Assembly: GCA_050178385.1 (NCBI GenBank)
Contig: JBFXGD010000001.1
Coordinates: 5,802 to 69,801, forward strand
Direction of reading: 5' to 3'
DNA from: Calditrichaceae bacterium
GTDB lineage: Bacteria; Calditrichota; Calditrichia; Calditrichales; JBFXGD01
Length of the DNA stretch: 64,000 bases
Position numbers and translations under genes: made by a program. Of the stretch, positions 1 through 64,000 are shown one piece after another (the first letter of the stretch is position 1; the number at the start of each line of letters is the position of its first letter). Below the pieces are notes generated by a model that ran no database searches, was not told the origin of the DNA, and saw only the letters and a list, made by a program, of their open reading frames with translations.

Positions 1-189
1 GAGCTTAAATAGACAAAAAAAACCGATTATTCGTATTGCATTTACAAATTGGTCATGCTATATTTTATTTCGTTTATTCTTAATGGTTTATAAGCAGATT
101 GATGATGTCAGGATTTTTCGGGATATAGGCTACATAATTATTATAAGAAAATAATTTTCAGAAATAATTCAAAAAGCGAGGAGGTTCTG

Positions 190-1503
190 ATGGAGCGCAC
201 AAAAATCATTATTATGGGCGCAGCCGGACGTGATTTTCACAATTTCAATACTTTTTTCAGAGATAATGAAATGTATAATGTGGTTGCCTTTACTGCTACC
301 CAAATACCGAATATCGACGATCGTAAATATCCGGCCCAACTGGCGGGTTCATTATATCCGGAAGGGATCAAAATTTATCCTGAGTCCGAACTCGTTAATC
401 TAATCAAAGAATTTGATGTGGATGAGGTAGTCTTTTCATACAGTGATGTTCCGTATGATTACCTGATGAGTCGTTCCGCGGTCGTTAATGCAGCCGGGGC
501 CGATTTTAAACTGATGGGGCCGAAGCATACTCAGATTAAAAGCACTAAACCGGTTGTTTCGGTCTGCGCGGTTCGCACAGGCTGCGGAAAAAGTCAGACA
601 ACCCGCAAAGTCGCTGAGATATTTCAGAAAGCCGGTAAAAAAGTTGTCGCTATCCGTCATCCGATGCCGTATGGCAATTTAATCGAACAAAAAGTACAGC
701 GGTTTGCACAGCTTTCCGATCTCGATAAACATAAATGTACGATTGAAGAGAGAGAAGAGTACGAACCGCATATCGTTGCAGGCACCATCATTTACGCCGG
801 TGTGGATTATGAAGCGATCCTTCGCGAGGCCGAAAAAGAAGCGGATATTATTCTTTGGGACGGCGGGAACAATGATCTTTCATTTTACAAATCGGATCTG
901 TTGATAACTGTTGTGGATCCGCATCGTCCCGGTGATGAATTGTACTATTATCCCGGTGAGGCGAATTTACGCGCGGCGGATGTTGTAGTGATCAACAAAA
1001 TAGATTCGGCGGATTCAGAAAATATTCTGGAAGTCCGGCAAAATATTCAGGAAGTAAATCCGGATGCGATGATCATCGACGGTGCTTCCCCGATCTTCGT
1101 TCAGAATTATGAGCAAATAAAAGGAAAGCGTGTGCTTGTTGTTGAAGATGGTCCAACATTGACTCATGGTGAAATGACTTACGGCGCCGGTGTTGTCGCG
1201 GCCGAAAAATTTGGCGCATCCGAGCTTGTAGATCCTCGTCCTTACACCGTCGGCACGATTACCGAAACGTTTGAAAAATATCCGGAGATCGGTGAACTTC
1301 TTCCAGCAATGGGATACGGTGATCAACAGATAAAAGATCTGGAAGATACAATTAACAACACGGATTGTGATCTCGTCATTATTGGTACGCCGATAGATTT
1401 GCGTAAACTGGTGAAAATAAATAAACCGGCTTTACGAGTTACTTATGAACTGCAGGAAATCGGGAAACCTGATTTACACGACGCCTTACAAAAATTACTC
1501 TAG
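190..1503 (+). CDS. COG2403-type P-loop NTPase (cyclic 2,3-diphosphoglycerate synthetase-like family); bacterial function unknown
   Basis: 437-aa ORF behind a strong SD, GAGGAGG (179-185). It has an N-terminal Rossmann-like IIIMGAAGRDFHNFN and a Walker-A-like AVRTGCGKSQTT. The family assignment comes from memory of these motifs, not a search. A hairpin terminator follows at 1532-1571. Confidence 0.5.
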   Translation: MERTKIIIMGAAGRDFHNFNTFFRDNEMYNVVAFTATQIPNIDDRKYPAQLAGSLYPEGIKIYPESELVNLIKEFDVDEVVFSYSDVPYDYLMSRSAVVNAAGADFKLMGPKHTQIKSTKPVVSVCAVRTGCGKSQTTRKVAEIFQKAGKKVVAIRHPMPYGNLIEQKVQRFAQLSDLDKHKCTIEEREEYEPHIVAGTIIYAGVDYEAILREAEKEADIILWDGGNNDLSFYKSDLLITVVDPHRPGDELYYYPGEANLRAADVVVINKIDSADSENILEVRQNIQEVNPDAMIIDGASPIFVQNYEQIKGKRVLVVEDGPTLTHGEMTYGAGVVAAEKFGASELVDPRPYTVGTITETFEKYPEIGELLPAMGYGDQQIKDLEDTINNTDCDLVIIGTPIDLRKLVKINKPALRVTYELQEIGKPDLHDALQKLL

Positions 1504-1531
1504 TATCCGGATTTTTGATTATATAAAACTC

Positions 1532-1571
1532 GAGTTCCTGCCTGATTATGGTGGGAACTCTTTTATTTTTT
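1532..1571 (+). terminator. Rho-independent terminator after the COG2403-like gene
   Basis: GAGTTCC (1532-1538) pairs with GGAACTC (1554-1560). The stem can extend inward by 2 G-U and 2 G-C pairs. It is followed directly by TTTTATTTTTT (1561-1571). Confidence 0.6.
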
Positions 1572-1580
1572 GGAGAACGA

Positions 1581-2528
1581 ATGGAAAAGAAAACTGTTGT
1601 AGTCGCTCTTGGGGGTAATGCTATCTCTCGTGAATTTGAGGAGGGGAATATCACACAGCAATTTGAAAACACGAGAAGAAGCCTTGTGAGTGTTATCGAG
1701 TTTATAAAGCAGGGTTATAATGTTATCATTACACACGGAAACGGCCCGCAGGTTGGAAACGCATTGATTCGTGTTGAGGAAACGCGTCACCTGGTTCCGC
1801 CGCTTCCTTTGGGCGTTATCGTCGCGGATCTGGAAGGTGGTATGGGCTACATGATTGAGCAGTGTTTAATGAACAAATTGCATGATCACGGGGTTAATCG
1901 AAAAGTCACAACGATCCTTACACAGGTTATCGTGGATAAAGATGATCCATCTATTCTTGATCCTACAAAGTTTGTCGGACCGTTCTACAAAGAAGAGCAA
2001 GTAGCGAATCTTGAAAAAGAACGGGGCTGGACCGTAAAAGAGGATAAGGGCAGGGGATATCGCCGGGTAGTTGCCTCGCCGGTGCCGAAAGGGATTGTTG
2101 AAAAAGATATCATTAAAATGATGGTCGATCAGGGGATCATTGTTATCGCCGCGGGTGGTGGTGGTATTCCGGTGTATTATGACGAAAGGGGCTGGCTGGA
2201 AGGAGTTGACGGGGTAATTGATAAGGATTTGGCTTCCGCGGTTCTCGCGGCCGAAATCGGCGCCGAAAAACTGGTGATATTAACCGGTGTTGACCGTGTG
2301 GCGATAAAATTCGGAACTCCCGAACAAAAAGATCTCTCTGAACTCACTATAAGTGACGCAAAAAAATATCTTGCAGCAGGAGAATTTCCAAAAGGGAGCA
2401 TGGGGCCAAAAATAAAAGCAGCGGTTGATTTTATAGAACAAGGCGGCTCGGAAGTGTTGATTACGTCAATTGAAAAGGTAAGCGATGCTCTGAAAGGCAT
2501 GTCCGGAACAAGGATTAAAGGGGATTGA
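1581..2528 (+). CDS. arcC: carbamate kinase
   Basis: KTVVVALGGNAI, ITHGNGPQVG and IAAGGGGIPV are carbamate kinase hallmarks. The start is moved from the track's 1548 to ATG 1581, because 1548 lies inside the upstream terminator hairpin. ATG 1581 has a GGAG SD at 1572-1575. Confidence 0.85.
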   Translation: MEKKTVVVALGGNAISREFEEGNITQQFENTRRSLVSVIEFIKQGYNVIITHGNGPQVGNALIRVEETRHLVPPLPLGVIVADLEGGMGYMIEQCLMNKLHDHGVNRKVTTILTQVIVDKDDPSILDPTKFVGPFYKEEQVANLEKERGWTVKEDKGRGYRRVVASPVPKGIVEKDIIKMMVDQGIIVIAAGGGGIPVYYDERGWLEGVDGVIDKDLASAVLAAEIGAEKLVILTGVDRVAIKFGTPEQKDLSELTISDAKKYLAAGEFPKGSMGPKIKAAVDFIEQGGSEVLITSIEKVSDALKGMSGTRIKGD

Positions 2529-2696
2529 TTGTTTAAATGGATTTCGGCCTGAAAAATTGATCTCCCGAGAACTATTAGGTGTGTGTTTTTGTTTTACATA
2601 TACAAGATAAATCCTTATATTTGAAAATCGACAATAATTGAACACACGGACCAAGATCAGTTAATTTTTCATAAATAAAATTTTAGGAGTTTTAGG

Positions 2697-3860
2697 ATGA
2701 AAATTCATGAATATCAGGCCAAGGAGATCTTAAGAAAGTATAATGTGCCTGTACCAGAGGGATATGTCGCTTTTTCTCCGGATGAAGCTGTCCAGTCGGC
2801 TAAAAAGCTTGGTACGAAGGTCGTTGTTGTAAAAGCGCAGATTCATGCCGGCGGCCGTGGAAAAGGCGGTGGTGTAAAAATAGCAAAAAGCACCGATGAA
2901 GTGCGTGAACTTTCGAAGCAAATACTGGGTATGAACCTGGTCACGCACCAAACCGGTCCTGAAGGCAAAGAAGTCAAGAAATTGTTGATTGAGCAGGGAA
3001 TGGACATTGCCCGGGAACTTTATCTTGGAATGGTCCTTGACAGGGCAACTTCCCGTTTCGTCATGATGGCGAGTACAGAAGGTGGAGTGGAAATCGAAAA
3101 AGTAGCCGCTGAAACTCCGGAAAAAATTTTGAAGGAATGGATTGATCCCCGTGTAGGGTTACAACCTTTTCAGGCCAGAAAACTGGCATTTGGACTCGGG
3201 TTGGAAGGAAAACAGGTGGGGAACGCCGTAAAATTTATGTTATCGCTTTATAACGCGTTCAAATCAAATGACTGTTCATTGGCAGAAATTAATCCTCTGG
3301 TCATCACCGGTGAAGGGGATGTTATCGCGCTGGACGCGAAGATAAATTTTGATGACAGCGCGATGTATCGCCATAAAGACTTACTGGATTTAAGAGATCT
3401 TGATGAGGAAGAGCCGCTGGAAGTGGAAGCTTCAAAGTATGATCTAAACTATATAAAACTGGATGGCAATGTCGGTTGTATGGTTAATGGCGCGGGACTG
3501 GCCATGGCAACAATGGATATTATTAAATTAGCCGGCGGTGAACCTGCAAACTTTTTGGATGTGGGCGGTAGCGCGAATGTGGACACTGTCCGGAACGGTT
3601 TTAAGATCATATTAAGCGATAAAAATGTCAAAGCGATCCTGATCAATATCTTTGGTGGAATTGTACGTTGTGATCGTGTCGCGCAGGGGGTAATTGAAGC
3701 GGTTAAATCAATTGATGTAAGTGTTCCTGTTGTCGTTCGTCTTGAAGGCACAAACGCCAAAGAAGCGGGTGTGATGCTGGATAATTCAGGTCTTGATTTT
3801 GTAGTTGCAAAATCTATTCAGGATGCCGCGGAAAAAGTGGTCAATCAGATAAAAAATTAA
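2697..3860 (+). CDS. sucC: succinyl-CoA synthetase (ADP-forming) beta subunit
   Basis: The N-terminus [20 protein letters not shown] and the ATP-grasp layout are typical. [15 protein letters not shown] and [11 protein letters not shown] are characteristic SucC blocks. Confidence 0.95.
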
Positions 3861-3905
3861 ATCGGATTTGGATTTTATCCACTTTAGAGATAAGGGAGTT
3901 TAAGA

Positions 3906-4784
3906 ATGAGTATCTTATTAAATAAAAATACAAAAGTACTTGTCCAGGGGATCACAGGTTCCGAGGGATCATTTCATACAACACAGATGCTGGAATACAA
4001 TACCAAGGTGGTCGCCGGGGTAACGCCGGGAAAAGGCGGACAGAAATTTATGGATACAGTGCCTATTTTCAATACGGTGGCAGAGGCGGTAAAAAAGACC
4101 GGCGCCAATGCATCGGTAATTTTTGTGCCGCCGGCATTCGCGAAAGATGCTATCATGGAAGCCGCAGACGCCGGAATGGGACTGATCGTGTGTATCACCG
4201 AAGGTATTCCGGCAATGGATATGGTAGATGTTTATGAATATATCAGTGATAAAAATACACATTTGGTCGGACCGAACTGTCCTGGAGTGATTTCACCGGG
4301 AATCGGAAAAATGGGAATTATGCCCGGTTTTATTCACAAACAGGGTCATGTGGGTGTCATCAGCCGCTCCGGTACGCTAACCTATGAAGCTGTAGGCCAG
4401 TTAACCGGACTCGGAATCGGTCAGTCGACCTGTATCGGTATCGGAGGCGATCCTGTCATCGGAACCCGTTTTATCGACGCGCTTAAGTTGTTTAAAGATG
4501 ATGATGACACAAAAGCGGTTGTACTCATTGGTGAAATCGGCGGTACCGCTGAAGAAGAAGCCGCAGCCTGGATTAAGGCGAATTTTAATAAGCCTGTCGT
4601 CAGCTTTATCGCCGGCCAGACAGCGCCTCCGGGAAGAAGAATGGGTCATGCGGGCGCTATCATCAGTGGCGGACAGGGAACAGCGGCTGACAAAATGAAA
4701 GCGCTTGAAGCAGCAGGTATTCATGTTTGCAAAAGTCCGGCTGAAATTGGCTTAACTATGCAAAAAGTATTGGCAAAAAAATAA
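3906..4784 (+). CDS. sucD: succinyl-CoA synthetase alpha subunit
   Basis: [14 protein letters not shown]oA-binding N-terminus, SRSGTLTYE, and the catalytic His context [11 protein letters not shown]. It lies directly downstream of sucC. Confidence 0.95.
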
Positions 4785-4813
4785 TCAGATAGATGAAAAG
4801 AACAGGAGTCAGA

Positions 4814-5239
4814 GTGAAAGAAAGAACATTGGCAATTCTGAAACCGGATTGTGTTCAGAATAATAATACAGGCAAAGTGATTGATCATTTATTAAACGCG
4901 GGATTCAAAATAATCGCGATGAAAATGACGAAATTGACACCGGCAACCGCGGGCGAATTTTACGCTGTCCATAAGGAAAGACCTTTTTATGGTGAACTGG
5001 TTGATTTTATGACCGAGAGTCGTGTGGTTCCGCTGGTTCTCGAAAAAGAAAATGCGGTCGCCGAACTTCGAAAAACGATTGGAGCAACGGATCCTGCAGA
5101 AGCCGAGGCCGGGACTGTAAGAAAATTATATGCTGAGAGTAAGGGAAGAAATGTCATTCACGCATCCGATTCACCTGAGAATGCGATAATCGAAATTAAG
5201 TTTTTCTTTTCTGAGCAGGAATTAATTGAAAACAATTAA
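4814..5239 (+). CDS. ndk: nucleoside diphosphate kinase
   Basis: [10 protein letters not shown] and NVIHASDS (active-site His) motifs. GTG 4814 sits 5 nt behind AGGAG (4804-4808) and gives the canonical Ndk N-terminus. The track start at 4793 is less likely. Confidence 0.9.
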
Positions 5240-5242
5240 TTA

Positions 5243-5276
5243 AAAGCGCTGGAAACAGCGCTTTTAATTGTTTTTA
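5243..5276 (+). terminator. Rho-independent terminator after ndk
   Basis: A perfect 10-bp stem, AAAAGCGCTG (5243-5252) / CAGCGCTTTT (5257-5266), with a GAAA loop. A T-rich tail runs to 5276. Confidence 0.75.
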
Positions 5277-5286
5277 GGAGGTGGCT

Positions 5287-6207
5287 ATGGCAGAAAATAT
5301 TATGGATATCGAGATTCTGCGTCAGACTGAGATTGCTGCAAATGATCAAATGGATGTGATCAAGAAAGTAGTTGTGTTTGGAGCCGGCATAATGGGGAGA
5401 GGTATCTCTCAATTGGTGGCGTCAAAAGGTATGGATGTGATTTTGATCGAAAGAGATAAAGAATCTGCCAAAAAGGGACTTTCTGAGTTACAAAAGAATA
5501 TTGATGCTGAAATCGCCAGATGGACGATGACCGAGAGTGAAAAAAGGGCCATTCTCAGCAGAACAAGTGTTTCGAGCAAAGTTGATGATGCGGTCTATGG
5601 CGACATCGTGATAGAATCAATTTCCGAGAATCTGTCCGTCAAGCAAAATTTGTTAAATAAGATCGATAAAATTTGCGAACCGGATACTATTTTTATCACA
5701 AACACATCGGCTTTGAGTATTACTGAAATAGCCTCTGTCACAGAGCGTCAGGACAGGATTATCGGTATGCATTTTCTAAATCCCGTTCCCAAAATACCTC
5801 TGGTTGAGATTGTCCGCGGTTTAAAAACATCAAATGAAACGTATCAGTTTATTAAAACGTTTGCTGAAACATTAGATAAAACAGCGGTTGAAGTCTTTGA
5901 ATATCCCGGTTATATCACCACCCGCATAATTGTGCCGATGATCAATGAGGCAATCCACATTTTAATGGAAGGTGTCGCGACCGCGGAACATATTGATACA
6001 GCCATGAAACTGGGTTATAATTTTTCAAAAGGACCTCTTGCGCTAGCGGATGCAATTGGATTAGATGAACTCATGACCTGGATGGAGACACTCTTCCGTG
6101 AACTGGGAGATTCAAAATACCGGCCCTGTCCGCTCTTAAGAAAACTTGTTCGAGCCGGACATTTAGGACAAAAAACCGGTAGAGGATTCTTTCAGTATGC
6201 TAAATAA
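5287..6207 (+). CDS. hbd: 3-hydroxyacyl/3-hydroxybutyryl-CoA dehydrogenase
   Basis: NAD-binding VVVFGAGIMGRGISQ, HFLNPVP, and C-terminal 3HCDH-type blocks (PGYITTRI, GYNFSKGPLALADAIGLD). ATG 5287 is 6 nt after AGGAGG (5275-5280). The track's GTG 5281 abuts the SD. The protein has a ~25-aa N-terminal extension compared with typical Hbd. Confidence 0.75.
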   Translation: MAENIMDIEILRQTEIAANDQMDVIKKVVVFGAGIMGRGISQLVASKGMDVILIERDKESAKKGLSELQKNIDAEIARWTMTESEKRAILSRTSVSSKVDDAVYGDIVIESISENLSVKQNLLNKIDKICEPDTIFITNTSALSITEIASVTERQDRIIGMHFLNPVPKIPLVEIVRGLKTSNETYQFIKTFAETLDKTAVEVFEYPGYITTRIIVPMINEAIHILMEGVATAEHIDTAMKLGYNFSKGPLALADAIGLDELMTWMETLFRELGDSKYRPCPLLRKLVRAGHLGQKTGRGFFQYAK

Positions 6208-6255
6208 TGTCACGGCGGCGATTAGAAAGTAAATTTAATTTTGGGGAAAACGAAG

Positions 6256-7464
6256 ATGATCGTGCTGGTTATAAATGCAGGTAGTTCATCTGTAAAGTAC
6301 CAGGTAGTTAATCCGGAGAGCAGCGTGGTTCTGGCAAAAGGTATTGTCGAGCGAATCGGAATGTCCGGTGCGATATTGACTCACAAGCCTTTTGATCGTG
6401 AAGAAATACGTCTTTCGGGAGAAATACTTGATCATAAGATGGCCATAGAATATGTCATAAGCATCCTGATGAGCAAGAACCACGGGGTGATTAAAGACAA
6501 AAAAGAAATCGAAGCTGTTGGACATCGCGTGGTGCACGGAGGTGAATCATTCAGCGGTTCTGTTTTGATTACTGAAGATGTGATTAAAGAGATTCGCCGC
6601 TGTATAGATTATGCGCCTCTGCACAATCCGCCAAATCTCAAGGGTATCGCCGCCGCCATGCAGATTTTACCGGATACGCTGCAGGTAGGCGTATTTGACA
6701 CGGCTTTTCATCAGACAATGCCGGTACATGCCTATCTTTATGGTCTGCCATATGTGTTATATAAACGACATGGGATAAGACGATACGGATTCCACGGAAC
6801 CTCTCACCGATATGTCTCAGAGCGAGCGATCGAGATTTTAAAAAAACCAGGTGATCAGCTGAAAATTATTACCTGTCATCTTGGGAACGGCGCTTCGGCA
6901 GCCGCGGTGAAAAATGGTCAGTCTGTTGATACTTCGATGGGATTCACACCGCTCGAGGGGCTGCTGATGGGTACGCGCAGCGGAGATCTGGATCCGGCGA
7001 TCATTCTGCAGATAATGGGTAAGGAAGAATTGACTATGAACGACGCGACCACCATGCTCAACAAACACAGCGGGCTGCAGGGTGTGAGCGGAATCAGCAG
7101 CGATATGCGCGAGATTGAAAATGAGTACAAAGAAAGCGGGCGGGCCAGGTTAGCGCACGACATTTTTACATACAGACTAAAAAAATATATTGGCGCTTAC
7201 GCGGCGGCGATGGGTGGTCTGGACGCGATTGTTTTTACAGGCGGTATCGGTGAAAATTCTTCGCTTGTCAGAAAAAATTCACTTGAAGGACTCGAATTTC
7301 TCGGAGTCAAACTGGATAACCTGAAGAATGAAGCCAAATCGAAAGAAGAACGGACTATAAGCAGTGATGATTCCAAAGTGACCTGTCTCGTAATCCCGAC
7401 TAACGAAGAACTGGTAATTGCTATCGATACAATGAGGATAGTCAACGAAAATAAGGGCGCATAA
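6256..7464 (+). CDS. ackA: acetate kinase
   Basis: The N-terminus from ATG 6256, MIVLVINAGSSSVKY, is canonical. HRVVHGG, FDTAFHQTMP, GFHGTSH and TGGIGENS are present. The track's TTG 6241 adds 5 unlikely residues. Confidence 0.9.
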   Translation: MIVLVINAGSSSVKYQVVNPESSVVLAKGIVERIGMSGAILTHKPFDREEIRLSGEILDHKMAIEYVISILMSKNHGVIKDKKEIEAVGHRVVHGGESFSGSVLITEDVIKEIRRCIDYAPLHNPPNLKGIAAAMQILPDTLQVGVFDTAFHQTMPVHAYLYGLPYVLYKRHGIRRYGFHGTSHRYVSERAIEILKKPGDQLKIITCHLGNGASAAAVKNGQSVDTSMGFTPLEGLLMGTRSGDLDPAIILQIMGKEELTMNDATTMLNKHSGLQGVSGISSDMREIENEYKESGRARLAHDIFTYRLKKYIGAYAAAMGGLDAIVFTGGIGENSSLVRKNSLEGLEFLGVKLDNLKNEAKSKEERTISSDDSKVTCLVIPTNEELVIAIDTMRIVNENKGA

Positions 7465-7550
7465 AGTCAAATGACTCAAAATAAATATTTTGAGGTTTTA
7501 TCATATAAATTTGAATTACAAAGGTTCTTTTTATATATTTCCGCTTTGCT

Positions 7551-8045
7551 ATGAAGATCAATATTCAAAATATTAAAAATAATCTCATTGAGATTGAAGA
7601 TTCGATTGAAACAGGGTTTCTGAAAGAAGAATTAAGAACCTATTACCCTGAGCCGTTTTGGGTTCATGTATGGGTGGACCGATTTGATCATGATTACCGG
7701 ATAAAAGTTGTTGTGAAAACAACCGGATATTATAATTGTGATCGCTGTCTGGCACCGTATTCAGAACCATTTGAAGGAATGCTGGAACATATCTATCAAA
7801 TAGGAAAGGGCCGTCTGGCTGAGACGGAAGATGTGACTCAGCTGCCCGGCGACGCGATAGAGATAGATATTTCACCGTTGATAACAGAAATTATTACTCT
7901 TAATCACCCGGTGAAAATGATCTGCAAAAACGAATGTATGGGTCTTTGTCCCGGTTGCGGAGCGGACCTGAATATCGAAAAATGTAGTTGTTCAGAAAAA
8001 AAAATAGATCCCAGATGGGAAGATTTAAGAAAATTTATTAAGTAG
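7551..8045 (+). CDS. yceD: YceD/DUF177 family protein (large-subunit rRNA accumulation protein)
   Basis: 164-aa acidic protein with the C-terminal Cys cluster CKNECMGLCPGCGADLN..CSC. It sits immediately upstream of rpmF, the conserved position of this family. Confidence 0.8.
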   Translation: MKINIQNIKNNLIEIEDSIETGFLKEELRTYYPEPFWVHVWVDRFDHDYRIKVVVKTTGYYNCDRCLAPYSEPFEGMLEHIYQIGKGRLAETEDVTQLPGDAIEIDISPLITEIITLNHPVKMICKNECMGLCPGCGADLNIEKCSCSEKKIDPRWEDLRKFIK

Positions 8046-8054
8046 GAGCATAAA

Positions 8055-8243
8055 ATGGCTAATCCAAAACGAAAGATTTCCCGCTCAAAAAGAGATATGC
8101 GCCGCGCGCAGTGGGCAAATCTTTTAAAATCCAAAACACTTGTTAAATGTGATCACTGCGGAGAGCAAAAATTACCTCATCACGCATGCCCTGCTTGTGG
8201 TTACCACAAAGGCAAAAGTGTATTTATTCCTAAATCCGCTTAG
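8055..8243 (+). CDS. rpmF: 50S ribosomal protein L32
   Basis: MANPKRKISRSKRDMRRA N-terminus and the CxxC...CxxC zinc ribbon (CDHCGEQKLPHHACPACG). Confidence 0.95.
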   Translation: MANPKRKISRSKRDMRRAQWANLLKSKTLVKCDHCGEQKLPHHACPACGYHKGKSVFIPKSA

Positions 8244-8266
8244 TATAATCGTATCGGGTTAAATTA

Positions 8267-9268
8267 GTGCGCATAGCATTAGATATTCTTGGAGGAGATT
8301 TGGGGCCCCGCGCTACGGTCGAAGGGGCTTATTTATATATCAAGGAATCCCATGATGACGATGAGATTGTGCTTGTCGGTGACCGGGATTTAATCCAGGA
8401 TCAATTACAACATATTCCTCTGAAATTTCATGAACGGTTTTCAATCGTCCATGCCCCTGAAAATATTGAGATGAATGAGTCACCTACCGAAGCTCTTAAG
8501 AAAAAGAAAAACTCTTCGATGGTTGTGGGTCTGGATCTACATAAACGAGGTGAAGTTTCTGCTTTTGTGAGCGCAGGCAGCACAGGCGCCCAAATGGCCG
8601 GAAGTCTTTTTGCACTAGGTCGTATCGAAGGTGTGAAGCGTCCCGCGATAGGTGCGTTTCTGCCAAGTGAACACGGCATGGTGTTTGTTATAGATGTGGG
8701 AGCAAACGCTGACTCCAAACCCAATCATCTCTTGCAATTTGCCGTGATGGGTAATATTTTTGTCAGTAAAGTATTCAATGCGCCGAACTCAACAATCGGA
8801 TTGCTCAGTATAGGTGAAGAGGAAAAAAAGGGGAATGAGTTAACGGTCGCCGCGCATCAGCTTCTTAAACAAAAATTGCGCAATTTCACCGGTAATGTTG
8901 AAGGTGGAGATATCCTTAAAGGAAAATGCGACATCATTGTTTGTGATGGATTTGTCGGCAATATTCTTCTGAAAATGGCTGAGAGTGTGATGGGAGTAAT
9001 TGTTAAGGGCATTAAGAAGAATATCGGGAATAATTTATTTACAAATTTGGGCGCTCTTCTTGTAAAACCGGCATTTTCTGAACTAAAACGTAGTTATGAC
9101 TATGAAGAATATGGCGGTGTCCCTCTGCTTGGAGTTGATGGCATCTCGATTATCTGTCATGGTAAATCAACCGCCAAAGCTATAAAAAACGCAATTAAAG
9201 TTGCAAAAAACATGCAGCAGAAAAACGTGAACAAACTCATCGCGGAGCGATTAAATACAGAGGATTAA
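8267..9268 (+). CDS. plsX: phosphate acyltransferase PlsX
   Basis: GTG start giving MRIALDILGGD. SAGSTGA, VCDGFVGNILLK and GKSTAKAIKNAI blocks are present. The position is the conserved rpmF-plsX-fabH order. Confidence 0.9.
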   Translation: MRIALDILGGDLGPRATVEGAYLYIKESHDDDEIVLVGDRDLIQDQLQHIPLKFHERFSIVHAPENIEMNESPTEALKKKKNSSMVVGLDLHKRGEVSAFVSAGSTGAQMAGSLFALGRIEGVKRPAIGAFLPSEHGMVFVIDVGANADSKPNHLLQFAVMGNIFVSKVFNAPNSTIGLLSIGEEEKKGNELTVAAHQLLKQKLRNFTGNVEGGDILKGKCDIIVCDGFVGNILLKMAESVMGVIVKGIKKNIGNNLFTNLGALLVKPAFSELKRSYDYEEYGGVPLLGVDGISIICHGKSTAKAIKNAIKVAKNMQQKNVNKLIAERLNTED

Positions 9269-9270
9269 AT

Positions 9271-10278
9271 ATGTCTATTCGTGCCAAGATCAGTGCCGTA
9301 AGTCACTATGTGCCGGACAAAGTCCTTACTAATTTCGACCTCGAAAAACTCGTTGACACAAATGATGAATGGATCCGTACGCGTACAGGTATCAGGGAAA
9401 GAAGAATTTTAGGGCCCGGGAAGGCGACATCCGATATGGCCGCCGAGGCCGTTAAAAATCTCTGCAAGCAGCGTAAAATTGATCCGCTTGATATAGAAGT
9501 TATTATTGTTGCCACCGTAACTCCGGATATGTTCTTTCCCAGCACCGGAAATCTTGTTCAGGAGAAGGCCGGGGCAAAAAACGCCTGGTCCTTTGATGTG
9601 GCCGCCGCATGCTCGGGATTTCTGTTCGCGCTTACTATCGGCACCCAGTTTATTCAGGCCGGAACTCATAAAAAAGTGGTTGTGGTCGGTTCAGATAAAA
9701 TGAGTTCAATTGTTAACTATACGGACCGTAATACCTGCGTACTTTTCGGTGATGCAGCAGGAGCGGTTCTTCTGGAGCCATCAGAAGACGATCATCTCGG
9801 AATAATTGATTCCATGTCGTTTTCCGATGGAAGCGGCGCTGAGTACCTGATGATGAAGGGTGGAGGAAGTCTGTTCCCCGCATCGCTTGAGACCGTCGCC
9901 AAAGACTGGCATTTTATCTATCAGGATGGGAAATCCGTTTTTAAATTTGCTGTACAGAAAATGTCGGAAGTTTCCGTTAATATATTAAAAAAGCATAATT
10001 ATACAGGTGATGACCTGAAATTATTTGTACCGCATCAGGCAAATCTTCGCATCATAGACAGCGCCGTTAAAAAACTCGGTATTGATTACAATAAAGTGAT
10101 GATAAATATTGATCGGTATGGAAATACAACGGCAGCCACCATACCGCTGGCACTTTCAGAAGCCTTTTTGCAGGGAAAACTGGAAAAAGGAGATTTGGTT
10201 CTGTTCGCCACATTCGGCGGTGGATTTACATGGGCGAGTACATTAGTCAAATGGGCGATCGACAAACCATCGAATTAG
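9271..10278 (+). CDS. fabH: 3-oxoacyl-ACP synthase III
   Basis: TNDEWIRTRTGIRERR, active-site context AACSGF, HQANLRI and GNTTAATIPL. Confidence 0.9.
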   Translation: MSIRAKISAVSHYVPDKVLTNFDLEKLVDTNDEWIRTRTGIRERRILGPGKATSDMAAEAVKNLCKQRKIDPLDIEVIIVATVTPDMFFPSTGNLVQEKAGAKNAWSFDVAAACSGFLFALTIGTQFIQAGTHKKVVVVGSDKMSSIVNYTDRNTCVLFGDAAGAVLLEPSEDDHLGIIDSMSFSDGSGAEYLMMKGGGSLFPASLETVAKDWHFIYQDGKSVFKFAVQKMSEVSVNILKKHNYTGDDLKLFVPHQANLRIIDSAVKKLGIDYNKVMINIDRYGNTTAATIPLALSEAFLQGKLEKGDLVLFATFGGGFTWASTLVKWAIDKPSN

Positions 10279-10446
10279 TTTTTTTCAAGACTGCGTATCC
10301 GGTCTGAATAAATTTATCGCGAAGACACAGTTAACTATAAACCGAAAATGAATGCAAGATAGAGATATCTCATTCAAAATAAACAAAGTTAAACAGCTCT
10401 TCAATCTTGAGTCGGAAAACCAACGGAAGAAGGAAATTACCCGTAT

Positions 10447-11373
10447 ATGGACAGAGCTTTTATTTTTCCCGGACAGGCTTCTCAGTATGTAGGCATGGGA
10501 CAGGATTTGTATGAAAAATACGATTTAGCCCGAAAGTATTTCGATAAAGCGAATGAAGTTATGAACCTGGATCTGAAAAAAATCTGTTTCGAAGGTCCGG
10601 AAGATGATTTAAAACAAACTTTTATTACTCAGCCGGCCATTTATGTGCACAGCACAATAGTGTATAATTTAATGAGACTGGAAGGCCGCGTGCCTTTAGC
10701 GGTCGCGGGTCACAGTCTTGGAGAGTACAGCGCTCTGGTAGCAGCGGAATCGATTTCGTTTGAAGACGGTTTAAAGCTGGTAAAAAAACGCAGCGAGCTG
10801 ATGCACAAAGCGGGTCAGGAAAAGCCGGGTACGATGGCCGCGCTTATCGGAATGAATCCTGATCAGGTGAATGAATTATGCGATAAACTTTATAGTAAAG
10901 GGATCATTCAGCCGGCTAATTTTAATTGTCCCGGACAGATTGCCGTATCCGGTGACAGGCATGTCATACTTGATGCTATAAATGTCGCAAAGGAAATGGG
11001 CGCGAAAATGGCGGTTGAATTAGTGGTTTCAGGCGCTTTTCACAGCCCCCTGATGCAAAGCGCGGCGGAAGGTTTGCGGGAAGAGCTGAATGCTACAGTT
11101 TTTAAAAATACCACGATACCATTTTATTCAAATGTTGATGCCAATCCTACCCAGGACAGTGCTAAGATAAAGGAATTGCTGCTGAAACAACTCACCAGCC
11201 CGGTACTGTGGCAAAATTTAACTGAAAATATGATAAGGGACGGATACAGGGAATTTTATGAAGTTGGACCCGGTAATGTACTAAAAGGACTTTTGAAACG
11301 TATTAACCGGTCGGTATCCTGTGATACAGTAGGCAAAATCACTGAATTGGAAAAATCCGAGGGAGAAGCATGA
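10447..11373 (+). CDS. fabD: malonyl CoA-ACP transacylase
   Basis: FIFPGQASQYVGMG, active-site GHSLGEYSAL and SGAFHSPLM. Confidence 0.9.
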   Translation: MDRAFIFPGQASQYVGMGQDLYEKYDLARKYFDKANEVMNLDLKKICFEGPEDDLKQTFITQPAIYVHSTIVYNLMRLEGRVPLAVAGHSLGEYSALVAAESISFEDGLKLVKKRSELMHKAGQEKPGTMAALIGMNPDQVNELCDKLYSKGIIQPANFNCPGQIAVSGDRHVILDAINVAKEMGAKMAVELVVSGAFHSPLMQSAAEGLREELNATVFKNTTIPFYSNVDANPTQDSAKIKELLLKQLTSPVLWQNLTENMIRDGYREFYEVGPGNVLKGLLKRINRSVSCDTVGKITELEKSEGEA

Positions 11374-12110
11374 ATTTAAGCGGCAGGGTGGCTATCGTAA
11401 CCGGATCATCAAGAGGAATAGGCAAGTCAATCGCGTTGGAGCTGGCGGCAAGAGGAGCGAATATTGTACTGAGCGGCAGGAACAAAGAGAGTCTGGATAA
11501 AGTTTCGAAAGAAATCATAGAAAAAGGTCCCGATGTTCTTGCAGTCGCCGGAGATGTTGGAAATGCATCAGATGCACAGAATTTAATCGACAGCGCTTTA
11601 GAGAAATTCGGGAAGATTGATATTTTAATAAATAACGCGGGTATCACGCGGGATAATCTTTTGCTGCGTATGTCGGAAGAAGACTGGGATATAGTATTAA
11701 AAACAAATTTGAAAGGCGCGTATAACTGCATACGCAGTATTACAAAACCATACATGAAACAGCGGAATGGCGTGATCATTAATATAACCTCGGTGATAGG
11801 CCAGGTCGGGAATGCGGGACAGGTAAATTATGCGGCATCAAAAGCCGGAGTTATCGGTCTTACAAAGAGTGTTGCAAAAGAATTGTCGGGAAGAAATATC
11901 CGCGTAAATGCGGTAGCGCCAGGATTTATTGAGACAGAGATGACGGAAAATTTACCTCAGCAGGTAAAAGATGAATTGCTTAAATCAATTCCATTAGCTA
12001 AGTTAGGCCAGCCTGAAGATGTTGCTAAATTAGTATCATTTTTAGTTTCTGATGATGCTGCTTATATTACAGGGCAGGTCATCAATGTTGACGGCGGCAT
12101 GGTAATGTAA
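11370..12110 (+). CDS. fabG: 3-oxoacyl-ACP reductase
   Basis: VTGSSRGIGKSIA, NNAGITRD, YAASKAG (YxxxK) and NVDGGMVM C-terminus. A 4-nt ATGA overlap links it to fabD. Confidence 0.9.
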   Translation: MNLSGRVAIVTGSSRGIGKSIALELAARGANIVLSGRNKESLDKVSKEIIEKGPDVLAVAGDVGNASDAQNLIDSALEKFGKIDILINNAGITRDNLLLRMSEEDWDIVLKTNLKGAYNCIRSITKPYMKQRNGVIINITSVIGQVGNAGQVNYAASKAGVIGLTKSVAKELSGRNIRVNAVAPGFIETEMTENLPQQVKDELLKSIPLAKLGQPEDVAKLVSFLVSDDAAYITGQVINVDGGMVM

Positions 12111-12159
12111 AAATGTAAATTCGAATAGTAGCTAACATTAAATAATGAAGGAGAATAAA

Positions 12160-12396
12160 ATGGCTATTGAAGAAAAAGTCAAAGAGATTATCATCGATCA
12201 GTTGGGCGTTGATGAAGCACAAGTAAAACCAGAAGCTTCTTTTATAGATGATCTTGGCGCGGATAGTCTGGATACTGTTGAACTGGTCATGGCATTTGAA
12301 GAAAAATTCGAAATTGAAATTCCTGATGAAGACGCGGAAAAGATGCGTACGGTTGGGGATGCCATTTCATATCTGACTGAAAAATTAGGCAATTAA
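12160..12396 (+). CDS. acpP: acyl carrier protein
   Basis: [17 protein letters not shown] phosphopantetheine-attachment motif. ATG 12160 is 6 nt after AAGGAG (12148-12153). The track's ATG 12145 overlaps that SD. Confidence 0.95.
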
Positions 12397-12421
12397 TCTG
12401 ACAATTGATCTATAAATTGAG

Positions 12422-12449
12422 GCAATTCTGTTGATATCAACCGGATTGC
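12422..12449 (+). terminator. possible attenuator/terminator hairpin after acpP
   Basis: GCAAT (12422-12426) / ATTGC (12445-12449) encloses the perfect palindrome GTTGATATCAAC (12430-12441). TTCTATTTATTTAT follows. The stem is weak and the T-tract is not clean. Confidence 0.3.
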
Positions 12450-12483
12450 TTCTATTTATTTATATTCCTGTAAGTAGAACAAA

Positions 12484-13740
12484 ATGGATTATGAGGTCAT
12501 GGCAAAAAGACGAGTAGTAGTGACAGGTTTTGGGGCCATTACGCCGGTGGGCTTAAATGCATCCGAAACCTGGGAAAATCTATTAAAGGGCAAAAGCGGC
12601 GTCAATTCTATCACCTTGTTTGACCCGGACAGTTTCACCACAAAAATCGCCGCTCAAGTTAAAGGCTATGATCCTTTAAATTATTTTGACAGTAAAGAAT
12701 CCAGAAAACTGGATCGGTATACGCAGTTCGCATTAATTTCCGCAAAAGAAGCAATTGAAATGTCCGGTCTTGATTTGGAAAAAGAAGATCGTGACCGAAT
12801 CGGAGTAATCGTGGGATCCGGTATCGGAGGTATGTCCTCATTCGAGAATGAACATGAGAAACTTCTGACTCAGGGACCGAGAAGGGTTAGCCCGTATTTT
12901 ATTCCGCAAATGATTGCTGATATTGCCGCCGGTCAAATTTCCATGGCATATAACCTCAAAGGCCCGAATTATTCAACGGTTTCGGCCTGCGCCACTTCCG
13001 GGCACAGTATAGGCATCAGTATGCGTACCATTCAATATGGCGATGCTGATATAATGGTGGCCGGAGGCTCCGAAGCATCTATTACTCCAATGGGAGTCGC
13101 CGGATTTAACTCCATGAAAGCGCTTTCGACCCGTAATGACGATCCTGAAAAGGCCAGTCGTCCTTTCGATCTTGGGCGTGACGGGTTTGTTATGGGGGAA
13201 GGCGCCGGGATTGTCATTATTGAAGAACTGGAGCATGCTCTCAGGCGGGGCGCGACCATCTATGCCGAATTAGGAGGTATCGGATTCACCGCGGATGCTT
13301 ATCACATCACACAACCGGCCCCGGGTGGGGAAGGCGCGATTCGCGCAATCCGAAATTGCGTTAAAGATTCTGACTTTGAATTGACTGATATTCAATATAT
13401 AAATGCTCATGGGACCTCAACGCCCTTTAATGACAAAAATGAAAGCGCGGCCATTAAAACACTATTTGGCGACCACGCCTATAAAATGAATATAAGCTCG
13501 ACTAAATCAATGACCGGCCATCTGTTGGGCGCCGCAGGCGGTATAGAAATGATTATATCGACGCTTGTTGTAAAAAATGATATTATTCCACCGACAATAA
13601 ATTATGAGACACCTGATCCGGAATGTGATTTAAACTATACACCGAACAAAGCGGTAGAAAGGGTTGTAAATGCCGCGGTGAGTAATTCTTTTGGGTTTGG
13701 CGGCCATAATGCCTGTTTGTGTGTCAAAAAATATGCATAA
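12484..13740 (+). CDS. fabF: 3-oxoacyl-ACP synthase II
   Basis: RRVVVTGFGAITPVG, active-site SACATSGH, NAHGTSTP and GHLLGAAGG. The start could instead be ATG 12499 (MAKRRVVV). Confidence 0.9.
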   Translation: MDYEVMAKRRVVVTGFGAITPVGLNASETWENLLKGKSGVNSITLFDPDSFTTKIAAQVKGYDPLNYFDSKESRKLDRYTQFALISAKEAIEMSGLDLEKEDRDRIGVIVGSGIGGMSSFENEHEKLLTQGPRRVSPYFIPQMIADIAAGQISMAYNLKGPNYSTVSACATSGHSIGISMRTIQYGDADIMVAGGSEASITPMGVAGFNSMKALSTRNDDPEKASRPFDLGRDGFVMGEGAGIVIIEELEHALRRGATIYAELGGIGFTADAYHITQPAPGGEGAIRAIRNCVKDSDFELTDIQYINAHGTSTPFNDKNESAAIKTLFGDHAYKMNISSTKSMTGHLLGAAGGIEMIISTLVVKNDIIPPTINYETPDPECDLNYTPNKAVERVVNAAVSNSFGFGGHNACLCVKKYA

Positions 13741-13831
13741 TTCATGCTGCGGGTTACTGGTGTGAACTATTTGCGATGGGTTATTCAGAGAGTTAACGGT
13801 AATCTTAATACTGACATGTGCAAATTAAAAT

Positions 13832-14614
13832 ATGATAAAAGAAATAATCCAAAGGATTGGAATTCCGCTTCCTGAGAAGGAGAAATTTCCGGTAGATTTA
13901 AAAAAATTAGAAAAAATACTTGAATATACATTTCAGGACAAAGAATTAATACTTAAAGCTTTAAGGCATCGATCATACCTTAGTTTAACCCATGAAGATA
14001 ATATTGAGTCAAATGAAAGGCTGGAGTTTTTAGGAGATGCCGTTCTCGATCTGATAGTCACGGAACATCTTTATAAAGATTTTAAAGGGCAGAGCGAAGG
14101 AGTATTATCCAAAAAGAAATCCATTCTTGTTTCACGTCAGGTGTTGGGCCATCTCACGGACAAACTTGGTCTCGGTGAGTATCTTCTCATCAATAAGGGA
14201 GAAGAAAAGACCGGAGGAAGAAGAAGGCTCTCCAATCTTGCTAATCTTTTTGAAGCCTTATTGGGTGCTATTTATCTCGACTCCGGTATCAAATCCGCTG
14301 AAAATTTTGTTTACCGGAATCTCCTGGACCAGCGTGATGAATTTCTGAAAACAAAATCCTATTTTAATTATAAATCATCCTTATTGGAATTTGCCCAGGC
14401 CAAAGGCTGGGGATTTCCAAAGTATGAAATTTTGGCTGAAGAAGGTCCTGATCATGAAAAACAATTTATTATTCAGGTAAATGTTAATGATAAATGGTCA
14501 GCAACGGGAACCGGGAGAAGCAAAAAAAATGCCGAACAACGCGCGGCGCAAAATGTTTTGAAAAAGATTGAGGAATCATCAGAAAAAATTTCTAAATATT
14601 TGAAAGACGAATAA
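13832..14614 (+). CDS. rnc: ribonuclease III
   Basis: RNase III signature NERLEFLGDAVL and a C-terminal dsRBD (PKYEI..GPDHEKQF..GRSKKNAEQRAA). Confidence 0.9.
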   Translation: MIKEIIQRIGIPLPEKEKFPVDLKKLEKILEYTFQDKELILKALRHRSYLSLTHEDNIESNERLEFLGDAVLDLIVTEHLYKDFKGQSEGVLSKKKSILVSRQVLGHLTDKLGLGEYLLINKGEEKTGGRRRLSNLANLFEALLGAIYLDSGIKSAENFVYRNLLDQRDEFLKTKSYFNYKSSLLEFAQAKGWGFPKYEILAEEGPDHEKQFIIQVNVNDKWSATGTGRSKKNAEQRAAQNVLKKIEESSEKISKYLKDE

Positions 14615-14644
14615 TATCATAAAAGATAAAGGTGTAATCTGTCA

Positions 14645-15733
14645 ATGAAAATTATTAATGTTGTTGGTGCGCGACCAAATTTCATGAAAATAGCCCCGAT
14701 ACAGCGTGTCATGTCCGGGTATAAAAATATAGAAACAAGGCTTGTGCATACCGGTCAGCATTATGATGAGCGTATGTCTAAATTGTTTTTTGAAGATTTG
14801 CAATTACCTAAACCGGATGTATATTTAAATGTCGGTTCCGGGAGTCATGCTGTGCAGACAGCAAAGGTTATGATGGAATTTGAACAGGTACTCCTGTCGG
14901 AGAAACCGGACCTTGTTGTTGTTGTCGGAGATGTAAATTCAACCGCGGCCTGCAGCATAGTCGCCGCAAAATTAGGCGTGAAAGTCGCGCATGTGGAAGC
15001 CGGACTCAGGTCTTTTGACAGAACAATGCCTGAAGAAATTAATCGTATTCTTACGGATGCCATTTCGGATTTTTTGTTTGTAACCGAGCAAAGCGGTCTT
15101 ATGCATTTAAAGAATGAAGGCATAGATGATTCAAAAGTACACTTTGTCGGGAACGTAATGATTGACTCTCTTGTATATTTTCTTGAGAAAGCCAGACAGT
15201 CAAAAATTATGAGTGATCTGAAATTGGATCAAAAAAACTTTGCTCTTGTTACCCTTCATCGTCCAAGCAATGTTGACAACAAAGATCACTTTTTAAATTT
15301 GCTGCATGCGTTCGAAGTTATCGAAAAAGATATCAATATTGTATTCCCAATCCATCCGCGATCGCGGAAAATGATCGAATCATTCGGATTGCAGGATAAA
15401 ATAGATCGTATGAAGAATCTGATGCTTTTAGAGCCGCTGGGTTATCTCGATTTCATGAATCTTATGCAGAATGCGCGACTGGTTTTGACTGATTCAGGAG
15501 GCATCCAGGAAGAAACGACTTATCTTGGAACCCCGTGCATCACGCTGCGTGAAAATACCGAGCGACCGGTGACAATTGAAGTGGGAACGAATGTGATGGT
15601 TGGGAACGATACCAAGCGTATCATCGATGAGGCGCAAAAAGTGATCTCTGGAAACGGCAAACACGGAAAAATTCCGGATTTATGGGATGGAAAAGCCGCC
15701 GAACGAATAGTTGAAATAATAGCCGGGGAATAA
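14645..15733 (+). CDS. wecB: UDP-N-acetylglucosamine 2-epimerase (non-hydrolysing)
   Basis: VVGARPNFMK, HTGQHYD, VVVVGDVNST, HVEAGLRSFD..MPEEINR and DSGGIQEE are the WecB/MnaA family blocks. Confidence 0.85.
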   Translation: MKIINVVGARPNFMKIAPIQRVMSGYKNIETRLVHTGQHYDERMSKLFFEDLQLPKPDVYLNVGSGSHAVQTAKVMMEFEQVLLSEKPDLVVVVGDVNSTAACSIVAAKLGVKVAHVEAGLRSFDRTMPEEINRILTDAISDFLFVTEQSGLMHLKNEGIDDSKVHFVGNVMIDSLVYFLEKARQSKIMSDLKLDQKNFALVTLHRPSNVDNKDHFLNLLHAFEVIEKDINIVFPIHPRSRKMIESFGLQDKIDRMKNLMLLEPLGYLDFMNLMQNARLVLTDSGGIQEETTYLGTPCITLRENTERPVTIEVGTNVMVGNDTKRIIDEAQKVISGNGKHGKIPDLWDGKAAERIVEIIAGE

Positions 15734-15735
15734 TA

Positions 15736-17007
15736 TTGAAAAAATTTATCTGTTTTCTGTTTATTCTTGTCAACTCGCTAATGGCGCAGGTAAGTATCAA
15801 TCAGGATAATCCGGATCTTGTTGAACGGGAAGGCCAAAAGTATAAAACATCTCTGGAGAAGTTTTATAAAAACAGAACTATTCTGCGTACTGTGACACCA
15901 CAGATCCTGGAAGATGAACTGGAAGCGGATGCTTATCTTGTTGGGCCCGGAGATGAGTTCAGCCTGAATTTTTTTGGTGAGATTAACGAAGAACTAAGAT
16001 TTTCAGTACTCCCTGAGGGCAATGTTGTAATTCCGACTGTCGGCGCGGTAAATATCAACGGTATGGATTTGACAAATGCCAAAAAAACCATTTCCGCGGC
16101 GATCAGGAAATATTATAATGATTCCGATTTCTCGATCAATATTGTCGGCTTGAGAAAATTCAGAGTCTATCTGACGGGTGAAGTAAAAACGCCCGGGACA
16201 TATTTTGTACAGGGATCAGACCGGGTATCCGACGTAATTGAAATTGCGAGTGGTTTAACTGACTGGGCCGATGAGACAGCAATCGAAATACGTCATCTGG
16301 ATAGCACCATTGATACACTGAATATATCAAAATATTACCGTGACGCCGATAAAGATCAGAACCTTTTTTTGCGCGGGGGTGATGTAATCCATATTCCTGC
16401 AATCAATCTGTCGGATCCGTATGTGATAGTGGAGAGCCGGATCGAAAAAATTGTCGGCAGCAAGATTGACGAAAACTCATCCTACACCGAGAAACGAAGC
16501 ACCAGAAAGATTTATCGCCTCATGGATGATGAGACCGTAACTATGTTCCTGCGCAGAATATCCGCTTTTACCGCGGAGATTGATCTTTCCACAATCACGC
16601 TGGTGCGGGACGAGAATAGTACCATTATTAATCTGCTCAACGGATATGAAGAGTATGAAGGGTTTTTGCTTAAAAACAAGGATGTACTGAATATACCCGA
16701 TTTGAACAGAGAAGTCTATGTACAGGGTGAAGTCCGGATCCCGGGAGCTTATGTGTTTAATGTAAATCTCCGGGCAAATGATTATATTGGAAAAGCCGGA
16801 GTCCTTGAAAGAGCAAAGAACAGTGATGAGGTGATTATAATACGCGCCGGAACTAAAGAAGTACTCAAAGGCGGTAATACAATTATTGAAAAAGGCGATA
16901 CGATCATTGTCCCGAGAAAGAGAAGGGAGCTGGTGAGGGATTATGTCTCGATCATAATACCTGTATTGAGCATAGTAATATCAACTATTGCGATTGTTAC
17001 CAGATGA
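15736..17007 (+). CDS. outer-membrane polysaccharide export protein (Wza/OPX family)
   Basis: Signal peptide MKKFICFLFILVNSLMAQ. Poly_export block LVGPGDEFSLNFFGE..GNVVIPTVGAVNINGMDL. Two SLBB-like blocks (YLTGEVKTPGTY, YVQGEVRIPGAY). C-terminal hydrophobic helix. TTG start. Confidence 0.75.
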   Translation: MKKFICFLFILVNSLMAQVSINQDNPDLVEREGQKYKTSLEKFYKNRTILRTVTPQILEDELEADAYLVGPGDEFSLNFFGEINEELRFSVLPEGNVVIPTVGAVNINGMDLTNAKKTISAAIRKYYNDSDFSINIVGLRKFRVYLTGEVKTPGTYFVQGSDRVSDVIEIASGLTDWADETAIEIRHLDSTIDTLNISKYYRDADKDQNLFLRGGDVIHIPAINLSDPYVIVESRIEKIVGSKIDENSSYTEKRSTRKIYRLMDDETVTMFLRRISAFTAEIDLSTITLVRDENSTIINLLNGYEEYEGFLLKNKDVLNIPDLNREVYVQGEVRIPGAYVFNVNLRANDYIGKAGVLERAKNSDEVIIIRAGTKEVLKGGNTIIEKGDTIIVPRKRRELVRDYVSIIIPVLSIVISTIAIVTR

Positions 17008-17057
17008 TCGTGGTTAGTTAATAGAACCCGCCATTAAAATAAATCCGGAAGAGAATA

Positions 17058-18326
17058 ATGACTGAAAACAATCGACAGCCTAAACAAGATGAAGTCAATC
17101 TACTCGATTATTTATCGATCCTGTTGAAATGGCGTAAAATAATAATTTATTCTCTTATCATATTTAGCGTGACCGCTATTTTTTTTAGTCTCATTATTCC
17201 AAAGACATACCGCGCATCGTCAATCATAATGCCATCCACCGATCAGGGAGGAATGATGTCCGGATTCCCCATAAACTTGCCTTCCGGCGGGTTATTGAGC
17301 AGCTTTGGCGGGCTATTCGGGGGAGCATCGGATGAATCCTATACACTGCTCGCGATACTAGACAGCCGCACCATCGCCGAAAATACGATCAAACATTTTG
17401 ATTTAATGAAACGGTATGATAGTGACAACATGGAGCAGGCGATTAAGACATTTAAGGAACAGCTTGATTTCACCATGGAAGAGGAGGGAACCATTGAGAT
17501 CACTTTTGATGTGGAAACCGGATATCTTCATTTTGACAAAGATGAAGAAGAAGCCCGTCAGCTGTCAGCCGAAATTGCTAATTATATCGTAAGTGAATTA
17601 AACCGGATCTTTACGGAATTACAGACTTCCCAGGCAAAATCTTTTCGTGTTTTCATTGAGAAGCGATACGATGAAAGCAAACACGATATAAGTGTCCTGG
17701 AACAGCAGATAAAGGATTTCAGCCAGACTTCGGGTATGATTTCTCTTCCGGATCAAATTTCTGCCGCCATCACCGCCGCGGCTGAGATTGAGGGTGAGAT
17801 TATGTCCAAGGAAATTGAAATCGAAGCTCTAAAGCAGTCTCTAAACCCGAACCATTCCTTTGTCAAAAAATTAAATATTGAGCTGATCGAACTCAGAAAA
17901 AAAATGAAGGAATTAAGGCTTGGCACGGCTAAAAAAGATTCAATGGCCATATTCCCTGTTTTTTCTGAAGCCCCGGAGCTTGGAATTAAATATCTGAGAC
18001 TAAAAAGGGAAGCGGAAGTACAGGAAATTATCTATCAGTTTGTAACTCAGCAATACGAACAAGCCAAACTGCAGGAGGCAAAAAATACACCATCCATTCA
18101 GATTATTGACGCAGCCGTTCCTCCTGTAAAGAAATTTAAACCGATACGTTGGTTAATCGTAGTTGTTTCTGGTTTACTGGGAATATTAATCGGAATCTTT
18201 ATTTCATTTCTAAATGAATATATGAGCCGTTTAAAGGTACATGATCCTGAAAGGTATTTAAGCTTCTCAAGTCTTGTCAAAGAAACCAGATTAGATCTGT
18301 TTGGCAGAAAATCAAACAGGAACTGA
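17058..18326 (+). CDS. polysaccharide chain-length determinant (Wzz/PCP family, no kinase domain)
   Basis: N-terminal Wzz block (VNLLDYLSILLKWRKIII + TM), a long coiled-coil periplasmic region, and a second TM near the C-terminus (RWLIVVVSGLLGILIGIFISFL). No Walker-A tyrosine-kinase domain. Confidence 0.7.
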   Translation: MTENNRQPKQDEVNLLDYLSILLKWRKIIIYSLIIFSVTAIFFSLIIPKTYRASSIIMPSTDQGGMMSGFPINLPSGGLLSSFGGLFGGASDESYTLLAILDSRTIAENTIKHFDLMKRYDSDNMEQAIKTFKEQLDFTMEEEGTIEITFDVETGYLHFDKDEEEARQLSAEIANYIVSELNRIFTELQTSQAKSFRVFIEKRYDESKHDISVLEQQIKDFSQTSGMISLPDQISAAITAAAEIEGEIMSKEIEIEALKQSLNPNHSFVKKLNIELIELRKKMKELRLGTAKKDSMAIFPVFSEAPELGIKYLRLKREAEVQEIIYQFVTQQYEQAKLQEAKNTPSIQIIDAAVPPVKKFKPIRWLIVVVSGLLGILIGIFISFLNEYMSRLKVHDPERYLSFSSLVKETRLDLFGRKSNRN

Positions 18327-18379
18327 GTCAAAGTTTGGCAACAACTCTTTCTGTTTACTCCGCAATGAAATTATATCAG

Positions 18380-18418
18380 ATCCATTCACGGCGAATAAAA
18401 AGATTCCCGTCGATGGAT
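18380..18418 (+). terminator. hairpin in the 267-nt gap after the Wzz-like gene (possible terminator without U-tract)
   Basis: ATCCAT (18380-18385) / ATGGAT (18413-18418), plus an inner ACGG/CCGT stem separated by one mismatch. An A/T-rich tail (TAATTAAAATATATT) follows, not a clean T-run. Confidence 0.3.
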
Positions 18419-18644
18419 TAATTAAAATATATTGGCATTTTTTAATTCATTCTTACTTCCGTCGCGGTAAATTTCCCTTTTTTCTCCGAATTTTAACAGC
18501 ATATCTAATCAATATAAACTTTTTGCATTCAAATTTTGGTAAGAGACACAAAAAGTCCTAAATTTGATAGTTTATTAAATAAATATAAGGCCAATGGTTT
18601 TAATCAAACCGGAAATTGAATTAGAGCGGATTCTGGAGGAGATA

Positions 18645-20156
18645 ATGAAAGCTATCATATTGGCGGCCGGAACAGGAAGCCGGCTGCGACCCCTGACTGA
18701 AAAACTACCAAAATCCATGGTGCGTGTCAACGGGAAACAGATTCTCGCGCACCAGATAGATGCATATCTGAATGCGGGCCTGAAGAAGGAATCAATTTAT
18801 ATCGCGGTTGGCTATAAATCAGAATTTATTGTCGATTTTATCAGTCAGAATTACAAAGGAGTAAATGTGGTTGTCAATCAGGAATATAGCACAACCAATA
18901 ATATGTACTCATTGTATCTTTCCCTGGAAGAGATCGGATTTGACAATAAAAATGGTTTATTTATCAGCAATGGTGACTGTGTCTATTCCGTGCCGGTAAT
19001 AAAGAAATTAATGGATGATCCACGGCCAAATCTTATCGCGGCGGAAAAAGGCGTTCATAATGAAGAATCTATGAAAATCACTCTGCAAAACGGAAAAATA
19101 AATGATATATCAAAGCAGATAACAGACCAGGTGGCTTACGGGGTCTCGATTGATCTTTATAAATTGGGTTCGCAGGCGGTCCGAAACCTGACCAAAATTA
19201 TCGAAGATTATATTTTTAATCAAAAACAGCGAAATTTATGGACGGAAGTCGCTTTAAAAAATTTGTTAGGCAAAGAAGACTTCGAACCGATGGATATCAG
19301 GGGAGAGAAATGGGTTGAGATTGACAACATGGACGATTTGACACTCGCAGACCGGCTGTTTAGTGATTTCAACCTAAAAAGCAAGAGATGTTTTATTTTC
19401 GATCTGGACGGGACGGTGTATCTTGGAACTGAACCGATCACAGGAACGATTAATTTTATTCGTGATCATATGAGAGACGGAAAAGATATTTATTTCATGA
19501 CAAATAACACATCCAAATTACCGGCGGATTATGTGAAAAGACTGAAGAACTTCGATCTGGAGATTGAGCAGAATATGGTCATTTCTCCAGTCTTCCCGCT
19601 TATAGAACATCTTAAAAATAACGAGTTGAAAAATATCTTTCTTGTTGCTAATTCCGGTTTTTCCAGCTATTTAAAGGCAGCGATCCCGGGGATAAAACTA
19701 ACTGATGAGTCATCTGATTGTCAGGCGATTGTTCTGGCGTATGACACAGAGCTGACCTATGAAAAACTAAGGGCCGCGTCTATTTTGCTGCAAAACAATA
19801 AAAACCTGATTTATCTTGCGACCCATAGTGACATGGTCTGCCCGACAGAGAGCGGCAACATTCCTGATATCGGCACGATGATTACAACAATAGAATTGAC
19901 AACAGGGAAAAAACCCGATCTGATCTTTGGAAAACCGAATCCTGAACTGCTTCAGCATCTCGGCGCGAAGTATAAATCGGATGAGATGGTGCTGGTGGGA
20001 GACAGGTTGTACACCGATAAAAAGCTGGCTGATAACATTGGTTGTGATTTCGTTTGTGTATTAAGCGGCGAGACCCGGAGAGAAGATGTGGAGGATCTCA
20101 GAGATGAAAAATTTCCCGCGCTAATCGTAAAGCATCTTGGTGAAATAATCGATTAA
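18645..20156 (+). CDS. fusion: LicC-type phospho-alcohol cytidylyltransferase (N) + HAD-IIA/NagD-like phosphatase domain (C)
   Basis: N-half: MKAIILAAGTGSRLRPLTEKLPK, NNMYSLYL and WVEIDNMDDL resemble LicC as I remember it. C-half: HAD motifs FIFDLDGTVYLG, MTNNTS, GKPNP and VGDRLYTD. ATG 18645 lies behind GGAGGAG (18635-18641). The track start at 18594 is less likely. Confidence 0.7.
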   Translation: MKAIILAAGTGSRLRPLTEKLPKSMVRVNGKQILAHQIDAYLNAGLKKESIYIAVGYKSEFIVDFISQNYKGVNVVVNQEYSTTNNMYSLYLSLEEIGFDNKNGLFISNGDCVYSVPVIKKLMDDPRPNLIAAEKGVHNEESMKITLQNGKINDISKQITDQVAYGVSIDLYKLGSQAVRNLTKIIEDYIFNQKQRNLWTEVALKNLLGKEDFEPMDIRGEKWVEIDNMDDLTLADRLFSDFNLKSKRCFIFDLDGTVYLGTEPITGTINFIRDHMRDGKDIYFMTNNTSKLPADYVKRLKNFDLEIEQNMVISPVFPLIEHLKNNELKNIFLVANSGFSSYLKAAIPGIKLTDESSDCQAIVLAYDTELTYEKLRAASILLQNNKNLIYLATHSDMVCPTESGNIPDIGTMITTIELTTGKKPDLIFGKPNPELLQHLGAKYKSDEMVLVGDRLYTDKKLADNIGCDFVCVLSGETRREDVEDLRDEKFPALIVKHLGEIID

Positions 20157-20187
20157 TTTTCTGTTACTATGATTTCGGAAAAGCTGG

Positions 20188-21468
20188 ATGACAACCATTG
20201 TGAGTCTCATTAAACAAATATATTTCTTTGGCAAAAAAATAACAGTTTATCTGTTGTTGCTTTTTCCTTACTGGTTTGGGTTTTTTGTCCCCAGAAATAA
20301 AAATCTTTGGGTGTTCGGGGCTTGGTTCGGGGAAAGATATTCGGATAACAGCCGCTATGTTTTTGAATATGTAAATAAAAATGAACCTTCGATAAAAGCG
20401 GTTTGGCTGACCAGAAAAAAAGAAATAATCGATGAAGTGCGCAATCAGTCAAGCTCAGCTGAGATGATACGATCCTGGAAGGGATACTGGATGTCATGCC
20501 GGGCAGGCGCGGTAATCGTTACCTGCGATTTAAGGGATGTGAATAGAATCGGTTTATCAAGGGCAAAAATCATTCAGCTCTGGCACGGAACTCCCTTAAA
20601 AAAAATCGGGTTTGACGATAAAATAACCACGAATCCTGACCGGCCGGTCTTTTACACATTACTTAAAAAAATCTGGTATATTCTTTTTCCATTTATGGAA
20701 GACAGATGGGATATGCTTATTTCTCCGAGTGAATTTGTGAGTCAGCGATTATCGTCCGCGTTTAATTTGGATTTATCCAAAATTCCGGTCACCGGATATC
20801 CCCGCGGAGATGTAATTCTTAACCATACGTCCGATCCCCATGTTGAGATCTTCAGAAGTGTAAGGTTTGAGTACAATGTCAAAAACATAATATTCTTTTT
20901 ACCAACCCTTAGGGAAAGGACAACAGGTAAAATAGATCTGTTTCATGATTTAGATTTTGATGCTTTTAATAAGTTTTTAATTGAAAATGATGCCTGGTTT
21001 TTTGTGAAAATGCATTTCTACCATCTCAAAGCTAATAAACCCGGCCTCATGGAAAGAGATCATTCCAGAATCTGGTTTCTTACTGAGCGTGAACTGCCTG
21101 ATATTAATTACGCGCTTCCTGATACGGATATATTGATTACAGATTATTCAAGCGTATTCTTTGATTTTGTGCTTCTCAACCGGCCTGTAATCTTTACTCC
21201 GTTTGATATAAATGATTATCTGGCGAAGGACAGGGAATTTTATGACGATTATGATCGGTTAATCCCGGGGCCTCAGTGCAGAAACTGGGATGAAGTCATG
21301 GAAAAATTATCAGACTTAATAAAGGGAAAAGATAATTATATAGAAAAAAGACTTCATGCGCAGAAACTGTTTAATACTTTTATTGATACGGATAATTCAA
21401 GAAGAGTTGTAAGAGAGATTAATTACATTTTAGGCAAAAACCGGGTTTCAAGGGAACAGCATGATTGA
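20188..21468 (+). CDS. CDP-glycerol/alcohol-phosphate glycerophosphotransferase family protein (TagB/TagF-like)
   Basis: WVFGAWFGERYSDNSRYVFEY, LWHGTPLKKIG and ITDYSSVFFDF are the Glyphos_transf family blocks. Confidence 0.8.
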   Translation: MTTIVSLIKQIYFFGKKITVYLLLLFPYWFGFFVPRNKNLWVFGAWFGERYSDNSRYVFEYVNKNEPSIKAVWLTRKKEIIDEVRNQSSSAEMIRSWKGYWMSCRAGAVIVTCDLRDVNRIGLSRAKIIQLWHGTPLKKIGFDDKITTNPDRPVFYTLLKKIWYILFPFMEDRWDMLISPSEFVSQRLSSAFNLDLSKIPVTGYPRGDVILNHTSDPHVEIFRSVRFEYNVKNIIFFLPTLRERTTGKIDLFHDLDFDAFNKFLIENDAWFFVKMHFYHLKANKPGLMERDHSRIWFLTERELPDINYALPDTDILITDYSSVFFDFVLLNRPVIFTPFDINDYLAKDREFYDDYDRLIPGPQCRNWDEVMEKLSDLIKGKDNYIEKRLHAQKLFNTFIDTDNSRRVVREINYILGKNRVSREQHD

Positions 21469-21565
21469 GTTCTCCTGGCTTTCAAAAATATTGTTTATTA
21501 TTAGTTTTTATTGTGTTCAAAGCGAAAATATCTTTAAATAAAAATGATATTTGGAATTATAAAAG

Positions 21566-22897
21566 ATGACCAAATTTACAAAAATTAGTCTTGGTTTTAT
21601 CATTTTCGCACTACCGCTTCAAATAATTTCCATCTATGTCGGATTCAGTATAATCCTTGTTCGTGTTCTTTTTCTGTCCAGTTTCTTTGTCGCTGTTTTT
21701 CTGATGCTCATAAGAGGGGAGTTGAACATTCCCAAAACTTACATTGATTTAAATATTTTACTTCTTATAATCGCAAATTTTATTATCACATTGTTCGCGA
21801 TAGACGTTCTGCTCAGTCTTAAAGATGCTCTATTGCAGATGTATATAATATTCTTTTTTTACTATATCTACTGGTTGATGAATACAGAAAAATCACTGGA
21901 ATTCGCGGTAAACGCCTATATTTATACTGCAATCATTCTATCTCTGTACGGTGCATTCCAGCAGATTGGTTTTCTATTGGGGTGGGACACAAGAATTCCT
22001 TTCCTGGATTATTTTTCGTACAATGAAGCTCTCAAAGATCCCGCCTCGAAAGATTGGGCTATGGAAGAAATAAGTAGTTTTTTCATTCGTATAAGGGGAA
22101 CATTTTTTGATACAAATACTTTTGCGGGTTATATAGTTAGCGCATTCGGCTTGGCAATCACAAAACTTATCTACTCATATAAGGAAAGAAAAGCTGGAAG
22201 TAAGTTCAAATATTGGTTAATAATTTTCATCTTCTTAATAACGATTCTTTTGACTATGTCGCGTTCAGCCTTGGTGGGTCTCTTCCTATTGTTTATGGTG
22301 ATTCTTTTTTATTATCATAAAGAATTGTTTGGCAGGTTTTTATGGTTGAGGATAATTGTGCCTTTCGTTGTTGTTGCAATATTTGGCATCCTGCTCATAC
22401 CTGATCTTTTAGATCTGATCATTGGGGTTGTTACATCGTTTAGCATGGACAATAAAAACCCTCTTCGGACGAAATCGACAATGCTTCACCTGAAAATAGC
22501 CTTACAGGGAATTGAAATGTTCATTGAGAATCCGATTACCGGTGTCGGCTTAAATAATTTTCGTATAAGCTATGCACACAGTAATCACCTTTGGTACACA
22601 GGATTCACAAATAAAAACATGATGGCTCATAGCGTGTTTTTGTCCTTCTTTTCAGAAGGTGGAATTATAGGTGCAATAGCCAATTATTCAATTATCGGTA
22701 CAATAATATTAAAATCACATAGCCGGATTAAATCGATTTTATCTTCATATAAGAAATCTCAAATGGTAGGCATTTTTGCAGCTTATATTGGTATTCTGGG
22801 ATCGAATATATTTTATCAATATTATTTAAATGAGTTCGTTTGGTTCTTGATTGCGGCAAATGTGGCGGCATTCTATGTATTAAAACCCGATGATTAA
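21566..22897 (+). CDS. O-antigen polymerase/ligase family membrane protein (Wzy-like)
   Basis: 443 aa and very hydrophobic, with at least 10 predicted TM segments. It has the Wzy_C-like block LLTMSRSALVGLFLLF and a large loop before the last TMs. This is the most AT-rich gene in the locus. Confidence 0.6.
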   Translation: MTKFTKISLGFIIFALPLQIISIYVGFSIILVRVLFLSSFFVAVFLMLIRGELNIPKTYIDLNILLLIIANFIITLFAIDVLLSLKDALLQMYIIFFFYYIYWLMNTEKSLEFAVNAYIYTAIILSLYGAFQQIGFLLGWDTRIPFLDYFSYNEALKDPASKDWAMEEISSFFIRIRGTFFDTNTFAGYIVSAFGLAITKLIYSYKERKAGSKFKYWLIIFIFLITILLTMSRSALVGLFLLFMVILFYYHKELFGRFLWLRIIVPFVVVAIFGILLIPDLLDLIIGVVTSFSMDNKNPLRTKSTMLHLKIALQGIEMFIENPITGVGLNNFRISYAHSNHLWYTGFTNKNMMAHSVFLSFFSEGGIIGAIANYSIIGTIILKSHSRIKSILSSYKKSQMVGIFAAYIGILGSNIFYQYYLNEFVWFLIAANVAAFYVLKPDD

Positions 22898-23065
22898 ATT
22901 CATCATAATAATGTATGCTTTAATGTTTTGGAACAGAATAATATTATATCATTCCGATCGTGTGTAAGGCTGATGATGTATAGATTGGCAATAAATGGGA
23001 ATTGAAAATTATGATAATCATTTTTGAGTTACGATCAACAAAAGAAAATATATCAGTTTTCCATA

Positions 23066-24016
23066 ATGAAAAAAAAGATGAGAGATATTAAAGTTAAAAA
23101 GGCTCCAAAAGTCGCCATTGTTATTTTAAATTACATGCGCGCAAATGATACTATCGAATGTATGGAATCGATTCTTAATATTGATTATAAGAACTATGAG
23201 ATTATACTGGTGGATAATCATTCCCGGGATGATTCGGTCGCAAAATTAAAAATGCGTTTTCCGGAATCAGATATTTTTTCAACGGGTGAAAATCTTGGGT
23301 ACACCGGTGGTATAAACTTCGGAGTCAGGAAGGCGCAATCTTTAAAGCCCGAATACATTCTGCTGCTCAATAATGACACCATTGTAGAAAAGACATTCCT
23401 GACAGAACTGGTTCATTCGATGGAGACTTTTCCCGAAGCCGCCGCCATGGGCGGACTGATTCTTGCAGAGCATGACAGACGGACCGTGTGGTATGCGGGT
23501 GGCACGATGATTCCGTGGAGAGGACTAGCGGTTCATAATCACAAAGGGAAAAATATCGAAGATCTTCAATTAAAATCAATCCGGCCGGTCAGCTTTATCA
23601 CAGGATGTATGATCATGTTCAGAGCGGAAAAACTGGATGAAGTTGGCCTTCAGGATGAACGTTTCTTCATGTATCTTGACGATATAGAATACTCAGCAAG
23701 GATGAAAAATAAAGGATTACAGCTTCTTTTCAATCCAAAAGCAATAATTTATCACAAAGTTTTGAACGAGACCGAGAATCCGTTCAAATTGTATTATTCA
23801 GTAAGAAACCGGCTTTTATTGATATCTGTCTCGTGGAAAGGGCTGACACGCTGGAGCGCGGTAATATACTTTCTGACGGTCATATTAGCAAAACTCATAT
23901 GGTGGCGCTTTACAAACAGAAGTTTTTACTCGGCGGGACGTAAAGGGCTGGCCGATTATTTTAATAAAAATTTTTACAAAGGCAACGGCTTCAATTTTCT
24001 GGCATCGGATTTTTAG
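23066..24016 (+). CDS. glycosyltransferase family 2 (COG1216 rhamnosyltransferase-like)
   Basis: VAIVILNYMRANDT, LVDNHSRDDS, LLLNNDTIV and FFMYLDDIEYSARM. ATG 23066 is preferred over the track's TTG 23024. Confidence 0.8.
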   Translation: MKKKMRDIKVKKAPKVAIVILNYMRANDTIECMESILNIDYKNYEIILVDNHSRDDSVAKLKMRFPESDIFSTGENLGYTGGINFGVRKAQSLKPEYILLLNNDTIVEKTFLTELVHSMETFPEAAAMGGLILAEHDRRTVWYAGGTMIPWRGLAVHNHKGKNIEDLQLKSIRPVSFITGCMIMFRAEKLDEVGLQDERFFMYLDDIEYSARMKNKGLQLLFNPKAIIYHKVLNETENPFKLYYSVRNRLLLISVSWKGLTRWSAVIYFLTVILAKLIWWRFTNRSFYSAGRKGLADYFNKNFYKGNGFNFLASDF

Positions 24017-24019
24017 AAT

Positions 24020-24952
24020 ATGACAAAGATGAAACTCACAGATAAAGAAATCGGATCTGTCGCGGCAATTATCCTTAACTATAACGGGTATGAGGATACG
24101 GAAGCCTGCATAAATTCAATCCAGAAGATTTACGGTGATCGGCTGGCAATATATTTGATTGATAACGCGTCAACGGATGGGAGCGGTTTAAAGCTCAAAA
24201 AGAAATTTAGCGCAGTCTCATTTTATGAGCTCGAAGAGAATCGCGGCTATGCCGCCGGGAATAATCTTGGTATTCAAAAAGCGCTATCTGACGGATTTAA
24301 AAATTTTCTTGTACTAAATAATGATATTATTCTTACAGAGGATGTACTGACTCCGTTTCTCGATGAATTTCACTCCGATCCGCAGACAGGAATTGTCACT
24401 TGTAAGGTGTTTTTTACCGGGCCCGAAAAAATAATATACTCAGCCGGCGGCCGCTTTAATAGGTGGATATGCACCGGGGAGAATTTAAAAATTGGTAAAG
24501 CGGATGACGGAATATCTGAAAGGAAAATCATTGATTTTTTTCCGGGAGCTATTTTTCTCATTAAAAAGGAAGTTGTGGATAATGTCGGATTTATGAAAGA
24601 ACACTTTTTCATGTATTATGAAGATCTGGAATATTCTTTTCGTGTGAACCAAATGTACAAAATGGTTTATTTTTCAGATGTAAGTGTTCTCCATGGTTGC
24701 GGCGGTGGAAAAAAAGGCATGGCTTACTCTGCTCTTTATCTATATTATCACACACGTAACCGATTATGGTTATTCAGAGAACGGTCTTTTTTCTATTTCA
24801 TTTATGTTGTATTATTTACGTTTGCGAATTGCATCTGGAAAACCACGGTTGTTTTCAGGGCAGAAAGCGCTAAAAAAGACCGGATGCATAAATTAAAAAA
24901 ACTCTGGAGCGGTTATTTCCATGGGTTATTTGCTCCAACGGTAAAAAAATGA
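24020..24952 (+). CDS. glycosyltransferase family 2 (COG1216-like), paralog of the previous gene
   Basis: AAIILNYNGYEDT, LIDNASTDGS, LVLNNDIIL and FFMYYEDLEYSFRV. Confidence 0.8.
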   Translation: MTKMKLTDKEIGSVAAIILNYNGYEDTEACINSIQKIYGDRLAIYLIDNASTDGSGLKLKKKFSAVSFYELEENRGYAAGNNLGIQKALSDGFKNFLVLNNDIILTEDVLTPFLDEFHSDPQTGIVTCKVFFTGPEKIIYSAGGRFNRWICTGENLKIGKADDGISERKIIDFFPGAIFLIKKEVVDNVGFMKEHFFMYYEDLEYSFRVNQMYKMVYFSDVSVLHGCGGGKKGMAYSALYLYYHTRNRLWLFRERSFFYFIYVVLFTFANCIWKTTVVFRAESAKKDRMHKLKKLWSGYFHGLFAPTVKK

Positions 24953-26169
24953 AAAACGATCAAATAAAAAAACAGCCAGGAATTCGGAAACACCATACAC
25001 CAATGAAAATATTGTTTTTAACATCACGTCTGCCATTTCCTCCAATCGGGGGCGATAAATTGCGGACTTTTAATTTCCTAAGGTATCTAAAGCAAAAATA
25101 TGAAGTAACTCTTATTTCCTTTATAGAAAATGAGACGGAATTGCAAAATATTTCTGAATATCGTAAATACTACGATAAGCTGATCAGTGTCACATTACCA
25201 AAAGTAAATTCGTATAAAAATTCATTTATCGGGTTATTTTCATCAAAACCTCTGCAGGTGCATTATTACAATTCGGATAAAATGCGGAAAGTAATGGAAA
25301 ATGAGCTTAAAAATGGCTATGATGCCGTTTTTTGTCATCTGATCCGTATGGCTCAGTATCTCCCGGAAAGCAAAAACATCAGGAAAGTGGTGGATTTTAC
25401 AGATGCCATTTCATTGAATTATGAGCGGAGTAAACAATTCCGGAAAGGATTGTTCTCCATTATTAATTATGTGGAAGCAAAGCGCGTTTACCATTACGAA
25501 CAATCAGTGATAAAAAAATCGTACAGATCAATATTTATATCAGACATAGATGCGGATTTCCTCAGAAATGATCAAAATACAGACAAGATAAATATTGTAG
25601 CAAACGGGGTTGATCTGGATATGTTTCAGTTCTACGCAGGCGCTTACAAGCCTAATCAGATTTGTTTTGTCGGTAATATGAGAACATTTCCCAATACGGA
25701 CGCGGTAAACTATTTTGTAAAAGAAGTGTTTCCAATACTAAAAAGGGTAAATAAAGAGCTGAAATTTTATATCGTCGGCAATGAGCCTCCGGCTGAAATA
25801 AGGAATTTGCATAATGCTAAAGATATTATTGTCACAGGATTTGTGGAATCAGTAATTCCCCATATCACCAATTCCGCGGTTTTAGTCGCGCCGATGAGAG
25901 TAGGCGCGGGAATACAGAACAAGATATTGGAAGCAATGGCCCTGGGCACGCCGGTGGTGACAACCACAATCGGGGCGGAAGGGCTGAATAATGATATGGC
26001 GCTTATCGGGGACACTCCCGAAGAGCTGTCGGATAAGATATTATCCATCTTAAATGACAGAGAGTTACGGAGGGATAAAGCCCGGGCAGCAAGGGAATAT
26101 ATTGAGAAAAATTTCAGATGGGAAAAAGTATTTAAAGATCTTGAAGAAAATTTTGTTTATTCTGATTGA
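24949..26169 (+). CDS. glycosyltransferase family 4 (GT-B, Glycos_transf_1)
   Basis: MKILFLTSRLPFPPIGGDKLR N-terminal block and the C-terminal GT-B EX7E region (APMRVGAGIQNKILEAMALGTPVV). An ATGA overlap links it to the upstream GT2. ATG 25003 is an alternative start. Confidence 0.8.
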   Translation: MKNDQIKKQPGIRKHHTPMKILFLTSRLPFPPIGGDKLRTFNFLRYLKQKYEVTLISFIENETELQNISEYRKYYDKLISVTLPKVNSYKNSFIGLFSSKPLQVHYYNSDKMRKVMENELKNGYDAVFCHLIRMAQYLPESKNIRKVVDFTDAISLNYERSKQFRKGLFSIINYVEAKRVYHYEQSVIKKSYRSIFISDIDADFLRNDQNTDKINIVANGVDLDMFQFYAGAYKPNQICFVGNMRTFPNTDAVNYFVKEVFPILKRVNKELKFYIVGNEPPAEIRNLHNAKDIIVTGFVESVIPHITNSAVLVAPMRVGAGIQNKILEAMALGTPVVTTTIGAEGLNNDMALIGDTPEELSDKILSILNDRELRRDKARAAREYIEKNFRWEKVFKDLEENFVYSD

Positions 26170-26215
26170 AACCGAAATTAAAAATAGTAAACATTAATGG
26201 AATAATTGCTGGAGA

Positions 26216-27910
26216 ATGGATTTGAAAAAACTATTTATTGTGCTGGTTCTGCTGATAAATCTCTCGGTTTATGCCGGTAATCCGGTAAGCGTGCCCATTA
26301 ATCATCCAATTTATGATTTTTTTGATCGTATGGAAACGATGGGGTATCTAAATCGCCTTTTGGACGGAATTCGGCCATACAGCCGTGGCCGGGCGGCGGA
26401 TATACTGCTGCAGCTTAATGAGAAACGCGACGAATTAACTTCAATCGATAGACGAAGACTGGATGATTATTTACTGGATTTCAGATTTGAAATAGATCGT
26501 TCTCAAAAATATTCGGAAGCGCCTGATGGCAAAAACTGGTATTCGGTGTTTTCCGGATGGGGAACTTTCAAGAAAGACTTTAACCGGTTCTTTAAACAGA
26601 ATCACCCCGAGGAAGAAAATCACGTATTTCTGTGGGAATCGGGAGGAAGTAACTTCTATTTTGATTATCAGCAAAATTTTACATATGAACAGAGATCGGA
26701 TGATGTGACGAGGGATGCCAATTGGCAGACCTACCAGGTGCGGGGGTTGATTGATGATAATTTCGGGTATGCCGTGGAGGTTAGTCTTTATGCCTTGCGC
26801 GGTGACGAGTCCTATGTCGGGGAACATCCAATACTCAAAGGCGCGTGGAGCAAGCTTCATGAAAATGAAACCAGATATGCGGACAGAACCGGCGGGGAAC
26901 TGGCCTGGCATAACAGGTATTTTGATTTTACCTTTGCTCAGCAGGAAATTGAATGGGGGCCGGGTGAATCAGGTAAATTAACACTTTCCAATAACCCGGA
27001 GCACTATCCCTACGTGAGTATTTCGAAGGATTGGGGATGGGGGAAGTTTATCGCTTTGCACGGGAAATTACAATCGTTTCCCGAGGACACAAGTACTAGC
27101 GGGGAACCGCTGTATCCGGATAAGTGGCTGGCCGCTCATCGTCTTGAGTTTGCTCCCTGGAAAAGTTTGACTATTGGTATCAATGAAAATTTTATTTACG
27201 GCTACCGATACGCGGACTGGTCCTATCTGGTGCCTTTTAACTTTTACAGAGCAACACAGCATAATTTGCGCGACCGCGATAATGCCACAATTTCCATTGA
27301 TTTCGAATGGGTTGCGCGCTCGGGAAGCAAACTCTACGGTACGTTATTTCTGGATGAGTTCAAACGAAGTAAATTATTCACGGACTGGTATGGAAATAAG
27401 CACGCCTTTTTAATCGGTTTGCATCAGACTGATCCGTTCGGGATCGAAAACTTATCTGTGCGGTTGGAATACACGGCCATTATGCCATGGGTATATACGC
27501 ATAAGTATCCCATTAACAGTTACACAACTGATTATCAATCTCTTGGTCACTGGGCCGGTCCTAATTCTGAAGTGTATTATGCCCATGTGTCCAAAGACTG
27601 GCACCAGCGTTTAACAACCGGATTTATATTTCAGCAGTATAAACATGGCGATAATTATGAGAATGAAAATATCGGCGGTGATATTCTGCTGGGGCACAAT
27701 GATTTGTTGGGTGAACAGGAAAGCGCGAGGGAAACCCGGGATTTTCTTGAAGGTAATTTGACCACAGAACAAAAGTATGAAGCATATCTAAAATATGAAG
27801 TTTTTAATGATCTGTTTTTAACATTCGTCTATGATCATTTTGATATAGAAAGCGGCGGAACCAAAACCAAATTAGATGAATTTCATTTTGGGTTTGAATT
27901 ACGATATTAG
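26216..27910 (+). CDS. outer-membrane beta-barrel protein, probably capsule-assembly Wzi family
   Basis: Signal peptide, then an N-terminal helical block (HPIYDFFDRMETMGYLNRLL..IRPYSRGRAADILL) as I remember for Wzi-family proteins. Aromatic-rich alternating beta-strand pattern, and a C-terminus FGFELRY ending in an aromatic residue. At 564 aa it is longer than classical Wzi. Confidence 0.5.
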   Translation: MDLKKLFIVLVLLINLSVYAGNPVSVPINHPIYDFFDRMETMGYLNRLLDGIRPYSRGRAADILLQLNEKRDELTSIDRRRLDDYLLDFRFEIDRSQKYSEAPDGKNWYSVFSGWGTFKKDFNRFFKQNHPEEENHVFLWESGGSNFYFDYQQNFTYEQRSDDVTRDANWQTYQVRGLIDDNFGYAVEVSLYALRGDESYVGEHPILKGAWSKLHENETRYADRTGGELAWHNRYFDFTFAQQEIEWGPGESGKLTLSNNPEHYPYVSISKDWGWGKFIALHGKLQSFPEDTSTSGEPLYPDKWLAAHRLEFAPWKSLTIGINENFIYGYRYADWSYLVPFNFYRATQHNLRDRDNATISIDFEWVARSGSKLYGTLFLDEFKRSKLFTDWYGNKHAFLIGLHQTDPFGIENLSVRLEYTAIMPWVYTHKYPINSYTTDYQSLGHWAGPNSEVYYAHVSKDWHQRLTTGFIFQQYKHGDNYENENIGGDILLGHNDLLGEQESARETRDFLEGNLTTEQKYEAYLKYEVFNDLFLTFVYDHFDIESGGTKTKLDEFHFGFELRY

Positions 27911-27978
27911 GCAATAATGTTTCATCGATTATCAAAAAAGCGTAATTTCATGTGTACCGGGATAATATGTAAGAATAT

Positions 27979-30411
27979 ATGACATTTATAATGGTTTTCA
28001 TTTTCGGATTGGCAATGGCGTTGCTGGCGACTTATTTAACGCAAAAAATTGCCACAAAGCATTCCATCGGAACTTATCCGGACGGGAGGATGGTGCATCT
28101 GGGATTTATCCCGCATATGGGAGGTATAGGCTTCATTTCCGGATTTGCGGGGGGAATACTTCTGCTGTTTGGATTAAATGAACAATTGTTTTTTGAAATT
28201 ATTTCCGGATATGGGGCCATACTTACCGGCTCACTTCTCATAGTTATTCTGGGTGTTTATGATGATCTAAAGGGATTAAATGCTGTTAAAAAATTTTCAG
28301 GACAGTTTATAGCCGCTTCAATTGTTATTTTTATGGGCTGTAAAATTGATATTCTTGTTTTTCCCATGGGACACTCAATATCCCTGGGGATTATGTCGGT
28401 TCCATTTACTTACCTCTGGTTCATAGGTGTCAGCAATGCGGTCAATCTGCTCGATGGACTGGATGGATTGGCAGCCGGCGCGGGAATCATCGCGTCTTCA
28501 GCCATCGCGTTAATCGCCTGGCAATCAGCGGATTATGTAACATTCGCGGTGATTATTTCATTGATTGCCGGTCTGCTGGGGTTTTTAAAATTCAATCATC
28601 ATCCGGCTTCCATTTTTATGGGTGATACGGGTTCATTATTCTTAGGATTTATTCTCGCCGCAATTTCAATAAGAGGATTTGAGAGTCAGCCGGGAAATAT
28701 TTCGCTGTTGATTCCATCCATCGCGCTGGCAGTACCGATAAGTGATACAAGTCTGGCCTTTTTCAGGCGGCTAAATGGAGGACATCATCCTTTTAAAGCT
28801 GACAAAGATCACCTCCATCACCGACTAATATTTTTAGGTTTGACCCACAGTCAGGCTGTTTATATCATCTACGGCATTTCGGCCTTATCCGCTTTAACGG
28901 CATTTACAGTGGCGACCCAGTCTACCGTTGCGGGTGGTGTAATGTTTATATTAACCTTAACACTGTCAGTCCTGGGTCTTAAACGTCTGGGTTATCTTGA
29001 AGCGCAAAAAAGTAAGACCTATTACGGGGATGAAAAAATTATCCGGGCCAGACACCAGATCGCTCCGCTGTCAATGCGCCGGATACAGCATCGTTTAATG
29101 ATTGGAATATCCGATGTTATTATGATAAACACAGCGCTGGTTGTTACCTGGTGGGTCAGATTTCAATCCGGTATGATTAAAGTCAGCAGACCTGTTCCGT
29201 TGGATGAATTTATCTTTACGCCCGTTACACTGATCATTACTCTGCTCTGGATAACTTTATTTCTTGTCAATAATCTCTATAACATGTACTGGGATGTTTC
29301 CCGGTTTGATAAAGTACAACGCGTTAACAAGACTGTTTTGTTTGGGATTGTCATTCTGTATTTAGTGACCCTGGACCCCAGTAACATGTTTACTGAAGGA
29401 CGGATCGCGATTCTGATTTACGGTTTTTGCGTAATTTTCTTCGTAAATTTCGGCAGGCTGAATATAATTGGTTTTGAAAAAAGATATAAACTGCTCGAAT
29501 ACGCGCCGCATAACACGCTGCTGATCGGCTCATCCGAGAAGGGAAAGAAGATATTAAAGGACATTAGAAAAAATCCGCATTTACTCTATAACATTGTCGG
29601 ATATATTTCTAAAAATCCATCAGAGAAAAAATTTTATGAACTGGATTCACTGGGAGTCTATAAAGACATTCCTGATATCATAAGAAAATTTGAAATAGAA
29701 GAAGTGGTTATCGCAATTAATGAGCGCTCCAGGGATGAGGTTTTGAATATCGTTTCTTTTGCTGAAAATATGAATGTAGTATTCAAAATTGTCCCGGAGA
29801 TATACGACGTGGTATCCGGTCTTAAGACGGAAGAAGTCATAGGCCATCCGCTGATCCGTTTATTCCCGGAACATATGTTTTTATGGCAATGGATATTAAA
29901 AAGAATTTATGATGTGATACTGGCTGCTGCGGTAGCGCTGATATTTAGCCCTGTCGCCTTGCTCATAATTTTCCTTCTGTTTCTATCCGGAAATTATCCG
30001 CCTCTGATCATTCAAAATATGGTTGGCAGAAATGGCCGTCTTTTCGGGAAGCTCAATTTTAACGTCGGAGAAAAGAACACCTATGTCCAAAAGCTGCTTT
30101 TCAATACACGATTGTACAAAGTTCCCGAAATTATGAATGTTTTGCTTGGTCAGATGAGTTTTGTCGGGCCGCGTCCTGAGATGCCGGAAGAGGTTGACCA
30201 TTTAAGAGGAAAAATTAAGTTTTATAATCGCCGTTTTCAGATCCGGCCGGGAATTACCGGATGGGCACAGGTGAAATTCCGGTATGATGAATCATTGCAT
30301 CATAAAAGAGAGCAATTCAAACAAGATCTGTTTTATCTGGAAAATATGTCACTGACATTTGATTTTAGAATATTATTGCGCTCGACAGTCATATTCTTAA
30401 CGAACCGATGA
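27979..30411 (+). CDS. fusion: WecA/MraY-type polyprenyl-phosphate GlcNAc-1-P transferase (N) + WbaP-type 4TM/Rossmann/sugar-transferase module with degenerate catalytic motifs (C)
   Basis: aa 1-340: about 10 TM segments with VYDDLKG, NAVNLLDGLDGLA, MGDTGSLFLGF and DKDHLHHRL. aa 370-810: 4 TM segments, LLIGSSEKGKKILKDI..VVIAINE, KRIYDVILAAAVALIFSPV, SFVGPRPE and RPGITGWAQV. However, KFRTM reads KLNFNV and the DE-dyad segment reads LYKVPE. Confidence 0.75.
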   Translation: MTFIMVFIFGLAMALLATYLTQKIATKHSIGTYPDGRMVHLGFIPHMGGIGFISGFAGGILLLFGLNEQLFFEIISGYGAILTGSLLIVILGVYDDLKGLNAVKKFSGQFIAASIVIFMGCKIDILVFPMGHSISLGIMSVPFTYLWFIGVSNAVNLLDGLDGLAAGAGIIASSAIALIAWQSADYVTFAVIISLIAGLLGFLKFNHHPASIFMGDTGSLFLGFILAAISIRGFESQPGNISLLIPSIALAVPISDTSLAFFRRLNGGHHPFKADKDHLHHRLIFLGLTHSQAVYIIYGISALSALTAFTVATQSTVAGGVMFILTLTLSVLGLKRLGYLEAQKSKTYYGDEKIIRARHQIAPLSMRRIQHRLMIGISDVIMINTALVVTWWVRFQSGMIKVSRPVPLDEFIFTPVTLIITLLWITLFLVNNLYNMYWDVSRFDKVQRVNKTVLFGIVILYLVTLDPSNMFTEGRIAILIYGFCVIFFVNFGRLNIIGFEKRYKLLEYAPHNTLLIGSSEKGKKILKDIRKNPHLLYNIVGYISKNPSEKKFYELDSLGVYKDIPDIIRKFEIEEVVIAINERSRDEVLNIVSFAENMNVVFKIVPEIYDVVSGLKTEEVIGHPLIRLFPEHMFLWQWILKRIYDVILAAAVALIFSPVALLIIFLLFLSGNYPPLIIQNMVGRNGRLFGKLNFNVGEKNTYVQKLLFNTRLYKVPEIMNVLLGQMSFVGPRPEMPEEVDHLRGKIKFYNRRFQIRPGITGWAQVKFRYDESLHHKREQFKQDLFYLENMSLTFDFRILLRSTVIFLTNR

Positions 30412-30417
30412 GATATC

Positions 30418-32505
30418 ATGTCAAGTCAGAAAACAGTAATCAGTATAATTATCGTTAACTACAATGTGCGGGATTTTCTTGAGCAGGCGTTGATTTCAGT
30501 AAAACGGGCGCTTGAGAACATTACATCAGAGATTATTGTTGTCGATAATGCATCCATCGACGGATCTGTACAGATGCTCCAGAATCGATTCCCTGATGTA
30601 AAAATTATCGAAAACGATAAAAATTTGGGCTTTTCCGCCGCTAACAATCTCGCGTTGAAAGATGCCCATGGGGAATACATTGTATTATTGAATCCGGATA
30701 CGTTGGTTCAGGAAGACACCTTTAAAAAGCTGATTCAATTTTTTGAACAAAATCCTGATGCTTCGGCCGCCACTTGTAAAATTTTGAATCCTGACGGGAC
30801 TTTCTCTATAGACTGCCGCCATAGTATTCCCACACCAATGACGGCATTCTGGAAACTGATAGGATTTAATCGTCTTTTTCCAAAAAGTAAAATATTCGGC
30901 CGTTATAACCTGACCTGGCTTGATGAAAATCAAATCTACCAGGTTGAGGCAATATCAGGTTCATTCATGATGATAAAGAGCGGGGTTGTTCAGAAAGTCG
31001 GGTTGCTGGATGACCGGTTTTTTATGTATTGCGAAGACATTGATTACTGTCACCGGATAAATCAGTCCGGCGGAAAAATCTATTATGTTCCGACATCTCA
31101 GCTAATCCACTATAAAGGAGAAAGTACAAAGAAAAACAATCTGGATTATGTCGTCACGTTTAACAAATCGCTCTATTTGTTTTACAAAAAACACTATCAG
31201 CAAAAATATATCTATCCCTTTAAATGGTTAATTCTTCTTGGAGTCATCTTGAGGGGGATGATGATCTTTATCAGAAATTTTGCCGCCGCTTTTTATCCAT
31301 TTATGCTGGATTTGCTGATAATGAACGGAACGTTGTTTTTAAGTTTCTATCTCCGTTATGAAATTAGAGGAGATTTTACTCTCCATGATTTTTTCAGTGA
31401 CTATATTATTATTAACTTAATAACATCGGCCGCCTACTTCATCTCATCCCTGTTTTTCGACAGTATGGACAGAGACAGATATTCTTTGATTAAAGTGTTT
31501 AAGGCCAACCTGCTCACCTATACGTTTGTCTCAGCATTGACATTTTTTTTCAAACAGTTTGCCTTCTCGAGGCTTGTAGTGCTTTTTACGGCATTTATCA
31601 GCACATCGTTGATGCTTATCTGGAGGATCGGTCTTAGATATTACGGCAGAAAGTATTCGGAAGTTCTCAGAAAAGATTTGTTCGCAAAACGGGCGCTGAT
31701 AGTAGGATTGGATGATGATACGCAAAACCTGCTTATAAAATTAAATAAACGCGTCGATTCTTCAATTGAAATTGTCGGATTGATTTCTCCTGACCGGAAA
31801 GATATCGGCAAAAAAATCGCGGGGTTTCCAATCGTCAGCTCCATACAACAACTACCTGAATTTTTAAGACTTAACAAGATTAACCTGGTCATTTTCTCCA
31901 CACATAATATTTCATATAAATCCATTTTAACCGCCATGGCAAATGTTGAAAACTCTCATATCGAGTTTAAAATGGTACCCGGACATCTGGAATTTATGGT
32001 AGGTAAATCAAATATTGAGCGGCTTGACAATATGCCGCTGGTGGATATAGAATACGCGTATGGTAAACTTTTCAACCGCTTTGTAAAAAGATCTGCCGAT
32101 ATTTTTACATCGTTTATAATCCTGATCTTTCTTCTGCCTGTCGCTTTGCTTTTCCTGCCGTTTAAAATTGGAAAAATAGGCAGAAAACAGGTCCATCAAG
32201 GTAAGAATAATATCAAAACCATTTTGTGGGACCCCCATAAAGGATTTTTCCGCTTTATTTTAAATCTGATAAATATATTATCCGGAAAAATATCACTGGT
32301 GGGCGCGCCGATGGAGAAGGATGGGAAACGGGAGCAGCAGTTTGATTATAAACCCGGGCTGACGGGGATCATTCAAATCAATAAAAACAAGATTACGGAT
32401 GATCAGATATTTGAGAATTTTGAACTGCATTATCTCAAAAATCAGAATTTTTTGCTCGATGTCGAAATTATATACAGGGCGCTATTTTTAAGAAAAGAAA
32501 GATGA
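30418..32505 (+). CDS. fusion: GT2 glycosyltransferase (N) + WbaP-like 4-5TM/Rossmann/vestigial sugar-transferase module (C)
   Basis: aa 1-250: ISIIIVNYN, VVDNASIDGS, LLNPDTLV and FFMYCEDIDYCHR. aa 260-695: TM segments, ALIVGLDDDTQNLLIKL..IVGLISPD, FKMVPGHLEFMVG and KRSADIFTSFIILIFLLPVALL. The tail is shortened, with LVGAPME in place of LVGPRPE, followed by KPGLTGIIQI. Confidence 0.7.
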   Translation: MSSQKTVISIIIVNYNVRDFLEQALISVKRALENITSEIIVVDNASIDGSVQMLQNRFPDVKIIENDKNLGFSAANNLALKDAHGEYIVLLNPDTLVQEDTFKKLIQFFEQNPDASAATCKILNPDGTFSIDCRHSIPTPMTAFWKLIGFNRLFPKSKIFGRYNLTWLDENQIYQVEAISGSFMMIKSGVVQKVGLLDDRFFMYCEDIDYCHRINQSGGKIYYVPTSQLIHYKGESTKKNNLDYVVTFNKSLYLFYKKHYQQKYIYPFKWLILLGVILRGMMIFIRNFAAAFYPFMLDLLIMNGTLFLSFYLRYEIRGDFTLHDFFSDYIIINLITSAAYFISSLFFDSMDRDRYSLIKVFKANLLTYTFVSALTFFFKQFAFSRLVVLFTAFISTSLMLIWRIGLRYYGRKYSEVLRKDLFAKRALIVGLDDDTQNLLIKLNKRVDSSIEIVGLISPDRKDIGKKIAGFPIVSSIQQLPEFLRLNKINLVIFSTHNISYKSILTAMANVENSHIEFKMVPGHLEFMVGKSNIERLDNMPLVDIEYAYGKLFNRFVKRSADIFTSFIILIFLLPVALLFLPFKIGKIGRKQVHQGKNNIKTILWDPHKGFFRFILNLINILSGKISLVGAPMEKDGKREQQFDYKPGLTGIIQINKNKITDDQIFENFELHYLKNQNFLLDVEIIYRALFLRKER

Positions 32506-32707
32506 TTAATTGTACATTCGGTACAAAATCCGCGTTCAGCTCTGCCACAATATAAATAACATCAACAGGTATGAAACCGGGCTAAACATGGAACCGATTA
32601 TACCTTGCTCTAAAATACAGAATTCGTTAAATTAAAAAATGGCTTAAATTTAATTTAAAGTTTTAAACCGGAACATTGAATACTTTGAAAAAACAGGATC
32701 TGAAATA

Positions 32708-33988
32708 ATGCTGGATATTAAACTTATTAGGGATGACGCGGAAAAAGTAAAGGCAGGAATACGCGCCAAGGGAGAAATGGGAGATGTCGAACAGCTTCTT
32801 GAAATGGATAAAAGAAGGCGTTCAATTATTTTCCAGGTTGAAGAATTAAAGAAGCAGCGGAATGAAAATTCAAAAGTTGTTTCTCAATATAAACGTGAAG
32901 GCAAAGATGCCGGAGACTTGATCGAGTCCACAAAAAAGATTTCTGAGAATATCAAAAATTTTGATGAAGAACTCGCCGAACTGGAGAATAAAATCTTCCA
33001 TGAGCAGAGCCGAATACCAAATCTGCCTCATGAATCGACTCCTTTTGGCAAAGATGCCTCTGATAATGTCGAAGTTAGAAAATGGGGCAAGATTCAGGAT
33101 TTTGATTTCAAAATTCTAAATCACCTGGAGCTTGCTGAACATCTTGACATCATGGATTTCAAACGCGGCGGCAAGGTAACCGGCAGCGGATTCCCGGTAT
33201 ATAAGGGCGCAGGCGCCCGTTTAGAAAGGGCTTTGATTAATTTCATGCTGGATTTACATATTGAAAAGCACGACTATACGGAAATATTTCCTCCGTTTCT
33301 TGCAAACAGAGACAGCATGTTCGGTACGGGGCAGCTGCCCAAGCTTGAAGATGATATGTATTATATGGAAAAAGATGATTTATTCCTGATCCCCACCGCG
33401 GAAGTTCCGGTCACAAATTTACATAGAAATGAAGTTCTTTCCGGTGAAGATCTTCCCGTTAAATATGCGGCATATTCAGCCTGCTTTAGAAGGGAAGCGG
33501 GGTCATACGGCAAGGATACCCGGGGATTTTTAAGAGTACATCAGTTTAATAAGGTTGAAATGGTCAATTTTGTAAAACCGGAAGATTCTTACAATTTCCA
33601 TGAGCAGTTGTTGAATGAAGCAACCGAAATTCTTGAGTTATTGGAAATTCCATACCGTGTGATGCTTCTGTGTACAGGCGATCTTAGTTTCTCCGCGGCA
33701 AAATGTTATGATATTGAAACCTGGTCACCTGCTGAAGATAAATGGCTTGAAGCGTCGAGTGTAAGTAATTTTGAAGATTTCCAGGCGCGTCGCGCACAGA
33801 TACGTTTCAAACGTGATGGGGGGGCTAAACCCGAATATGTTCACACATTAAACGGGTCGGGGCTGGCCACATCAAGACTAATGGTATCCTTACTTGAGAA
33901 TTATCAAACTGATGAGAACACGGTCATTGTACCGGAAGTTTTACGCAAATATATGGGCGGCATGGATATAATTAAACGGAAATATTGA
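32708..33988 (+). CDS. serS: seryl-tRNA synthetase
   Basis: MLDIKLIRDD N-terminus, a coiled-coil arm, and class II motifs (FRREAGSYGKDTRGFLRVHQFNKVE, GSGLATSR). Confidence 0.95.
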   Translation: MLDIKLIRDDAEKVKAGIRAKGEMGDVEQLLEMDKRRRSIIFQVEELKKQRNENSKVVSQYKREGKDAGDLIESTKKISENIKNFDEELAELENKIFHEQSRIPNLPHESTPFGKDASDNVEVRKWGKIQDFDFKILNHLELAEHLDIMDFKRGGKVTGSGFPVYKGAGARLERALINFMLDLHIEKHDYTEIFPPFLANRDSMFGTGQLPKLEDDMYYMEKDDLFLIPTAEVPVTNLHRNEVLSGEDLPVKYAAYSACFRREAGSYGKDTRGFLRVHQFNKVEMVNFVKPEDSYNFHEQLLNEATEILELLEIPYRVMLLCTGDLSFSAAKCYDIETWSPAEDKWLEASSVSNFEDFQARRAQIRFKRDGGAKPEYVHTLNGSGLATSRLMVSLLENYQTDENTVIVPEVLRKYMGGMDIIKRKY

Positions 33989-33990
33989 TT

Positions 33991-34614
33991 ATGACCGAAA
34001 GACAGGCCAGATTAAAAATTGTGGAAATTGGCCGTTTAATGTATCAATTCAGATATATTGTCGCCGGCGATGGAAATATCAGTATCCGGCTTGGTGATCA
34101 TATTCTGATCACACCCAGGGGGGCCTGTAAAGGTCTTTTGTCAGCGGATGAATTATCGTTGATCAGTTTATCCGGGAAAGTTATTCGTGGACGCGCTGAA
34201 CCATCATCCGAAAAAGAGATGCATCTGACAGTATATAATTCAAGACCGGAGATAAAAGCGGTTGTTCACGGTCATCCTCTCTTTGCTACATCCTTCGCTT
34301 CCGCGGGATTGTCGCTAAAAGATTCAGTCTTGCCCGAAATCATCCTGACACTGGGTAAAATTCCGCTGGCGGAATACGGTACTCCGGGAACATCTGAAGT
34401 CGGGAATTCGATTTCTGATTTGATCCGTGAATCTGATGCCATTTTACTTGAGAATCATGGAGTATTGGCTATAGGACGTGACATTGAAACCGCATACTTC
34501 AATCTGGAAAGGGTTGAACACTATGCCCAGATCGCGTTCCAGGCAAAGATGCTGGGCGGTTATACCGTCCTTCCGGATGAAAAAGTCAGGAAGTTGCGGG
34601 AAACTGTGTCCTGA
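33991..34614 (+). CDS. class II aldolase/adducin family protein
   Basis: GDGNISIRL, ITPRGACKG, PSSEKEMHL, VVHGHP and LENHGVLAIG match the FucA/MtnB-type fold. The substrate cannot be called. The start is ATG 33991 or TTG 33985. Confidence 0.75.
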   Translation: MTERQARLKIVEIGRLMYQFRYIVAGDGNISIRLGDHILITPRGACKGLLSADELSLISLSGKVIRGRAEPSSEKEMHLTVYNSRPEIKAVVHGHPLFATSFASAGLSLKDSVLPEIILTLGKIPLAEYGTPGTSEVGNSISDLIRESDAILLENHGVLAIGRDIETAYFNLERVEHYAQIAFQAKMLGGYTVLPDEKVRKLRETVS

Positions 34615-34646
34615 AATCGGAAAATAATAAAGGTAATTTTAATCCG

Positions 34647-35384
34647 ATGAAAATTATTGAATCGTTTATCCGAACCATTCTGACTTATGTAGTACTTTTT
34701 TTTGCCACCGGGATTGCAGCCACGCTGTCAATTATCGGCGGTACTTTGATAGATCCTTATTGTGAATTTAATAATCGCGTCATCAAGATATGGGCGCGCT
34801 CCATTCTCTGGATTTCCGGGACAAAAATAATCATAGAAGGTCTGGAAAATGTAAAACCCGGACAGTCTTATATATTTGTAGCCAATCATCAGAGCAATTT
34901 TGATGTGCTTGCCGCCGCGGCTGCAATTCCGGAGACGGTTCGTTTTATCGCAAAGAAGGAACTATTCAGAATACCGTTATTTTCTCAGGGTATGAAAGCT
35001 GCCGGAGTGATCAAAATTGACCGGGGCAACAGCGCTTCAGCTAAAAAAAGTATCGATGAAGCGGTAGATATCGTAAGACACGGAGTTTCGGTAATTGTAT
35101 TTCCGGAGGGGACCAGGAGTAAAGACGGAAAAATCCATCCATTTAAAAAAGGAGGATTTATTCTGGCTCTCAACGGTGAAATCCCCATCATGCCGATGGT
35201 GATCTCGGGAAGTAAGTATGTTCTAAAAAAACACTGGTTTATTCTTAAACCGGGAAAAATTAAGACGCGATTTTTAAAAGAGATTCCGACTAAAGATTTA
35301 AGTTATGACAGCAGGAATCAGCTGGTTGAACAAGCCAGAAATCAAATTGTGGAAATGTACGAGCCTGAATTTAATAAGGAATAA
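34647..35384 (+). CDS. plsC: 1-acyl-sn-glycerol-3-phosphate acyltransferase
   Basis: N-terminal TM segment. Acyltransferase motifs ANHQSNFD (HX4D), FIAKKEL, FPEGTRS and IPIMPMVI. Confidence 0.8.
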   Translation: MKIIESFIRTILTYVVLFFATGIAATLSIIGGTLIDPYCEFNNRVIKIWARSILWISGTKIIIEGLENVKPGQSYIFVANHQSNFDVLAAAAAIPETVRFIAKKELFRIPLFSQGMKAAGVIKIDRGNSASAKKSIDEAVDIVRHGVSVIVFPEGTRSKDGKIHPFKKGGFILALNGEIPIMPMVISGSKYVLKKHWFILKPGKIKTRFLKEIPTKDLSYDSRNQLVEQARNQIVEMYEPEFNKE

Positions 35385-35386
35385 TA

Positions 35387-36019
35387 ATGGAATTTACAAA
35401 TTTAACAATACTTGATCACCCTCTTATTCAGCAAAAATTATATTATATTCGTGATAAAAACACCAATAATCTGAATTTTCGTTCCATGCTCAATGAAATA
35501 TCGGGATTGATGGTCTATGAAGTAACAAGAAACTTACCCGTGACAAATAGGGAAGTTATAACACCTATGGAGAATACGATCGGCAGCGTACTTGAACGGC
35601 CGGTAACACTTGTGCCGATACTGAGAGCCGGGCTTGCTATGTGCGATGGCATTCTGAGTTTAATTCCGCACGCCCGGGTCGGGCATATCGGTTTGTATCG
35701 TGATAAAGAAACTCTCAGGCCGGTAGAGTATTATTTAAAATTTCCCAGTGATATTGCGGAATCCGAAATAATAGTTATCGATCCAATGCTCGCGACCGGC
35801 GGGAGCGCATCCGCTGCCATAGATTATGTAAAAGAGCGCGGAGGTCATTCAATTTTGTTTGTATGTCTCGTTGCAGCGCCTGAAGGGGTTCGTTATTTAG
35901 AAGAACATCATCCCGATGTTCCCATTTATGCGGCGGCTTTAGACAGGGAACTTAATGATCATGGATATATTTTGCCGGGGCTTGGCGACGCGGGAGACAG
36001 GATATACGGAACTGAATAA
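35387..36019 (+). CDS. upp: uracil phosphoribosyltransferase
   Basis: LDHPLIQQKL, LVPILRAG, the PRPP loop VIDPMLATGGSA, and YILPGLGDAGDRIYGT at the C-terminus. Confidence 0.9.
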   Translation: MEFTNLTILDHPLIQQKLYYIRDKNTNNLNFRSMLNEISGLMVYEVTRNLPVTNREVITPMENTIGSVLERPVTLVPILRAGLAMCDGILSLIPHARVGHIGLYRDKETLRPVEYYLKFPSDIAESEIIVIDPMLATGGSASAAIDYVKERGGHSILFVCLVAAPEGVRYLEEHHPDVPIYAAALDRELNDHGYILPGLGDAGDRIYGTE

Positions 36020-36030
36020 TTATTGACAAG

Positions 36031-36067
36031 GTCAGGCGATACAAACTCTGTTTCTGCCTGACTTTTT
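36031..36067 (+). terminator. Rho-independent terminator of upp, embedded in the last codons of the convergent GGDEF gene
   Basis: GTCAGGC (36031-36037) / GCCTGAC (36056-36062) with an inner AAAC/GTTT mini-stem, then TTTTT (36063-36067). The same bases read on the minus strand encode ...AKKSGRNRVCIA-stop. Confidence 0.55.
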
Positions 36068-37675
36068 CGCTTTATAGAGAGCCTGATCAGCGCGTTCGAT
36101 AAGATCCTCCATATCGGTTCCGTCATCAGGAAAATTAGCCAGACCGATACTGACTGTCAGTTTTCCAAGAGGCTGATATTGCTGCAGGTTGAATTCGAAA
36201 TCTTCTATTAAGTTGTGAAGCTTTTGGGCAATCCAGATGGCGTTCTGTTTATCCAGACCCGGAAGTATAATTACAAATTCTTCCCCTCCGTATCTCGCTA
36301 CCGTATCAATACTCCTGGTGTTCTCTGACAGAATTAGGCTGACCTGACAGAGAATTTTATCTCCTTCGGGATGCCCGTGACGGTCATTGTAATCCTTAAA
36401 ATGATCGATATCGATGATCAAAAGGGAAAATGGGGTTCTGAAACGCTTTCCGCGATTCATTTCCCGTTCCAGCTGCTGTATAAAATAGCGGTAATTGTAT
36501 ATTTTCGTGAGCCCGTCGGTGATTGCCTGTTGTTCCTTTATCTTATACAATTTCATCAATTTATGATAGAGAATCATATTTTCATAAATAATTCCGATGG
36601 TTTGAATAAAGGATTTTAGAATCCGTACTTCGTATGTTGCAAAATCCTGTTCTGTTTTACCCTTATCTATAAAGATTAAATAACGTTTTGGCATCTGCAG
36701 CTCGAGTTTCTCGTCGGACGTCACATTTGACGCGATATTCGCAAATATTTCAGTGGTCTCTTTTTTTACAGCCAGATTAGATAGATTGCCTAAAATAAAT
36801 GACTCTGTCTGCAAATTTTTTGCGAGGCTCAAGAGTGATGGTTCAAGGATTTCAGAGAGATTTTTGATCCAGATAATTCCGCCGTCGTTTTTAAGATATG
36901 TCAAAAATTCAGGCTTATATTTAAAACTTTTCTTATGAATTGATGGACCCGTGACGCCTTCGAATGAAAAGGGGATGAGCCTCCTCTTAACAGTGTCAAG
37001 CTCAAAAGAAATACACCTGTCAACCTTAAAACCCTCAATAATTTTTTCAGGCAGTATTTTCAGAAGCGCTGCCGGATCTCTTTGTGTCCTCAAAAAATTA
37101 GCCACGTTGTTAAGATAAAATAACCGGTCATTGTACCGGGCAAGATCCTGATGTGACTCATACAATTCTTTGTTGACCTTTGTAAGATTTTCATTGAGAG
37201 ATTCCAATTCAAGAAGTTTTCTGCGTAATTTCTCAACAAGCTGGACATTATACTTCTGTAAAAATTTCTTTTCTTTTTCAGGTGAGATAAAATCTTTTTT
37301 ACCGGAAAGATATTCTTCGATCTTAAATAAAAACTCGGTGACATTTATAGGTTTTGAGATATAACCGTCGCACCCCGCGGCGAGAGTTAAGTTCCTGGCA
37401 TCACGATGCATTTCTCCTGTCAGGGCTATTATGGGTGTGTCCTTGATATCCGACAGACTTTTTAAATGGGTAGTGACCTCGTATCCCTGCATATCGGGCA
37501 GTCGTAAATCCACAAGAATTAAATCCGGTTTATGTTCAATGGCCATCTGGATACCATCCAGACCCCGGGCAGCCTCATAAAACTGATAGCCTTTATACCT
37601 GATGATATCAGCCATTAATGATCTGGTTTCCGGATCGTCCTCGATATAGAGTATTTTTTTTGTGTCGATACTCAT
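36032..37675 (-). CDS. response regulator with REC, GAF-like and GGDEF (diguanylate cyclase) domains
   Basis: REC: ILYIEDD, LILVDLRLPDMQG, ALTG and KPI. A coiled-coil and a GAF-like middle region follow. The GGDEF domain has an intact RYGGEEF and the I-site RSID five residues upstream. Confidence 0.85.
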   Translation of the reverse strand: MSIDTKKILYIEDDPETRSLMADIIRYKGYQFYEAARGLDGIQMAIEHKPDLILVDLRLPDMQGYEVTTHLKSLSDIKDTPIIALTGEMHRDARNLTLAAGCDGYISKPINVTEFLFKIEEYLSGKKDFISPEKEKKFLQKYNVQLVEKLRRKLLELESLNENLTKVNKELYESHQDLARYNDRLFYLNNVANFLRTQRDPAALLKILPEKIIEGFKVDRCISFELDTVKRRLIPFSFEGVTGPSIHKKSFKYKPEFLTYLKNDGGIIWIKNLSEILEPSLLSLAKNLQTESFILGNLSNLAVKKETTEIFANIASNVTSDEKLELQMPKRYLIFIDKGKTEQDFATYEVRILKSFIQTIGIIYENMILYHKLMKLYKIKEQQAITDGLTKIYNYRYFIQQLEREMNRGKRFRTPFSLLIIDIDHFKDYNDRHGHPEGDKILCQVSLILSENTRSIDTVARYGGEEFVIILPGLDKQNAIWIAQKLHNLIEDFEFNLQQYQPLGKLTVSIGLANFPDDGTDMEDLIERADQALYKAKKSGRNRVCIA

Positions 37676-37838
37676 GGATCTCTGATTATTTTGATGGTCT
37701 GGATATGACAGCCGAACAAGAATGCAAACAATTTTACCGGAATTCGGATTTTCAATTCAAGAAAGTAAACTATCCTGGTTAAAAAATCAAGCAGGATCGC
37801 TTGCAGGGGACATTTATTTATTAAATATCCCTTGTTGC

Positions 37839-39755
37839 TCAGAGATGTTTGCAAATCAACAAAGTAATATCGTCTGCCGGATTTTCAAATTCAGCAAAAT
37901 CTCTCAGTGCATTAGTGATTTCTTGTTTAATCTGATGCACTGACATCTCTTGATTGGATTTAACGATTTCAATAATGCGGTTTTCTCCAAATTCTTCCTC
38001 AAGATGATTCATGGTTTCGCTGACGCCATCGGTATAAGCGACAAGAATATCACCTTGTTTAAATTCAACCTCTTCCTGGATATAATCCTGATCGCCTATA
38101 AAACCGAGAACGATACCGCCTTTGGTGAGATGTTTAACCTCTCCGCCCGCACTGATTAGTATCGGGGGATTATGTCCGGCATTGGTATATATCACCTTAT
38201 GATTTTCCATGTCTATAATACCATAGAACAGTGTGGCGTATTTGCCTTCTATTGTGGTCTGACAGAGCAGATTGTTTAATCGGTTGACCACATCGCAGGC
38301 GGTCATAAAAGTCTTGTTTTGCGTGCGGAAGCCCGCGAGTATCAAAGTCATCATCAGTGCCGCTGGCGCGCCTTTGCCGGAAACATCACCGATAATAAAA
38401 CCGAGAGTAGTTTCATTGAATTTGATAACATCGTAGAGATCACCGCTTACGAGTTTACTTGGTATGTTCTCGGCCGTCAGCCGGAGATCTTTTAGTTTCG
38501 GAAGCTGTTTTATAAGTAAATCCCGCTGAACCATACTGGCGTTTATCAACTCATGTTCATAAGCTTGTTTTGCGAGTCTTATATCAAGCTGGCGGGCGTT
38601 GTGTATTGCTATAGCCGCCTGATTGGCAAAAATATTCAGTATGTCCACCTGGTTTTCGTTAAAGTAATTTAATTTGTTACTTTCCATGCATATGACCCCA
38701 AGAACAGTTTCTTCAAATATCATCGGAATAGAGATCTGGGATTTTGTATTTTTACGTATTTCGAGATAATGCTCTGACATACGAACATCATCAATGATGT
38801 CAATTTTTTTTGATTCAACGACCCAGCCGCAGGCGCCCTGGCCGACTTTAAGATGAAGCCGGTCGGCTACTCCTGAATCATAGCCCCGGCTGCTTGTGTT
38901 TAATAGATTTTTACCTGATTTATCCACAAGGAAAATGGCGGCGGCATCAAAATTAATCAATGACTGAAGAGAATTGAGTATAAAATCGAGAATATCTTTG
39001 GTATTTAAAGATGAAAGGATGCGCTGACTGACTTCAATCAGTTTACGTGTTTCAAAGTTTTTTTTCTCCAAATCAACAAAGAGTCCGGTGTTTTCAAGTA
39101 TTAATCCGCCCTTACGCTGTATTTTTTGGAATAGCAACCGGGTCGGTTTGTCCCGGTAAAAACGAACTTTTTTAATATTCACCAATAGAAAAGCAAATGT
39201 CTGATTATGGCCATGAAAAGGCAGCAGCGCGTATAATTTGGACTTTTTAAATTCAAGGGCAAAGGATTCCGGCAGCCGCAAGGTGGTGATATAATCTTCA
39301 ATCAGAAGGGTTTCCGGCTGGATTGGTCTGAAGTATGAAGCGTCAAGACCAAGAGTCATCAACTCACCGTCATTCAGATTACCCGAGAAAGCCGGATAGA
39401 ATTTGTTGTTCTCGAAGATATAAAAGGCATAAGCGACATCCCTGAATATTTTCTTAAACGAATCTTCAAGCTCATGCGTCACCTCGTGGTAGCGGAAGGA
39501 GCGGTTTAGCTTCATATTCAGGGTTTCGAGAGTCTGCTGAACATGATTGAGCAGATAATAGTAGTGCTTGTTTACAAATCGTCTGACAATCAGCTTTAAT
39601 TTATCATGAAACAGGATAATCAAGGCCAGTGTAATGGCTATCGGCGGCAGAAAAGACAGGTTGTCAGCTGCTGCCTGTACCAGATAAAGGAGTAATGTTA
39701 AGAGGAGATATATCAGATAGAGAATTATTGACTCAATAATATCATATTTCGACAA
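37839..39755 (-). CDS. membrane-anchored GAF + PP2C/SpoIIE-type serine phosphatase (RsbU-like)
   Basis: Two N-terminal TM segments, an unassigned region of about 200 aa, a GAF domain (ILDFILNSLQSL..AAAIFLVD), then a PP2C domain (GDLYDV, GDVSGKGAPAALMM, YTDGVSE, DDITLL). TTG start 5 nt behind AAGGAG. Confidence 0.8.
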   Translation of the reverse strand: MSKYDIIESIILYLIYLLLTLLLYLVQAAADNLSFLPPIAITLALIILFHDKLKLIVRRFVNKHYYYLLNHVQQTLETLNMKLNRSFRYHEVTHELEDSFKKIFRDVAYAFYIFENNKFYPAFSGNLNDGELMTLGLDASYFRPIQPETLLIEDYITTLRLPESFALEFKKSKLYALLPFHGHNQTFAFLLVNIKKVRFYRDKPTRLLFQKIQRKGGLILENTGLFVDLEKKNFETRKLIEVSQRILSSLNTKDILDFILNSLQSLINFDAAAIFLVDKSGKNLLNTSSRGYDSGVADRLHLKVGQGACGWVVESKKIDIIDDVRMSEHYLEIRKNTKSQISIPMIFEETVLGVICMESNKLNYFNENQVDILNIFANQAAIAIHNARQLDIRLAKQAYEHELINASMVQRDLLIKQLPKLKDLRLTAENIPSKLVSGDLYDVIKFNETTLGFIIGDVSGKGAPAALMMTLILAGFRTQNKTFMTACDVVNRLNNLLCQTTIEGKYATLFYGIIDMENHKVIYTNAGHNPPILISAGGEVKHLTKGGIVLGFIGDQDYIQEEVEFKQGDILVAYTDGVSETMNHLEEEFGENRIIEIVKSNQEMSVHQIKQEITNALRDFAEFENPADDITLLICKHL

Positions 39756-39837
39756 AACTACTCCTTTGTTCTGGGCGTAAATATAGAGAAAACCCGGATT
39801 ATATTCAATAATTGATGGGTGGCGAACAAAGATTCTT

Positions 39838-41610
39838 TCAGGCTGATATATCTAATTTTAGGGTTAAAATGGTGACATCATCGTATTTGGTTGGATCACC
39901 AGAATACTCTGTCAAAACATCATAAAGTTTCAGGTTTAGATCATGACTGTTGAATGCCGCCATATTTTCCTGGAAAAAACGGATCAGGGCCGGTTCGTCA
40001 AAGGGTTCTTCATCATCATTCATTGCTTCGGTGACGCCGTCGGTGAACATTGTCAGACATAGGGTATCTTTAAGATCCGCTTTCCCTGTCTCATAATGTA
40101 CATCCGGCATCATACCGAGAATTATTCCACCCTTATCCAAAGCGCTATAACTCCCGTCATGCTTAAACAAGTAGGGAGGATTGTGGCCCGCGTTAACATA
40201 TTCCAGCTGATGGTTTTTAGTGTTTAATTTTGCTATAAAAAAAGTGATGTATTTATCGACCGATGTATTTTTATAGATCAGATTATTTAGTTTGGATGTG
40301 ATTTCATCCAATTCATATTGTTCACCAGCCAGGGTCTGTAAACCCGCTTGCAGATTGGACATCAGGAGCGAGGCGGGCATCCCTTTTCCGGAAACATCCG
40401 CAATGGTCAGTATGTATACATCATGACTTATTTTGATGATATCGAAATAATCTCCGCCCACATGTTTACTTGGTATGTTAAGGCCATGGATATCGTACCC
40501 ACTGATCACCGGCATGGATTTGGGTAAGAGCTGTACCTGAATTTTCTTTGCCAGGTTAAGTTCTTCTTCCATACGTTTTTTTTCCAGCATCTCCTGGAAA
40601 AGACGCGCGTTTTCTAAGGATATGATGGCGATGTTTGCCAGTGTCGACATAAAATCGATATTGGATTTGCTGAAGGGGCCTTTATCTAATTTTTCACCCA
40701 GAAATATAAATCCGCGAACCTGATCCTGATTTACCATAGGCGAAATTACACGAATCCCCAGATCATATAGTTCGGAATATTGATTTTGATCTTCGGAGAG
40801 AATCATAGGGGTACTGAAGTCGGGCAGATTTCGGCACTGATCGATGCATTTCCTGATGGCGGCATCATTAAATAATGATCCCTTTCTGTAGACGATCTCC
40901 AGTTTGCCGGCCACGTGCTGGGCAACAAAAAACTGGTTAACCAGCATTTGTCCCATGAGTGAATAGGACAGCTGCCGGAGAATTAGGTCCGTGTCAAAAA
41001 GCCGGTTTAGCTCGTTCCCTATTTCGAATAAGGTATTCAGTTCCTGAATTTTTTGATCAAGCTGCCTGTTTACCTGATTCAGCTCCTCAAATACCAGGGC
41101 ATTTTCAATAGATGGCACAGCGATATTTGAAAGCGACGACAAAAATTCAATTTCCTCATCGGTATAATCTGATTTAACAAGCCGGGCTCCATAAGCGACG
41201 ATTCCTTTAAATTCACGCATGGAAGTCAACGGAAGAATCAATTCAATCTTGAATTTTTTAAAGAAGTCGATCCACTCTTCATCACCCTCATACCGGCTGA
41301 TCAGAAAAGGGTGTTTTGGTAAAGATGAGATAGATATTTCCTTGTCAATCAGCGAAAACGGCAGACCTTTCAGCGTCTCGACGCGGTAAACATCGGATTT
41401 TTGCTGAAATAAAACAAGACCCCTGCCGATCGCCATTCTTCCCATTGGCACAAGCAGAATGGTATCAAGAATAGATTTCAGATTCAGCGATGAGTTGAGA
41501 GTCTGGCTTATTTCAAATAGTGCGGAGAGTTCGAGCAGCCTTTTATCCAGTTCATCTGAATTTAATTCGTTTTGATGGCGGTGCCGAAAACTGTTAAGAT
41601 GGTTATTCAT
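39838..41610 (-). CDS. soluble double-GAF + PP2C/SpoIIE-type serine phosphatase
   Basis: Two GAF-like blocks, then PP2C (GGDYFDI, ADVSGKGMPASLLMS, FTDGVTE, DDVTILTL). The ATG is 2 nt after the stop of the RsbW-like gene. Confidence 0.8.
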   Translation of the reverse strand: MNNHLNSFRHRHQNELNSDELDKRLLELSALFEISQTLNSSLNLKSILDTILLVPMGRMAIGRGLVLFQQKSDVYRVETLKGLPFSLIDKEISISSLPKHPFLISRYEGDEEWIDFFKKFKIELILPLTSMREFKGIVAYGARLVKSDYTDEEIEFLSSLSNIAVPSIENALVFEELNQVNRQLDQKIQELNTLFEIGNELNRLFDTDLILRQLSYSLMGQMLVNQFFVAQHVAGKLEIVYRKGSLFNDAAIRKCIDQCRNLPDFSTPMILSEDQNQYSELYDLGIRVISPMVNQDQVRGFIFLGEKLDKGPFSKSNIDFMSTLANIAIISLENARLFQEMLEKKRMEEELNLAKKIQVQLLPKSMPVISGYDIHGLNIPSKHVGGDYFDIIKISHDVYILTIADVSGKGMPASLLMSNLQAGLQTLAGEQYELDEITSKLNNLIYKNTSVDKYITFFIAKLNTKNHQLEYVNAGHNPPYLFKHDGSYSALDKGGIILGMMPDVHYETGKADLKDTLCLTMFTDGVTEAMNDDEEPFDEPALIRFFQENMAAFNSHDLNLKLYDVLTEYSGDPTKYDDVTILTLKLDISA

Positions 41611-41612
41611 AA

Positions 41613-42056
41613 CTATGCGGATTTTTTGTTTAAGTATTTTATCATAGTGACCTGGTTTTTTGTGCCCGGATTAAATGTGTAATTTACCTCGTCCATGATC
41701 GTCTTCATCAGATAAATACCCAAACCCCCCATTTTAGCTTCATGAATGTATTGTCGTAAATCGGGTTTTGGAAGTTTCGAAGGATCAAATCCTTTGCCTG
41801 TATCGGAGATGATAATTTCAATTTTTTCGTTATCCAGATATACAATAATGTCTATCATACGCCTTGAATCAAATTTATGCGCATGCTTAATGACATTTGT
41901 GCAGGCCTCATCTACGGCAAGAGCAATCTGATCCGAAGTGGACGGATCGAATCCCGTCTTCAACGCCAGGCGGTTTACGAATTCTCGGATGATCTCCAGA
42001 TTATCTGTCATACTTGGAAACCGGAGTTTGAATTTTTGTTTTCGACTTTTTTTCAT
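41613..42056 (-). CDS. anti-sigma-factor-type serine kinase (RsbW/SpoIIAB family, HATPase_c_2)
   Basis: N-box AVDEACTNVIKHA, G1 box SDTGKGF and G2 box GGLGIYLM. Its 147-aa length is typical of the family. Confidence 0.8.
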   Translation of the reverse strand: MKKSRKQKFKLRFPSMTDNLEIIREFVNRLALKTGFDPSTSDQIALAVDEACTNVIKHAHKFDSRRMIDIIVYLDNEKIEIIISDTGKGFDPSKLPKPDLRQYIHEAKMGGLGIYLMKTIMDEVNYTFNPGTKNQVTMIKYLNKKSA

Positions 42057-42099
42057 ATCGGACTCTAATTAGGAATTCGAATTAATTTTACAAAAGTTG

Positions 42100-42453
42100 C
42101 TATTTAGCCTGAAAAAATTTTGATTTAGCCTGCGTTTCTTCATCGAAAATCTCGTAAAGTGATGGAAATCCAAGTAAGTCAAAAACTTTATATACTTTTG
42201 GTGATAAATTTGATAATTTAATATCACCTCCTTTTTCACGTATTTCTTCGATAAAACCCATAAATACTCCCAGGCCCGCACTGCTTATATAATCAAGCTT
42301 ATGAAGGTTCACAATGATATTTACCCTTTCCTCCTTTAATAATCGATCGAGCGCATCCTCAAATTTGGGAGCTGTATGGGCATCAAGAAATCCAGCCAGA
42401 TGTAAGACTGAAATTTTTTCCTGATCATTTCGTGAAATTTCAAAACCACTCAT
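42100..42453 (-). CDS. STAS-domain anti-sigma-factor antagonist (RsbV/SpoIIAA family)
   Basis: 117 aa. LDYISSAGLGV contains the conserved phosphorylatable Ser context. Typical STAS length and beta-alpha pattern. Confidence 0.8.
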   Translation of the reverse strand: MSGFEISRNDQEKISVLHLAGFLDAHTAPKFEDALDRLLKEERVNIIVNLHKLDYISSAGLGVFMGFIEEIREKGGDIKLSNLSPKVYKVFDLLGFPSLYEIFDEETQAKSKFFQAK

Positions 42454-42551
42454 TAATTACCTCCGGGACTGTAATAGGATAATTTATTCGAATAGCCTCC
42501 GCGGGGCGGGGGATACTTCTATCTGAATTTTTATCCCTATTATAAGCAATC

Positions 42552-44633
42552 TTAAATTTTTATCAAAATTAATGTTAAATCATCATGTAAGTTCTGGCCA
42601 TCCATGAATCCAAGAATCTCATCTATTATTTTATCTTTAATTTCTTCAACGCTCAGGTGATTATTATTCTTTACAACGTTACAAAGCCGTTCTTCTCCAA
42701 ATTCATCGCCGTTGCCTGTCCTCGCTTCGGAAAGGCCGTCTGTAAAAAACACGAGGATATCATTCGGACAAAGCTTTACTTCCTGTTCTTCCAGCGTTTT
42801 ATCAAAGATGTCGCCATTATCAAGCCCAACGGCGACACCGGATGGCTGGAGTAATGATGTCCGGTCTTCATTCGAATTATAATATAAAACAGGGCAGTGT
42901 CCCGCGCGGGCGAATCTCAATATGTTTGTTTTTGCATCCAGATGAGCGGCCAGAAGACTTATGAATGTCTTTTTCTCAAGTGACTCGTATAATATTTTAT
43001 TTGTATTTATCAGAATTTCTTTCGGAGATGTCTGATTTCTGATGAGGGATTGGATAATTCCCTTTGTTTCTGCCATATAGAACGCGGCGGATGTCCCTTT
43101 ACCGCTCACATCACCGATTACCAATCCGAGTTCTGAATCGGGATATGTATAAAAATCGTAATAGTCACCGCCAACTTCATAGGCAGTGATCGTTAGTGTA
43201 TCAATTTGAAAATTCCCGACTTGCGGAATTTCCTGCGGCAGTAGTTTGAGCTGAACCTCACGGGCTATTTTTAGTTCCTGTTCCATCCGTTCACGTTCGA
43301 ATGAATTTCGGAGAAGTTTTACATTTTCGAGAGCGATGGCGGCTTGATTGGCATAAGCCTCCAGCATGTTTACATCATCCGGGTCAAAGCCGAATACATG
43401 GGTTTTAACCGCGTACAATATTCCCATAACCTGACCATTGGCGCCAAGAAGCGGGGCGCCGGCGAACGACCCGATTCCGTTTTTCAGAATTTTGATGTTC
43501 TGATATTCCTTGTTCTTGGTCAGATCATTCATTATGAGGGGTTTTTTATTTAGCAGAATTTGATTGCTTATTCTTTGATTGGTTTTTGAATTAAATTCCA
43601 GGAGCTCATCACCGTTTATGTGTTTTGATGCCGCGACATATAAATTTTCAGATCGCTCATCAAATAGTTCCAGCCATGTATAGGATGATTCTGTGACCTC
43701 GGCGGTCATTTCTGTTACCAATTGGACTAATTTTTCATGATCGTATTCGACCGACATAACTCTGCTCAAATGATGCAGGGATGAAACCTCTTTCATTTTG
43801 CGGTCAAACACCCTGGCTGTAGGGAGATGCAGCAGAAAATTCAAATTGGCAAAAATGGAATAAAACACAAGAAAATACCAGCTGATATTTGTAAAAACGG
43901 CTAATGAGAGACTATGGGCAGGTACAGAAACCTTGAATGCGAGATCGAAGAGGTATAAAACCGCCCAGATAAGCACAAATGAGATAAGAAAATAGTAATA
44001 TTTTTCTTTTCGTGATAAATAAGTGATCCAGCTGTTCCTGGTGGATAGCCCGGCAAGGAATATTAATGTCCCTAAAAATGCAGCATTGTTAAATTTGCCG
44101 TTACCGGTAAAGCTAAGGTCGAGCGGCGTTTCAAAGACAACGGTTAAAATCATTGTTGCCAATGTTCCCGCGAGCGCGATGGCAATATAAAGATTTGTTC
44201 TTTTTCTGAATTTATAATGAAGCAGATTTTTAATACTGATCAGGATAGGCAACAGCAGAAGTATTGCCGCGAGGGAAACCAGGTTTGAATAAATCAGACT
44301 GAGAAAGGTTTCAGGTTGCTGCGGAAATGTAGCCGGAGAGAAGCCGGGTGAAAGAGCCTGTTTCAGCACGATCACGAGAATGTATAATATCGCTAAATAT
44401 TTTATTATATTTTTTAGATTGGTTTGAACATCCGAAACCGAAAAAAAAGATTTTCTCTTTAGATAAAGGTAATATATATAAATAGTTAAAACAGAAAAGC
44501 TTTCATGAAAATAATTCCACGGCTGGATGTTTAAAGAACTGAAATACTGTATGATATCATAAGCAAACGTGATTAGGCTATCGAATACGATAATTCCAAT
44601 AAGAACTTGCGTTGGCAAATGTATCCGTTTCAT
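42552..44633 (-). CDS. polytopic-membrane (about 10 TM) GAF + PP2C/SpoIIE-type serine phosphatase
   Basis: The N-terminal ~290 aa are almost entirely TM segments. A GAF domain follows, then PP2C (GGDYYDF, GDVSGKGTSAAFYM, FTDGLSE, DDLTLILI). Its start overlaps the upstream lipoprotein stop (ATGA at 44633-44630). Confidence 0.8.
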   Translation of the reverse strand: MKRIHLPTQVLIGIIVFDSLITFAYDIIQYFSSLNIQPWNYFHESFSVLTIYIYYLYLKRKSFFSVSDVQTNLKNIIKYLAILYILVIVLKQALSPGFSPATFPQQPETFLSLIYSNLVSLAAILLLLPILISIKNLLHYKFRKRTNLYIAIALAGTLATMILTVVFETPLDLSFTGNGKFNNAAFLGTLIFLAGLSTRNSWITYLSRKEKYYYFLISFVLIWAVLYLFDLAFKVSVPAHSLSLAVFTNISWYFLVFYSIFANLNFLLHLPTARVFDRKMKEVSSLHHLSRVMSVEYDHEKLVQLVTEMTAEVTESSYTWLELFDERSENLYVAASKHINGDELLEFNSKTNQRISNQILLNKKPLIMNDLTKNKEYQNIKILKNGIGSFAGAPLLGANGQVMGILYAVKTHVFGFDPDDVNMLEAYANQAAIALENVKLLRNSFERERMEQELKIAREVQLKLLPQEIPQVGNFQIDTLTITAYEVGGDYYDFYTYPDSELGLVIGDVSGKGTSAAFYMAETKGIIQSLIRNQTSPKEILINTNKILYESLEKKTFISLLAAHLDAKTNILRFARAGHCPVLYYNSNEDRTSLLQPSGVAVGLDNGDIFDKTLEEQEVKLCPNDILVFFTDGLSEARTGNGDEFGEERLCNVVKNNNHLSVEEIKDKIIDEILGFMDGQNLHDDLTLILIKI

Positions 44634-45895
44634 TCAATAAATACCTTAAAAGGATAAATAGCGTTTGAGAAAACTCCGATCAGTGTAGAATCACTCCGAA
44701 AATGTTTCACCAGCCGGGTGCCCGTGTCGCTCACTATGAGATTGCCGTTTTTCGGATTAATTCTCAAGTCTGACGGAGAAATAAAACCTATACGTTGACT
44801 GAGACGTAATCCGTTGTATGAAAGTTGCATTATTTCTGAATTTATATCATTAAAAATTATTATCCAAATAGTCTGATTTTTTTCATCAATTCTGAATTTT
44901 CCAAGATTATCCGATCTGTAAATTTCTTCGGCTTCCCCGCTCGCAAGATCATATTTATACAGAATATCTTCGACCGGAGTCTGATCGGTAAGAAAAAGAA
45001 TTTGGTTTGCCTGGTCTATCTGAAAAAATTCCGGATCCATAAGGGTTTGATTTTCAAGAGCTGAAAGCGAATATTGTAAAACGCCCTCCAGATTATAAAC
45101 AAGTATTTGGTGATTCCTGTCATCGAGTATAAAAAGAAGTTTTTCTTCTGAAAGCTCAATCTGTATTGGATTCCCGAGATTTGTCGCCACTAAGGCTGCT
45201 GTCCCTGTCACAGGGTTGATCTCATATAGTTTTCCTGAAGAGTCAGTCAGCCAGAAGCTTTGGTTGAATCGATCATAAAGACAATCAAAGGGATTTTCAA
45301 TGCCGAATTCACTGAAAAGCACTTCCCCGTTTTCCAGATCAAAAATATCGAAACTGTTTATTGTCGGATAAGTTGCCATCGCGCGGTTGTGGTCATGGTC
45401 GAATGCAAGCGCCTCAGGGATCCACACGCCATAGACAATTAAATTGACTGTCTTCAGGTCATACGCGAGATTGAGAAATGTTTCAAGGCCCCACCTGTCG
45501 ATCAGCCATATATCTCCGGGTCCGGCCATGACCTCGACAATATTTGTTGGCGGAGAATCGGAATTTTCACCAATCAATGTCAGATAATAACTGTACTTGA
45601 TATCGTATTCAATATCAGTGTCCTGATATGACGTTTGGTTTTTTAAAAATGAAGATAAGAGGGTGAACTGATTTTCAAATTCAGTTTTTTTGTACAATTT
45701 GTAACCAGTAAAATCAACCGTTTGCGGCGGTCTCCATCTAATCTGCACCGTAGAATCGGCAGTTGAGACAAAAAGGTTTAAATCTATATTAGTTATACCG
45801 CTGCCGGGGTCAAATATATTGTCTTTATCCCTGTCTGAACAGCCGGTCAGAATGACTGTCACAAGCAGGTAAATTATTATACTAAGATATTTCAC
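44630..45895 (-). CDS. lipoprotein with an Fn3-like domain and a beta-propeller-like repeat region; function unknown
   Basis: Lipobox VILTGC-SD after a hydrophobic signal sequence. Fn3-like block (VQIRWRPPQTVDFTGYKLYKK..YSYYLTLIG). The remainder shows repeated beta-strand blades with LxD/Y patterns (NHL/YVTN-like by eye). Confidence 0.55.
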   Translation of the reverse strand: MKYLSIIIYLLVTVILTGCSDRDKDNIFDPGSGITNIDLNLFVSTADSTVQIRWRPPQTVDFTGYKLYKKTEFENQFTLLSSFLKNQTSYQDTDIEYDIKYSYYLTLIGENSDSPPTNIVEVMAGPGDIWLIDRWGLETFLNLAYDLKTVNLIVYGVWIPEALAFDHDHNRAMATYPTINSFDIFDLENGEVLFSEFGIENPFDCLYDRFNQSFWLTDSSGKLYEINPVTGTAALVATNLGNPIQIELSEEKLLFILDDRNHQILVYNLEGVLQYSLSALENQTLMDPEFFQIDQANQILFLTDQTPVEDILYKYDLASGEAEEIYRSDNLGKFRIDEKNQTIWIIIFNDINSEIMQLSYNGLRLSQRIGFISPSDLRINPKNGNLIVSDTGTRLVKHFRSDSTLIGVFSNAIYPFKVFIE

Positions 45896-45935
45896 ACGCT
45901 GTCTGTCTTAGTGATACTAATATTTTGCTAACCGG

Positions 45936-46583
45936 TTAATTAAATGAAAGTTTCTTTAATATCTCTTTGTAAACCTGTTTAACTTCATTATTTCCGTTAA
46001 TCGAGTAAAAATGATTCAGATTTTCATAATACTTTTTAACGGGTTCTGTTTGTTCTCTGTAAATATCGAGGCGTTTCTGAATGGTCTCTACATTGTCATC
46101 ACGCCTGGTTATTATTTCACCGCCGCAGATAGTGCATTTGTTGTCAGTGGGGGCCGGATTTGTAGCTGAATTATAATCCGCTCCACAGCTGTGACAGATT
46201 TTACGGATTGAGAGTCTCCTGATGATTTGGCTGTCCGGAACGGTGATTTCAATACAAACAAACGCGGGGAGTTTTAGTTTTGTCATTAAATCAGACAGAT
46301 GTTTGGCCTGTGGGATGGTTCTGGGAAATCCGTCAAGGATAAAACCATTTTTACAGTCATCTCTTTGGATGCGATCTTTAATAATTCCAAGCATCAGATC
46401 ATCGGGGACCAGTTCGCCCCTTTCCATGACTGACTTTGCTTTTTTCCCGAGTTCAGTTTCAGTTCTTACCGCCTCACGAAGCATATCGCCGGTAGATATT
46501 TGTGGAATCCCGAAATTAGTGCTTAACAGTTTCGCCTGAGTACCTTTTCCAACTCCCGGTGCGCCGAATAAAATAAGATGCAT
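45936..46583 (-). CDS. adk: adenylate kinase (zinc-lid type)
   Basis: LILFGAPGVGKGTQA P-loop, GFILDGFPRT, and the lid CHSCG...CTICGG. Confidence 0.95.
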   Translation of the reverse strand: MHLILFGAPGVGKGTQAKLLSTNFGIPQISTGDMLREAVRTETELGKKAKSVMERGELVPDDLMLGIIKDRIQRDDCKNGFILDGFPRTIPQAKHLSDLMTKLKLPAFVCIEITVPDSQIIRRLSIRKICHSCGADYNSATNPAPTDNKCTICGGEIITRRDDNVETIQKRLDIYREQTEPVKKYYENLNHFYSINGNNEVKQVYKEILKKLSFN

Positions 46584-46671
46584 CCTAAAGCTCCTTCAGT
46601 TTTTCGTTAAAGTATGCCTGATCTATGTTGTCAAACAGGTTTCTGAACCCGTTGCTGTTTTGTTCGTGCAT

Positions 46672-47730
46672 CTAAATATTTAAGGATTTAACGCTGATTC
46701 TTTTCTTTCGCTCATTTTCAGCATACAGCTGACCGCAGGCGGCCTGAATTTCCCATCCCTTCCTGCGGCGGATGGTAATGGTCCTGTGATTGTCATTAAC
46801 CAGGATGTCAAAGCGCTTTATCTGCTCATCAGTTGGTGGTTTGAACTGCGGATCATCTGAATTGCAGGGAATGATATTAATTTTGCAGGTGATGCCCTGT
46901 GTTAACTGTACCAGGAGTTGCGCATCTTCTTCAGATGAGTTCAATCCGTCGATTAAAACGTATTCGAATGTGACGCGTTTTTTTGTATTTTGGTTATAAT
47001 ATCTTGCCGCGTCAAGAAGTTTCTCAAGCGGATATTTTTTTGAAATCGGCATAATCTGTTCCCGGATGATATCTTTTACGCTATTCAGCGAAATAGCCAG
47101 TGAATAGGGTTGATTTTCATCAGCCATTCTATAGATGGCCGGGATGATTCCGCTGGTGGATATGGTTATTCGCTTACGGCTGAATGCCATTCCTTCCGGA
47201 TCAGACATAATATCTGCCGATTTTATAACCGCATCATAATTCAGCATGGGTTCTCCCATCCCCATAAAAACAATATTTGTGGGGGGATAGAGGCTGCGCT
47301 CCTTCATTTGAATCACCTGCTCAATGATTTCTCCGGATGTAAGGTTTCTTAATAACCCCATTTTACCGGTCGCGCAAAATTTGCAATCCAGGGGACAACC
47401 GATCTGTGATGAGATGCAGAAAGTTACTCTTTTTCCTTCATAAATAATCACGCTTTCAATTTTCATGCCGTCAGACAGCTTCCAAAGGTATTTTGTGGTG
47501 CCGTCCTTTTTTGATTTTATTTCATCTATTAAACTGAAGGTTCTGAGTGAAAATTGATTTCTTAGCAGCTCTCTGAAAGACTTTGGCAGTGTGCTGAATT
47601 CGATAAAATCTTGCCAGTTTTTTGAGTAAATCCCCTTATAGATCTGATTCGCCCGGTATCTGGGTTGATCAATCTCGGACATGTAATCTTCGAGTTCCTG
47701 CTCTGTAAAATCCAGGATATGTTGTATCAT
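46672..47730 (-). CDS. rlmN: 23S rRNA/tRNA (adenine-C2)-methyltransferase, radical SAM
   Basis: YRANQIY N-terminal block, radical-SAM cluster motif GCPLDCKFCATG, GMGEPMLNY, and the C-terminal catalytic Cys context AACGQL. Confidence 0.9.
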   Translation of the reverse strand: MIQHILDFTEQELEDYMSEIDQPRYRANQIYKGIYSKNWQDFIEFSTLPKSFRELLRNQFSLRTFSLIDEIKSKKDGTTKYLWKLSDGMKIESVIIYEGKRVTFCISSQIGCPLDCKFCATGKMGLLRNLTSGEIIEQVIQMKERSLYPPTNIVFMGMGEPMLNYDAVIKSADIMSDPEGMAFSRKRITISTSGIIPAIYRMADENQPYSLAISLNSVKDIIREQIMPISKKYPLEKLLDAARYYNQNTKKRVTFEYVLIDGLNSSEEDAQLLVQLTQGITCKINIIPCNSDDPQFKPPTDEQIKRFDILVNDNHRTITIRRRKGWEIQAACGQLYAENERKKRISVKSLNI

Positions 47731-47836
47731 CTATTTCTCATTTGCATTTAAGCCGATCTGTATGTAAAATTTAATCTGTTATCATCAAATAAAATTTATT
47801 AAATTATTGGTTCAATCTCAAGGAAATTAATGGTCT

Positions 47837-48844
47837 ATGGATAAAGGAATTCCAAATTCTCCTGCTGATTTAGAGATCGCTGACTTAATTCTTGCCAAAT
47901 ATGAAAAAATTAAGAAAGAACTCTCAAAAATTATCATAGGCCAGGATGATATCATTGAACATTTGTTGATCTCCCTTTTTACGCGCGGGCACAGTCTTCT
48001 TGTTGGTGTACCGGGTTTGGCAAAAACTTTGCTTATACGCACTCTCGGCCAGATCCTGGATATGCAGTTTTCAAGGATTCAATTTACTCCGGATCTGATG
48101 CCTTCTGATATTACAGGAACTGAAATTCTGGAGGAAGACCGTTCTACCGGTCAAAAATCCTTCAAATTTATAAAAGGCCCCATATTTGCCAATCTGATAC
48201 TCGCGGATGAGATTAACAGAACTCCGCCAAAAACTCAATCCGCTTTGCTTGAGGCTATGCAGGAGTATCGGGTAACCGCTGCCGGTCAGTCGCATATCCT
48301 TGATGAACCTTTTTTTGTTTTGGCGACTCAAAATCCCATCGAACAGGAAGGAACTTACCCGCTTCCCGAGGCTCAGTTAGACCGTTTTATGTTCAGCCTC
48401 TGGTTGGATTATCCCGATTTCGCCGATGAGCTGGAAATTGTTAAACGAACAACAGCCAATTTTAATTTCGAACCTGAGACCGTTGTTTCCAAACAGGATA
48501 TACTGGAATTTCAGAATCTAATCAGACGCGTACCCGTGGCCGACAATGTGGTCGATTATACGGTCCGGCTTGTCAGTTCGACCCGCAGGGGACATCCATT
48601 GTCGGATGAAAAAATATCTGAATGGATCCGCTGGGGCGCAGGACCAAGGGCATCGCAGTTTCTGATCCTCGGAGCGAAAGCGAGAGCGATACTTCACCAT
48701 CGTTACACTCCTGATGTCGATGATATTCGCAGTCTGGCATTACCTGTACTCAGGCATCGTCTTGTCACGTCATTTAGCGCCGAAGCAGAAGGTATTTCTA
48801 TAGAACAGATCATCGATTATGTTTTAGAAAAAGTGGATCATTGA
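47837..48844 (+). CDS. MoxR-family AAA+ ATPase
   Basis: IIGQDDIIEHLLISL, Walker A LLVGVPGLAKT, FTPDLMPSDITG, Walker B LADEINR and ATQNPIEQEGTYPLPEAQLDRF. Confidence 0.85.
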   Translation: MDKGIPNSPADLEIADLILAKYEKIKKELSKIIIGQDDIIEHLLISLFTRGHSLLVGVPGLAKTLLIRTLGQILDMQFSRIQFTPDLMPSDITGTEILEEDRSTGQKSFKFIKGPIFANLILADEINRTPPKTQSALLEAMQEYRVTAAGQSHILDEPFFVLATQNPIEQEGTYPLPEAQLDRFMFSLWLDYPDFADELEIVKRTTANFNFEPETVVSKQDILEFQNLIRRVPVADNVVDYTVRLVSSTRRGHPLSDEKISEWIRWGAGPRASQFLILGAKARAILHHRYTPDVDDIRSLALPVLRHRLVTSFSAEAEGISIEQIIDYVLEKVDH

Positions 48845-48963
48845 AAGGGAAAAGAAACTTTACGGTAATCATTCTCTGGTTTAAACCAATGAATTGACTA
48901 CTTTTATGGATTTCCGGGGGGACAAGTTTCTAAAGAGTGGTATTTTAATTAGGATTTACCAAA

Positions 48964-51900
48964 ATGTATTGGAAAATTCGTTCAACCGGTGTTTACTGGT
49001 ATAATATTCTGCTTGTCTTATTCGCGTATCTGACTATCACCTATTCTCAAACGATCCCTTTGCGCGTTTACTCCATTGAAGAAGGCCTTATACAAACGCA
49101 GGTACAGACCATTACCCAGGATCCCGATGGATACTTGTGGATCGGAACCAAGGACGGCGTATCTAAATTTGATGGCCTCCATTTTTATAATTACAGCAAA
49201 AATAGCGGATTAGCCGAAAACTTTGTATTGACCTCCATTTGCGATAAAAATGGCAATATTTGGTTCGGACATTTTAGCGGTAATCTGAGTGTTTTTGATT
49301 ACAGGGAAAACACCTTTAGATCACATTCGCTCAATGATAAACTCCCCAGCAGTCCCATCACCGGTCTCTACATCGATCCTGCCGACAGACTCTGGATAGC
49401 CACCCTGGAAAAGGGATTGTTCTATGCTTCGGGAGATTCACTCATTAATGTTTCGGAACAGTTAAATATTAATTTTGGGACGATTCAGAGGCTCTTCGCG
49501 GATAAGGAAAATAATATCTGGATTGCTACTAAAAAAGGCGTCGTCACCATCAGTTTCGATGATACCAGTTCTCTTGAAACAATGAAAATGCGTTTTTATA
49601 CAGAAATGGATGGTCTTGCTGATGATGGCATTCTTGCAATCTGCGAAGATAGTGATGGCTTCATATGGTTAGGAACCTCAAATAACGGTGTTCTTAAGTT
49701 CAGGAGAGATATAAAGACCGGCGATCTCTATGATCTGAAAAAAATAAACAAAAACGATGGTTTGCTGTCGGATCAGATAAATGTAATATTTGAGGATTCG
49801 AAAAAGAATGTATGGCTTGGTACGAACAGTGGCGGAGTTTCAAAGTACAAGCCCGGAAGCGCCAATAAAAACGAAGCGATAGCCTGCACTATTACCCCTG
49901 CTCAAGGACTTGGGCATCTGAATGTAAGCGCGATCTTTGAAGACAGGGAGGGTAATATATGGATTGGAACGGATAATGGTATTACTCAATATCGGGGTGA
50001 GCGCTTTGAGATGTTTGGAGCAGCCGACGGATTGTCAAATAAATCGGTTTGGGCGGTTTATGAAGACAGTCAGCACAGAATCTGGCTGGGAACGGAAGAC
50101 GGAATAACCAGAATCAGCGGTATCTATGATCACCCTCGCCAACTTAAAATTAGAAATTACAAGATGGCGGACGGACTTCCCACCCAGATGATTGTATCCA
50201 TTATTGAGGATAAATTCGGCCGGATCTGGGCGGGGACAGAAAAAGCAGGAATTGCCGTTATTGATCCCATAACAAATAATATCACTATCCTTTCTGAATC
50301 AGACGGACTGCCAAGTAACTTTATTTTATCCATGACAGTTGATTCGGACAAGAATATCTGGGTAGGAACGGCCTTGGGAGGCCTGGTAAAATGCGAGCTT
50401 CCTGAAACGCGCCGGCCCGGCGGTAAAATTTTAAAAAACCTAAAAAATTATACAACCGATGATGGTCTTTTTTCAAATAACGTCTACGTGGTCAGTGCTG
50501 GCCGGAACGGCAACATCTGGATCGGTTCTGAAGATATGGTTCTCACACGTTGGAATGGCCGGGAATTTAACAGATTTTCAATGGACAGGAGACCCAATAT
50601 CTCCCATATCACTTCGCTGTCAGAAGATGATCTCGGTAATATATGGTTTGGCACGACCAGTGGCGGAATTTTTGAATTTGACGGTGAAAAAATATCGAAG
50701 ATATCTTTGCAGAATATACTCGATGATAAAATAATTTATGCCGTCAAGCATGATGACTCGGGTAATCTCTGGATTGCAGCCACATCAGGAGTTTATAAGT
50801 ATAACAGTAAGGATTCAACCTTATTGCACTACGGCAAGCATGAGGGCTTTCTGGGTATTGAGTCTAATGAAAATGCGGTTGCCCGGGATCACGAAGGAAA
50901 TCTCTGGTTTGGTACAATTTCCGGGGCGATTAAATATAATCCTGATAAAGATCAGATAAATAAGCTGCCTCCGCAGATAAAAATCACGGATGTTAAAATT
51001 TATTTCAAAGAAACTCCGGATATACGTGAATCTAAACTGCAGTATAATCAAAATCATCTGACATTTAATTTTATCGGAATTTGTCTTTCAACACCGGAAA
51101 AGGTTCGATACCGTTACTTTCTGGAAGGATTTGATTCAGAATGGTCGCCGGTTACCTCGGATAATCGCGCTACTTACTCCAATTTGCCACCCGGTGAATA
51201 TGTTTTTAAGGTAAGTGCAGTCAATAATGATGGAATCTGGACCAAAGAGCCGGTTAGCTATGCTTTTGAAATATTGACCCCATTCTGGAAGACCTGGTGG
51301 TTTATAGGCCTGGGTTTGATGACAATTCTATTTGGCGCGGTTATTTCACATAGAAGAAGAGTTTATCAGTTTGAAAAACAAAACTCCCTGCTTGAGTTGA
51401 AAGTGGATCACCGGACAGCTCAGCTGAAGAAGGAGAAGGAGAAAGTTGAATTCGCGCTTGAAAAATTAAACAGGCAGGAAAATCAATTACAAAAAATTGC
51501 TGAAAACGCCACTCTGCTGCTCAGAAATCCATATTACGTGCAGTCGATCCGCGAAGCTCTTCAGGTCATCGGCGATACATCAGGTGTGGATCATATTTAT
51601 ATATTCCAAAATCAGTCCACTCTCAATGAAAAAGTGTCGGTCCGGTTTAAAATGCATTTTAAATGGGATAAAAATGAGGATCCTGGAGTTGGAGAACAAC
51701 AGGCCTATAAAATGCAGATTTTTGATGATACTGATTTATTCAAAATTTATGAACTTCTAAAAAATTCGGAGTTGATCACAGACCGTTATCCTGCTTTTAC
51801 TCTTTCCCAGGATTCAAAAAAAGCAAAAGTCTCCCGGCTGGCTATTCCCGTAACCATTAGTAAACAGTTCTGGGGATTTATTATGCTGGATGATTCAAAT

Positions 51901-53514
51901 TACAGGCGTGTCTGGGAAAAAAATGATTTGGCCATCATGAAAACGGCTGTCGCAAATATTGGCGGGGCCATAGAGAGACACGAAACTGAAGGAGAACTGA
52001 GCAGGCTGTCTCTGGCCGTAAAAACATCAACAGACAGTATTTTTATAGGTGATATAAAGGGACGGATTACGGATTTAAATGAATCTGCCATGAAACTTAT
52101 GGAGGTGGATGAAAAGTACGATATTATCGGATGCCGGGGGGTCGCGTTTATTGATCCTGATGACCGGAAAAGATTTATGCAGGATGTGTTCAGGGCCATC
52201 AATACAGATGAGACAAAAACACGCGAATATTTAATGATCACGAAACTAAAAAAGCGGATTCCGGTGGAAATCAGTCTCTCATTGCTCAGAGAGCCGAATG
52301 GTTATCTGCTCGGATTTGTGCTTTTTTGCAGGGATGTCTCGGAACGCAATAAAATGGAAGAAGAGCTGTTGAAAGCACGAAAACTTGAATCATTAGGCAT
52401 ACTCGCGGGAGGCATTGCCCATGATTTCAATAATATTCTTACGGCGATTCTGGGAAATATATCATTGGCTAAAATTTTTGCGCAGTCAGATACGAAAATA
52501 TTATCAAGACTTACAGAGTCAGAAAGAGCGACAATGCGCGCCAAAGATCTCACTCAGCAATTACTCACATTTTCCAAAGGCGGCACTCCAATTAAGAAAA
52601 CGGCATCAATAGCCGATCTGATCAGGGAAAATGCCGGATTTGTTCTTCACGGATCAAAAATTCTCTGCAATTATTCCATACAGGATGATATCTGGAATGT
52701 GGAGATAGATGAAGGACAGATTAGCCAGGTGATTAATAATTTGACTATAAACGCCCTGCAGGCCATGCCGGAGGGGGGCGTTCTGGATGTCAGCGCGGAA
52801 AACTATGTGATTGGAAAAGAGACAGACCTTCCGCTGAAACAAGGTGACTGCGTCAAACTGTCCTTTAAGGATAACGGAATCGGAATATCAAAAGGATACA
52901 TTGATAAAATTTTTGACCCTTACTTTACGACAAAACAGAGGGGAAGCGGTCTGGGACTTGCAACGACGTATTCGATTATACAGAAACATGAAGGACACAT
53001 CACTGTCGAATCGTCTCTTGGTTTGGGAACAACCTTTTATATTTATCTGCCGGCTTCAAGAAAGAGCCGTATCTTAAAAATGGAATCCGGTACAGGTATA
53101 GAAATGAAAGGTCAGGGTACCATTCTTGTGATGGATGATGATGTTCTTATTTTGGAAGTCGCCTGCAGTCTGTTGAACAATCTGGGTTTCGAAGTGGAAA
53201 CAGCAAAAGACGGGTGGGAAGCTGTTCAAATGTATCAGGAAAGATCCGCTAAAAACGAACGATATGATGCGGTCATCGTTGATCTGACGGTGCCCGGCGG
53301 AATGGGCGGCGCGGATACGGTAAGGGAAATATTAAAAATAGATCATCAGGCAAGAGTAATTGTTTCAAGCGGATATTCAAATGATCCGATAATGGCTAAC
53401 TACCGGGATTACGGATTTTGCGGTGTGGTGGCAAAACCTTACAGACTTGAAGATCTGAAGAATATGCTGTTACGGATATTTGAGCGCGATCCGTCAGCAT
53501 GGTTAAAAAATTAG
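48964..53514 (+). CDS. hybrid sensor histidine kinase: periplasmic two-component-regulator propeller repeats + Y_Y_Y, TM, coiled coil, GAF-like, PAS, HisKA-HATPase, REC
   Basis: There are many repeats of the G..W.GT..G. type (LWIGTKDGV, IWIATKKGV, IWIGTDNGI...). Y_Y_Y block RYRYFLEGFDSEWS..YSNLPPGEYVF. TM segment WWFIGLGLMTILFGAVI. H-box AHDFNNILT, G2 box GSGLGLA, and REC (ILVMDDD, VDLTVPGGMGG, AKPY). Confidence 0.85.
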   Translation: MYWKIRSTGVYWYNILLVLFAYLTITYSQTIPLRVYSIEEGLIQTQVQTITQDPDGYLWIGTKDGVSKFDGLHFYNYSKNSGLAENFVLTSICDKNGNIWFGHFSGNLSVFDYRENTFRSHSLNDKLPSSPITGLYIDPADRLWIATLEKGLFYASGDSLINVSEQLNINFGTIQRLFADKENNIWIATKKGVVTISFDDTSSLETMKMRFYTEMDGLADDGILAICEDSDGFIWLGTSNNGVLKFRRDIKTGDLYDLKKINKNDGLLSDQINVIFEDSKKNVWLGTNSGGVSKYKPGSANKNEAIACTITPAQGLGHLNVSAIFEDREGNIWIGTDNGITQYRGERFEMFGAADGLSNKSVWAVYEDSQHRIWLGTEDGITRISGIYDHPRQLKIRNYKMADGLPTQMIVSIIEDKFGRIWAGTEKAGIAVIDPITNNITILSESDGLPSNFILSMTVDSDKNIWVGTALGGLVKCELPETRRPGGKILKNLKNYTTDDGLFSNNVYVVSAGRNGNIWIGSEDMVLTRWNGREFNRFSMDRRPNISHITSLSEDDLGNIWFGTTSGGIFEFDGEKISKISLQNILDDKIIYAVKHDDSGNLWIAATSGVYKYNSKDSTLLHYGKHEGFLGIESNENAVARDHEGNLWFGTISGAIKYNPDKDQINKLPPQIKITDVKIYFKETPDIRESKLQYNQNHLTFNFIGICLSTPEKVRYRYFLEGFDSEWSPVTSDNRATYSNLPPGEYVFKVSAVNNDGIWTKEPVSYAFEILTPFWKTWWFIGLGLMTILFGAVISHRRRVYQFEKQNSLLELKVDHRTAQLKKEKEKVEFALEKLNRQENQLQKIAENATLLLRNPYYVQSIREALQVIGDTSGVDHIYIFQNQSTLNEKVSVRFKMHFKWDKNEDPGVGEQQAYKMQIFDDTDLFKIYELLKNSELITDRYPAFTLSQDSKKAKVSRLAIPVTISKQFWGFIMLDDSNYRRVWEKNDLAIMKTAVANIGGAIERHETEGELSRLSLAVKTSTDSIFIGDIKGRITDLNESAMKLMEVDEKYDIIGCRGVAFIDPDDRKRFMQDVFRAINTDETKTREYLMITKLKKRIPVEISLSLLREPNGYLLGFVLFCRDVSERNKMEEELLKARKLESLGILAGGIAHDFNNILTAILGNISLAKIFAQSDTKILSRLTESERATMRAKDLTQQLLTFSKGGTPIKKTASIADLIRENAGFVLHGSKILCNYSIQDDIWNVEIDEGQISQVINNLTINALQAMPEGGVLDVSAENYVIGKETDLPLKQGDCVKLSFKDNGIGISKGYIDKIFDPYFTTKQRGSGLGLATTYSIIQKHEGHITVESSLGLGTTFYIYLPASRKSRILKMESGTGIEMKGQGTILVMDDDVLILEVACSLLNNLGFEVETAKDGWEAVQMYQERSAKNERYDAVIVDLTVPGGMGGADTVREILKIDHQARVIVSSGYSNDPIMANYRDYGFCGVVAKPYRLEDLKNMLLRIFERDPSAWLKN

Positions 53515-53640
53515 GATTAACCACAGGTTTTTCGGAATAAAATTGATGATAAAGAATCAGAATTGATCCTTATTTGAAAGTTGGGCAGGGGGCAGAAATT
53601 TAATCAGGGATAATTTAGAAATACTCAGTTATAATGTTTT

Positions 53641-53675
53641 ATTAATCCGGCATAGCTAGTACCAGCCGGATTAAT
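53641..53675. terminator. perfect 11-bp inverted repeat between convergent genes (possible bidirectional terminator)
   Basis: ATTAATCCGGC (53641-53651) / GCCGGATTAAT (53665-53675) with a 13-nt loop. The plus-strand tail is CGCTTAGTTTTCTG. There is no clean U-tract on either strand. Confidence 0.4.
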
Positions 53676-53727
53676 CGCTTAGTTTTCTGTGCTGATAAAG
53701 TGTTTTACGCGAATATTGCTTCATTCA

Positions 53728-56700
53728 TCATTTGAGTACGACCATCTTTTCTATCACTTCTTTTGACGCGCTGTTATACTTTAAAATAATTTTATAAAGA
53801 TATACACCGTTGGCGAGTTCATCACCATCCCGGTCCCGCCCGTCCCATGATATCTGATTATATCCGGGAACCGTCAGATAGCCGTCGATCTCCTGGATGA
53901 TCCGCCCGCTGATAGTGTAGATTTTTATTTTTACCTCCGCGCCGCTCTGGTTTGTCTGGAATGTGAAATCGGTCTGTCCGCGGAACGGATTTGGGTAATT
54001 GATTACATCTGTGATAATAAGTTGCGCGCTTTCGGCGATATCAAAATGAATGGTTTCATCCGAAGGGTTGTTCAGATTATCAAACGCCGTAATTTTCAGT
54101 TCATGTGTCCCCGGTTTGAGAGAACTCAGCGGATAGGTGATAATTCCTTTTTTATAGCTGTCTTTTTCATAGACAAAAAAACCTGAAATATCTTTTGGAT
54201 TTTCCGTGTCGATTTGTAATGAAATATTATGTCCTACCTGTCCGGTCATGTTGATTCCGTTTTCATCATCAATTTTTGCCAGAAGAACAGGATTTTGGGC
54301 GATAAGATCACCCGAAGAAAAATTTTCCTGATCTTTAAAGTATAGATCAATAAACGGCCCCTTCTCATCTGAAATATTAGAGGACGAGCCATTGATGAGG
54401 AGAGTATCGTTGTAGCCCAGGGCTGTGTTCAACGCCGTTCCGTCGGATGCATAGACGGTGATTCTCCCGGTTGGCTTTTTCTGATAGCGGATTGATTTTG
54501 GAACAATGAATTGCCCTGTAAACGTACCTTCGTTGACAGAGACTTCACCCTTGAATAATAACGGCCCCCCGAGTGTATAGTACAGGCCTCCTCCTGTCGT
54601 CACAGAATCGTATCTGGCATCGTTAACGATAAGGATGGCATCTCCGTCAAAACTGCTGTTAATCTGATTGTTTTTTAAAATATTTCCCGTTACCTCTATT
54701 CTGCTCAATGCTTTTAGAGTATCGGGGGTTATGGACGTAATCTGAATATTCTCCCGGGGATCGGCGAGTGTCATGGTAGGATCGGCAAAGAGGTGATACT
54801 TCTGGTCATTGACTCCGGAGTATGTCGCCAGCAGTTTGGCAATCCCTAATTCAACGGACGGCTGGTTATTCTGAAATAAAAATTTATAAAATCTCTCATT
54901 AAAAGCGGCATTCTGACCGGAATAAACAAGTCTTGTTGAAGCGAGTACACCGATGGCGCCGCTGTTTTTTTTCCAGATCAGCGCTTCTGAAAAGCTGGGT
55001 TCATGCGGATCGTCGTATTTCCCGAAATCGCAGGTTGCCGCTATCAGAAAGGTCAGTCTGTCTTCGTTGTTAATTCTGTTCAGATCACGACCCATGTTAA
55101 ACACATCTTCATGCGCCCACACTTCAGGGGATCCGTGTCCCACATAATTGATAAGCAGTGTACCCTGATTGATATAATCAATGATCGCCTGATTGGCCTG
55201 AGGTTTAATCCGGTACAATCCTCCCGGGACTGAAGGGTATGCTGACAGATAGACTTTTTTAATGTTAAATCTTGATAATTCAGGAAGCGTGGCAAGATTT
55301 TCGGTTTGCGACTGATGGATCCATTCTCCTGTTGATTGAGTAGTGACTTCATCATCCGCCACAAAAGTCGCGACAGTCTGCCAACCGTCAGGCTCCATAT
55401 TGCTTTCATAATTTTTTAATTTTTCGATCATCCGTTCGGCATCGGTATGAGTTTCCACGGGTATCCGTCCGATGGCCAGATCCGGCGTGATATAATCAAA
55501 CAGGTCGGTTGATGCGTAATTAACATCGACGTAAAAATTGTCCGATGTACGGCTGTCAATTTCATGGTCATCATAAATTTCAAACGGAATAACACGGTTC
55601 GAGTCGGTTATTGCGATATTCCTGTAATCATAGTGTCCATCGCCGAATAATAGCACGTAGGAAGGTTTCGCGCCGCTCCAGTTATAATATGCGTAACGGA
55701 TAAAATTCCGGATGGCGGTAGGATCTGTTACTCCGTTGTTAAAATAGAAGAAGATATCCTCTGTCGTAACTATTTTGCTTGTAAGATGCTGCCTGAGCCT
55801 CGAAATTTCTTCTGCGTAGGGCGTGAAGGATTTATCCGTAATGATAAGAAAATCCGCCTGATTCAGTGAGCTTACCAGGTTATCAGAAGGGGTGAATTTT
55901 GAGAGGGAGGTTATCTGTCTGATCCTGGAAGACGTAAGATTGCTCACAAAAATATTTTGTGTGGTCGCTGACGCGGGAAGATCAAATTGAACTTCGCCTC
56001 CCTGAGGAACTGTGTTGCTCAGAATCAGTTTGGGAGAAACCGGATTGGTTACGTCAAAGGCGTATACCCCGCCGGTTTGTGTAAAATTGCGGAGCCGGTA
56101 TCGGACAGGCTGATTCGTTATATGTGTGTAAAAATTAAGCTGGTTATCGGTAACAGAAAAATTTTTCGGGTAGAAAAACTCAAACCAGTCTAGATAGGCA
56201 TTACAGCCGTCATAATTACCGGTGTACTGAACAGAGAATGTATTGTTGCCGTTTTTCAGCCATGATTGATCCGTGATGATTGTTTCATAACTTCGGCGAA
56301 ACTGTTTGGTAAAACTAACCTTATTCAATAATATAAAATTATTGATCAATGCTGTAAATTCATACCGGTAATCCGGATCGAGATCGTCTCCGTATCTGAT
56401 TCCGGAACCTCCCTTAAGCTGAATCCTGAAAAATGGAATCGCTCCTGCTGAAGTTACCGGGTCTATGGAAAAAGTATTGGTATAACCGGCCGATTTGCCA
56501 AAAAAACGAAATCCGTACCAGTCCGGTCCGGAGGCGAGCAGATTGTATTTATCTTCTTCAAAATGATAACGCTCATAATAAAATGATGATTCAACTGCTC
56601 CCGGCTCTTCGGTCAGAGTCTGCTGCTGCATTCTCAGCCCGTTTGTTCCGGAAGTGCTGAGCCAGTAATAATTGACCCTGGCATAGGGATGGTTCTGGTA

Positions 56701-57729
56701 TCTAAAATCATTGGAGCCGGAGTTATAGAACCAGCTGTTTAGGCTTTTGCCGTAAAACAGCAGATAATCATCACTGTCAAACAGTCCATTTTGATTCTGG
56801 TCGAAGACAAGTATGGGGATTTCCTGTGTAAACGGATAATTGTTTTCCGAACTGTCCGTGCGGTAATTAAGCGTATGTCCGCCATTGTTAAACATCTGGA
56901 TAGAAGCGGTGCTGAGACCGCTAATATTTATACCGGAACTTGCTAATGTTGACCCGGTAATTTTACATAAACCGTCGGTTTCCACACTCATACGGTAAAA
57001 CGGACCGGAGGGCATGGCCGCCGCTTTCCCGAGCTTTTTTGCGTCAGACTGGCGCCAGTTTCTGGCCACATCAAAATTTATCAGAAGCTGATTGTAAACC
57101 GCATCAATCGCGCTTCTTGCCGATGAACTTCCGGTTAAATTTACGGAACCGTGGTATACAATTTTCAGGCGTATTTTATTGATGAAAGTTAGCGAATTTT
57201 GAGCGGCCTGATACCGGAATGGAATGATCGATATGTTTTGAATCTCACTGTCCCTGAATTTTGCGGGCTCCTGCAGATGTATAATATCATCCGGAAAAGA
57301 CTGGCCGGAGTTATAAATTTCACTTTTGTAGTTACGATCGAGAACATTGATGCCGCGGCTGTCTTTATATATTCTGGGGACGGGAATTATATTTATTCCC
57401 GGGAGTGTTGATGATTCTAGATGCAGAATCTCGACTGTCACATGACCCGCCACAGGGATTCCGACCGTAATTCTTCTTTGAGGAAGATCAGGCGCTCCGG
57501 GCGTCATTCCGTAATCGCCCTGATCAAATGAGACGGAATGCCAAATACCGGAATCAGTTATCAGTGTATCAATGCTAAATTTTCCCGGTTCCCATTCCAG
57601 GATCATTGATTGCTGAGTGCTCTCAATAATTCTGAAATCTGGATATGCAATGCTGCCGGCGAGCAAGTTTCTGATACCAAAAACAGAGATCAAAAAAAAT
57701 AATACAGTTGCCTGTTTGTATTTTGTCAT
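53728..57729 (-). CDS. C25 (gingipain-family) peptidase-like protein with a T9SS-type C-terminal domain; PorU-like
   Basis: Signal peptide. C25-type catalytic contexts YVGHGSPEVW (His) and LIAATCDFGKY (Cys). The C-terminal ~80 aa (NYPNPF..VKIKIYTISGRII..WDGRDRDGDELANGVYLYKI) match the Por_Secre_tail/FlgD-Ig-like sorting domain as I remember it. Confidence 0.65.
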   Translation of the reverse strand: MTKYKQATVLFFLISVFGIRNLLAGSIAYPDFRIIESTQQSMILEWEPGKFSIDTLITDSGIWHSVSFDQGDYGMTPGAPDLPQRRITVGIPVAGHVTVEILHLESSTLPGINIIPVPRIYKDSRGINVLDRNYKSEIYNSGQSFPDDIIHLQEPAKFRDSEIQNISIIPFRYQAAQNSLTFINKIRLKIVYHGSVNLTGSSSARSAIDAVYNQLLINFDVARNWRQSDAKKLGKAAAMPSGPFYRMSVETDGLCKITGSTLASSGINISGLSTASIQMFNNGGHTLNYRTDSSENNYPFTQEIPILVFDQNQNGLFDSDDYLLFYGKSLNSWFYNSGSNDFRYQNHPYARVNYYWLSTSGTNGLRMQQQTLTEEPGAVESSFYYERYHFEEDKYNLLASGPDWYGFRFFGKSAGYTNTFSIDPVTSAGAIPFFRIQLKGGSGIRYGDDLDPDYRYEFTALINNFILLNKVSFTKQFRRSYETIITDQSWLKNGNNTFSVQYTGNYDGCNAYLDWFEFFYPKNFSVTDNQLNFYTHITNQPVRYRLRNFTQTGGVYAFDVTNPVSPKLILSNTVPQGGEVQFDLPASATTQNIFVSNLTSSRIRQITSLSKFTPSDNLVSSLNQADFLIITDKSFTPYAEEISRLRQHLTSKIVTTEDIFFYFNNGVTDPTAIRNFIRYAYYNWSGAKPSYVLLFGDGHYDYRNIAITDSNRVIPFEIYDDHEIDSRTSDNFYVDVNYASTDLFDYITPDLAIGRIPVETHTDAERMIEKLKNYESNMEPDGWQTVATFVADDEVTTQSTGEWIHQSQTENLATLPELSRFNIKKVYLSAYPSVPGGLYRIKPQANQAIIDYINQGTLLINYVGHGSPEVWAHEDVFNMGRDLNRINNEDRLTFLIAATCDFGKYDDPHEPSFSEALIWKKNSGAIGVLASTRLVYSGQNAAFNERFYKFLFQNNQPSVELGIAKLLATYSGVNDQKYHLFADPTMTLADPRENIQITSITPDTLKALSRIEVTGNILKNNQINSSFDGDAILIVNDARYDSVTTGGGLYYTLGGPLLFKGEVSVNEGTFTGQFIVPKSIRYQKKPTGRITVYASDGTALNTALGYNDTLLINGSSSNISDEKGPFIDLYFKDQENFSSGDLIAQNPVLLAKIDDENGINMTGQVGHNISLQIDTENPKDISGFFVYEKDSYKKGIITYPLSSLKPGTHELKITAFDNLNNPSDETIHFDIAESAQLIITDVINYPNPFRGQTDFTFQTNQSGAEVKIKIYTISGRIIQEIDGYLTVPGYNQISWDGRDRDGDELANGVYLYKIILKYNSASKEVIEKMVVLK

Positions 57730-57889
57730 TCATTAACTCCAGCTGATGAAAGGAAAATTTACTTAAGACACCGTTTTTTATCAACACTAAATTCTAAATC
57801 CGTTCCGACGCGCCGGATTATTTAATAGATTATTTCAGATACAACATGAATCACTCATGAGTTGTTCCTGAAATGTCCATTGGTTTGGT

Positions 57890-59668
57890 TTAGAAATTGT
57901 AATATAATTTGATTTGTCCGGTACTGTAATTTGTCTTGGCCGATTGTGAGTCATCAAGTGTCGATAAAGCGGCATATGCCGAAAAATCAAGGCGTTCCGA
58001 GTGATGGTATAACAGTGTCAGATAGGGTCCCTGATTGATGATATCCCTGACTTTCTTTTTCACCGGAAAATGTCTCCATTCCTGTCTGGCGTAAAGCGAA
58101 AATCCCGCGGTTACGCGCATCTGGAATATTTTTTCATGGTAAAGAAAAATATTTAAAAACTGGGACCTGTGTGACTGAATTTTATTTTGCGCGAACTCAT
58201 CCTTAAAAAAGCTGCCTTTTTCTTCCATTTCGAATCGGGAATGAACACCGATATTCAATTTTTTGTAAAAAGGCGTTATCAGTGAATCAGAAATGGTATA
58301 CTTTCTAAATATATAGCTTCTTATCTGTTCAGATTTTGGATCGAAATCATAAACGGTATAGTTTGCCTGAACACTGGTGCTCAGCGTATTTGTGGTTTTT
58401 TTGTATTTATAAATGACCTGTGGGTTCAGACGGAATACCCGGTTCCAGTTATTGTTCGCGCTCTGTTCCCGGAAAATATATATCTGATGAAAGAGATATG
58501 TATATGCCTGCCATCGCATTTCGAGTACTGGGCTGAAACGGTGCGTGTAATTAAGATGAATCACAAAACGCTGCTCGTCCCGGTCATCATTATTATTGAC
58601 GGAATCAGGTGTATCGTACTGTAGTTTAACATAGTCAAAGTCAATGCTGAAATGGTTGTTCTGATCGATATGACAGGAGCTTTGCAGTCCCACAGCTGTC
58701 TGACGGGTACGGCTGTCGGTTCGGATACCTGTATTATCCTGTGTTTCATCGTTAGTCCACAATGATAAATTATACGAGAGTTTCCGGCCGATACGATAAA
58801 ATCGGATCCGATTCTCAAATTGCAGTACATCGCGGCTGCTCACAGTCGAGATGTTTTTTGAAATAATCCTTGTGTCCAGTGTGATCATTTTGCCTGATGA
58901 TAACTGGTACACAAGACGGTTGTCGATGCTGCGGTTATAAAGGGTCAAATGAATTAAATCAGATGATGTTGCGCCATAATATTGTTTGCTGGTTTCACTG
59001 TATGAAAGACTTAGAGAATCACTGGTAAAATTATTGAATTTTGTTCCTACCTGCATCCCGATCTGATTTTCAAAATTCTGACGTGATTTGTAAAAGTCAT
59101 AATCCGAATCGAACTGCATATTTGTCCGGTAATCACCGAGCTCATAATTATTCAGAGAGCCTTTAACCCCAACATCCCATCCCCAGTCTGTGTTGGACCT
59201 GTTAACAGACTGCTGATAACCAGAGTAGGGTTTTATTGAGAAACCGGGCGTATCGTCATACTTTGCGCTCACTCCGAAAATATGATTTTCAAACCGGTTC
59301 TCACTGGAAACCTGACGGTCACTCTGGATCCAGCTTTTGCCGTAAATTCCCAGATCAATGACTGATAACGGGTAATAATATAATCCATCGAATTTATGTT
59401 CGTCTTTCCATTGTTTTTTACCTTCGGAAGGGATTAATAAATTGCTGTTAAATGATTCACTGACATTCCATTCCCAAACGCTTTTCTCAGGATTTGACAA
59501 ATTAATTTTACCAAACCAGTTCCATGTGGTGTTCTGTTTTGAAAATTCAGTTGTCCAGACAGGTTGCGGGTTTCCCATGTTCTGGGCATATAAAAACTGA
59601 GTAAGGGATAAGATTACAGGAAGAAGGTATATTCGGCTTTTTGATAAAACTGAGGGTGTTTTATGCAA
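57890..59668 (-). CDS. outer-membrane beta-barrel protein, unknown function
   Basis: Signal peptide ending LYAQ. There are long runs of alternating hydrophobic and polar residues rich in Y, N, S and T. The C-terminus is IKLYYNF, the aromatic-terminal OMP signature. I recognise no family motif. Confidence 0.5.
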   Translation of the reverse strand: MHKTPSVLSKSRIYLLPVILSLTQFLYAQNMGNPQPVWTTEFSKQNTTWNWFGKINLSNPEKSVWEWNVSESFNSNLLIPSEGKKQWKDEHKFDGLYYYPLSVIDLGIYGKSWIQSDRQVSSENRFENHIFGVSAKYDDTPGFSIKPYSGYQQSVNRSNTDWGWDVGVKGSLNNYELGDYRTNMQFDSDYDFYKSRQNFENQIGMQVGTKFNNFTSDSLSLSYSETSKQYYGATSSDLIHLTLYNRSIDNRLVYQLSSGKMITLDTRIISKNISTVSSRDVLQFENRIRFYRIGRKLSYNLSLWTNDETQDNTGIRTDSRTRQTAVGLQSSCHIDQNNHFSIDFDYVKLQYDTPDSVNNNDDRDEQRFVIHLNYTHRFSPVLEMRWQAYTYLFHQIYIFREQSANNNWNRVFRLNPQVIYKYKKTTNTLSTSVQANYTVYDFDPKSEQIRSYIFRKYTISDSLITPFYKKLNIGVHSRFEMEEKGSFFKDEFAQNKIQSHRSQFLNIFLYHEKIFQMRVTAGFSLYARQEWRHFPVKKKVRDIINQGPYLTLLYHHSERLDFSAYAALSTLDDSQSAKTNYSTGQIKLYYNF

Positions 59669-59715
59669 TGTATTCGTTATTTGTAAAGGGTGTTTAAATC
59701 ATCAACAATTAAAGA

Positions 59716-60051
59716 TTATTTTACAATAATCTGGTATACTTTTTCGTCCTTTTTTTTCATCTTGTACTTTTCACGCGCGATTTTTTCGATATATTCCGAA
59801 TCATTATTCAGTTTTGCTTTCTCGATGAGCAATTCTTCTTTCTTTTGTTTCAATGCCTCAATTTCATTCATAATTTCCTGTTTCGCGCGATAATTTCGAT
59901 AGAACTCTATGGTGCCCCGGGAGCCCTGCAGAAAATAAAAGTAAATGAGGCCGACCACAATTAGGCCCACTACCCATTTCTTGTTTACAGAACCGAGTTT
60001 TAGTTTTCCCGTTTTACGTCTGGAAGTGACTCTTTTAATATTTTTTTTCAT
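59716..60051 (-). CDS. septum formation initiator family protein (FtsB/DivIC-like)
   Basis: 111 aa. Basic N-terminus, a single TM (WVVGLIVVGLIYFYFL), a coiled coil (IEALKQKKEELLIEKAKL), and the C-terminal block YIEKIAREKYKMKKKDEKVY typical of this family. Confidence 0.65.
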   Translation of the reverse strand: MKKNIKRVTSRRKTGKLKLGSVNKKWVVGLIVVGLIYFYFLQGSRGTIEFYRNYRAKQEIMNEIEALKQKKEELLIEKAKLNNDSEYIEKIAREKYKMKKKDEKVYQIIVK

Positions 60052-60066
60052 ATAATTATTTAAATC

Positions 60067-60096
60067 GCCCGGTTTCGTGTTGAGTTAAAACCGGGC
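60067..60096 (-). terminator. hairpin between eno and the ftsB-like gene (possible attenuator)
   Basis: A 9-bp GC-rich stem, GCCCGGTTT (60067-60075) / AAACCGGGC (60088-60096), with a 12-nt loop. On the minus strand GATTTAAATAATTATA follows, then the ftsB-like ATG. The U-tract is not canonical. Confidence 0.35.
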
Positions 60097-60105
60097 TGAT
60101 TAGAT

Positions 60106-61422
<1,317 letters not shown>

Positions 61423-61491
61423 TCAAATTAATAGCCGCAAGTTACATATAAGCAAAAAAAAGTTCAAGCTATTATTTCCAAAGCTGTTGGA

Positions 61492-62265
61492 CTAGGAATT
61501 CCTGTGTAAAACGCTTGAAGATGCCTGGTCCGTCGGAAAAACAATGACCTCAGCAATCTGAACATGTGCGGGTCGTGATGTGATGAATATGATAACATCG
61601 GCAATATCATCTCCGCGAAGAGGTGTCAGATTCTTATAAACAGACTCGGCTTTGTCTTTATCACCGCGGAAGCGCACCATGCTGAATTCGGTCTCAACCA
61701 AACCCGGATCAACCGTCGATACTCTGATGGGTGTTTCAACCAATTCAATACGCAGAGCTTTTGTCAAAGCGTCAACCGCGTGTTTTGTGGCGCAGTAAAC
61801 GTTTCCTCCCGGATAAACTTCGTGACCGGCAATGGAACCAAGGTTAACCACATGCCCTTTATTTCTCTTAATCATACCAGGAACTACCGCCCTGGTGATA
61901 TATAACAATCCCTTAACATTTGTATCGATCACCTCATCATAATCTTCGGCCGTCATCTCAAATACTTTGCTCACTCCTCTCGCAAGTCCGGCGTTATTGA
62001 TCAGAATATCAATTGATTGCCATTCCTCGGGTAATGAGGATATTTTTTCTGAAACCTTTGATTTATCCCGAATGTCGAATGAGAGTAAAAAGCAGTTAAT
62101 ATTATGATTTTTCTGTAACTCTTTAGAAAGTTTCTCAAGCCTGTCCCCACGTCTGCCGGTTAAGATTAGATTGCTGCCTTCCTTCGCGAATGCGCGGGCG
62201 CATGCTTCGCCGATTCCGCTTGTGGCCCCGGTAATCAAAACAATTTTATTTTTCAGTTTTGTCAT
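61492..62265 (-). CDS. short-chain dehydrogenase/reductase (YdfG-like NADP-dependent)
   Basis: ITGATSGIGEA cofactor motif with the downstream TGRR (NADP preference), NNAG, and YCATKHA (YxxxK). Confidence 0.85.
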   Translation of the reverse strand: MTKLKNKIVLITGATSGIGEACARAFAKEGSNLILTGRRGDRLEKLSKELQKNHNINCFLLSFDIRDKSKVSEKISSLPEEWQSIDILINNAGLARGVSKVFEMTAEDYDEVIDTNVKGLLYITRAVVPGMIKRNKGHVVNLGSIAGHEVYPGGNVYCATKHAVDALTKALRIELVETPIRVSTVDPGLVETEFSMVRFRGDKDKAESVYKNLTPLRGDDIADVIIFITSRPAHVQIAEVIVFPTDQASSSVLHRNS

Positions 62266-62608
62266 GGCAATACTCCATAATATTGTAAGTTTCTAAGGTT
62301 TATTTTTGTATGATTGAGAATACCTGCTATAATAACGATATTACAGTCAAAATATTTATCATAATTTTGATTAATGAAATATAATAAGATTTATCAACAA
62401 TAAAACTTAAAAATTCATTTCAGAAGCAATGCCAGGTACTCTGAAAACGAAAATGAAATAACGGGAGCGCCTAAATATTTAAGAATAAGGGATAAAGGCT
62501 GAAAGGGATGTATTGTAAAAATTCGAAAGCTGTCCCGGCGGCGATTATCCTTTTGAATAAAATGAATATTTGATTGTATATAATAGTGAGAAAGCGGGAA
62601 AGGATTTC

Positions 62609-63169
62609 ATGACGACAGACCGGGAGGCCATTGTGGCTTGTCAGGAGGGATTAAAAGAAAGTTACAGGTTTCTTGTTGAAAAATACAAGGTGCGCGCCTA
62701 TCATGCCGCTTTTGCCTGGACCGGAAACGCCGAGGAGGCGATGGACATATCCCAGGAAGCGTTTTATCGCGCTTATCGTTCTCTAAAAAAGGTGGATCCC
62801 GAAAAAAATTTTTATACCTGGCTTTATAAAATCATAAAAAATCTGAGCATCAATTATCTTAAAAAATCAGAGTTGGTAAACAGAATAAACAGGCCGGCTG
62901 ACGGATTGACAATAGACAGCAATTATTCGAATATGGCAGATACGCCGGATTGGATCTATGAAGAAAATGAAAAGAAACAACTCTTGTGGCGCGCGATAAA
63001 TATCCTTGATTTAAGAGATAAAGAGATAATTATCCTTAAGGAATTTCAGGAAATGAGCTATCAGGAGATTGCGGATACATTGGAGATTCCCATTGGGAGT
63101 GTGATGTCCCGGTTGTATTACGCGAGAAAAAAATTAATAAAAACAGTGGGATTTTTAATTGATGAATAA
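62609..63169 (+). CDS. ECF-type RNA polymerase sigma-70 factor
   Basis: Region 2 (YKVRAYHAAFAWTGNAEEAMDISQEAFYRAY, FYTWLYKII) and the region 4 HTH (MSYQEIADTLEIPIGSVMSRLYYARKKL). ATG 62609 behind GGAAAGGA is preferred over the track's TTG 62570. Confidence 0.85.
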   Translation: MTTDREAIVACQEGLKESYRFLVEKYKVRAYHAAFAWTGNAEEAMDISQEAFYRAYRSLKKVDPEKNFYTWLYKIIKNLSINYLKKSELVNRINRPADGLTIDSNYSNMADTPDWIYEENEKKQLLWRAINILDLRDKEIIILKEFQEMSYQEIADTLEIPIGSVMSRLYYARKKLIKTVGFLIDE

Positions 63170-63620
63170 TAATCTGACATGCGAAGAGATCAGACCTTTG
63201 ATGATGGGACTGATTGACAATGAATTGGATCAGATGCAGATTAAAAATGTACGATCACATCTGGAGAATTGCAGCTCATGCAAACTGCAATATGAATCCT
63301 TTTTAAACTTAAAGAAGGAGACAGAGGTCATGAAAAGTATAAAATATCCGGAAGATTACTGGGACGGCTATTGGGAAACTATTTATAACAGGATTGAAAG
63401 AGGAATAAGCTGGCTGCTTATTTCAATCGGCGCCGTTCTGATTCTTGGATTCGGAGCTTATGAAGCGTTACGCGAATTTTTTAATGATACGCAAATACCG
63501 CTGCTTCTTAGAGCGGGAATCGGTGTTTTTGTTATCGGGACGATCATGTTAGTTGTATCTGTGATACGTGAAAAAATTACAACAAGAAAACAGGATATCT
63601 ACAGGAGGATTAAGCGATGA
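63162..63620 (+). CDS. membrane anti-sigma factor (zf-HC2 type)
   Basis: The N-terminal zf-HC2 pattern HLENCSSCKLQYE follows CEEIRPLMMGLIDNEL. There are two C-terminal TM segments. It overlaps the sigma gene end by 8 nt. Confidence 0.7.
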   Translation: MNNNLTCEEIRPLMMGLIDNELDQMQIKNVRSHLENCSSCKLQYESFLNLKKETEVMKSIKYPEDYWDGYWETIYNRIERGISWLLISIGAVLILGFGAYEALREFFNDTQIPLLLRAGIGVFVIGTIMLVVSVIREKITTRKQDIYRRIKR

Positions 63621-63931
63621 TATGTGTAACAAGCAATGAAATCCCGGGTAAGGAAATCGTCAGTGTTCTCGGTTTGGTAAGAGGTAATACGATCCGCGCC
63701 AGAAATATAGGCCGCGATATTATAGCGGTTTTTAAAAATATTATCGGGGGTGAAATTGAGGAATACACGAAATTAATGGCGGAATCAAGAGACCAGTCTT
63801 TGGACAGGATGATGAAACAGGCGGAGGAGATGGGGGCTAATGCGGTAGTCGGGCTCAGGATTTCCACATCATATATTATGGCGAACGCCGCCGAAATTCT
63901 TGTATATGGAACCGCGGTTGTTGTAAAATAA
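63617..63931 (+). CDS. YbjQ/UPF0145 family protein
   Basis: 104 aa. LGLVRGNTIRARNIGRDI, GGEIEEYTKLMAESRDQSLDRM, GANAVVGLR and YGTAVVV are the family pattern. An ATGA overlap links it to the anti-sigma gene. Confidence 0.8.
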   Translation: MICVTSNEIPGKEIVSVLGLVRGNTIRARNIGRDIIAVFKNIIGGEIEEYTKLMAESRDQSLDRMMKQAEEMGANAVVGLRISTSYIMANAAEILVYGTAVVVK

Positions 63932-64000
63932 AAATAATGGCTTGAATGTTTACAAAAAGAAATATTTCACTTGACTTTTGCTGACATGTGATGCTATTTT

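Follow-up and report, generated by a model that had tools for sequence, protein, structure and literature searches.

A LicC-type cytidylyltransferase consumes a phosphomonoester, and in one gene of a Calditrichaceae bacterium such an enzyme is joined to a domain of the HAD-IIA family. What the second domain does for the first, and what the joint product is, were asked for this gene within a window of 64,000 nucleotides, the whole stretch of DNA that was analysed. The gene and its parts are located as follows.

18645..20156, + strand, stop codon included: fusion gene, cytidylyltransferase plus HAD-IIA, 503 aa (ORF translation, Pfam/NCBIfam domains)
18635..18640, + strand: Shine-Dalgarno-like GGAGGA, 4 nt 5' of the ATG at 18645 (read from the sequence)
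18645..19364, + strand: N-domain, aa 1–240, LicC/PntC/IPCT-type phospho-alcohol cytidylyltransferase (Pfam, family profile, Foldseek, invariant residues)
19365..19385, + strand: linker, aa 241–247 (DFNLKSK), short and conserved (homolog alignment)
19386..20153, + strand: C-domain, aa 248–503, HAD-IIA phosphoryl-transfer domain (Pfam, TIGR01460, PDB match, alignment)

The frame from 18645 to 20156 is a single ORF without internal stops, whose translation of 503 amino acids contains all the motifs quoted in a preliminary description of this DNA. An alternative in-frame ATG upstream, at 18594, would yield 520 amino acids; the start was placed at 18645 because a strong ribosome-binding site, GGAGGA, lies 4 nt upstream of it and homologs begin with MKAIILAAG in an alignment of 24 fusion homologs of 42–88% identity. 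At NCBI, a protein of a Calditrichaceae MAG named 'HAD-IIA family hydrolase' has the same sequence (100% identity). An AF2 model of the 503 residues was confident as one two-domain unit (pLDDT 94.1, pTM 0.89), the high pTM suggesting that the two domains are held in a fixed packing. At the domain junction, F239 does not vary among the 24 aligned homologs and K247 hardly does.

The N-domain contains the motifs LAAGxGSRL, PK, TNNMYSL, NGDC, ESMK, SIDLYK, WTE and WVEID. Its nucleotide-binding loop reads LAAGTGSRL and is followed by PK23; residues G9, G11, R13 and K23 are invariant in the 24 fusions and in 16 fused or stand-alone members. Pfam recognized NTP_transferase (1.1e-13) and NTP_transf_3 (8.4e-10) on aa 2–125. 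Resemblance to LicC had been described as extending along the whole N-half. This held for the family profile, whose positions 1–236 matched LicC residues 26–252 as the best PDB match (E 1.1e-32), and for Foldseek (TM 0.85 over 242 columns), but not for the single N-half sequence, which aligned significantly only over aa 1–98 (E 2.4e-18). The same profile matched PntC (4.5e-30) and IPCT (2.3e-22) over its full length, whereas mannose-, glucose- and MurNAc-1-P enzymes matched mostly positions 1 to ~115, with far lower scores (E 1.7e-17 or weaker). The IPCT/DIPPS family NF041135 of NCBIfam reached 73 bits, its cut-off being 580. Judged from these comparisons, the N-domain is a LicC-type cytidylyltransferase that groups with LicC, PntC and IPCT and not with sugar-1-phosphate nucleotidyltransferases, in agreement with the clade to which it had been assigned.

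With LicC itself, a CTP:phosphocholine cytidylyltransferase (1jyk), the N-domain shares the fold and the nucleotide-binding motifs. However, identity is only 27% overall, the N-domain has ESMK, SIDxY and WTE where the substrate-side residues of LicC differ, and the genetic context is another one, the fusion lying beside a TagF-type gene and related loci carrying glycerol-phosphate enzymes; LicA, LicB and LicD were not found in the window. The design, a LicC-like cytidylyltransferase fused to an adjacent pathway step, is that of PntC-AEPT (6pd1/6pd2) and IPCT/DIPPS (4mnd), although the partners there are an aminotransferase and a CDP-alcohol phosphatidyltransferase, respectively, and the substrates differ too.

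In the C-domain, the four HAD motifs claimed earlier are all present in the HAD-IIA arrangement (I, DLDGT; II, TNNTS; III, GKP with K430; IV, GDRLYTD), with D253 (codon 19401–19403) as the predicted nucleophile and ATHSDMVCPTESGNIPDIG as the cap motif. Pfam detected Hydrolase_6 (1.7e-19, aa 250–345) and Hydrolase_like (1.8e-14, aa 428–500), and TIGR01460 (HAD-IIA, NCBIfam) scored 107.5 bits, above its cut-off of 100.15. A PDB search with the C-half retrieved T. maritima TM1742 (E 1e-47), which was also the closest structure in Foldseek (1vjr; 38% identity, TM 0.88) and has the cap motif ATHxDxxCPxxxGxxPDxG in common with the C-domain; the modelled fold superposed on TM1742, NagD and PLP phosphatase with target-normalised TM values of 0.78–0.90. 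Conservation of the nucleophile and of the other motifs, for which the preliminary description had called for a proper alignment, was complete: D253, D255, T257, N287/N288/S290, K430, D453 and D458 are invariant in the 24 homologs, and the same HAD residues are invariant in stand-alone HAD relatives too. With all catalytic residues of both domains invariant in these homologs, both domains look catalytically competent.

Known HAD-IIA phosphatases, such as TM1742, NagD, Rv1692 and the mammalian glycerol-3-phosphate/phosphoglycolate phosphatases, resemble the C-domain in their four HAD motifs and their C2a cap. They are, however, stand-alone hydrolases, whereas here the domain is fused to a phosphomonoester-consuming enzyme, which makes simple hydrolysis of that ester an unlikely role. 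Known HAD-IIA enzymes hydrolyze glycerol-3-phosphate, phosphoglycolate, PLP, nucleotides or pyrophosphate, and we know of no HAD-IIA mutase, which counts against the reading proposed below.

The fusion of a LicC-type with a HAD-IIA domain is widespread and so far unstudied. At least 41 distinct genomes of many bacterial phyla and of archaea carry it, annotated only as a HAD-IIA family hydrolase. One frame spans both halves in at least 41 independent assemblies, complete genomes included (Brucepastera parasyntrophica RmG11), and of the 1468 protein clusters retrieved most have the halves joined, so that the architecture search suggested beforehand upheld the fusion as real. A TagF-type gene lies within 6 kb in 31 of the 41 distinct fusion loci: in 24, BLAST detects a Glyphos_transf gene, often adjacent or overlapping, and in 7 further loci an adjoining protein of 360–490 aa is a remote Glyphos_transf (hhalign 96%, E 4e-9). 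A 427-aa neighbour devoid of Pfam domains, in Alphaproteobacteria and Campylobacterota, was considered as a different partner, which was ruled out when profile comparison identified it as a remote TagF-type protein. In one Alphaproteobacteria locus a TagD-like gene is located two genes after the fusion, suggesting that the product of the fusion differs from ordinary CDP-glycerol.

The HAD may also have a function of its own, because some Euryarchaeota have it fused to a cytidylyltransferase that looks dead, without a TagF-type neighbour, and in another locus (L042) the same HAD type lies beside a cytidylyltransferase of the type found in Methanobacterium sp. MB1. A tblastn search of a plasmid collection returned no fusion, only separate HAD-IIA or LicC-family genes; a match on a Limosilactobacillus oris plasmid was rejected as a relative, being an unrelated housekeeping HAD.

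Around the fusion gene, the window contains a polysaccharide locus and, next downstream, the presumed user of the product.

14645..32505, + strand: polysaccharide locus around the fusion (Pfam)
20188..21468, + strand: TagF/WchX-type CDP-alcohol phosphotransferase (Glyphos_transf), 426 aa, presumed product user (Pfam)

The TagF-family gene had been reported to start 31 nt downstream, which is the length of the gap 20157–20187, and its family was confirmed by Pfam (PF04464, E 7.4e-72, residues 32–411 against profile positions 7–365 of 367). Between the fusion and this gene no site resembling a terminator turned up; in a promoter and terminator scan of 14400–23100, site counts were not above those of shuffled sequence. 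By Pfam, the locus runs from a UDP-GlcNAc 2-epimerase, a Wza-like exporter and a Wzz/GNVR protein through the fusion, the TagF-like gene and Wzy_C to two GT2, one GT4 and Wzi, and ends with a Glycos_transf_4+CoA_binding_3+Bac_transf protein followed by a GT2+CoA_binding_3+partial Bac_transf protein. This gene order is kept in two other Calditrichaceae MAGs.

The preliminary description had declared TagD absent, a claim that stands for the 64-kb window only, as searched by tblastn with one TagD-like query. A GpsA-like or Fe-ADH_2-like dehydrogenase was likewise not found in the 64-kb window. TagD/GCT and the fusion protein probably have their overall job in common, supply of a CDP-glycerol donor to a TagF-type transferase, but TagD/GCT belongs to an unrelated fold family, CTP_transf_like (PF01467, with the HxGH motif of TagD), which Pfam did not find in the 503-aa protein and which was not detected in the window. 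An ordinary TagD homolog is used in C. jejuni HS:1 (PMC11924219).

Related loci bear on the identity of the activated alcohol. In one of them (L091), where the fusion is 57% identical, the overlapping genes run in the order Wzx, fusion, GpsA-like gene and Glyphos_transf, and in L008, L037 and L044 the fusion is likewise followed by a GpsA-like gene; these GpsA-like proteins retain the motifs LKN and DKSRNRTLG, as true glycerol-3-phosphate dehydrogenases do. Split versions are present in two polysaccharide loci, L088 and L089, as a trio that comprises, in this order, a cytidylyltransferase 43–44% identical to the N-half, a HAD-IIA protein only 31–32% identical to the C-half and with a different cap motif, and an Fe-ADH_2 dehydrogenase; the trio is followed by LicD in L089, whereas in L088 a gene without annotation comes next, then a weak Glyphos_transf and then Wzx. 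Both split modules were reached from a search seeded with P0254, an abundant stand-alone relative of the N-half. The closest stand-alone HADs, 45–51% identical to the C-half, are found in clusters with the gene order GlpD-like, DctP, DctQ, DctM, HAD and Na/Pi cotransporter in Propionivibrio, Accumulibacter and relatives, and in a Bacteroidales locus a stand-alone HAD adjoins an Fe-ADH_2 gene. In Methanobacterium sp. MB1 a cytidylyltransferase only 30% identical to the N-half is followed by GpsA-like and then Glyphos_transf genes, without a HAD, so the HAD step is not needed in every such module. This gene context makes glycerol a probable identity for the activated alcohol.

The likely known counterpart of the fusion system is the Gtp1-3/WchX set of Streptococcus pneumoniae. 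Gtp3 is presumably a HAD-IIA protein, Gtp1 reportedly converts dihydroxyacetone to glycerol, and the gtp1-3 and wchX genes are reported to make CDP-2-glycerol (Wang et al. 2010, J Bacteriol 192:5506). By their published names, gtp1 encodes a dehydrogenase, gtp2 a nucleotidyl transferase, gtp3 a phosphotransferase and wchX a glycerol phosphotransferase, all in Wzy-type capsule loci of serotypes 23F, 23B and 15 (PMC3493582, PMC5581491, PMC1391919). Likened by these gene names, the set of parts is the same as here, where it consists of LicC-type, HAD-IIA and Glyphos_transf components. By contrast, Gtp2 and Gtp3 are separate proteins, whereas here the cytidylyltransferase and the phosphoryl-transfer domain form one polypeptide; a counterpart of the dehydrogenase Gtp1, GpsA-like or Fe-ADH_2, occurs only in related loci and not in this window, and that partner resembles a true DHAP reductase, unlike the activity reported for Gtp1. 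Streptococcus was not represented among the 30 stand-alone N-half relatives looked up. CpgD, a phosphoglycerate cytidylyltransferase, was rejected as a counterpart, having no HAD domain (PMC12275187).

Based on these comparisons, we propose that the 503-aa protein is a bifunctional enzyme that would provide activated glycerol phosphate to the TagF-type transferase whose gene starts 31 nt downstream, and that it may represent a fused form of Gtp2 (cytidylyltransferase) and Gtp3 (glycerol-2-phosphotransferase). The HAD-IIA domain would act through a phospho-aspartyl intermediate on D253 to give glycerol-2-phosphate, whether by shifting the phosphate group of sn-glycerol-3-phosphate onto O-2 or through phosphorylation of glycerol. 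The LicC-type N-domain would then convert glycerol-2-phosphate and CTP into CDP-2-glycerol and pyrophosphate, and the TagF/WchX-type enzyme would place glycerol phosphate on a sugar in the Wzy-dependent polysaccharide of the locus 14645–32505, releasing CMP. Comparative gene context agrees with the earlier idea of a CDP-alcohol made for the TagF-like neighbour with the HAD preparing the substrate; the chemistry of the HAD is what we infer. The whole scheme, for which gene context is the functional evidence, has in our estimate an even chance of being correct, and the odds are likewise even for the 2-isomer taken together with the direction in which the HAD works and its chemistry. That the HAD-IIA domain is a glycerol-phosphate phosphomutase or transphosphorylase of an undescribed kind, interconverting sn-glycerol-3-phosphate and glycerol-2-phosphate through a phospho-aspartate and used in both directions, is a tentative idea and decidedly unlikely.

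Ordinary CDP-glycerol would be formed if the N-domain used sn-glycerol-3-phosphate directly, by a non-TagD route, and the HAD were an accessory hydrolase that clears pyrophosphate or CMP, products that inhibit the two transferases, or that controls the level of glycerol-3-phosphate. The MB1 module without a HAD fits such a role, and so do the GpsA-like partners, which look like true DHAP reductases, so that the input would be glycerol-3-phosphate. Among solved HAD-IIA structures are those of glycerol-3-phosphate phosphatases (4i9f, 7po7) and of LHPP, a pyrophosphatase (2x4d), and NagD (2c4n) is a nucleotide monophosphatase. Removal of CMP by an added phosphatase moreover aids TagF-type reactions in vitro (PMC11924219). 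However, a glycerol-3-phosphate phosphatase fused to a glycerol-3-phosphate-consuming enzyme would be futile, cells already own a pyrophosphatase and a CMP kinase, and the closest stand-alone HADs occur with GlpD and transporters, not with nucleotide metabolism; in addition, the Alphaproteobacteria locus with both the fusion and a TagD-like gene would be redundant, and the recurrent split trio of cytidylyltransferase, HAD-IIA and dehydrogenase argues for a HAD role within the pathway. Weighing both sides, we regard an accessory hydrolase, the main alternative, as possible but somewhat unlikely.

A different alcohol, with phosphocholine, phosphoethanolamine, phosphoglycerate, ribitol phosphate or inositol phosphate as substrate and the HAD acting on the matching precursor, would be in line with LicC, a phosphocholine enzyme, being the best structural and profile match, with the names 'phosphocholine cytidylyltransferase family protein' and 'choline kinase' given to orthologs by NCBI and JGI, with the LicD-family gene after one split module, and with the best NCBIfam match of the HAD half, to a 2-phosphoglycolate phosphatase family, far under that family's cut-off. 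CpgD, which is LicC/IPCT-like, activates phosphoglycerate (PMC12275187). Against this, the substrate-side motifs of the N-domain are unlike those of LicC, the dehydrogenases that occur as partners belong to the glycerol-3-phosphate dehydrogenase and Fe-ADH_2 types, and genes for choline kinase, ribulose-5-phosphate reductase or inositol-phosphate synthase were not found beside the fusions in the sampled loci. The conserved partner is Glyphos_transf, whose characterised members use CDP-glycerol or CDP-ribitol, and an alcohol other than glycerol appears very improbable. The preliminary description had also raised the trimming of a bis-phosphorylated precursor. The HAD would then take a surplus phosphate off such a precursor, or off a bis-phosphorylated product, comparable to GmhB in heptose activation or to phosphatidylglycerophosphate phosphatase. 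The HAD catalytic motifs are intact, and HAD phosphatases trim phosphates in other nucleotide-sugar and lipid pathways; yet a kinase able to make a bis-phosphate was found in none of the sampled loci and we know of no plausible bis-phosphorylated glycerol metabolite, which makes trimming extremely improbable. Finally, the window derives from a metagenome-assembled genome and split versions occur elsewhere, as would be compatible with an assembly or frameshift error joining two genes, but recurrence of the same single frame in at least 41 distinct assemblies, complete genomes among them, and in most of the 1468 clusters, a conserved linker and a confident two-domain model render such an artefact scarcely credible.

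Should the proposed route from glycerol-2-phosphate to CDP-2-glycerol be true, the 'HAD-IIA family hydrolase' of well over a thousand protein clusters would make the donor from which capsules, exopolysaccharides and the envelope polymers of archaea receive glycerol phosphate, and would do so in lineages whose glycobiology has hardly been studied by experiment, such as Calditrichota, Zixibacteria, CPR bacteria, Melainabacteria, Campylobacterota and methanogens. Glycerol-phosphate substituents would become predictable from genomes, and a one-protein route to CDP-2-glycerol would be useful for enzymatic synthesis of vaccine antigens (pneumococcal 23F, 15). The recurrent pairing with true DHAP reductases raises the question whether a HAD-IIA enzyme moves phosphate from O-3 to O-2 of glycerol, which, if real, would be new chemistry for this subfamily. 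Were it indeed a phosphomutase, the HAD fused or next to LicC-type enzymes would feed CDP-2-glycerol synthesis for surface polymers in many phyla and in archaea, and the stand-alone HAD next to GlpD and a TRAP transporter would route imported glycerol-2-phosphate to glycolysis without a kinase.

The fusion gene is followed in the window by the gene of the presumed user of its product, as follows:

18645–20156, + strand: fusion gene, 503 codons in a single reading frame (translation)
20188–21468, + strand: Glyphos_transf (TagF family) gene, full length (E 7e-72)

Translation from another in-frame ATG, at 18594, would lengthen the fusion by 17 residues, but the start was placed at 18645 because GGAGGA (18635–18640) lies 4 nt 5' of this ATG and the equivalent of MKAIILAAG forms the first residues of all homologs aligned. 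Pfam assigned residues 2–125 to NTP_transferase/NTP_transf_3, 250–345 to Hydrolase_6 and 428–500 to Hydrolase_like, and the score for TIGR01460 (HAD-IIA, NCBIfam) exceeded the curated cut-off. Every motif cited in the preliminary description was found in the 503-aa translation, and the TagF-family gene indeed starts 31 nt downstream, at 20188, counted from the fusion's stop codon. An NCBI entry labeled only "HAD-IIA family hydrolase", which comes from a metagenome-assembled genome of Calditrichaceae, matches the protein at 100% identity. An AT-rich spacer of 318 nt (18327–18644) separates the gene from a Wzz-like gene, unlike most genes of the polysaccharide locus, which are tightly packed; consensus scans of this spacer revealed no convincing promoter or terminator.

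The fusion is a real single gene, as the preliminary description had assumed, and an assembly artefact is excluded as its origin. Among 5.8 billion proteins searched there were 1468 matches, and nearly all of the best 120 were of ca. 500 aa with both domains. A survey that took a single genome for each species gave 287 relatives; the 80 kept included about 41 distinct fusion loci. Bacterial carriers were Calditrichaceae, Zixibacteria, Arcobacteraceae, Helicobacteraceae, Campylobacteraceae, Alphaproteobacteria, Acetomicrobium, Saccharibacteria, Moranbacteria, Gastranaerophilales/Melainabacteria, Dehalococcoidales, Cytophagia and Endomicrobiellum, together with the cultured Brucepastera parasyntrophica and two Paenibacillus species; archaeal carriers were Methanobacterium, Methanomicrobia and other Euryarchaeota. 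When the N-half was searched exhaustively with HMMER, 164 clusters (50% identity level) were obtained at E ≤1e-30; among the best 150, about 60 were fusions of ca. 500 aa and about 85 were shorter than 350 aa, mostly stand-alone proteins of 230–260 aa with the same motifs.

Both halves retain their catalytic residues. In an alignment of 24 homologs (42–88% identity to the window protein), the nucleotide-binding residues G9, G11, R13 and K23 of the N-half were invariant, as were N85, N109, D111, K144, D170, Y172, W199, E201, W223 and E225. Conservation of the HAD motifs was borne out by the invariance of D253, D255, N287, N288, S290, K430, D453 and D458, and of the cap signature ATHxDxxCPxExGxxPDxG; the linker of about 8 residues was also conserved. 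An AlphaFold2 model from this alignment was confident as one unit (pLDDT 94.1, pTM 0.89). The best solved structure for the C-half was Thermotoga maritima TM1742 (1vjr; 38% identity, TM 0.88), which has the same cap signature, and by the sequence tests for that subfamily the C-half is a HAD-IIA member.

The match of the N-half to LicC, first described as extending along its whole length, was significant only over residues 1–98 when a single sequence was used, whereas a family profile of 16 members matched LicC over the whole length (E 1.1e-32) and Foldseek gave a TM of 0.85. With this profile PntC ranked next (4.5e-30), followed by inositol-1-phosphate cytidylyltransferases; sugar-1-phosphate nucleotidyltransferases scored far lower, mostly with the N-terminal ca. 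115 residues alone aligned. The full-length profile matches and the Foldseek result thus place the N-half, in sequence and fold, in the LicC/PntC/inositol-1-phosphate group of phospho-alcohol cytidylyltransferases, in the LicC clade rather than the sugar-1-phosphate group and outside the TagD family.

The gene lies in a Wza/Wzz/Wzy/Wzi-type polysaccharide locus (14645–32505, Pfam), with homologs of all four proteins; no Wzx-type flippase (Polysacc_synt) was found there, nor in any further window ORF covered by the Pfam scan. Further features of the window are:

27979–30411: 810-aa protein with Glycos_transf_4 (WecA/MraY type) N-terminus, CoA_binding_3 middle and Bac_transf C-terminus (Pfam), joining two different initiating phosphoglycosyl-transferase families
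30418–32505: 695-aa protein with GT2, CoA_binding_3 and only the C-terminal part of Bac_transf (Pfam)
36032–37675: GGDEF response regulator, adjoining the next trio
37839–44633, − strand: three paralogous GAF + SpoIIE (PP2C phosphatase) proteins of 590–693 aa

In a related Calditrichaceae genome (L001, 12936–15458) an 840-aa protein with Por_Secre_tail, a type IX secretion signal, is encoded between the TagF-like and Wzy genes, an insertion absent from window 21469–21565.

When the window TagF-like protein was used as tblastn query against all fetched loci, 24 of the 41 distinct fusion loci proved to carry a homolog within 6 kb, in many cases directly adjacent or overlapping. Seven further loci (Alphaproteobacteria, Helicobacteraceae, Campylobacteraceae) carry an adjacent protein of ca. 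360–490 aa without Pfam match, which profile–profile comparison identified as remotely TagF-type (96% probability, E 4e-9), bringing the loci with such a partner to 31 of 41. Characterised members of the Glyphos_transf family use CDP-glycerol or CDP-ribitol as donors. Enzymes of glycerol phosphate metabolism also occur beside fusions. In L091 (fusion 57% identical) Wzx precedes the fusion, which is followed by GpsA-like and then Glyphos_transf, with overlapping genes, and a GpsA-like gene also lies 3' of the fusion in one Methanobacterium and two Gastranaerophilales loci. Since these GpsA-like proteins retain LKN and DKSRNRTLG, two motifs equivalent to the substrate site in glycerol-3-phosphate dehydrogenases of solved structure, they are probably true DHAP reductases. 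Two polysaccharide loci of gut-type bacteria contain a split form, in which a 240-aa cytidylyltransferase (43–44% identity to the window N-half) comes first, then a HAD-IIA protein of 266 aa and then an Fe-ADH_2 dehydrogenase, followed in one locus by LicD and in the other by an unannotated gene, a weak Glyphos_transf match and Wzx.

The need for a phosphomonoester, the TagF-family partner and the glycerol-phosphate accessory enzymes together make a CDP-glycerol species the very probable product, narrowing to glycerol, by gene context, the CDP-activated alcohol originally proposed for the TagF-like user. Plain hydrolysis of glycerol phosphate would undo the pathway, and the simplest productive role for the HAD domain is proposed to be the supply of a different isomer. 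It would yield glycerol-2-phosphate through a phospho-enzyme at D253, starting from sn-glycerol-3-phosphate, as the GpsA-like partners suggest, or from glycerol; the N-half would convert glycerol-2-phosphate and CTP to CDP-2-glycerol, and the TagF-like enzyme would transfer a glycerol-2-phosphate substituent onto the repeat unit of the polysaccharide. In the main rival reading, which appears less likely, the product would be ordinary CDP-glycerol and the HAD domain an accessory phosphatase for pyrophosphate, CMP or surplus glycerol-3-phosphate. To our knowledge all characterised HAD-IIA enzymes are hydrolases, which counts against phosphotransfer or mutase chemistry; a TagD-like gene in an Alphaproteobacteria fusion locus fits a product other than ordinary CDP-glycerol. 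This CTP_transf_like gene lies two genes 3' of the fusion (L004, 10806–11237, likewise L016), so that a single polysaccharide locus holds two different cytidylyltransferase systems.

Some loci weaken the isomer-supply reading. Methanobacterium sp. MB1 (L087, 7297–10254) encodes a cytidylyltransferase, a GpsA-like protein and Glyphos_transf without any HAD, which counts against it; this cytidylyltransferase is 30% identical to the N-half and lacks the TNNMYSL/WTE/WxEID motifs. In L042 (6001–7509) an enzyme of this type (44% identity to that of MB1) is separated by a single stop codon from a same-frame HAD of the window type, followed by a TagF-like gene. These are either two adjacent genes or a fusion recently broken or forming, and the HAD is thus not tied to one cytidylyltransferase type. 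In four Euryarchaeota fusions (L029, L030, L031, L035; match 6001–7497) the HAD half is 51% identical, and the N-half is degenerate, with LAANDNTQL for LAAGxGSRL, SSGKC for NGDC and no WTE/WxEID; no TagF-type gene was found within 6 kb. The N-domain of these fusions has probably lost its activity and been retained as a scaffold, and the HAD may have a stand-alone role. GpsA-type glycerol-3-phosphate dehydrogenase is present in many methanogens (Methanoculleus, Methanobacterium, Thermoplasmata). Archaeal lipids are built on glycerol-1-phosphate. The position of the MB1 GpsA gene, between those for the cytidylyltransferase and the TagF-type protein, suggests that archaeal envelopes contain glycerol-phosphate polymers resembling teichoic acids.

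The closest stand-alone HADs (45–51% identity to the C-half, same cap signature) are located outside polysaccharide loci. In Propionivibrio, Accumulibacter, Dentiradicibacter and relatives the gene order is DAO + DAO_C (FAD-dependent, GlpD-like glycerol-3-phosphate dehydrogenase), DctP, DctQ, DctM, HAD and Na/Pi cotransporter-PhoU (L060, 1224–8469; same order in L057, L059, L062, L076, L081 and L083), the betaproteobacterial HAD-IIA being 48–49% identical to the window C-half. This conserved cluster may serve to take up and use an isomer of glycerol phosphate. In Desulfovibrio relatives a GlpD/GlpA-like gene and a TRAP transporter lie close to the stand-alone HAD, and in one Bacteroidales locus it adjoins an Fe-ADH_2 gene. 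That the clade is a glycerol-phosphate mutase serving both biosynthesis and catabolism seems rather improbable.

Wang et al. are reported to have demonstrated in 2010 a route from dihydroxyacetone through glycerol and glycerol-2-phosphate to CDP-2-glycerol by the gtp products of pneumococci, of which we take Gtp3 to be a HAD-IIA protein. The genes of the published locus run in the order wchX (glycerol phosphotransferase), gtp1 (dehydrogenase), gtp2 (nucleotidyl transferase) and gtp3 (phosphotransferase) (PMC3493582, PMC5581491, PMC1391919). Likened by these gene names and roles, the window protein would be a Gtp2–Gtp3 fusion, its two domains being in the same order as gtp2 and gtp3, and the module would work like this pathway. 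No description of the fusion was found in the searchable literature. The architecture is widespread and unstudied, carrying only a generic name in databases, and by this likeness its chemistry is probably that already known from pneumococci.

What the first reader, a model, noticed from the sequence alone, without database searches (positions are those of the whole stretch)
27979..30411. One ORF fuses an intact WecA/MraY-type (polytopic) phosphoglycosyltransferase to a complete WbaP-type (monotopic) PGT module whose catalytic motifs look eroded
SEEN: Residues 1 to about 340 have about 10 TM segments and every WecA/MraY hallmark I know: VYDDLKG, NAVNLLDGLDGLA, MGDTGSLFLGF and DKDHLHHRL. Residues about 370-810 have the full large-WbaP layout. 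That layout is 4 TM segments, a Rossmann-like block (NTLLIGSSEKGKKILKDI...EEVVIAINE), the re-entrant helix KRIYDVILAAAVALIFSPVALL, then SFVGPRPE and RPGITGWAQV. Three things are wrong with the WbaP part. The family KFRTM block reads KLNFNV. Only about 18 residues (GEKNTYVQKLLFNTRLYK) stand where about 45 residues, including the DPR.T motif, normally lie. In my hand alignment anchored on NVL.G.MS.VGPRP, the usual S-L-D-E-L-P-Q reads R-L-Y-K-V-P-E, so the Asp-Glu positions are Tyr-Lys.

KNOWN: Polytopic (MraY/WecA) and monotopic (PglC/WbaP) PGTs are unrelated folds that catalyse the same initiating step, sugar-1-P transfer to undecaprenyl phosphate. The monotopic family depends on an Asp-Glu dyad that forms a covalent phosphosugar intermediate. 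One pathway needs only one initiating PGT.

INFERENCE: The WecA-like head is the real initiator. The WbaP-like tail is a pseudoenzyme, kept for polyprenyl-lipid binding, oligomerisation or nucleotide sensing. I do not know of a characterised protein that combines both PGT superfamilies.
Basis: partly seen in the sequence, partly recalled or inferred. Interest (0 to 1): 0.8.

Follow-up and report, generated by a model that had tools for sequence, protein, structure and literature searches.

The report
WecA enzyme fused to dead WbaP module
This gene joins a working-looking sugar-phosphate transferase of one kind (WecA/MraY type) to a complete copy of the unrelated second kind (WbaP type) that has lost its catalytic residues yet is kept under strong selection, so the second half most likely serves as a membrane scaffold or regulator.

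Summary
ORF 27979-30411 (810 aa) has PF00953 (aa 80-232), PF13727 (444-606) and PF02397 (641-806). HMMER alignment to PglC and WbaP puts Tyr713-Lys714 in the Asp-Glu dyad columns. The K59 and R88 equivalents are also lost, and 16 residues including the D.R.T loop are missing.

The fusion is not an artefact. More than 115 full-length homologues (48-92% identity, Calditrichota) share it. "Eroded" is the wrong word. Tyr-Lys is present in about 90% of 116 homologues. The tail's dN/dS is 0.08, equal to the WecA head. The predicted fold still matches PglC (TM 0.79).

- The next gene (30418-32505) is a GT2 glycosyltransferase fused to a second, more degenerate WbaP-like module. It follows in all seven Calditrichota loci examined.
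- The WecA plus large-PGT fusion is common in related phyla (MAGs labelled Ignavibacteriota or Bacteroidota, and Marinimicrobia). There, 93 of 99 relatives keep both motif sets.
- One relative has lost the WecA motifs instead, and others have lost the PGT domain entirely.

Best reading: an active WecA-type initiator carries a non-catalytic large-PGT chassis for dimerisation and possibly UMP sensing, perhaps paired with the GT2 neighbour. I found no paper describing this.

The parts
27979..30411 (+). Whole fusion gene, 810 aa plus a TGA stop. Order: WecA-type head, 4-TM bundle, nucleotide-binding DUF, beta-hairpin, re-entrant helix, PGT-fold tail.
27979..29013 (+). Polytopic PGT (WecA/MraY-type) head, aa 1-345. 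Motifs DD 95-96, NxxNxxDGxDGL 153-164, MGDTGS 214-219 and DKDHLHH 275-281 are all invariant in 116 homologues.
29014..29073 (+). Inferred cytoplasmic linker, aa 346-365. The reading frame is continuous, and the linker is moderately conserved (mean pairwise identity 0.48).
29074..29493 (+). Four-helix transmembrane bundle of the large-PGT module, aa 366-505.
29494..29811 (+). Rossmann-like DUF (PF13727, CoA_binding_3), aa 506-611. dN/dS 0.038.
29812..29880 (+). Beta-hairpin segment, aa 612-634 (VSGLKTEEVIGHPLIRLFPEHMF). It is the counterpart of the domain-swapped dimerisation hairpin of WbaP. It is the most conserved segment of the protein (pairwise identity 0.74, dN/dS 0.014). Its pLDDT is low in the monomer model, as reported for WbaP monomer models.
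   Evidence: PMC10942596
29881..29988 (+). Re-entrant membrane helix, aa 635-670. The D-X12-P motif is intact (D645 and P658; D645 is invariant and P658 nearly so).
29989..30408 (+). PGT-fold core without canonical catalytic residues, aa 671-810. KFRSM reads LNFNV (K59->N693), R88->F708, and about 16 residues of the D.R.T loop are deleted. VGPRPE, RPGITGWAQ and D795 are retained.
30115..30120 (+). Codons for Tyr713-Lys714, which occupy the Asp-Glu catalytic dyad columns.
30418..32505 (+). Adjacent partner gene, 6 nt downstream and in the same frame. It is a GT2 glycosyltransferase (catalytic motifs invariant in 117 homologues), then a 4-TM bundle, PF13727 DUF, hairpin, and a heavily deleted pseudo-PGT domain with no KFRSM, D.R.T, dyad or PRP.

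Best explanation
The protein is a WecA/TagO-type polytopic phosphoglycosyl transferase. The head most likely transfers a HexNAc-1-phosphate from a UDP-sugar to undecaprenyl phosphate and so starts the polysaccharide made by the surrounding Wza/Wzz/Wzy/Wzi cluster.

Its C-terminal 445 residues are a complete large monotopic PGT module (4-TM bundle, nucleotide-binding DUF, beta-hairpin, re-entrant helix, PGT fold) that can no longer perform the monotopic reaction. The Asp-Glu dyad, two of the three substrate-orienting basic residues and the mobile loop are gone.

The module is kept as a non-catalytic chassis. It anchors and dimerises the enzyme through the hairpin, DUF and TM bundle, as in WbaP. 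It probably also lets UMP, the common product of both PGT classes, feed back on the enzyme.

The next gene mounts a GT2 glycosyltransferase on a second dead copy of the same chassis. So the two proteins probably form a hetero-dimeric (or mixed) membrane complex that places a GT2 glycosyltransferase (possibly the second-step enzyme) beside the initiating one.

Shown here: the architecture, the motif states, the conservation, the fold and the gene pairing. Inferred: enzyme activity of the head, inactivity of the tail, dimerisation, UMP sensing and the hetero-complex.
For: Head:
- PF00953 scores 137 bits, and all Mg2+, substrate and His motifs are invariant in 116 homologues.
- The predicted fold matches MraY with TM 0.70-0.81.

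Tail chemistry is lost:
- HMMER and MAFFT alignments place Y713-K714 at D93-E94, N693 at K59 and F708 at R88. Residue roles are taken from PMC12802240; alignments are.
- PF02397 scores 117 bits, against 218-230 in canonical fused relatives.

Tail is still selected:
- dN/dS is 0.080, against 0.081 for the head.
- Family identity is 0.55, against 0.54 for the head.
- The fold matches PglC with TM 0.79.
- The structural residues D645-X12-P658 and D795 are invariant or nearly so.

Dimerisation:
- The hairpin is the most conserved segment, with identity 0.74 and dN/dS 0.014.
- WbaP dimerises through exactly this element, and its DUF binds UMP and UDP (PMC10942596).

Partner gene:
- The GT2 plus pseudo-large-PGT gene lies directly downstream in the window and in 7 of 7 Calditrichota loci (L001-L004, L084, L085 and the window).
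- It is also directly downstream in the clade represented by P0130 (locus L087), and two genes downstream in an Ignavibacteriota locus (L083).
- 36 contig lengths are shared between the two families' top-120 hit lists.

Portability of the chassis:
- WecA+4TM+DUF proteins without any PGT domain occur in MAGs labelled Fibrobacterales, Anaerolineales, Pyrinomonadaceae, Blastocatellia and Omnitrophota.
- P0133 shows the reciprocal case, with a dead head and an intact tail.

No other PGT of either class lies in the 64-kb window.
Against: - No activity data exist for any member.
- The near-fixation of Tyr-Lys, rather than drift at those columns, could mean the site still does something.
- Loss of the tail's catalytic residues does not track the presence of the partner gene. 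A Zixibacteria locus has a dead tail and no GT2 partner. An Ignavibacteriota locus has an intact tail with a partner. Marinimicrobia-like loci have an intact tail and no partner. So the hetero-dimer cannot be the general reason the tail is kept.
- One Calditrichota relative (L002) has a canonical small PglC-like PGT in the same cluster. The head is therefore not necessarily the only initiator at such loci.
- The head scores below the WecA equivalog cut-off (117 against 326 bits), so its sugar specificity is unknown.
- The hetero-dimer was not modelled.
Confidence: 0.62

Rival explanations
1. The tail is a scaffold and regulator that forms homodimers only. Each of the two neighbouring proteins dimerises with itself through its own large-PGT module, and there is no physical link between the WecA fusion and the GT2 fusion.
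For: - WbaP is a homodimer (PMC10942596).
- Fusions with dead tails exist without any GT2 partner (Zixibacteria locus L088).
- Intact-tail fusions also exist without a partner (L086).
- The two modules share only 22% identity.
Against: - The pair is adjacent in every Calditrichota locus examined, with a 6-nt spacer in the window.
- It is also adjacent or near-adjacent in two other clades.
- Both carry the same hairpin-bearing module although neither needs it for catalysis.
Confidence: 0.25
2. The tail is not dead but has a new function. The conserved Tyr-Lys pair, together with the retained GPRP and PGxTGxxQ motifs, forms a new active or ligand site. Examples would be a different nucleophile, a hydrolase or phosphotransfer activity on Und-PP-sugars, or a site that binds Und-P or Und-PP-GlcNAc and presents it to the head.
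For: - Y713 and K714 are fixed in about 90% of 116 homologues, and both are present in relatives at 38-39% identity.
- R732, P757-G758, G761 and Q764 are retained.
- dN/dS is 0.08.
- The second dyad position is Lys or Arg in most degenerate clades.
Against: - The first dyad position varies among degenerate clades (Y, N, Q, E, H, A), so there is no common nucleophile.
- The K59 and R88 equivalents and the mobile loop that shapes the UDP-sugar pocket are lost.
- The neighbour's module has lost the whole core yet is also conserved. This shows that the chassis alone is worth keeping.
Confidence: 0.1
3. The fusion is an assembly or gene-calling artefact, or the tail is a decaying remnant on its way to loss.
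For: - The architecture is unusual.
- PF02397 and the TIGRFAM models score well below canonical values.
- Some lineages have indeed lost the PGT domain entirely.
Against: - More than 115 independent full-length homologues from NCBI, JGI, ENA and Logan assemblies have the same length and domain order.
- The reading frame is uninterrupted.
- The tail's dN/dS is 0.08 and its family-wide identity equals that of the head.
- The fold is predicted with PglC-like geometry.
Confidence: 0.02

Closest known systems
Salmonella enterica WbaP (prototype large monotopic PGT; PDB 8T53)
   Same: Same order of a 4-TM bundle, PF13727 DUF, beta-hairpin, re-entrant helix with D-X12-P, and PGT fold. Foldseek gives E 8e-15. 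The GPRP and PGxTGxxQ motifs are kept.
   Different: The dyad reads Tyr-Lys instead of Asp-Glu. The K59 and R88 equivalents and the helix-turn-helix or mobile loop are lost. The TIGR03022 score is 130 against a cut-off of 403. A 365-residue polytopic PGT precedes the module.
E. coli WecA / B. subtilis TagO (polytopic HexNAc-1-P transferases) and MraY
   Same: PF00953 scores 137 bits. The DD, NxxNxxDGxDGL, GDxGS and HxHH motifs are present. The fold is MraY-like (TM up to 0.81). The TM count is compatible with a cytoplasmic C-terminus.
   Different: The score is below the WecA equivalog cut-off (117 against 326 bits). A 445-residue C-terminal extension is absent from the characterised enzymes. 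Sugar specificity is unknown.
Bifunctional monoPGTs (BiPGT class: acetyltransferase or glycosyltransferase fused to a monoPGT core; PMC11626204)
   Same: A second pathway enzyme sits in the same polypeptide as a monoPGT domain. P0167 is a canonical GT2 plus large-PGT counterpart of the neighbouring gene.
   Different: Here the fused enzyme is the other PGT superfamily, and the monoPGT core lacks its catalytic residues. The texts I could read list acetyltransferases and glycosyltransferases as partners, not polytopic PGTs.
Dual-intact WecA plus large-PGT fusions of Ignavibacteriota/Bacteroidota-labelled MAGs and Marinimicrobia (for example MBI3194419.1 = P0121; uncharacterised)
   Same: Same domain order and length (810-858 aa), at 40% identity over the full length. 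Several loci share the downstream serS synteny.
   Different: They keep KFRSM, D.R.T, [LIVF]DE[LIV]PQ and GPRP (93 of 99 full-length relatives), and PF02397 scores 218-230 bits. The window's clade has replaced these.
PglF-like dehydratases and WecA+4TM+DUF proteins (the 4-TM plus DUF module attached to other enzymes)
   Same: They show that the 4-TM plus PF13727 module is a portable unit placed next to different catalytic domains (PMC10942596).
   Different: Those proteins lack the PGT-fold domain altogether. The window protein keeps it in non-catalytic form.
Myxococcus EpsZ-EpsW (large PGT activated by a partner that promotes dimerisation; PMC12802240)
   Same: It is a precedent for the dimeric state of the large-PGT module acting as a regulatory switch controlled by another protein.
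   Different: EpsZ is catalytically intact and its partner is a response regulator. Here the module itself is non-catalytic and the proposed partner carries a second copy of the module.

Membership tests
Polytopic PGT superfamily (PF00953; MraY/WecA/GPT) | Profile match above the curated threshold | tested here: met
   PF00953 scores 137.2 bits against a cut-off of 27, over aa 80-232.
Polytopic PGT superfamily (PF00953; MraY/WecA/GPT) | Catalytic and substrate motifs: DD, NxxNxxDGxDGL, GDxGS and the cytosolic-loop HxHH | tested here: met
   D95-D96, N153..L164, G215-D216..S219 and H278-x-H280-H281 are all invariant in 116 homologues.
Polytopic PGT superfamily (PF00953; MraY/WecA/GPT) | MraY-like multi-pass fold | tested here: met
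   Foldseek of the AF2 model against MraY structures gives TM (target-normalised) 0.70-0.81 and rmsd 2.9-4.9 A.
WecA proper (TIGR02380 equivalog, UDP-GlcNAc:Und-P GlcNAc-1-P transferase) | Score above the equivalog cut-off | tested here: not met
   116.9 bits against a cut-off of 326.05. It is WecA-like in motifs, but orthology and sugar specificity are not established.
Polytopic PGT superfamily (PF00953; MraY/WecA/GPT) | Sugar-1-P transfer to polyprenyl phosphate; tunicamycin sensitivity | not testable with these tools
   Requires complementation of a wecA mutant or a UMP-release assay.
Monotopic PGT superfamily (PF02397; PglC/WbaP) | Profile match above the Pfam threshold | tested here: met
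   PF02397 scores 116.7 bits against a cut-off of 27, over aa 641-806. This is about half the 218-230 bits of canonical fused relatives.
Monotopic PGT superfamily (PF02397; PglC/WbaP) | Re-entrant helix with D-X12-P, plus the conserved helix-stabilising Asp (D168 of PglC) | tested here: met
   D645, P658 and D795 are invariant or nearly so. The PglC-like fold gives TM 0.75-0.79.
Monotopic PGT superfamily (PF02397; PglC/WbaP) | Asp-Glu catalytic dyad | tested here: not met
   Y713-K714 sit in the dyad columns in both HMMER and MAFFT alignments. Y is present in 105 of 116 and K in 104 of 116 family members.
Monotopic PGT superfamily (PF02397; PglC/WbaP) | Substrate-orienting basic residues K59, R88 and R111 (PglC numbering, PMC12802240) | tested here: not met
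   K59->N693 (no Lys among the five commonest residues at this column, which cover 98 of 116 sequences), R88->F708, and only R111->R732 is kept.
Large monoPGT (WbaP/WcaJ; TIGR03022/03023/03025) | 4-TM bundle, PF13727 DUF and C-terminal PGT layout | tested here: met
   TIGR03023 aligns over aa 378-807 end to end. PF13727 covers 444-606. The AF2 model has four helices (366-502), a Rossmann-like domain, a hairpin and a re-entrant helix.
Large monoPGT (WbaP/WcaJ; TIGR03022/03023/03025) | Score above the curated family cut-offs | tested here: not met
   225.7 against 295.55 (TIGR03025), 207.1 against 410.75 (TIGR03023) and 129.8 against 403 (TIGR03022).
Large monoPGT (WbaP/WcaJ; TIGR03022/03023/03025) | Dimerisation through the DUF beta-hairpin, and uridine-nucleotide binding by the DUF | not testable with these tools
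   The hairpin is present and is the most conserved segment. No multimer modelling or binding assay was available.
Bifunctional monoPGT (BiPGT) | A second catalytic domain fused to a catalytically competent monoPGT core | tested here: not met
   A second catalytic domain is present, but the monoPGT core lacks the dyad. Relatives such as P0121 would meet the definition on motifs.

The most novel reading that the evidence does not exclude
The large-PGT module (4-TM bundle, nucleotide-sensing DUF, swap hairpin, re-entrant PGT fold) has been re-used in Calditrichota and related phyla as a generic, non-catalytic membrane chassis that carries unrelated enzymes. The two adjacent genes (WecA on one dead chassis, GT2 on another) would assemble through a hairpin-swapped hetero-dimer into a dedicated initiation complex. 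That complex would channel Und-PP-HexNAc from step 1 to step 2 and be throttled by UMP. On this reading the Tyr-Lys pair marks a remodelled lipid- or product-binding site, not a relic.
Probability: 0.3. Interest if true: 0.75.

Novelty: new variant of a known kind. Interest (0 to 1): 0.62.

Why it matters
The two PGT superfamilies are textbook examples of unrelated folds that solve the same reaction. This window belongs to a large, uncharacterised family in which both sit in one polypeptide. Within that family nature has inactivated one half (Calditrichota, Zixibacteria and others), the other half (P0133), or deleted the PGT domain and kept only the 4-TM plus DUF part.

That series separates the non-catalytic roles of the large-PGT accessory domains (dimerisation, nucleotide sensing, membrane positioning) from catalysis. 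What those domains do is an open question in the field. The series also suggests that UMP feedback or dimer control may apply to WecA-type enzymes too.

The conserved pairing with a GT2 enzyme on a second dead module offers a tractable model for how early glycan-assembly enzymes are organised at the membrane.

For annotation, these proteins are currently labelled 'sugar transferase' or 'polyprenyl glycosylphosphotransferase'. That label implies an activity the tail almost certainly lacks.

Tried and rejected
- Artefactual fusion: rejected on more than 115 full-length homologues and an uninterrupted frame.
- Decaying remnant: rejected on dN/dS and family identity.
- Genome-collection scan: the tool chose WecA motifs as search patterns, so most of the 80 loci were plain WecA genes. 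Only L003 and L004 and the WecA+4TM+DUF loci were useful.
- The apparent full-length match in a Bacillota MAG (L032) has only a 357-aa ORF at the WecA match, so the head there is not fused to a tail.
- P0131 looked like a stand-alone Tyr-Lys large PGT. It sits on a 1.9-kb contig, with WecA-tail-like sequence upstream of a stop. I treat it as a fragment.
- Foldseek against afdb50, intended to get UniProt taxonomy for the architecture, was not available.
- O'Toole, Imperiali and Allen 2021 (PNAS), the survey most likely to mention such fusions, is not in the held library. Searches for monoPGT+polyPGT, PF02397+PF00953, phosphoglycosyl+pseudoenzyme and WecA+WbaP+fused gave no description of this architecture.
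- A neighbour-joining tree of the tail module groups the degenerate tails into two clusters. Long-branch attraction is likely, so I do not use it to count independent losses.
- I considered whether loss of tail catalysis correlates with presence of the GT2 partner. It does not.


Full report
**1. What is there**

The ORF 27979-30411 (+) encodes 810 residues without interruption.

- Pfam finds PF00953 at aa 80-232 (137 bits), PF13727 at aa 444-606 and PF02397 at aa 641-806 (117 bits).
- NCBIfam models for large PGTs (TIGR03025, TIGR03023, TIGR03022) align across aa 378-807 but stay below their cut-offs. The WecA equivalog model also scores below its cut-off, at 117 against 326 bits.
- An AlphaFold2 model built on 23 family members has mean pLDDT 74.6.
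- By Foldseek the model matches MraY structures (TM 0.70-0.81), WbaP 8T53 (E 8e-15) and PglC (TM 0.75-0.79, rmsd 2.6-3.2 A).

Topology is an inference from the model and published WecA topology. After the His-motif loop (aa 275-283) come two helices (290-312 and 316-345). A linker follows, then four helices (366-502), then the DUF. This order is consistent with every catalytic or soluble part facing the cytoplasm.

**2. The catalytic residues**

HMMER alignment to solved PglC and WbaP aligns SLDELPQ with RLYKVPE. PMC12802240 names the PglC active-site residues as D93, E94, K59, R88 and R111. It names D11-X12-P24 and D168 as helix-shaping residues. Mapped through, these give:

| PglC residue | Role | Query residue |
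|---|---|---|
| D93 | dyad | Y713 |
| E94 | dyad | K714 |
| K59 | substrate orientation | N693 |
| R88 | substrate orientation | F708 |
| R111 | substrate orientation | R732 (kept) |
| D11-X12-P24 | re-entrant helix | D645 / P658 (kept) |
| D168 | helix stabilisation | D795 (kept) |

An alignment with canonical large PGTs shows LNFNV in place of KFRSM. It also shows 16 residues where relatives have 32 between that block and the dyad. This removes the GP.WA..D.R.T loop. In WbaP that region is the mobile helix-turn-helix next to the active site.

So the chemistry-bearing residues are gone, while the residues that shape and anchor the fold are kept.

**3. It is real and selected**

- A search of 5.8 billion proteins returned more than 115 full-length homologues (about 810 aa, 48-92% identity). 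All have the same three Pfam domains. Wherever a source names them they are Calditrichota or Caldithrix.
- In 116 aligned sequences the WecA motifs are invariant. The dyad columns read Y in 105 and K in 104.
- A Calditrichaceae relative at 39% identity (L004) still has a normal-length loop and FVFRM, yet already has RLYKLPQ. The Tyr-Lys replacement is therefore older than the deletion.
- Against the 92%-identical orthologue (L084), dN/dS is 0.081 for the head, 0.086 for the linker plus 4-TM bundle, 0.038 for the DUF, 0.014 for the hairpin and 0.080 for the tail.
- Family-wide pairwise identity is 0.54 for the head, 0.55 for the PGT core and 0.74 for the hairpin.

'Eroded' is therefore wrong. 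The tail is a conserved non-canonical domain.

**4. The neighbour**

Six nucleotides downstream and in the same frame, 30418-32505 encodes a 695-aa protein.

- It has a GT2 domain, a PF13727 DUF, and only the C-terminal half of PF02397.
- It aligns end to end with the tail of gene 1, at 22% identity over 433 columns.
- Its PGT core lacks KFRSM, the D.R.T loop, the dyad and PRP in every orthologue examined.
- Its GT2 motifs (DN..D, NPDT, YCEDxD) are invariant in 117 sequences.
- The orthologue lies directly downstream of the gene-1 orthologue in L001-L004, L084 and L085 (all Calditrichota) and in L087. In the Ignavibacteriota locus L083 it lies two genes downstream.
- The gene-2 family mirrors the gene-1 family. 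36 contig lengths are shared between the two top-120 lists.

**5. The wider family**

An exhaustive HMMER scan of 1.84 billion cluster representatives, followed by a word-indexed search seeded with P0121 as a follow-up, shows that the WecA plus large-PGT fusion is widespread.

- *Both halves intact.* About 100 clusters (at 90% identity) are labelled Ignavibacteriae, Bacteroidota, Marinimicrobia or Neomarinimicrobiota. Of these, 93 of 99 full-length members keep all four WecA motifs plus [LIVF]DE[LIV]PQ and GP[RK]P. Their PF02397 scores are 218-230 bits.
- *Degenerate tails.* These occur in Calditrichota (YK), in the clade represented by P0130 (NK, QK), and in a Zixibacteria-containing group (EK, ER, HR, AD).
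- *Dead head.* One relative, P0133, is the reverse case. Its monoPGT motifs are intact. Its WecA motifs are destroyed (DD->IN, DGxDGL->DKIKGL, GDTGS->GPSGV), and PF00953 scores only 34 bits.
- *No PGT domain.* Proteins of about 600-690 aa with WecA+4TM+DUF and no PGT domain occur in MAGs labelled Fibrobacterales, Anaerolineales, Pyrinomonadaceae, Blastocatellia and Omnitrophota.
- *Synteny.* Several loci from different phyla share the downstream genes serS, aldolase and acyltransferase. This suggests a vertically inherited gene.

**6. Mechanism**

Published work shows three relevant things:

- WbaP is a tight dimer held by a domain-swapped hairpin from the DUF plus TM-bundle contacts.
- Its DUF binds UMP, UDP and UTP, and UMP inhibits the enzyme (PMC10942596).
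- The dimeric state of a large PGT can be controlled by a partner protein (PMC12802240).

UMP is also the product of polytopic PGTs.

The simplest reading has three parts. The head is the working initiator. The tail is a retained chassis for membrane positioning, dimerisation and possibly UMP feedback. The GT2 neighbour on a second dead chassis joins it in a complex.

The window's cluster fits a Wzy-dependent glycan started on a HexNAc. It contains:

- a WecB-type epimerase;
- Wza, a Wzz-like protein, a nucleotidyltransferase-HAD fusion, a TagF-like enzyme and Wzy;
- two GT2 genes, one GT4 gene and a Wzi-like gene.

No other PGT of either class lies in the 64 kb.

Three caveats apply. Loss of tail catalysis does not correlate with the presence of the partner across phyla. 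One Calditrichota locus (L002) also carries a canonical small PglC-like PGT. Nothing here measures activity or oligomeric state.

**7. Comparison and novelty**

The protein is a structural member of both PGT superfamilies. It is a motif-complete member of the polytopic one only. It fails the defining catalytic test of the monotopic one.

The literature I could read defines bifunctional monoPGTs as fusions to acetyltransferases or glycosyltransferases (PMC11626204). None of my searches found a description of polytopic-monotopic fusions or of pseudo-monoPGTs. The 2021 network survey could not be read, so prior mention cannot be excluded.

I rate it a new variant of known kinds. It is of real interest to specialists because it offers natural separation-of-function variants of the large-PGT accessory domains. 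It is not categorically new.

Noticed in passing
window 30418-32505 (+): A second fusion gene lies 6 nt downstream. It is a GT2 glycosyltransferase, then a 4-TM bundle, PF13727 DUF, and a heavily deleted pseudo-PGT domain. It is conserved next to the target gene in all Calditrichota loci examined.
   Followed up: yes
P0121 and relatives (L083, L086); A large uncharacterised family of WecA plus large-PGT fusions occurs in MAGs labelled Ignavibacteriota, Bacteroidota or Marinimicrobia. Both PGT motif sets look intact in 93 of 99 full-length members. These may be dual-activity initiators.
   Followed up: partly
P0133 / L090 58-2523: This is the reciprocal case. The monotopic PGT motifs are intact but the WecA motifs are destroyed (PF00953 only 34 bits). 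It is a single metagenomic sequence on a 5.5-kb contig, followed by serS.
   Followed up: partly
L040, L041, L047, L072, L082 (genome-contig loci): Proteins of about 600-680 aa with WecA+4TM+PF13727 DUF and no PGT-fold domain occur in Omnitrophota, Fibrobacterales, Anaerolineales, Pyrinomonadaceae and Blastocatellia MAGs. This suggests the 4-TM plus DUF module also serves polytopic PGTs.
   Followed up: partly
window 32708-35384; L002, L084, L086, L088, L090: The fusion gene, or the fusion-gene pair, is followed by serS, often then a class II aldolase and an acyltransferase. This holds in Calditrichota, Marinimicrobia-like and Zixibacteria loci. Such deep synteny is unusual for a polysaccharide gene.
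   Followed up: partly
L002 5675-6238: A Calditrichota relative carries a canonical small PglC-like PGT (YKFRTM, SLDELPE, VGPRP) with PglD/E/F-like genes just upstream of the fusion pair. That locus therefore has two candidate initiators.
   Followed up: partly
window 14645-27910 (+): The cluster upstream of the target contains a WecB-type UDP-GlcNAc 2-epimerase, Wza-like exporter, Wzz/GNVR protein without a kinase domain, a nucleotidyltransferase-HAD phosphatase fusion (18594-20156), a TagF-like glycerophosphotransferase, Wzy_C, two GT2 genes, a PEP-CTERM-type GT4 and a Wzi-like protein. The content hints at a phosphate-containing, teichoic-acid-like capsule. No Wzx was noticed among the genes scanned.
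   Followed up: no
window 36032-44633 (-): A response-regulator-GGDEF gene is followed by three large GAF-SpoIIE (PP2C) phosphatase genes, with two small unscanned ORFs (41613-42453) between the second and third. The same arrangement (a GGDEF regulator, then two GAF-SpoIIE genes as far as the locus extends) appears in L002.
   Followed up: no
window 53728-57729 (-): A 1333-aa gingipain-like C25 peptidase has a propeptide domain and a C-terminal FlgD_ig-like domain. The 592-aa ORF downstream of it on the minus strand (57890-59668) has no Pfam match.
   Followed up: no
window 48964-53514 (+): A 1516-aa hybrid sensor kinase has Reg_prop beta-propeller repeats, a Y_Y_Y domain, PAS, HATPase and receiver domains. 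This is the architecture typical of polysaccharide-sensing hybrid two-component systems in Bacteroidota.
   Followed up: no
alignment (degenerate fusion tails): Across independent-looking degenerate clades the second dyad position is usually Lys or Arg (YK, NK, QK, EK, ER, HR). A basic side chain may fill the former Mg2+/phosphate site.
   Followed up: no

Follow-up and report, generated by a model that had tools for sequence, protein, structure and literature searches.

Adjacent PNPT and GT2 proteins with large monoPGT-type tails that lack the catalytic dyad in a Calditrichaceae glycan locus

The A–B gene pair and its locus

Why do two neighbouring glycan-assembly proteins each carry a tail built like a WbaP-type large monoPGT (Lg-PGT) in which the catalytic dyad is missing, and do the two tails descend from one duplicated gene? 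This question is raised by a gene pair in the window, the whole 64-kb stretch of Calditrichaceae DNA that was analysed (GCA_050178385.1 JBFXGD010000001.1:5802-69801). ORF A (810 aa; positions 27979..30411) encodes a WecA/MraY-type PNPT head followed by an apparently dead WbaP-type Lg-PGT tail, and ORF B (695 aa; 30418..32505) encodes a GT2 (GT-A) head followed by a more eroded and likewise apparently dead Lg-PGT tail (ORF list, Pfam). Both genes are on the + strand and a spacer of 6 nt (30412..30417) separates the stop of A from the start of B, exactly as the earlier note had placed them. The pair closes a glycan locus on the same strand (14645..27910), in which Pfam scans identify genes for a UDP-GlcNAc 2-epimerase, a Wza-like exporter, a Wzz/GNVR protein, an NTP-transferase plus HAD protein, a TagF-like glycerophosphotransferase, a Wzy-like protein, two GT2 enzymes, one GT-B enzyme and a Wzi-like protein. 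PGT or PNPT homologues other than A and B were absent from the whole 64-kb window, the upstream glycan locus included. The earlier claim that no stand-alone initiating transferase is present is therefore correct for the window, but it does not extend to a related locus (L011), where a PglC-like small PGT is encoded just upstream of the A–B pair. A Polysacc_synt_2 protein of 627 aa with weak matches to both tails is encoded immediately upstream of the pair in the same locus.

A is directly followed by B in all eight Calditrichota-type loci (8/8), at identities as low as 39%, so the pair is not restricted to one assembly, a possibility that the earlier note had raised. More than 120 full-length homologues of A have the same three domains, and those bearing names belong to Calditrichota. 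B has more than 120 close homologues plus about 65 divergent cluster representatives. The A and B protein families are separate, and each is of stable length.

Heads and tails of the two proteins

The head of A (aa 1-336; 27979..28986, + strand) is an 11-helix polytopic phosphotransferase domain as judged from motifs, Foldseek, phmmer and an AF2 model. Pfam detects PF00953 Glycos_transf_4 (6e-40), PF13727 CoA_binding_3 and PF02397 Bac_transf (1e-33) in A, and the PNPT family model PF00953 is matched with 137.2 bits against a cut-off of 27. The YDD, NxxNLLDGLDGL, IFMGDTGS and DKDHLHHRL motifs are intact and 90-100% conserved among 112 homologues, the NxxNxxDGxDGL signature being present in A as NAVNLLDGLDGLA, and Asp-95, Asp-96, Asp-159, Asp-162 and Asp-216 are invariant in the family. 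In agreement with this, the 11 helices modelled within residues 2-336 correspond to the MraY/WecA fold with 10-11 TM helices, Foldseek superposes the head on MraY chains with TM scores of 0.78-0.81, and phmmer matches it to MraY and GPT structures. The TIGR02380 WecA equivalog scores 116.9 bits, under its cut-off of 326.05, and the MraY equivalog cut-off is not reached either; by its sequence the head is thus a PNPT family member whose HexNAc specificity is not fixed by the WecA model score. The head of B (aa 1-260; 30418..31197, +) is a GT-A fold glycosyltransferase according to its motifs and structural matches. Pfam finds PF00535 Glycos_transf_2 (3e-25), PF13727 CoA_binding_3 (3e-18) and a partial PF02397 Bac_transf in B. 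Membership of GT2 is indicated by 89.7 bits for PF00535 against a cut-off of 23.3 together with GT-A fold matches. The motifs VVDNAS.DGS, LLNPDT, FFMYCEDIDYCHR and HYKGES are conserved at 0.9 or more, and VVDNAS.DGS, LLNPDT and YCEDIDYCHR, conserved to the same degree, supply the DxD-type and catalytic-base motifs. The best NCBIfam GT2 matches of B are all far under cut-off, the WbbL-type rhamnosyltransferase model TIGR01556 giving a weak 51.5 bits against 200.55, and NCBIfam scoring reveals no WecG/TagA homology. The description of the two heads as WecA-like and GT2 in the earlier note is thereby upheld at family level, with catalytic motifs intact across both families.

The whole-protein AF2 model of A has a pLDDT of 83 and a pTM of 0.76. 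Head and tail are joined by a basic, low-confidence linker (aa 337-365; 28987..29073, +; KSKTYYGDEKIIRARHQIAPLSMRRIQHR) with a pLDDT of 54-61 that falls below 50 at residues 340-343; it is presumably cytoplasmic on the modelled topology, in which 11 TM plus 4 TM helices bring all soluble domains coherently to one face. The tail begins with the four TM helices of the Lg-PGT chassis (aa 366-503; 29074..29487, +), which AF2 places at residues 366-396, 408-430, 442-463 and 473-503 and which can be aligned with WbaP 8T53. A Rossmann-like DUF (CoA_binding_3; aa 504-612; 29488..29814, +) follows, assigned from PF13727 and the alpha/beta pattern of the model. A match of A to the UDP-D-quinovosamine 4-dehydrogenase 3nkl (Foldseek TM 0.74 over ~125 columns) is attributed to this DUF by its size, Foldseek having given no aligned query residues. 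A beta-hairpin-like element (aa 613-634; 29815..29880, +; AF2), with strands at 617-619 and 626-628 and with Gly-614 and His-623 invariant in the family, connects the DUF to the re-entrant helix, and in the model it would occupy the position of the dimer-swapping hairpin of WbaP.

The C-terminal pseudo-PGT domain of A (aa 635-810; 29881..30408, +; HMMER, Foldseek) consists of the re-entrant helix (635-669) and a PglC-like core. Foldseek aligns A with PglC at a TM score of 0.81 and an rmsd of 2.5 Å, and with WbaP 8T53_A at an E-value of 5.6e-15 over 448 columns. The HMMER alignment to PglC (8G1N/8E37) shows that KRxxD, the helix-break proline, GPRP, RPGxTGWAQ and DxxYxENxS are kept. Where monoPGTs have their catalytic Asp-Glu dyad, A has Tyr713-Lys714 (30115..30120, +; PglC alignment), LDELPQLFNVL of PglC being aligned with LYKVPEIMNVL of A. 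Tyrosine is found here in 103 and lysine in 101 of the 112 homologues (about 92%), a protein only 39% identical to A (L016) has Tyr-Arg, and a D-E dyad occurs in 0/112. The KFKTM segment of PglC is aligned with NFNV, N-F-N thus replacing K-F-K of the KF(K/R)(T/S)M motif. Among homologues there is hardly any variation in the substrate-binding motifs GPRP, RPGxTGWAQ and DxxYxENxS, the arginine of GPRP being retained in 98/112. A does not reach the cut-offs of TIGR03025, TIGR03023 and TIGR03022 (225.7 against 295.55). That Tyr-Lys and GPRP/PGxTGWAQ are so strongly conserved in A points to the binding of a specific ligand, for which positioning and regulation do not fully account.

The tail of B has the same layout in a more degraded form (AF2 model of B: pLDDT 79, pTM 0.60). 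The helical membrane segment that takes the place of the 4TM bundle (aa 266-413; 31213..31656, +; AF2, WbaP 8T53 alignment) contains helices at 266-317, 322-346, 357-377 and 385-413, and is followed by a Rossmann-like DUF (CoA_binding_3; aa 424-520; 31687..31977, +; PF13727, AF2 alpha/beta pattern). Hairpin-like strands after the DUF (aa 526-535; 31993..32022, +), at 526-528 and 533-535, are modelled with low confidence in the monomer, the pLDDT being below 50 at 531-545; the flanking residues Lys-518, Pro-521, Gly-529, Lys-530 and Glu-534 are almost invariant. The remnant PGT domain (aa 551-695; 32068..32502, +; WbaP and PglC alignments) keeps KRxxD, the re-entrant helix with its proline, G.xSxVGAP, YKPGLTG and YLKNQ. 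It lacks the dyad, for which a shortened segment offers Phe-Arg, the KFKTM segment, about 45 core residues and PRP, in place of which GAP is found. The PF02397 match accordingly spans profile positions 93-174 only, and this domain is the least conserved part of B (mean column conservation 0.38-0.59). B nevertheless matches WbaP 8T53_A with a Foldseek E-value of 3.9e-12 over 422 columns, and scores 150.7 against 295.55 with TIGR03025/TIGR03023/TIGR03022, none of whose cut-offs is reached. Canonical Lg-PGTs of 444-483 aa have LDELPQ...VGPRP in every case; among the approximately 65 divergent GT2-plus-tail representatives the D-E dyad is found in none and PRP in a single protein (P0287).

All tail modules are under purifying selection, with dN/dS values of 0.02-0.12 that are lowest in the DUF. 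The values are 0.059 for the 4TM bundle, 0.033 for the DUF and 0.088 for the pseudo-PGT domain of A, and 0.053 for the membrane segment, 0.019 for the DUF and 0.119 for the remnant PGT domain of B, those of the two PGT-like domains being estimated at dS 0.5-0.8. The DUF is the most constrained part of both proteins, tighter than either catalytic head, and many residues of the cytoplasmic tails are invariant across families sharing about 50% identity. The combination of PGT homology, a missing dyad and purifying selection supports the view that both tails are functional pseudoenzyme modules lacking PGT chemistry. This agrees with the earlier reading of the tails as WbaP-type pseudo-PGTs, since both have 4TM, DUF and PGT-like modules whose folds match WbaP and PglC. 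The further claim that the motifs needed for PGT chemistry are lost is right for the dyad in both proteins and for PRP and ~45 residues in B, and too sweeping for A, which keeps GPRP and PGITGWAQV.

Origin and possible role of the tails

A and B can be aligned by BLASTP over 436 residues with 22% identity (E = 1e-11), and the peptide pairs that the earlier note had listed (IVGYIS/IVGLIS, VVIAI/LVIFS, FKIVPEIYDVVSG/FKMVPGHLEFMVG, HPLIRL/MPLVDI, KRIYDVIL/KRSADIFT and PGITGWAQV/PGLTGIIQI) are all present in register. Profile-profile comparison of the A-tail and B-tail families gives 99.9% probability, so the homology of the tails is far above chance. The proposal that a WbaP-type gene was duplicated, disabled and reused as matched scaffolds fares less well. 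With hhalign, each tail scores higher against canonical Lg-PGTs (574 for A, 495-577 for B) than against the other (245-350), so that, as far as similarity tells, neither tail has the other as its closest relative. The chassis alone gives the same picture (A/canonical 288, B/canonical 339, A/B 148). The inactivating lesions are also unlike, A having point changes from DE to YK and B a deletion with loss of PRP.

Each type of protein also occurs apart from the other. In Gemmatimonadota, KSB1 and Marinimicrobia, GT2 plus dead-PGT proteins of the B type are encoded beside accA, and the 3-8 kb of flanking sequence retrieved on each side contain no A-type gene. Ignavibacteria, Kryptoniota and Latescibacteria have WecA-plus-4TM-plus-DUF proteins devoid of any PGT domain, a family that comprises at least 120 clusters; their genes sit in Wza/Wzz/Wzy loci, 2/3 with a WecG-type transferase nearby, and no B-type gene adjoins them in these loci. 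The chassis of these PGT-less proteins likewise has canonical Lg-PGTs as its nearest relatives (hhalign 179 against 83 and 71). The closeness to canonical Lg-PGTs and the separate occurrence of both types make the duplication of one dead gene unlikely, and independent recruitment of the Lg-PGT chassis by A and B fits better. Closeness to canonical proteins is a similarity argument made at distances near saturation, and a neighbour-joining tree resolved the A clade (200/200) and nothing deeper; the two tails may still be very old sisters that then diverged rapidly.

We consider it slightly better than an even bet that A and B are two active enzymes on independently recruited, dead Lg-PGT chassis that retain a non-catalytic job. 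Both would be membrane-bound and would work on the cytoplasmic steps by which a glycan is assembled on undecaprenyl. A, as a WecA/TagO-like polytopic phosphotransferase, would most likely make Und-PP-HexNAc with release of UMP; B, as an inverting GT2, probably acts after it in building the lipid-linked sugar chain and is probably the second enzyme to do so, its position beside A suggesting that it adds the next sugar. Under each enzyme would lie a chassis recruited separately from active Lg-PGT-like ancestors: a bundle of four TM helices, then a Rossmann-like DUF that would dimerise and bind uridine nucleotides, and after it the hairpin, the re-entrant helix and the PGT-like core. The PGT chemistry of this chassis would be dead, the nucleophile/Mg dyad Asp-Glu having become Tyr-Lys in A and having been deleted in B, and the chassis would be kept most probably to hold the enzyme in the membrane at the Und-P pool, to let it dimerise and to sense UMP/UDP for feedback, as in the WbaP DUF. 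In A, the initiating chemistry would have passed from a monotopic domain to a polytopic head within one polypeptide. The A/B fusions would thus part the job of WbaP-type accessory domains from their chemistry.

The strict adjacency and the spacing of the genes invite another arrangement, in which the dead tails pair as a WbaP-like pseudo-symmetric heterodimer, Und-PP-HexNAc is handed from A to B, and the pseudo-PGT pockets may bind Und-PP-sugar. The spacings among relatives are -4, -4, +6, +20, about +26 and +104 nt, and most of the eight loci have a 4-nt overlap or a spacer of 26 nt or less, which suggests co-translation. The 4TM, DUF and hairpin elements predicted to correspond to the WbaP dimer interface (PMC10942596) are kept in both tails, as are the re-entrant helix and KRxxD, which bring a PGT to the Und-P pool, and the window holds no other initiating enzyme. 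Adjacency is explained equally by an operon of consecutive pathway steps, however, and the separate occurrence of B-types in three phyla and of PNPT-on-chassis proteins in three further phyla, together with the low identity of the tails (22%) and the greater closeness of each to canonical homodimeric Lg-PGTs than to the other, makes such a heterodimer rather unlikely. Since the 8/8 adjacency and the 4-nt overlaps in two loci are also expected for subunits of a complex, a picture of homodimers only may be incomplete. Spacing and frame also bear on whether a sequencing error has broken a single gene into A and B, or read-through of the stop joins them. A and B share a reading frame in the window and in a 91% identical relative (L001), each time with a 6-nt spacer (stop plus two codons). 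In other relatives the genes overlap by 4 nt or lie 20-104 nt apart and frames differ, and the two stable-length families with B-types standing alone in other phyla complete the comparative data that refute this idea.

Two readings concern the tails themselves. That they are relics, decaying or serving as generic membrane anchors with homology meaning tethering only, would suit the truncated, poorly conserved PGT remnant of B and the complete loss of the PGT domain from the PNPT fusions of sister phyla. It is improbable given the dN/dS values in every module, the DUF being tighter than both heads, and the many invariant cytoplasmic residues; a plain anchor would have no use for the 300 residues of cytoplasmic alpha/beta structure that are kept across at least four phyla. 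At the opposite extreme, the A tail would be alive, using Tyr-Lys for phospho-tyrosyl, metal-independent or pyrophosphatase-like chemistry and making A a dual-function initiator. The conserved Tyr-(Lys/Arg) pair, which persists as Tyr-Arg at 39% identity, the nearly invariant motifs around it, a core superposing on PglC and a dN/dS of 0.088 are all consistent with this. The tail has neither the Asp nucleophile nor the Mg-binding Glu, though, the basic residues of KFKTM are gone too, sister lineages do without the PGT domain entirely, and the literature searched describes no protein of this fold with chemistry of that kind, so that a live A tail seems very improbable.

Comparison with known systems

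The module order common to both tails, namely 4 TM, CoA_binding_3 DUF, hairpin, re-entrant helix and PGT core, is that of the Lg-PGTs (WbaP of Salmonella enterica, PDB 8T53; CpsE, WcaJ, EpsZ), and the defining elements 4 TM, PF13727 and PF02397 with a re-entrant helix are found in both. For A and B alike, WbaP ranks within the first three structural matches, and the chassis profiles of both are nearest to canonical Lg-PGTs. A and B differ in lacking the catalytic dyad (PglC D93-E94, DE(L/I)PQ), in falling below the TIGR03025/03023 cut-offs, and in the added catalytic domain (about 260-340 residues) at the N-terminus of each. The WbaP DUF binds UMP, UDP and UTP, WbaP is inhibited by UMP with an IC50 of 4.1 uM, and the WbaP dimer is formed through a swap of the DUF hairpin (PMC10942596).

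In the BiPGT class, a monoPGT core is fused to a glycosyltransferase, an acetyltransferase or another enzyme (O'Toole et al. 2021, as cited in PMC11626204 and PMC10942596). In the literature searched, with O'Toole et al. 2021 represented by these citing papers, there is no description of a polytopic PNPT-monoPGT fusion or of pseudo-PGT domains. As the class is presented there, the PGT domain is taken as the active initiator, whereas it appears dead in every A and B member examined here, the dyad of a competent core being absent from both families. A and B likewise combine a pathway enzyme with a monoPGT-family domain in one chain, PNPT with Bac_transf in A and GT2 with Bac_transf in B.

With its four signature motifs, 11 predicted TM helices and TM scores of ~0.8 to MraY, the A head resembles WecA, TagO and MraY. 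These ordinary enzymes, about 320-380 residues long, stand alone; A adds a 470-residue C-terminal tail of Lg-PGT type and lies below the WecA and MraY equivalog cut-offs. In WecA with WbbL (the mycobacterial GlcNAc-Rha linker, E. coli O16) and in TagO with TagA/WecG, a PNPT is followed by a dedicated second transferase. By analogy, A and B may follow a similar two-step logic towards a conserved lipid-linked disaccharide, and the window too encodes a UDP-GlcNAc 2-epimerase and a TagF-like enzyme. B differs from these second transferases in its 51.5 bits against 200.55 for the rhamnosyltransferase model and in not being a WecG/TagA homologue.

The membrane-bound NDP-sugar 4,6-dehydratases of the PglF/CapD/WbpM type provide a precedent for a 4TM bundle and a Rossmann-like DUF on a catalytic domain unrelated to PGTs (PMC10942596). 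The Polysacc_synt_2 protein upstream of the pair in L011 is of this kind. In these dehydratases the chassis precedes the catalytic domain and no PGT-like domain is present, whereas A and B have an N-terminal head and keep the dead PGT. The occurrence of the 4TM–DUF module on PglF-like dehydratases was thus already known (PMC10942596), and the same chassis is now observed on PGT-less WecA proteins in sister phyla.

Architecture and catalytic state of the two proteins

ORF A (27979-30411, + strand, 810 aa) and ORF B (30418-32505, + strand, 695 aa) are separated by 6 nt. A has a WecA/MraY-type head of the polytopic phosphoglycosyl transferase superfamily (PNPT), and B has a GT2 head. Each head is followed by a tail consisting of a four-transmembrane-helix segment and a CoA_binding_3 domain (4TM and DUF; together the chassis) and a domain resembling that of the large monotopic phosphoglycosyl transferases of the WbaP type (Lg-PGTs). 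Pfam assigns Glycos_transf_4 (residues 80-232, 6e-40), CoA_binding_3 (residues 444-606) and Bac_transf (residues 641-806, 1e-33) to A, and Glycos_transf_2 (residues 9-129, 3e-25, with related GT2 models reaching about residue 240), CoA_binding_3 (residues 355-521, 3e-18) and only the C-terminal half of Bac_transf (residues 616-689, profile positions 93-174) to B. The C-terminal ~430 residues of A and B align end to end with 22% identity in BLASTP (E = 1e-11, 55 bits), profile-profile comparison of the two tail families gives a match probability of 99.9%, and all six peptide pairs quoted in the earlier note are in register, indicating that the shared C-terminal module claimed there is real and beyond chance. 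phmmer finds no match between the two tails of the window.

AlphaFold2 (AF2) monomer models built from the family alignments have a pLDDT of 83.3 and a pTM of 0.76 for A and a pLDDT of 78.9 and a pTM of 0.60 for B. The A model consists of 11 helices (residues 2-336), a basic linker of low confidence, four helices (residues 366-503), an alpha/beta domain (residues 511-604), a hairpin-like strand pair (residues 617-619 and 626-628) and a long re-entrant helix (residues 635-669) followed by an alpha/beta core. In the B model, a GT-A domain precedes four long helices (residues 266-413), an alpha/beta domain (residues 424-520), hairpin-like strands of low confidence (residues 526-535) and a re-entrant helix (residues 551-586) followed by a shortened core. 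Foldseek searches of the PDB match the A model to WbaP (8T53; E = 5.6e-15, 448 columns), MraY (TM-score 0.78-0.81), PglC (TM-score 0.81, rmsd 2.5 Å) and the UDP-D-quinovosamine 4-dehydrogenase 3nkl (TM-score 0.74, ~125 columns), the last of which is attributed to the predicted DUF from the size of the match. The B model matches WbaP (E = 3.9e-12, 422 columns) and GT-A enzymes. Since A has 11 and 4 transmembrane helices, all of its soluble domains would lie on one face of the membrane, presumably the cytoplasmic one, so that the fusion would be topologically sound.

Alignments of 112 full-length homologues of A and 117 of B show that the heads are intact. The PNPT signatures YDD, NxxNLLDGLDGL, IFMGDTGS and DKDHLHHRL are kept at 90-100% in A, and the GT2 signatures VVDNAS.DGS, NLGFSAANN, LLNPDT, FFMYCEDIDYCHR and HYKGES are kept at 90% or more in B. 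HMMER alignment of the A tail to solved PglC (8G1N/8E37) and WbaP places Tyr713-Lys714 at the catalytic Asp-Glu dyad of monoPGTs (D93-E94 of PglC), so that LDELPQLFNVL of PglC corresponds to LYKVPEIMNVL of A, and N-F-N replaces K-F-K. The dyad position is Tyr in 103 and Lys in 101 of the 112 homologues and Asp-Glu in none; a relative with 39% identity has Tyr-Arg. The B tail retains KRxxD, the re-entrant-helix Pro, G.xSxVGAP, YKPGLTG and YLKNQ, and lacks the dyad, the PRP motif and about 45 core residues. The earlier note held that the motifs needed for PGT chemistry are lost from both tails. This is true of the dyad in A and B, but not of GPRP, RPGxTGWAQ and KRxxD in A, which are near-invariant together with the helix-breaking Pro and DxxYxENxS.

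A comparison between the window and its 91%-identical relative L001 (dS 0.5-0.9) gives dN/dS values for A and B of 0.072 and 0.059 in the catalytic heads, 0.059 and 0.053 in the 4TM segments, 0.033 and 0.019 in the DUFs, and 0.088 and 0.119 in the pseudo-PGT domains. Every tail module is therefore under strong purifying selection, which rules out a decaying relic, and constraint is tightest on the DUF in A and B alike, tighter even than on the working catalytic heads. These values suggest that the tails are pseudoenzyme domains with a job.

Conservation of the pair and its glycan locus

Each architecture is represented by at least 120 clusters with 48-92% identity and the same Pfam content, and the named members of both families belong to Calditrichota or Caldithrix. 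B directly follows A in all eight loci inspected (the window, the fetched relatives' loci L001-L003 and L010-L012, and the distant L016), and so the pair is not confined to this assembly. At least 35 further contigs of identical length are common to the A and B match lists, an indirect sign of pairing. At 30409-30420 of the window, A and B share a reading frame with TGA plus two codons between them, as they also do in L001. A single split or read-through gene is ruled out, since the spacing in relatives varies (-4, -4, +6, +6, +20, about +26 and +104 nt) and so do the frames. A and B thus appear to be two genes, probably often translationally coupled.

The genome-collection scan with a single A protein as query gave three true relatives and six plain WecA genes. 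The metagenome scan with the A alignment gave ordinary WecA in 76 of 80 loci because the search patterns were generic WecA motifs; it also gave L016, L064 and L065. L016:3962-8589 (+), on the 1.59-Mb contig Ga0207422_1000005, carries the most divergent pair found. Its A protein, an 852-aa stop-to-stop ORF, is 39% identical, with a longer pseudo-PGT core segment and Tyr-Arg at the dyad position.

Both genes occupy the conserved margin of a glycan locus whose content varies, and serS adjoins them in the window and in L011 and L012. The locus of the window encodes Wza, Wzz, Wzy and Wzi together with a UDP-GlcNAc 2-epimerase, a TagF-like enzyme and three glycosyltransferases, and contains no PGT or PNPT besides the pair. 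The absence of a stand-alone initiating transferase noted earlier thus holds for the window, but not for L011 (A protein 49% identical to that of the window), where the variable genes before the pair (5675-9906, +) include a stand-alone PglC-like small PGT (187 aa) and PglD-, PglE- and PglF-like genes of a diNAcBac-type pathway. The L011 genome would therefore have an active monoPGT beside the dead ones, and the pair is not simply the initiating enzyme for the upstream polymer.

An NTP-transferase and HAD-phosphatase fusion (520 aa) and a TagF-like CDP-glycerol glycerophosphotransferase (426 aa) are encoded at 18594-21468 (+) within the Gram-negative-type Wza/Wzz/Wzy/Wzi capsule locus. Together with the UDP-GlcNAc 2-epimerase (14645-15733), they suggest a teichoic-acid-like, phosphate-containing polymer. 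No Wzx/MurJ-type flippase (Polysacc_synt) was detected by Pfam in 14645-27910 or in the other scanned ORFs of at least 120 aa within 190-41610, a scan that left out a few ORFs such as 4793-5239; the flippase may be encoded elsewhere or be too divergent for detection. Just downstream of the glycan locus (36032-41610, -) lie a response-regulator-GGDEF protein and then two GAF-SpoIIE (PP2C phosphatase) proteins. This trio, which is kept in L011 and L012, could be a c-di-GMP/partner-switching regulatory unit for the polysaccharide genes.

Origin of the tails

The earlier note derived both tails from one duplicated WbaP-type gene, which would make them each other's closest relatives. The profile scores argue against both claims. 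In hhalign, the whole tail of A scores 574 and that of B 495-577 against canonical Lg-PGTs, compared with 245-350 between A and B; for the chassis only, the corresponding scores are 288, 339 and 148. When 1.8 billion cluster representatives were searched exhaustively with the B tail, about 65 full-length GT2-tail proteins were retrieved, with identity down to 22%, followed by canonical Lg-PGTs (444-483 aa) at 84-108 bits, and no A-type protein was present among the best 150 matches. The dyad is absent from all of the ~65 representatives and the PRP motif occurs in only one; the canonical Lg-PGTs all have LDELPQ...VGPRP. The representative P0287 (761 aa) keeps GPRP and has L-E-K-W in place of L-D-E-L at the dyad, and may be an intermediate stage in the decay of the B-type PGT domain. 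In a bootstrapped neighbor-joining tree of the 4TM and DUF modules, with distances near saturation (2.5-2.9), the A clade is recovered in 200 of 200 replicates and no node unites A with B; the deeper nodes are uninformative.

Among the distant B-type proteins, those with names belong to KSB1, Gemmatimonadota and Marinimicrobia, and there no A-type gene lies within the fetched flanks of 3-8 kb. At L013:8001-11149, L014:6067-9114 and L015:3017-6189 from these three groups, accA, which encodes the acetyl-CoA carboxylase carboxyltransferase alpha subunit, directly follows the gene for the GT2 and dead PGT, and a small GT2 gene (239-253 aa) precedes it in two of the three. This accA neighbourhood is a conserved housekeeping-like context.

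The metagenome scan also revealed a third architecture of 630-680 aa, in which WecA, 4TM and CoA_binding_3 are joined and the PGT domain is absent (L064:1998-3971, +; L065:279-2297, +; L096:7001-8944; L097:7001-8929; L098:7001-8998). It comprises at least 120 clusters in Ignavibacteria/Melioribacter, Kryptoniota and Latescibacteria. These genes lie directly behind a Wza-like gene in Wzz/Wzy loci, with a WecG-type transferase in two of three, and no B-type gene adjoins them in the three loci. Their chassis scores 179 against canonical Lg-PGTs, compared with 83 against A and 71 against B. Neither the profile scores nor the different lesions nor the independent taxonomic distributions support an origin by duplication of one dead WbaP gene. 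On the simplest reading of the sequences, the Lg-PGT chassis would have been recruited repeatedly and independently by other early-pathway enzymes, after which PGT activity would have disappeared, as would the whole PGT domain in some lineages; a single duplicated dead gene fits less well. The polytopic PGT apparently displaced the monotopic one in place within A, and the PGT domain seems to have been deleted in the sister phyla.

Possible roles and comparison with known phosphoglycosyl transferases

PNPTs release UMP, and GT2 enzymes release a nucleoside diphosphate. WbaP forms a homodimer through TM helix 3 and the swapping of a DUF beta-hairpin. This DUF binds UMP, UDP and UTP, and the enzyme is inhibited by UMP with an IC50 of 4.1 µM (PMC10942596). 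The 4TM and DUF module is also present on PglF-like dehydratases, a sharing called "puzzling" (PMC10942596), and in Myxococcus regulation acts on the Lg-PGT dimer (PMC12802240). By its head, A would produce Und-PP-HexNAc, which B would extend by the next sugar. The properties of the WbaP DUF and the nucleotide release by both head types point to a chassis that would position A and B at the Und-P pool in the membrane, dimerise and confer uridine-nucleotide feedback. The dead PGT domain would have a structural role and might bind lipid phosphate.

The pseudoenzyme tails and the heads for consecutive steps in the earlier interpretation stand, in contrast to its duplication origin. A and B might, as proposed there, form a hetero-complex with hand-off. 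The strict adjacency and translational coupling of the genes and the dimer elements retained in both tails favour such a complex, but both architectures exist independently elsewhere and the similarity between the two tails is low. A more specific version for Calditrichota, which we consider rather unlikely as a whole, is that the dead tails form a pseudo-symmetric heterodimer through a hairpin-swapped DUF pair and the TM bundles, and that the dead PGT pockets, with Tyr-Lys in place of the nucleophile/Mg dyad and with the re-entrant helix and PRP/PGxTG kept, hold Und-PP-sugar while the PNPT product passes to the GT2 inside the complex. If so, the complex would be an initiation metabolon made of pseudoenzymes and would show the purpose of the enigmatic Lg-PGT accessory chassis. 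A and B also provide concrete constructs for studying how UMP is sensed, how the proteins dimerise and whether substrate is channelled.

Lg-PGTs are the most abundant class of PGT. The 4TM and DUF chassis is attached to catalytic domains of three unrelated kinds, all from one phase of the pathway: a polytopic PNPT, a GT2 and a dehydratase. Since PGT chemistry is gone from A and B and constraint on the chassis, most of all on the DUF, exceeds that on the heads, the two proteins amount to a natural experiment in which the role of the chassis can be told apart from PGT catalysis. Searches of the accessible literature, outside which lies a 2021 PNAS sequence-similarity-network paper that reportedly defines PGT fusions, found no systematically dead yet conserved monoPGT domains, no polytopic PNPT fused to a monoPGT-type chain, no conserved Tyr-Lys substitution and no tandem A-B pairing in Calditrichota, and nothing relevant on pseudo-PGTs or PF13727/PF02397 fusions. 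Lg-PGTs, bifunctional monoPGT (BiPGT) fusions, WecA-type PNPTs and the portable 4TM and DUF module have already been described. A and B, with predicted functions, would thus elaborate known parts, and would still be a surprise to PGT specialists and a clean handle on the Lg-PGT accessory domains. Several source databases label these proteins "sugar transferase", and PF02397-based censuses and annotations count such non-enzymes as initiating PGTs. Because the catalytic feature that defines Lg-PGTs and BiPGTs is missing from A and B, filing them as PGTs through their tails is unwarranted; A is a PNPT by its head and B is a GT2. As far as found, A is a previously undescribed joining of two non-homologous PGT superfamilies in one chain.
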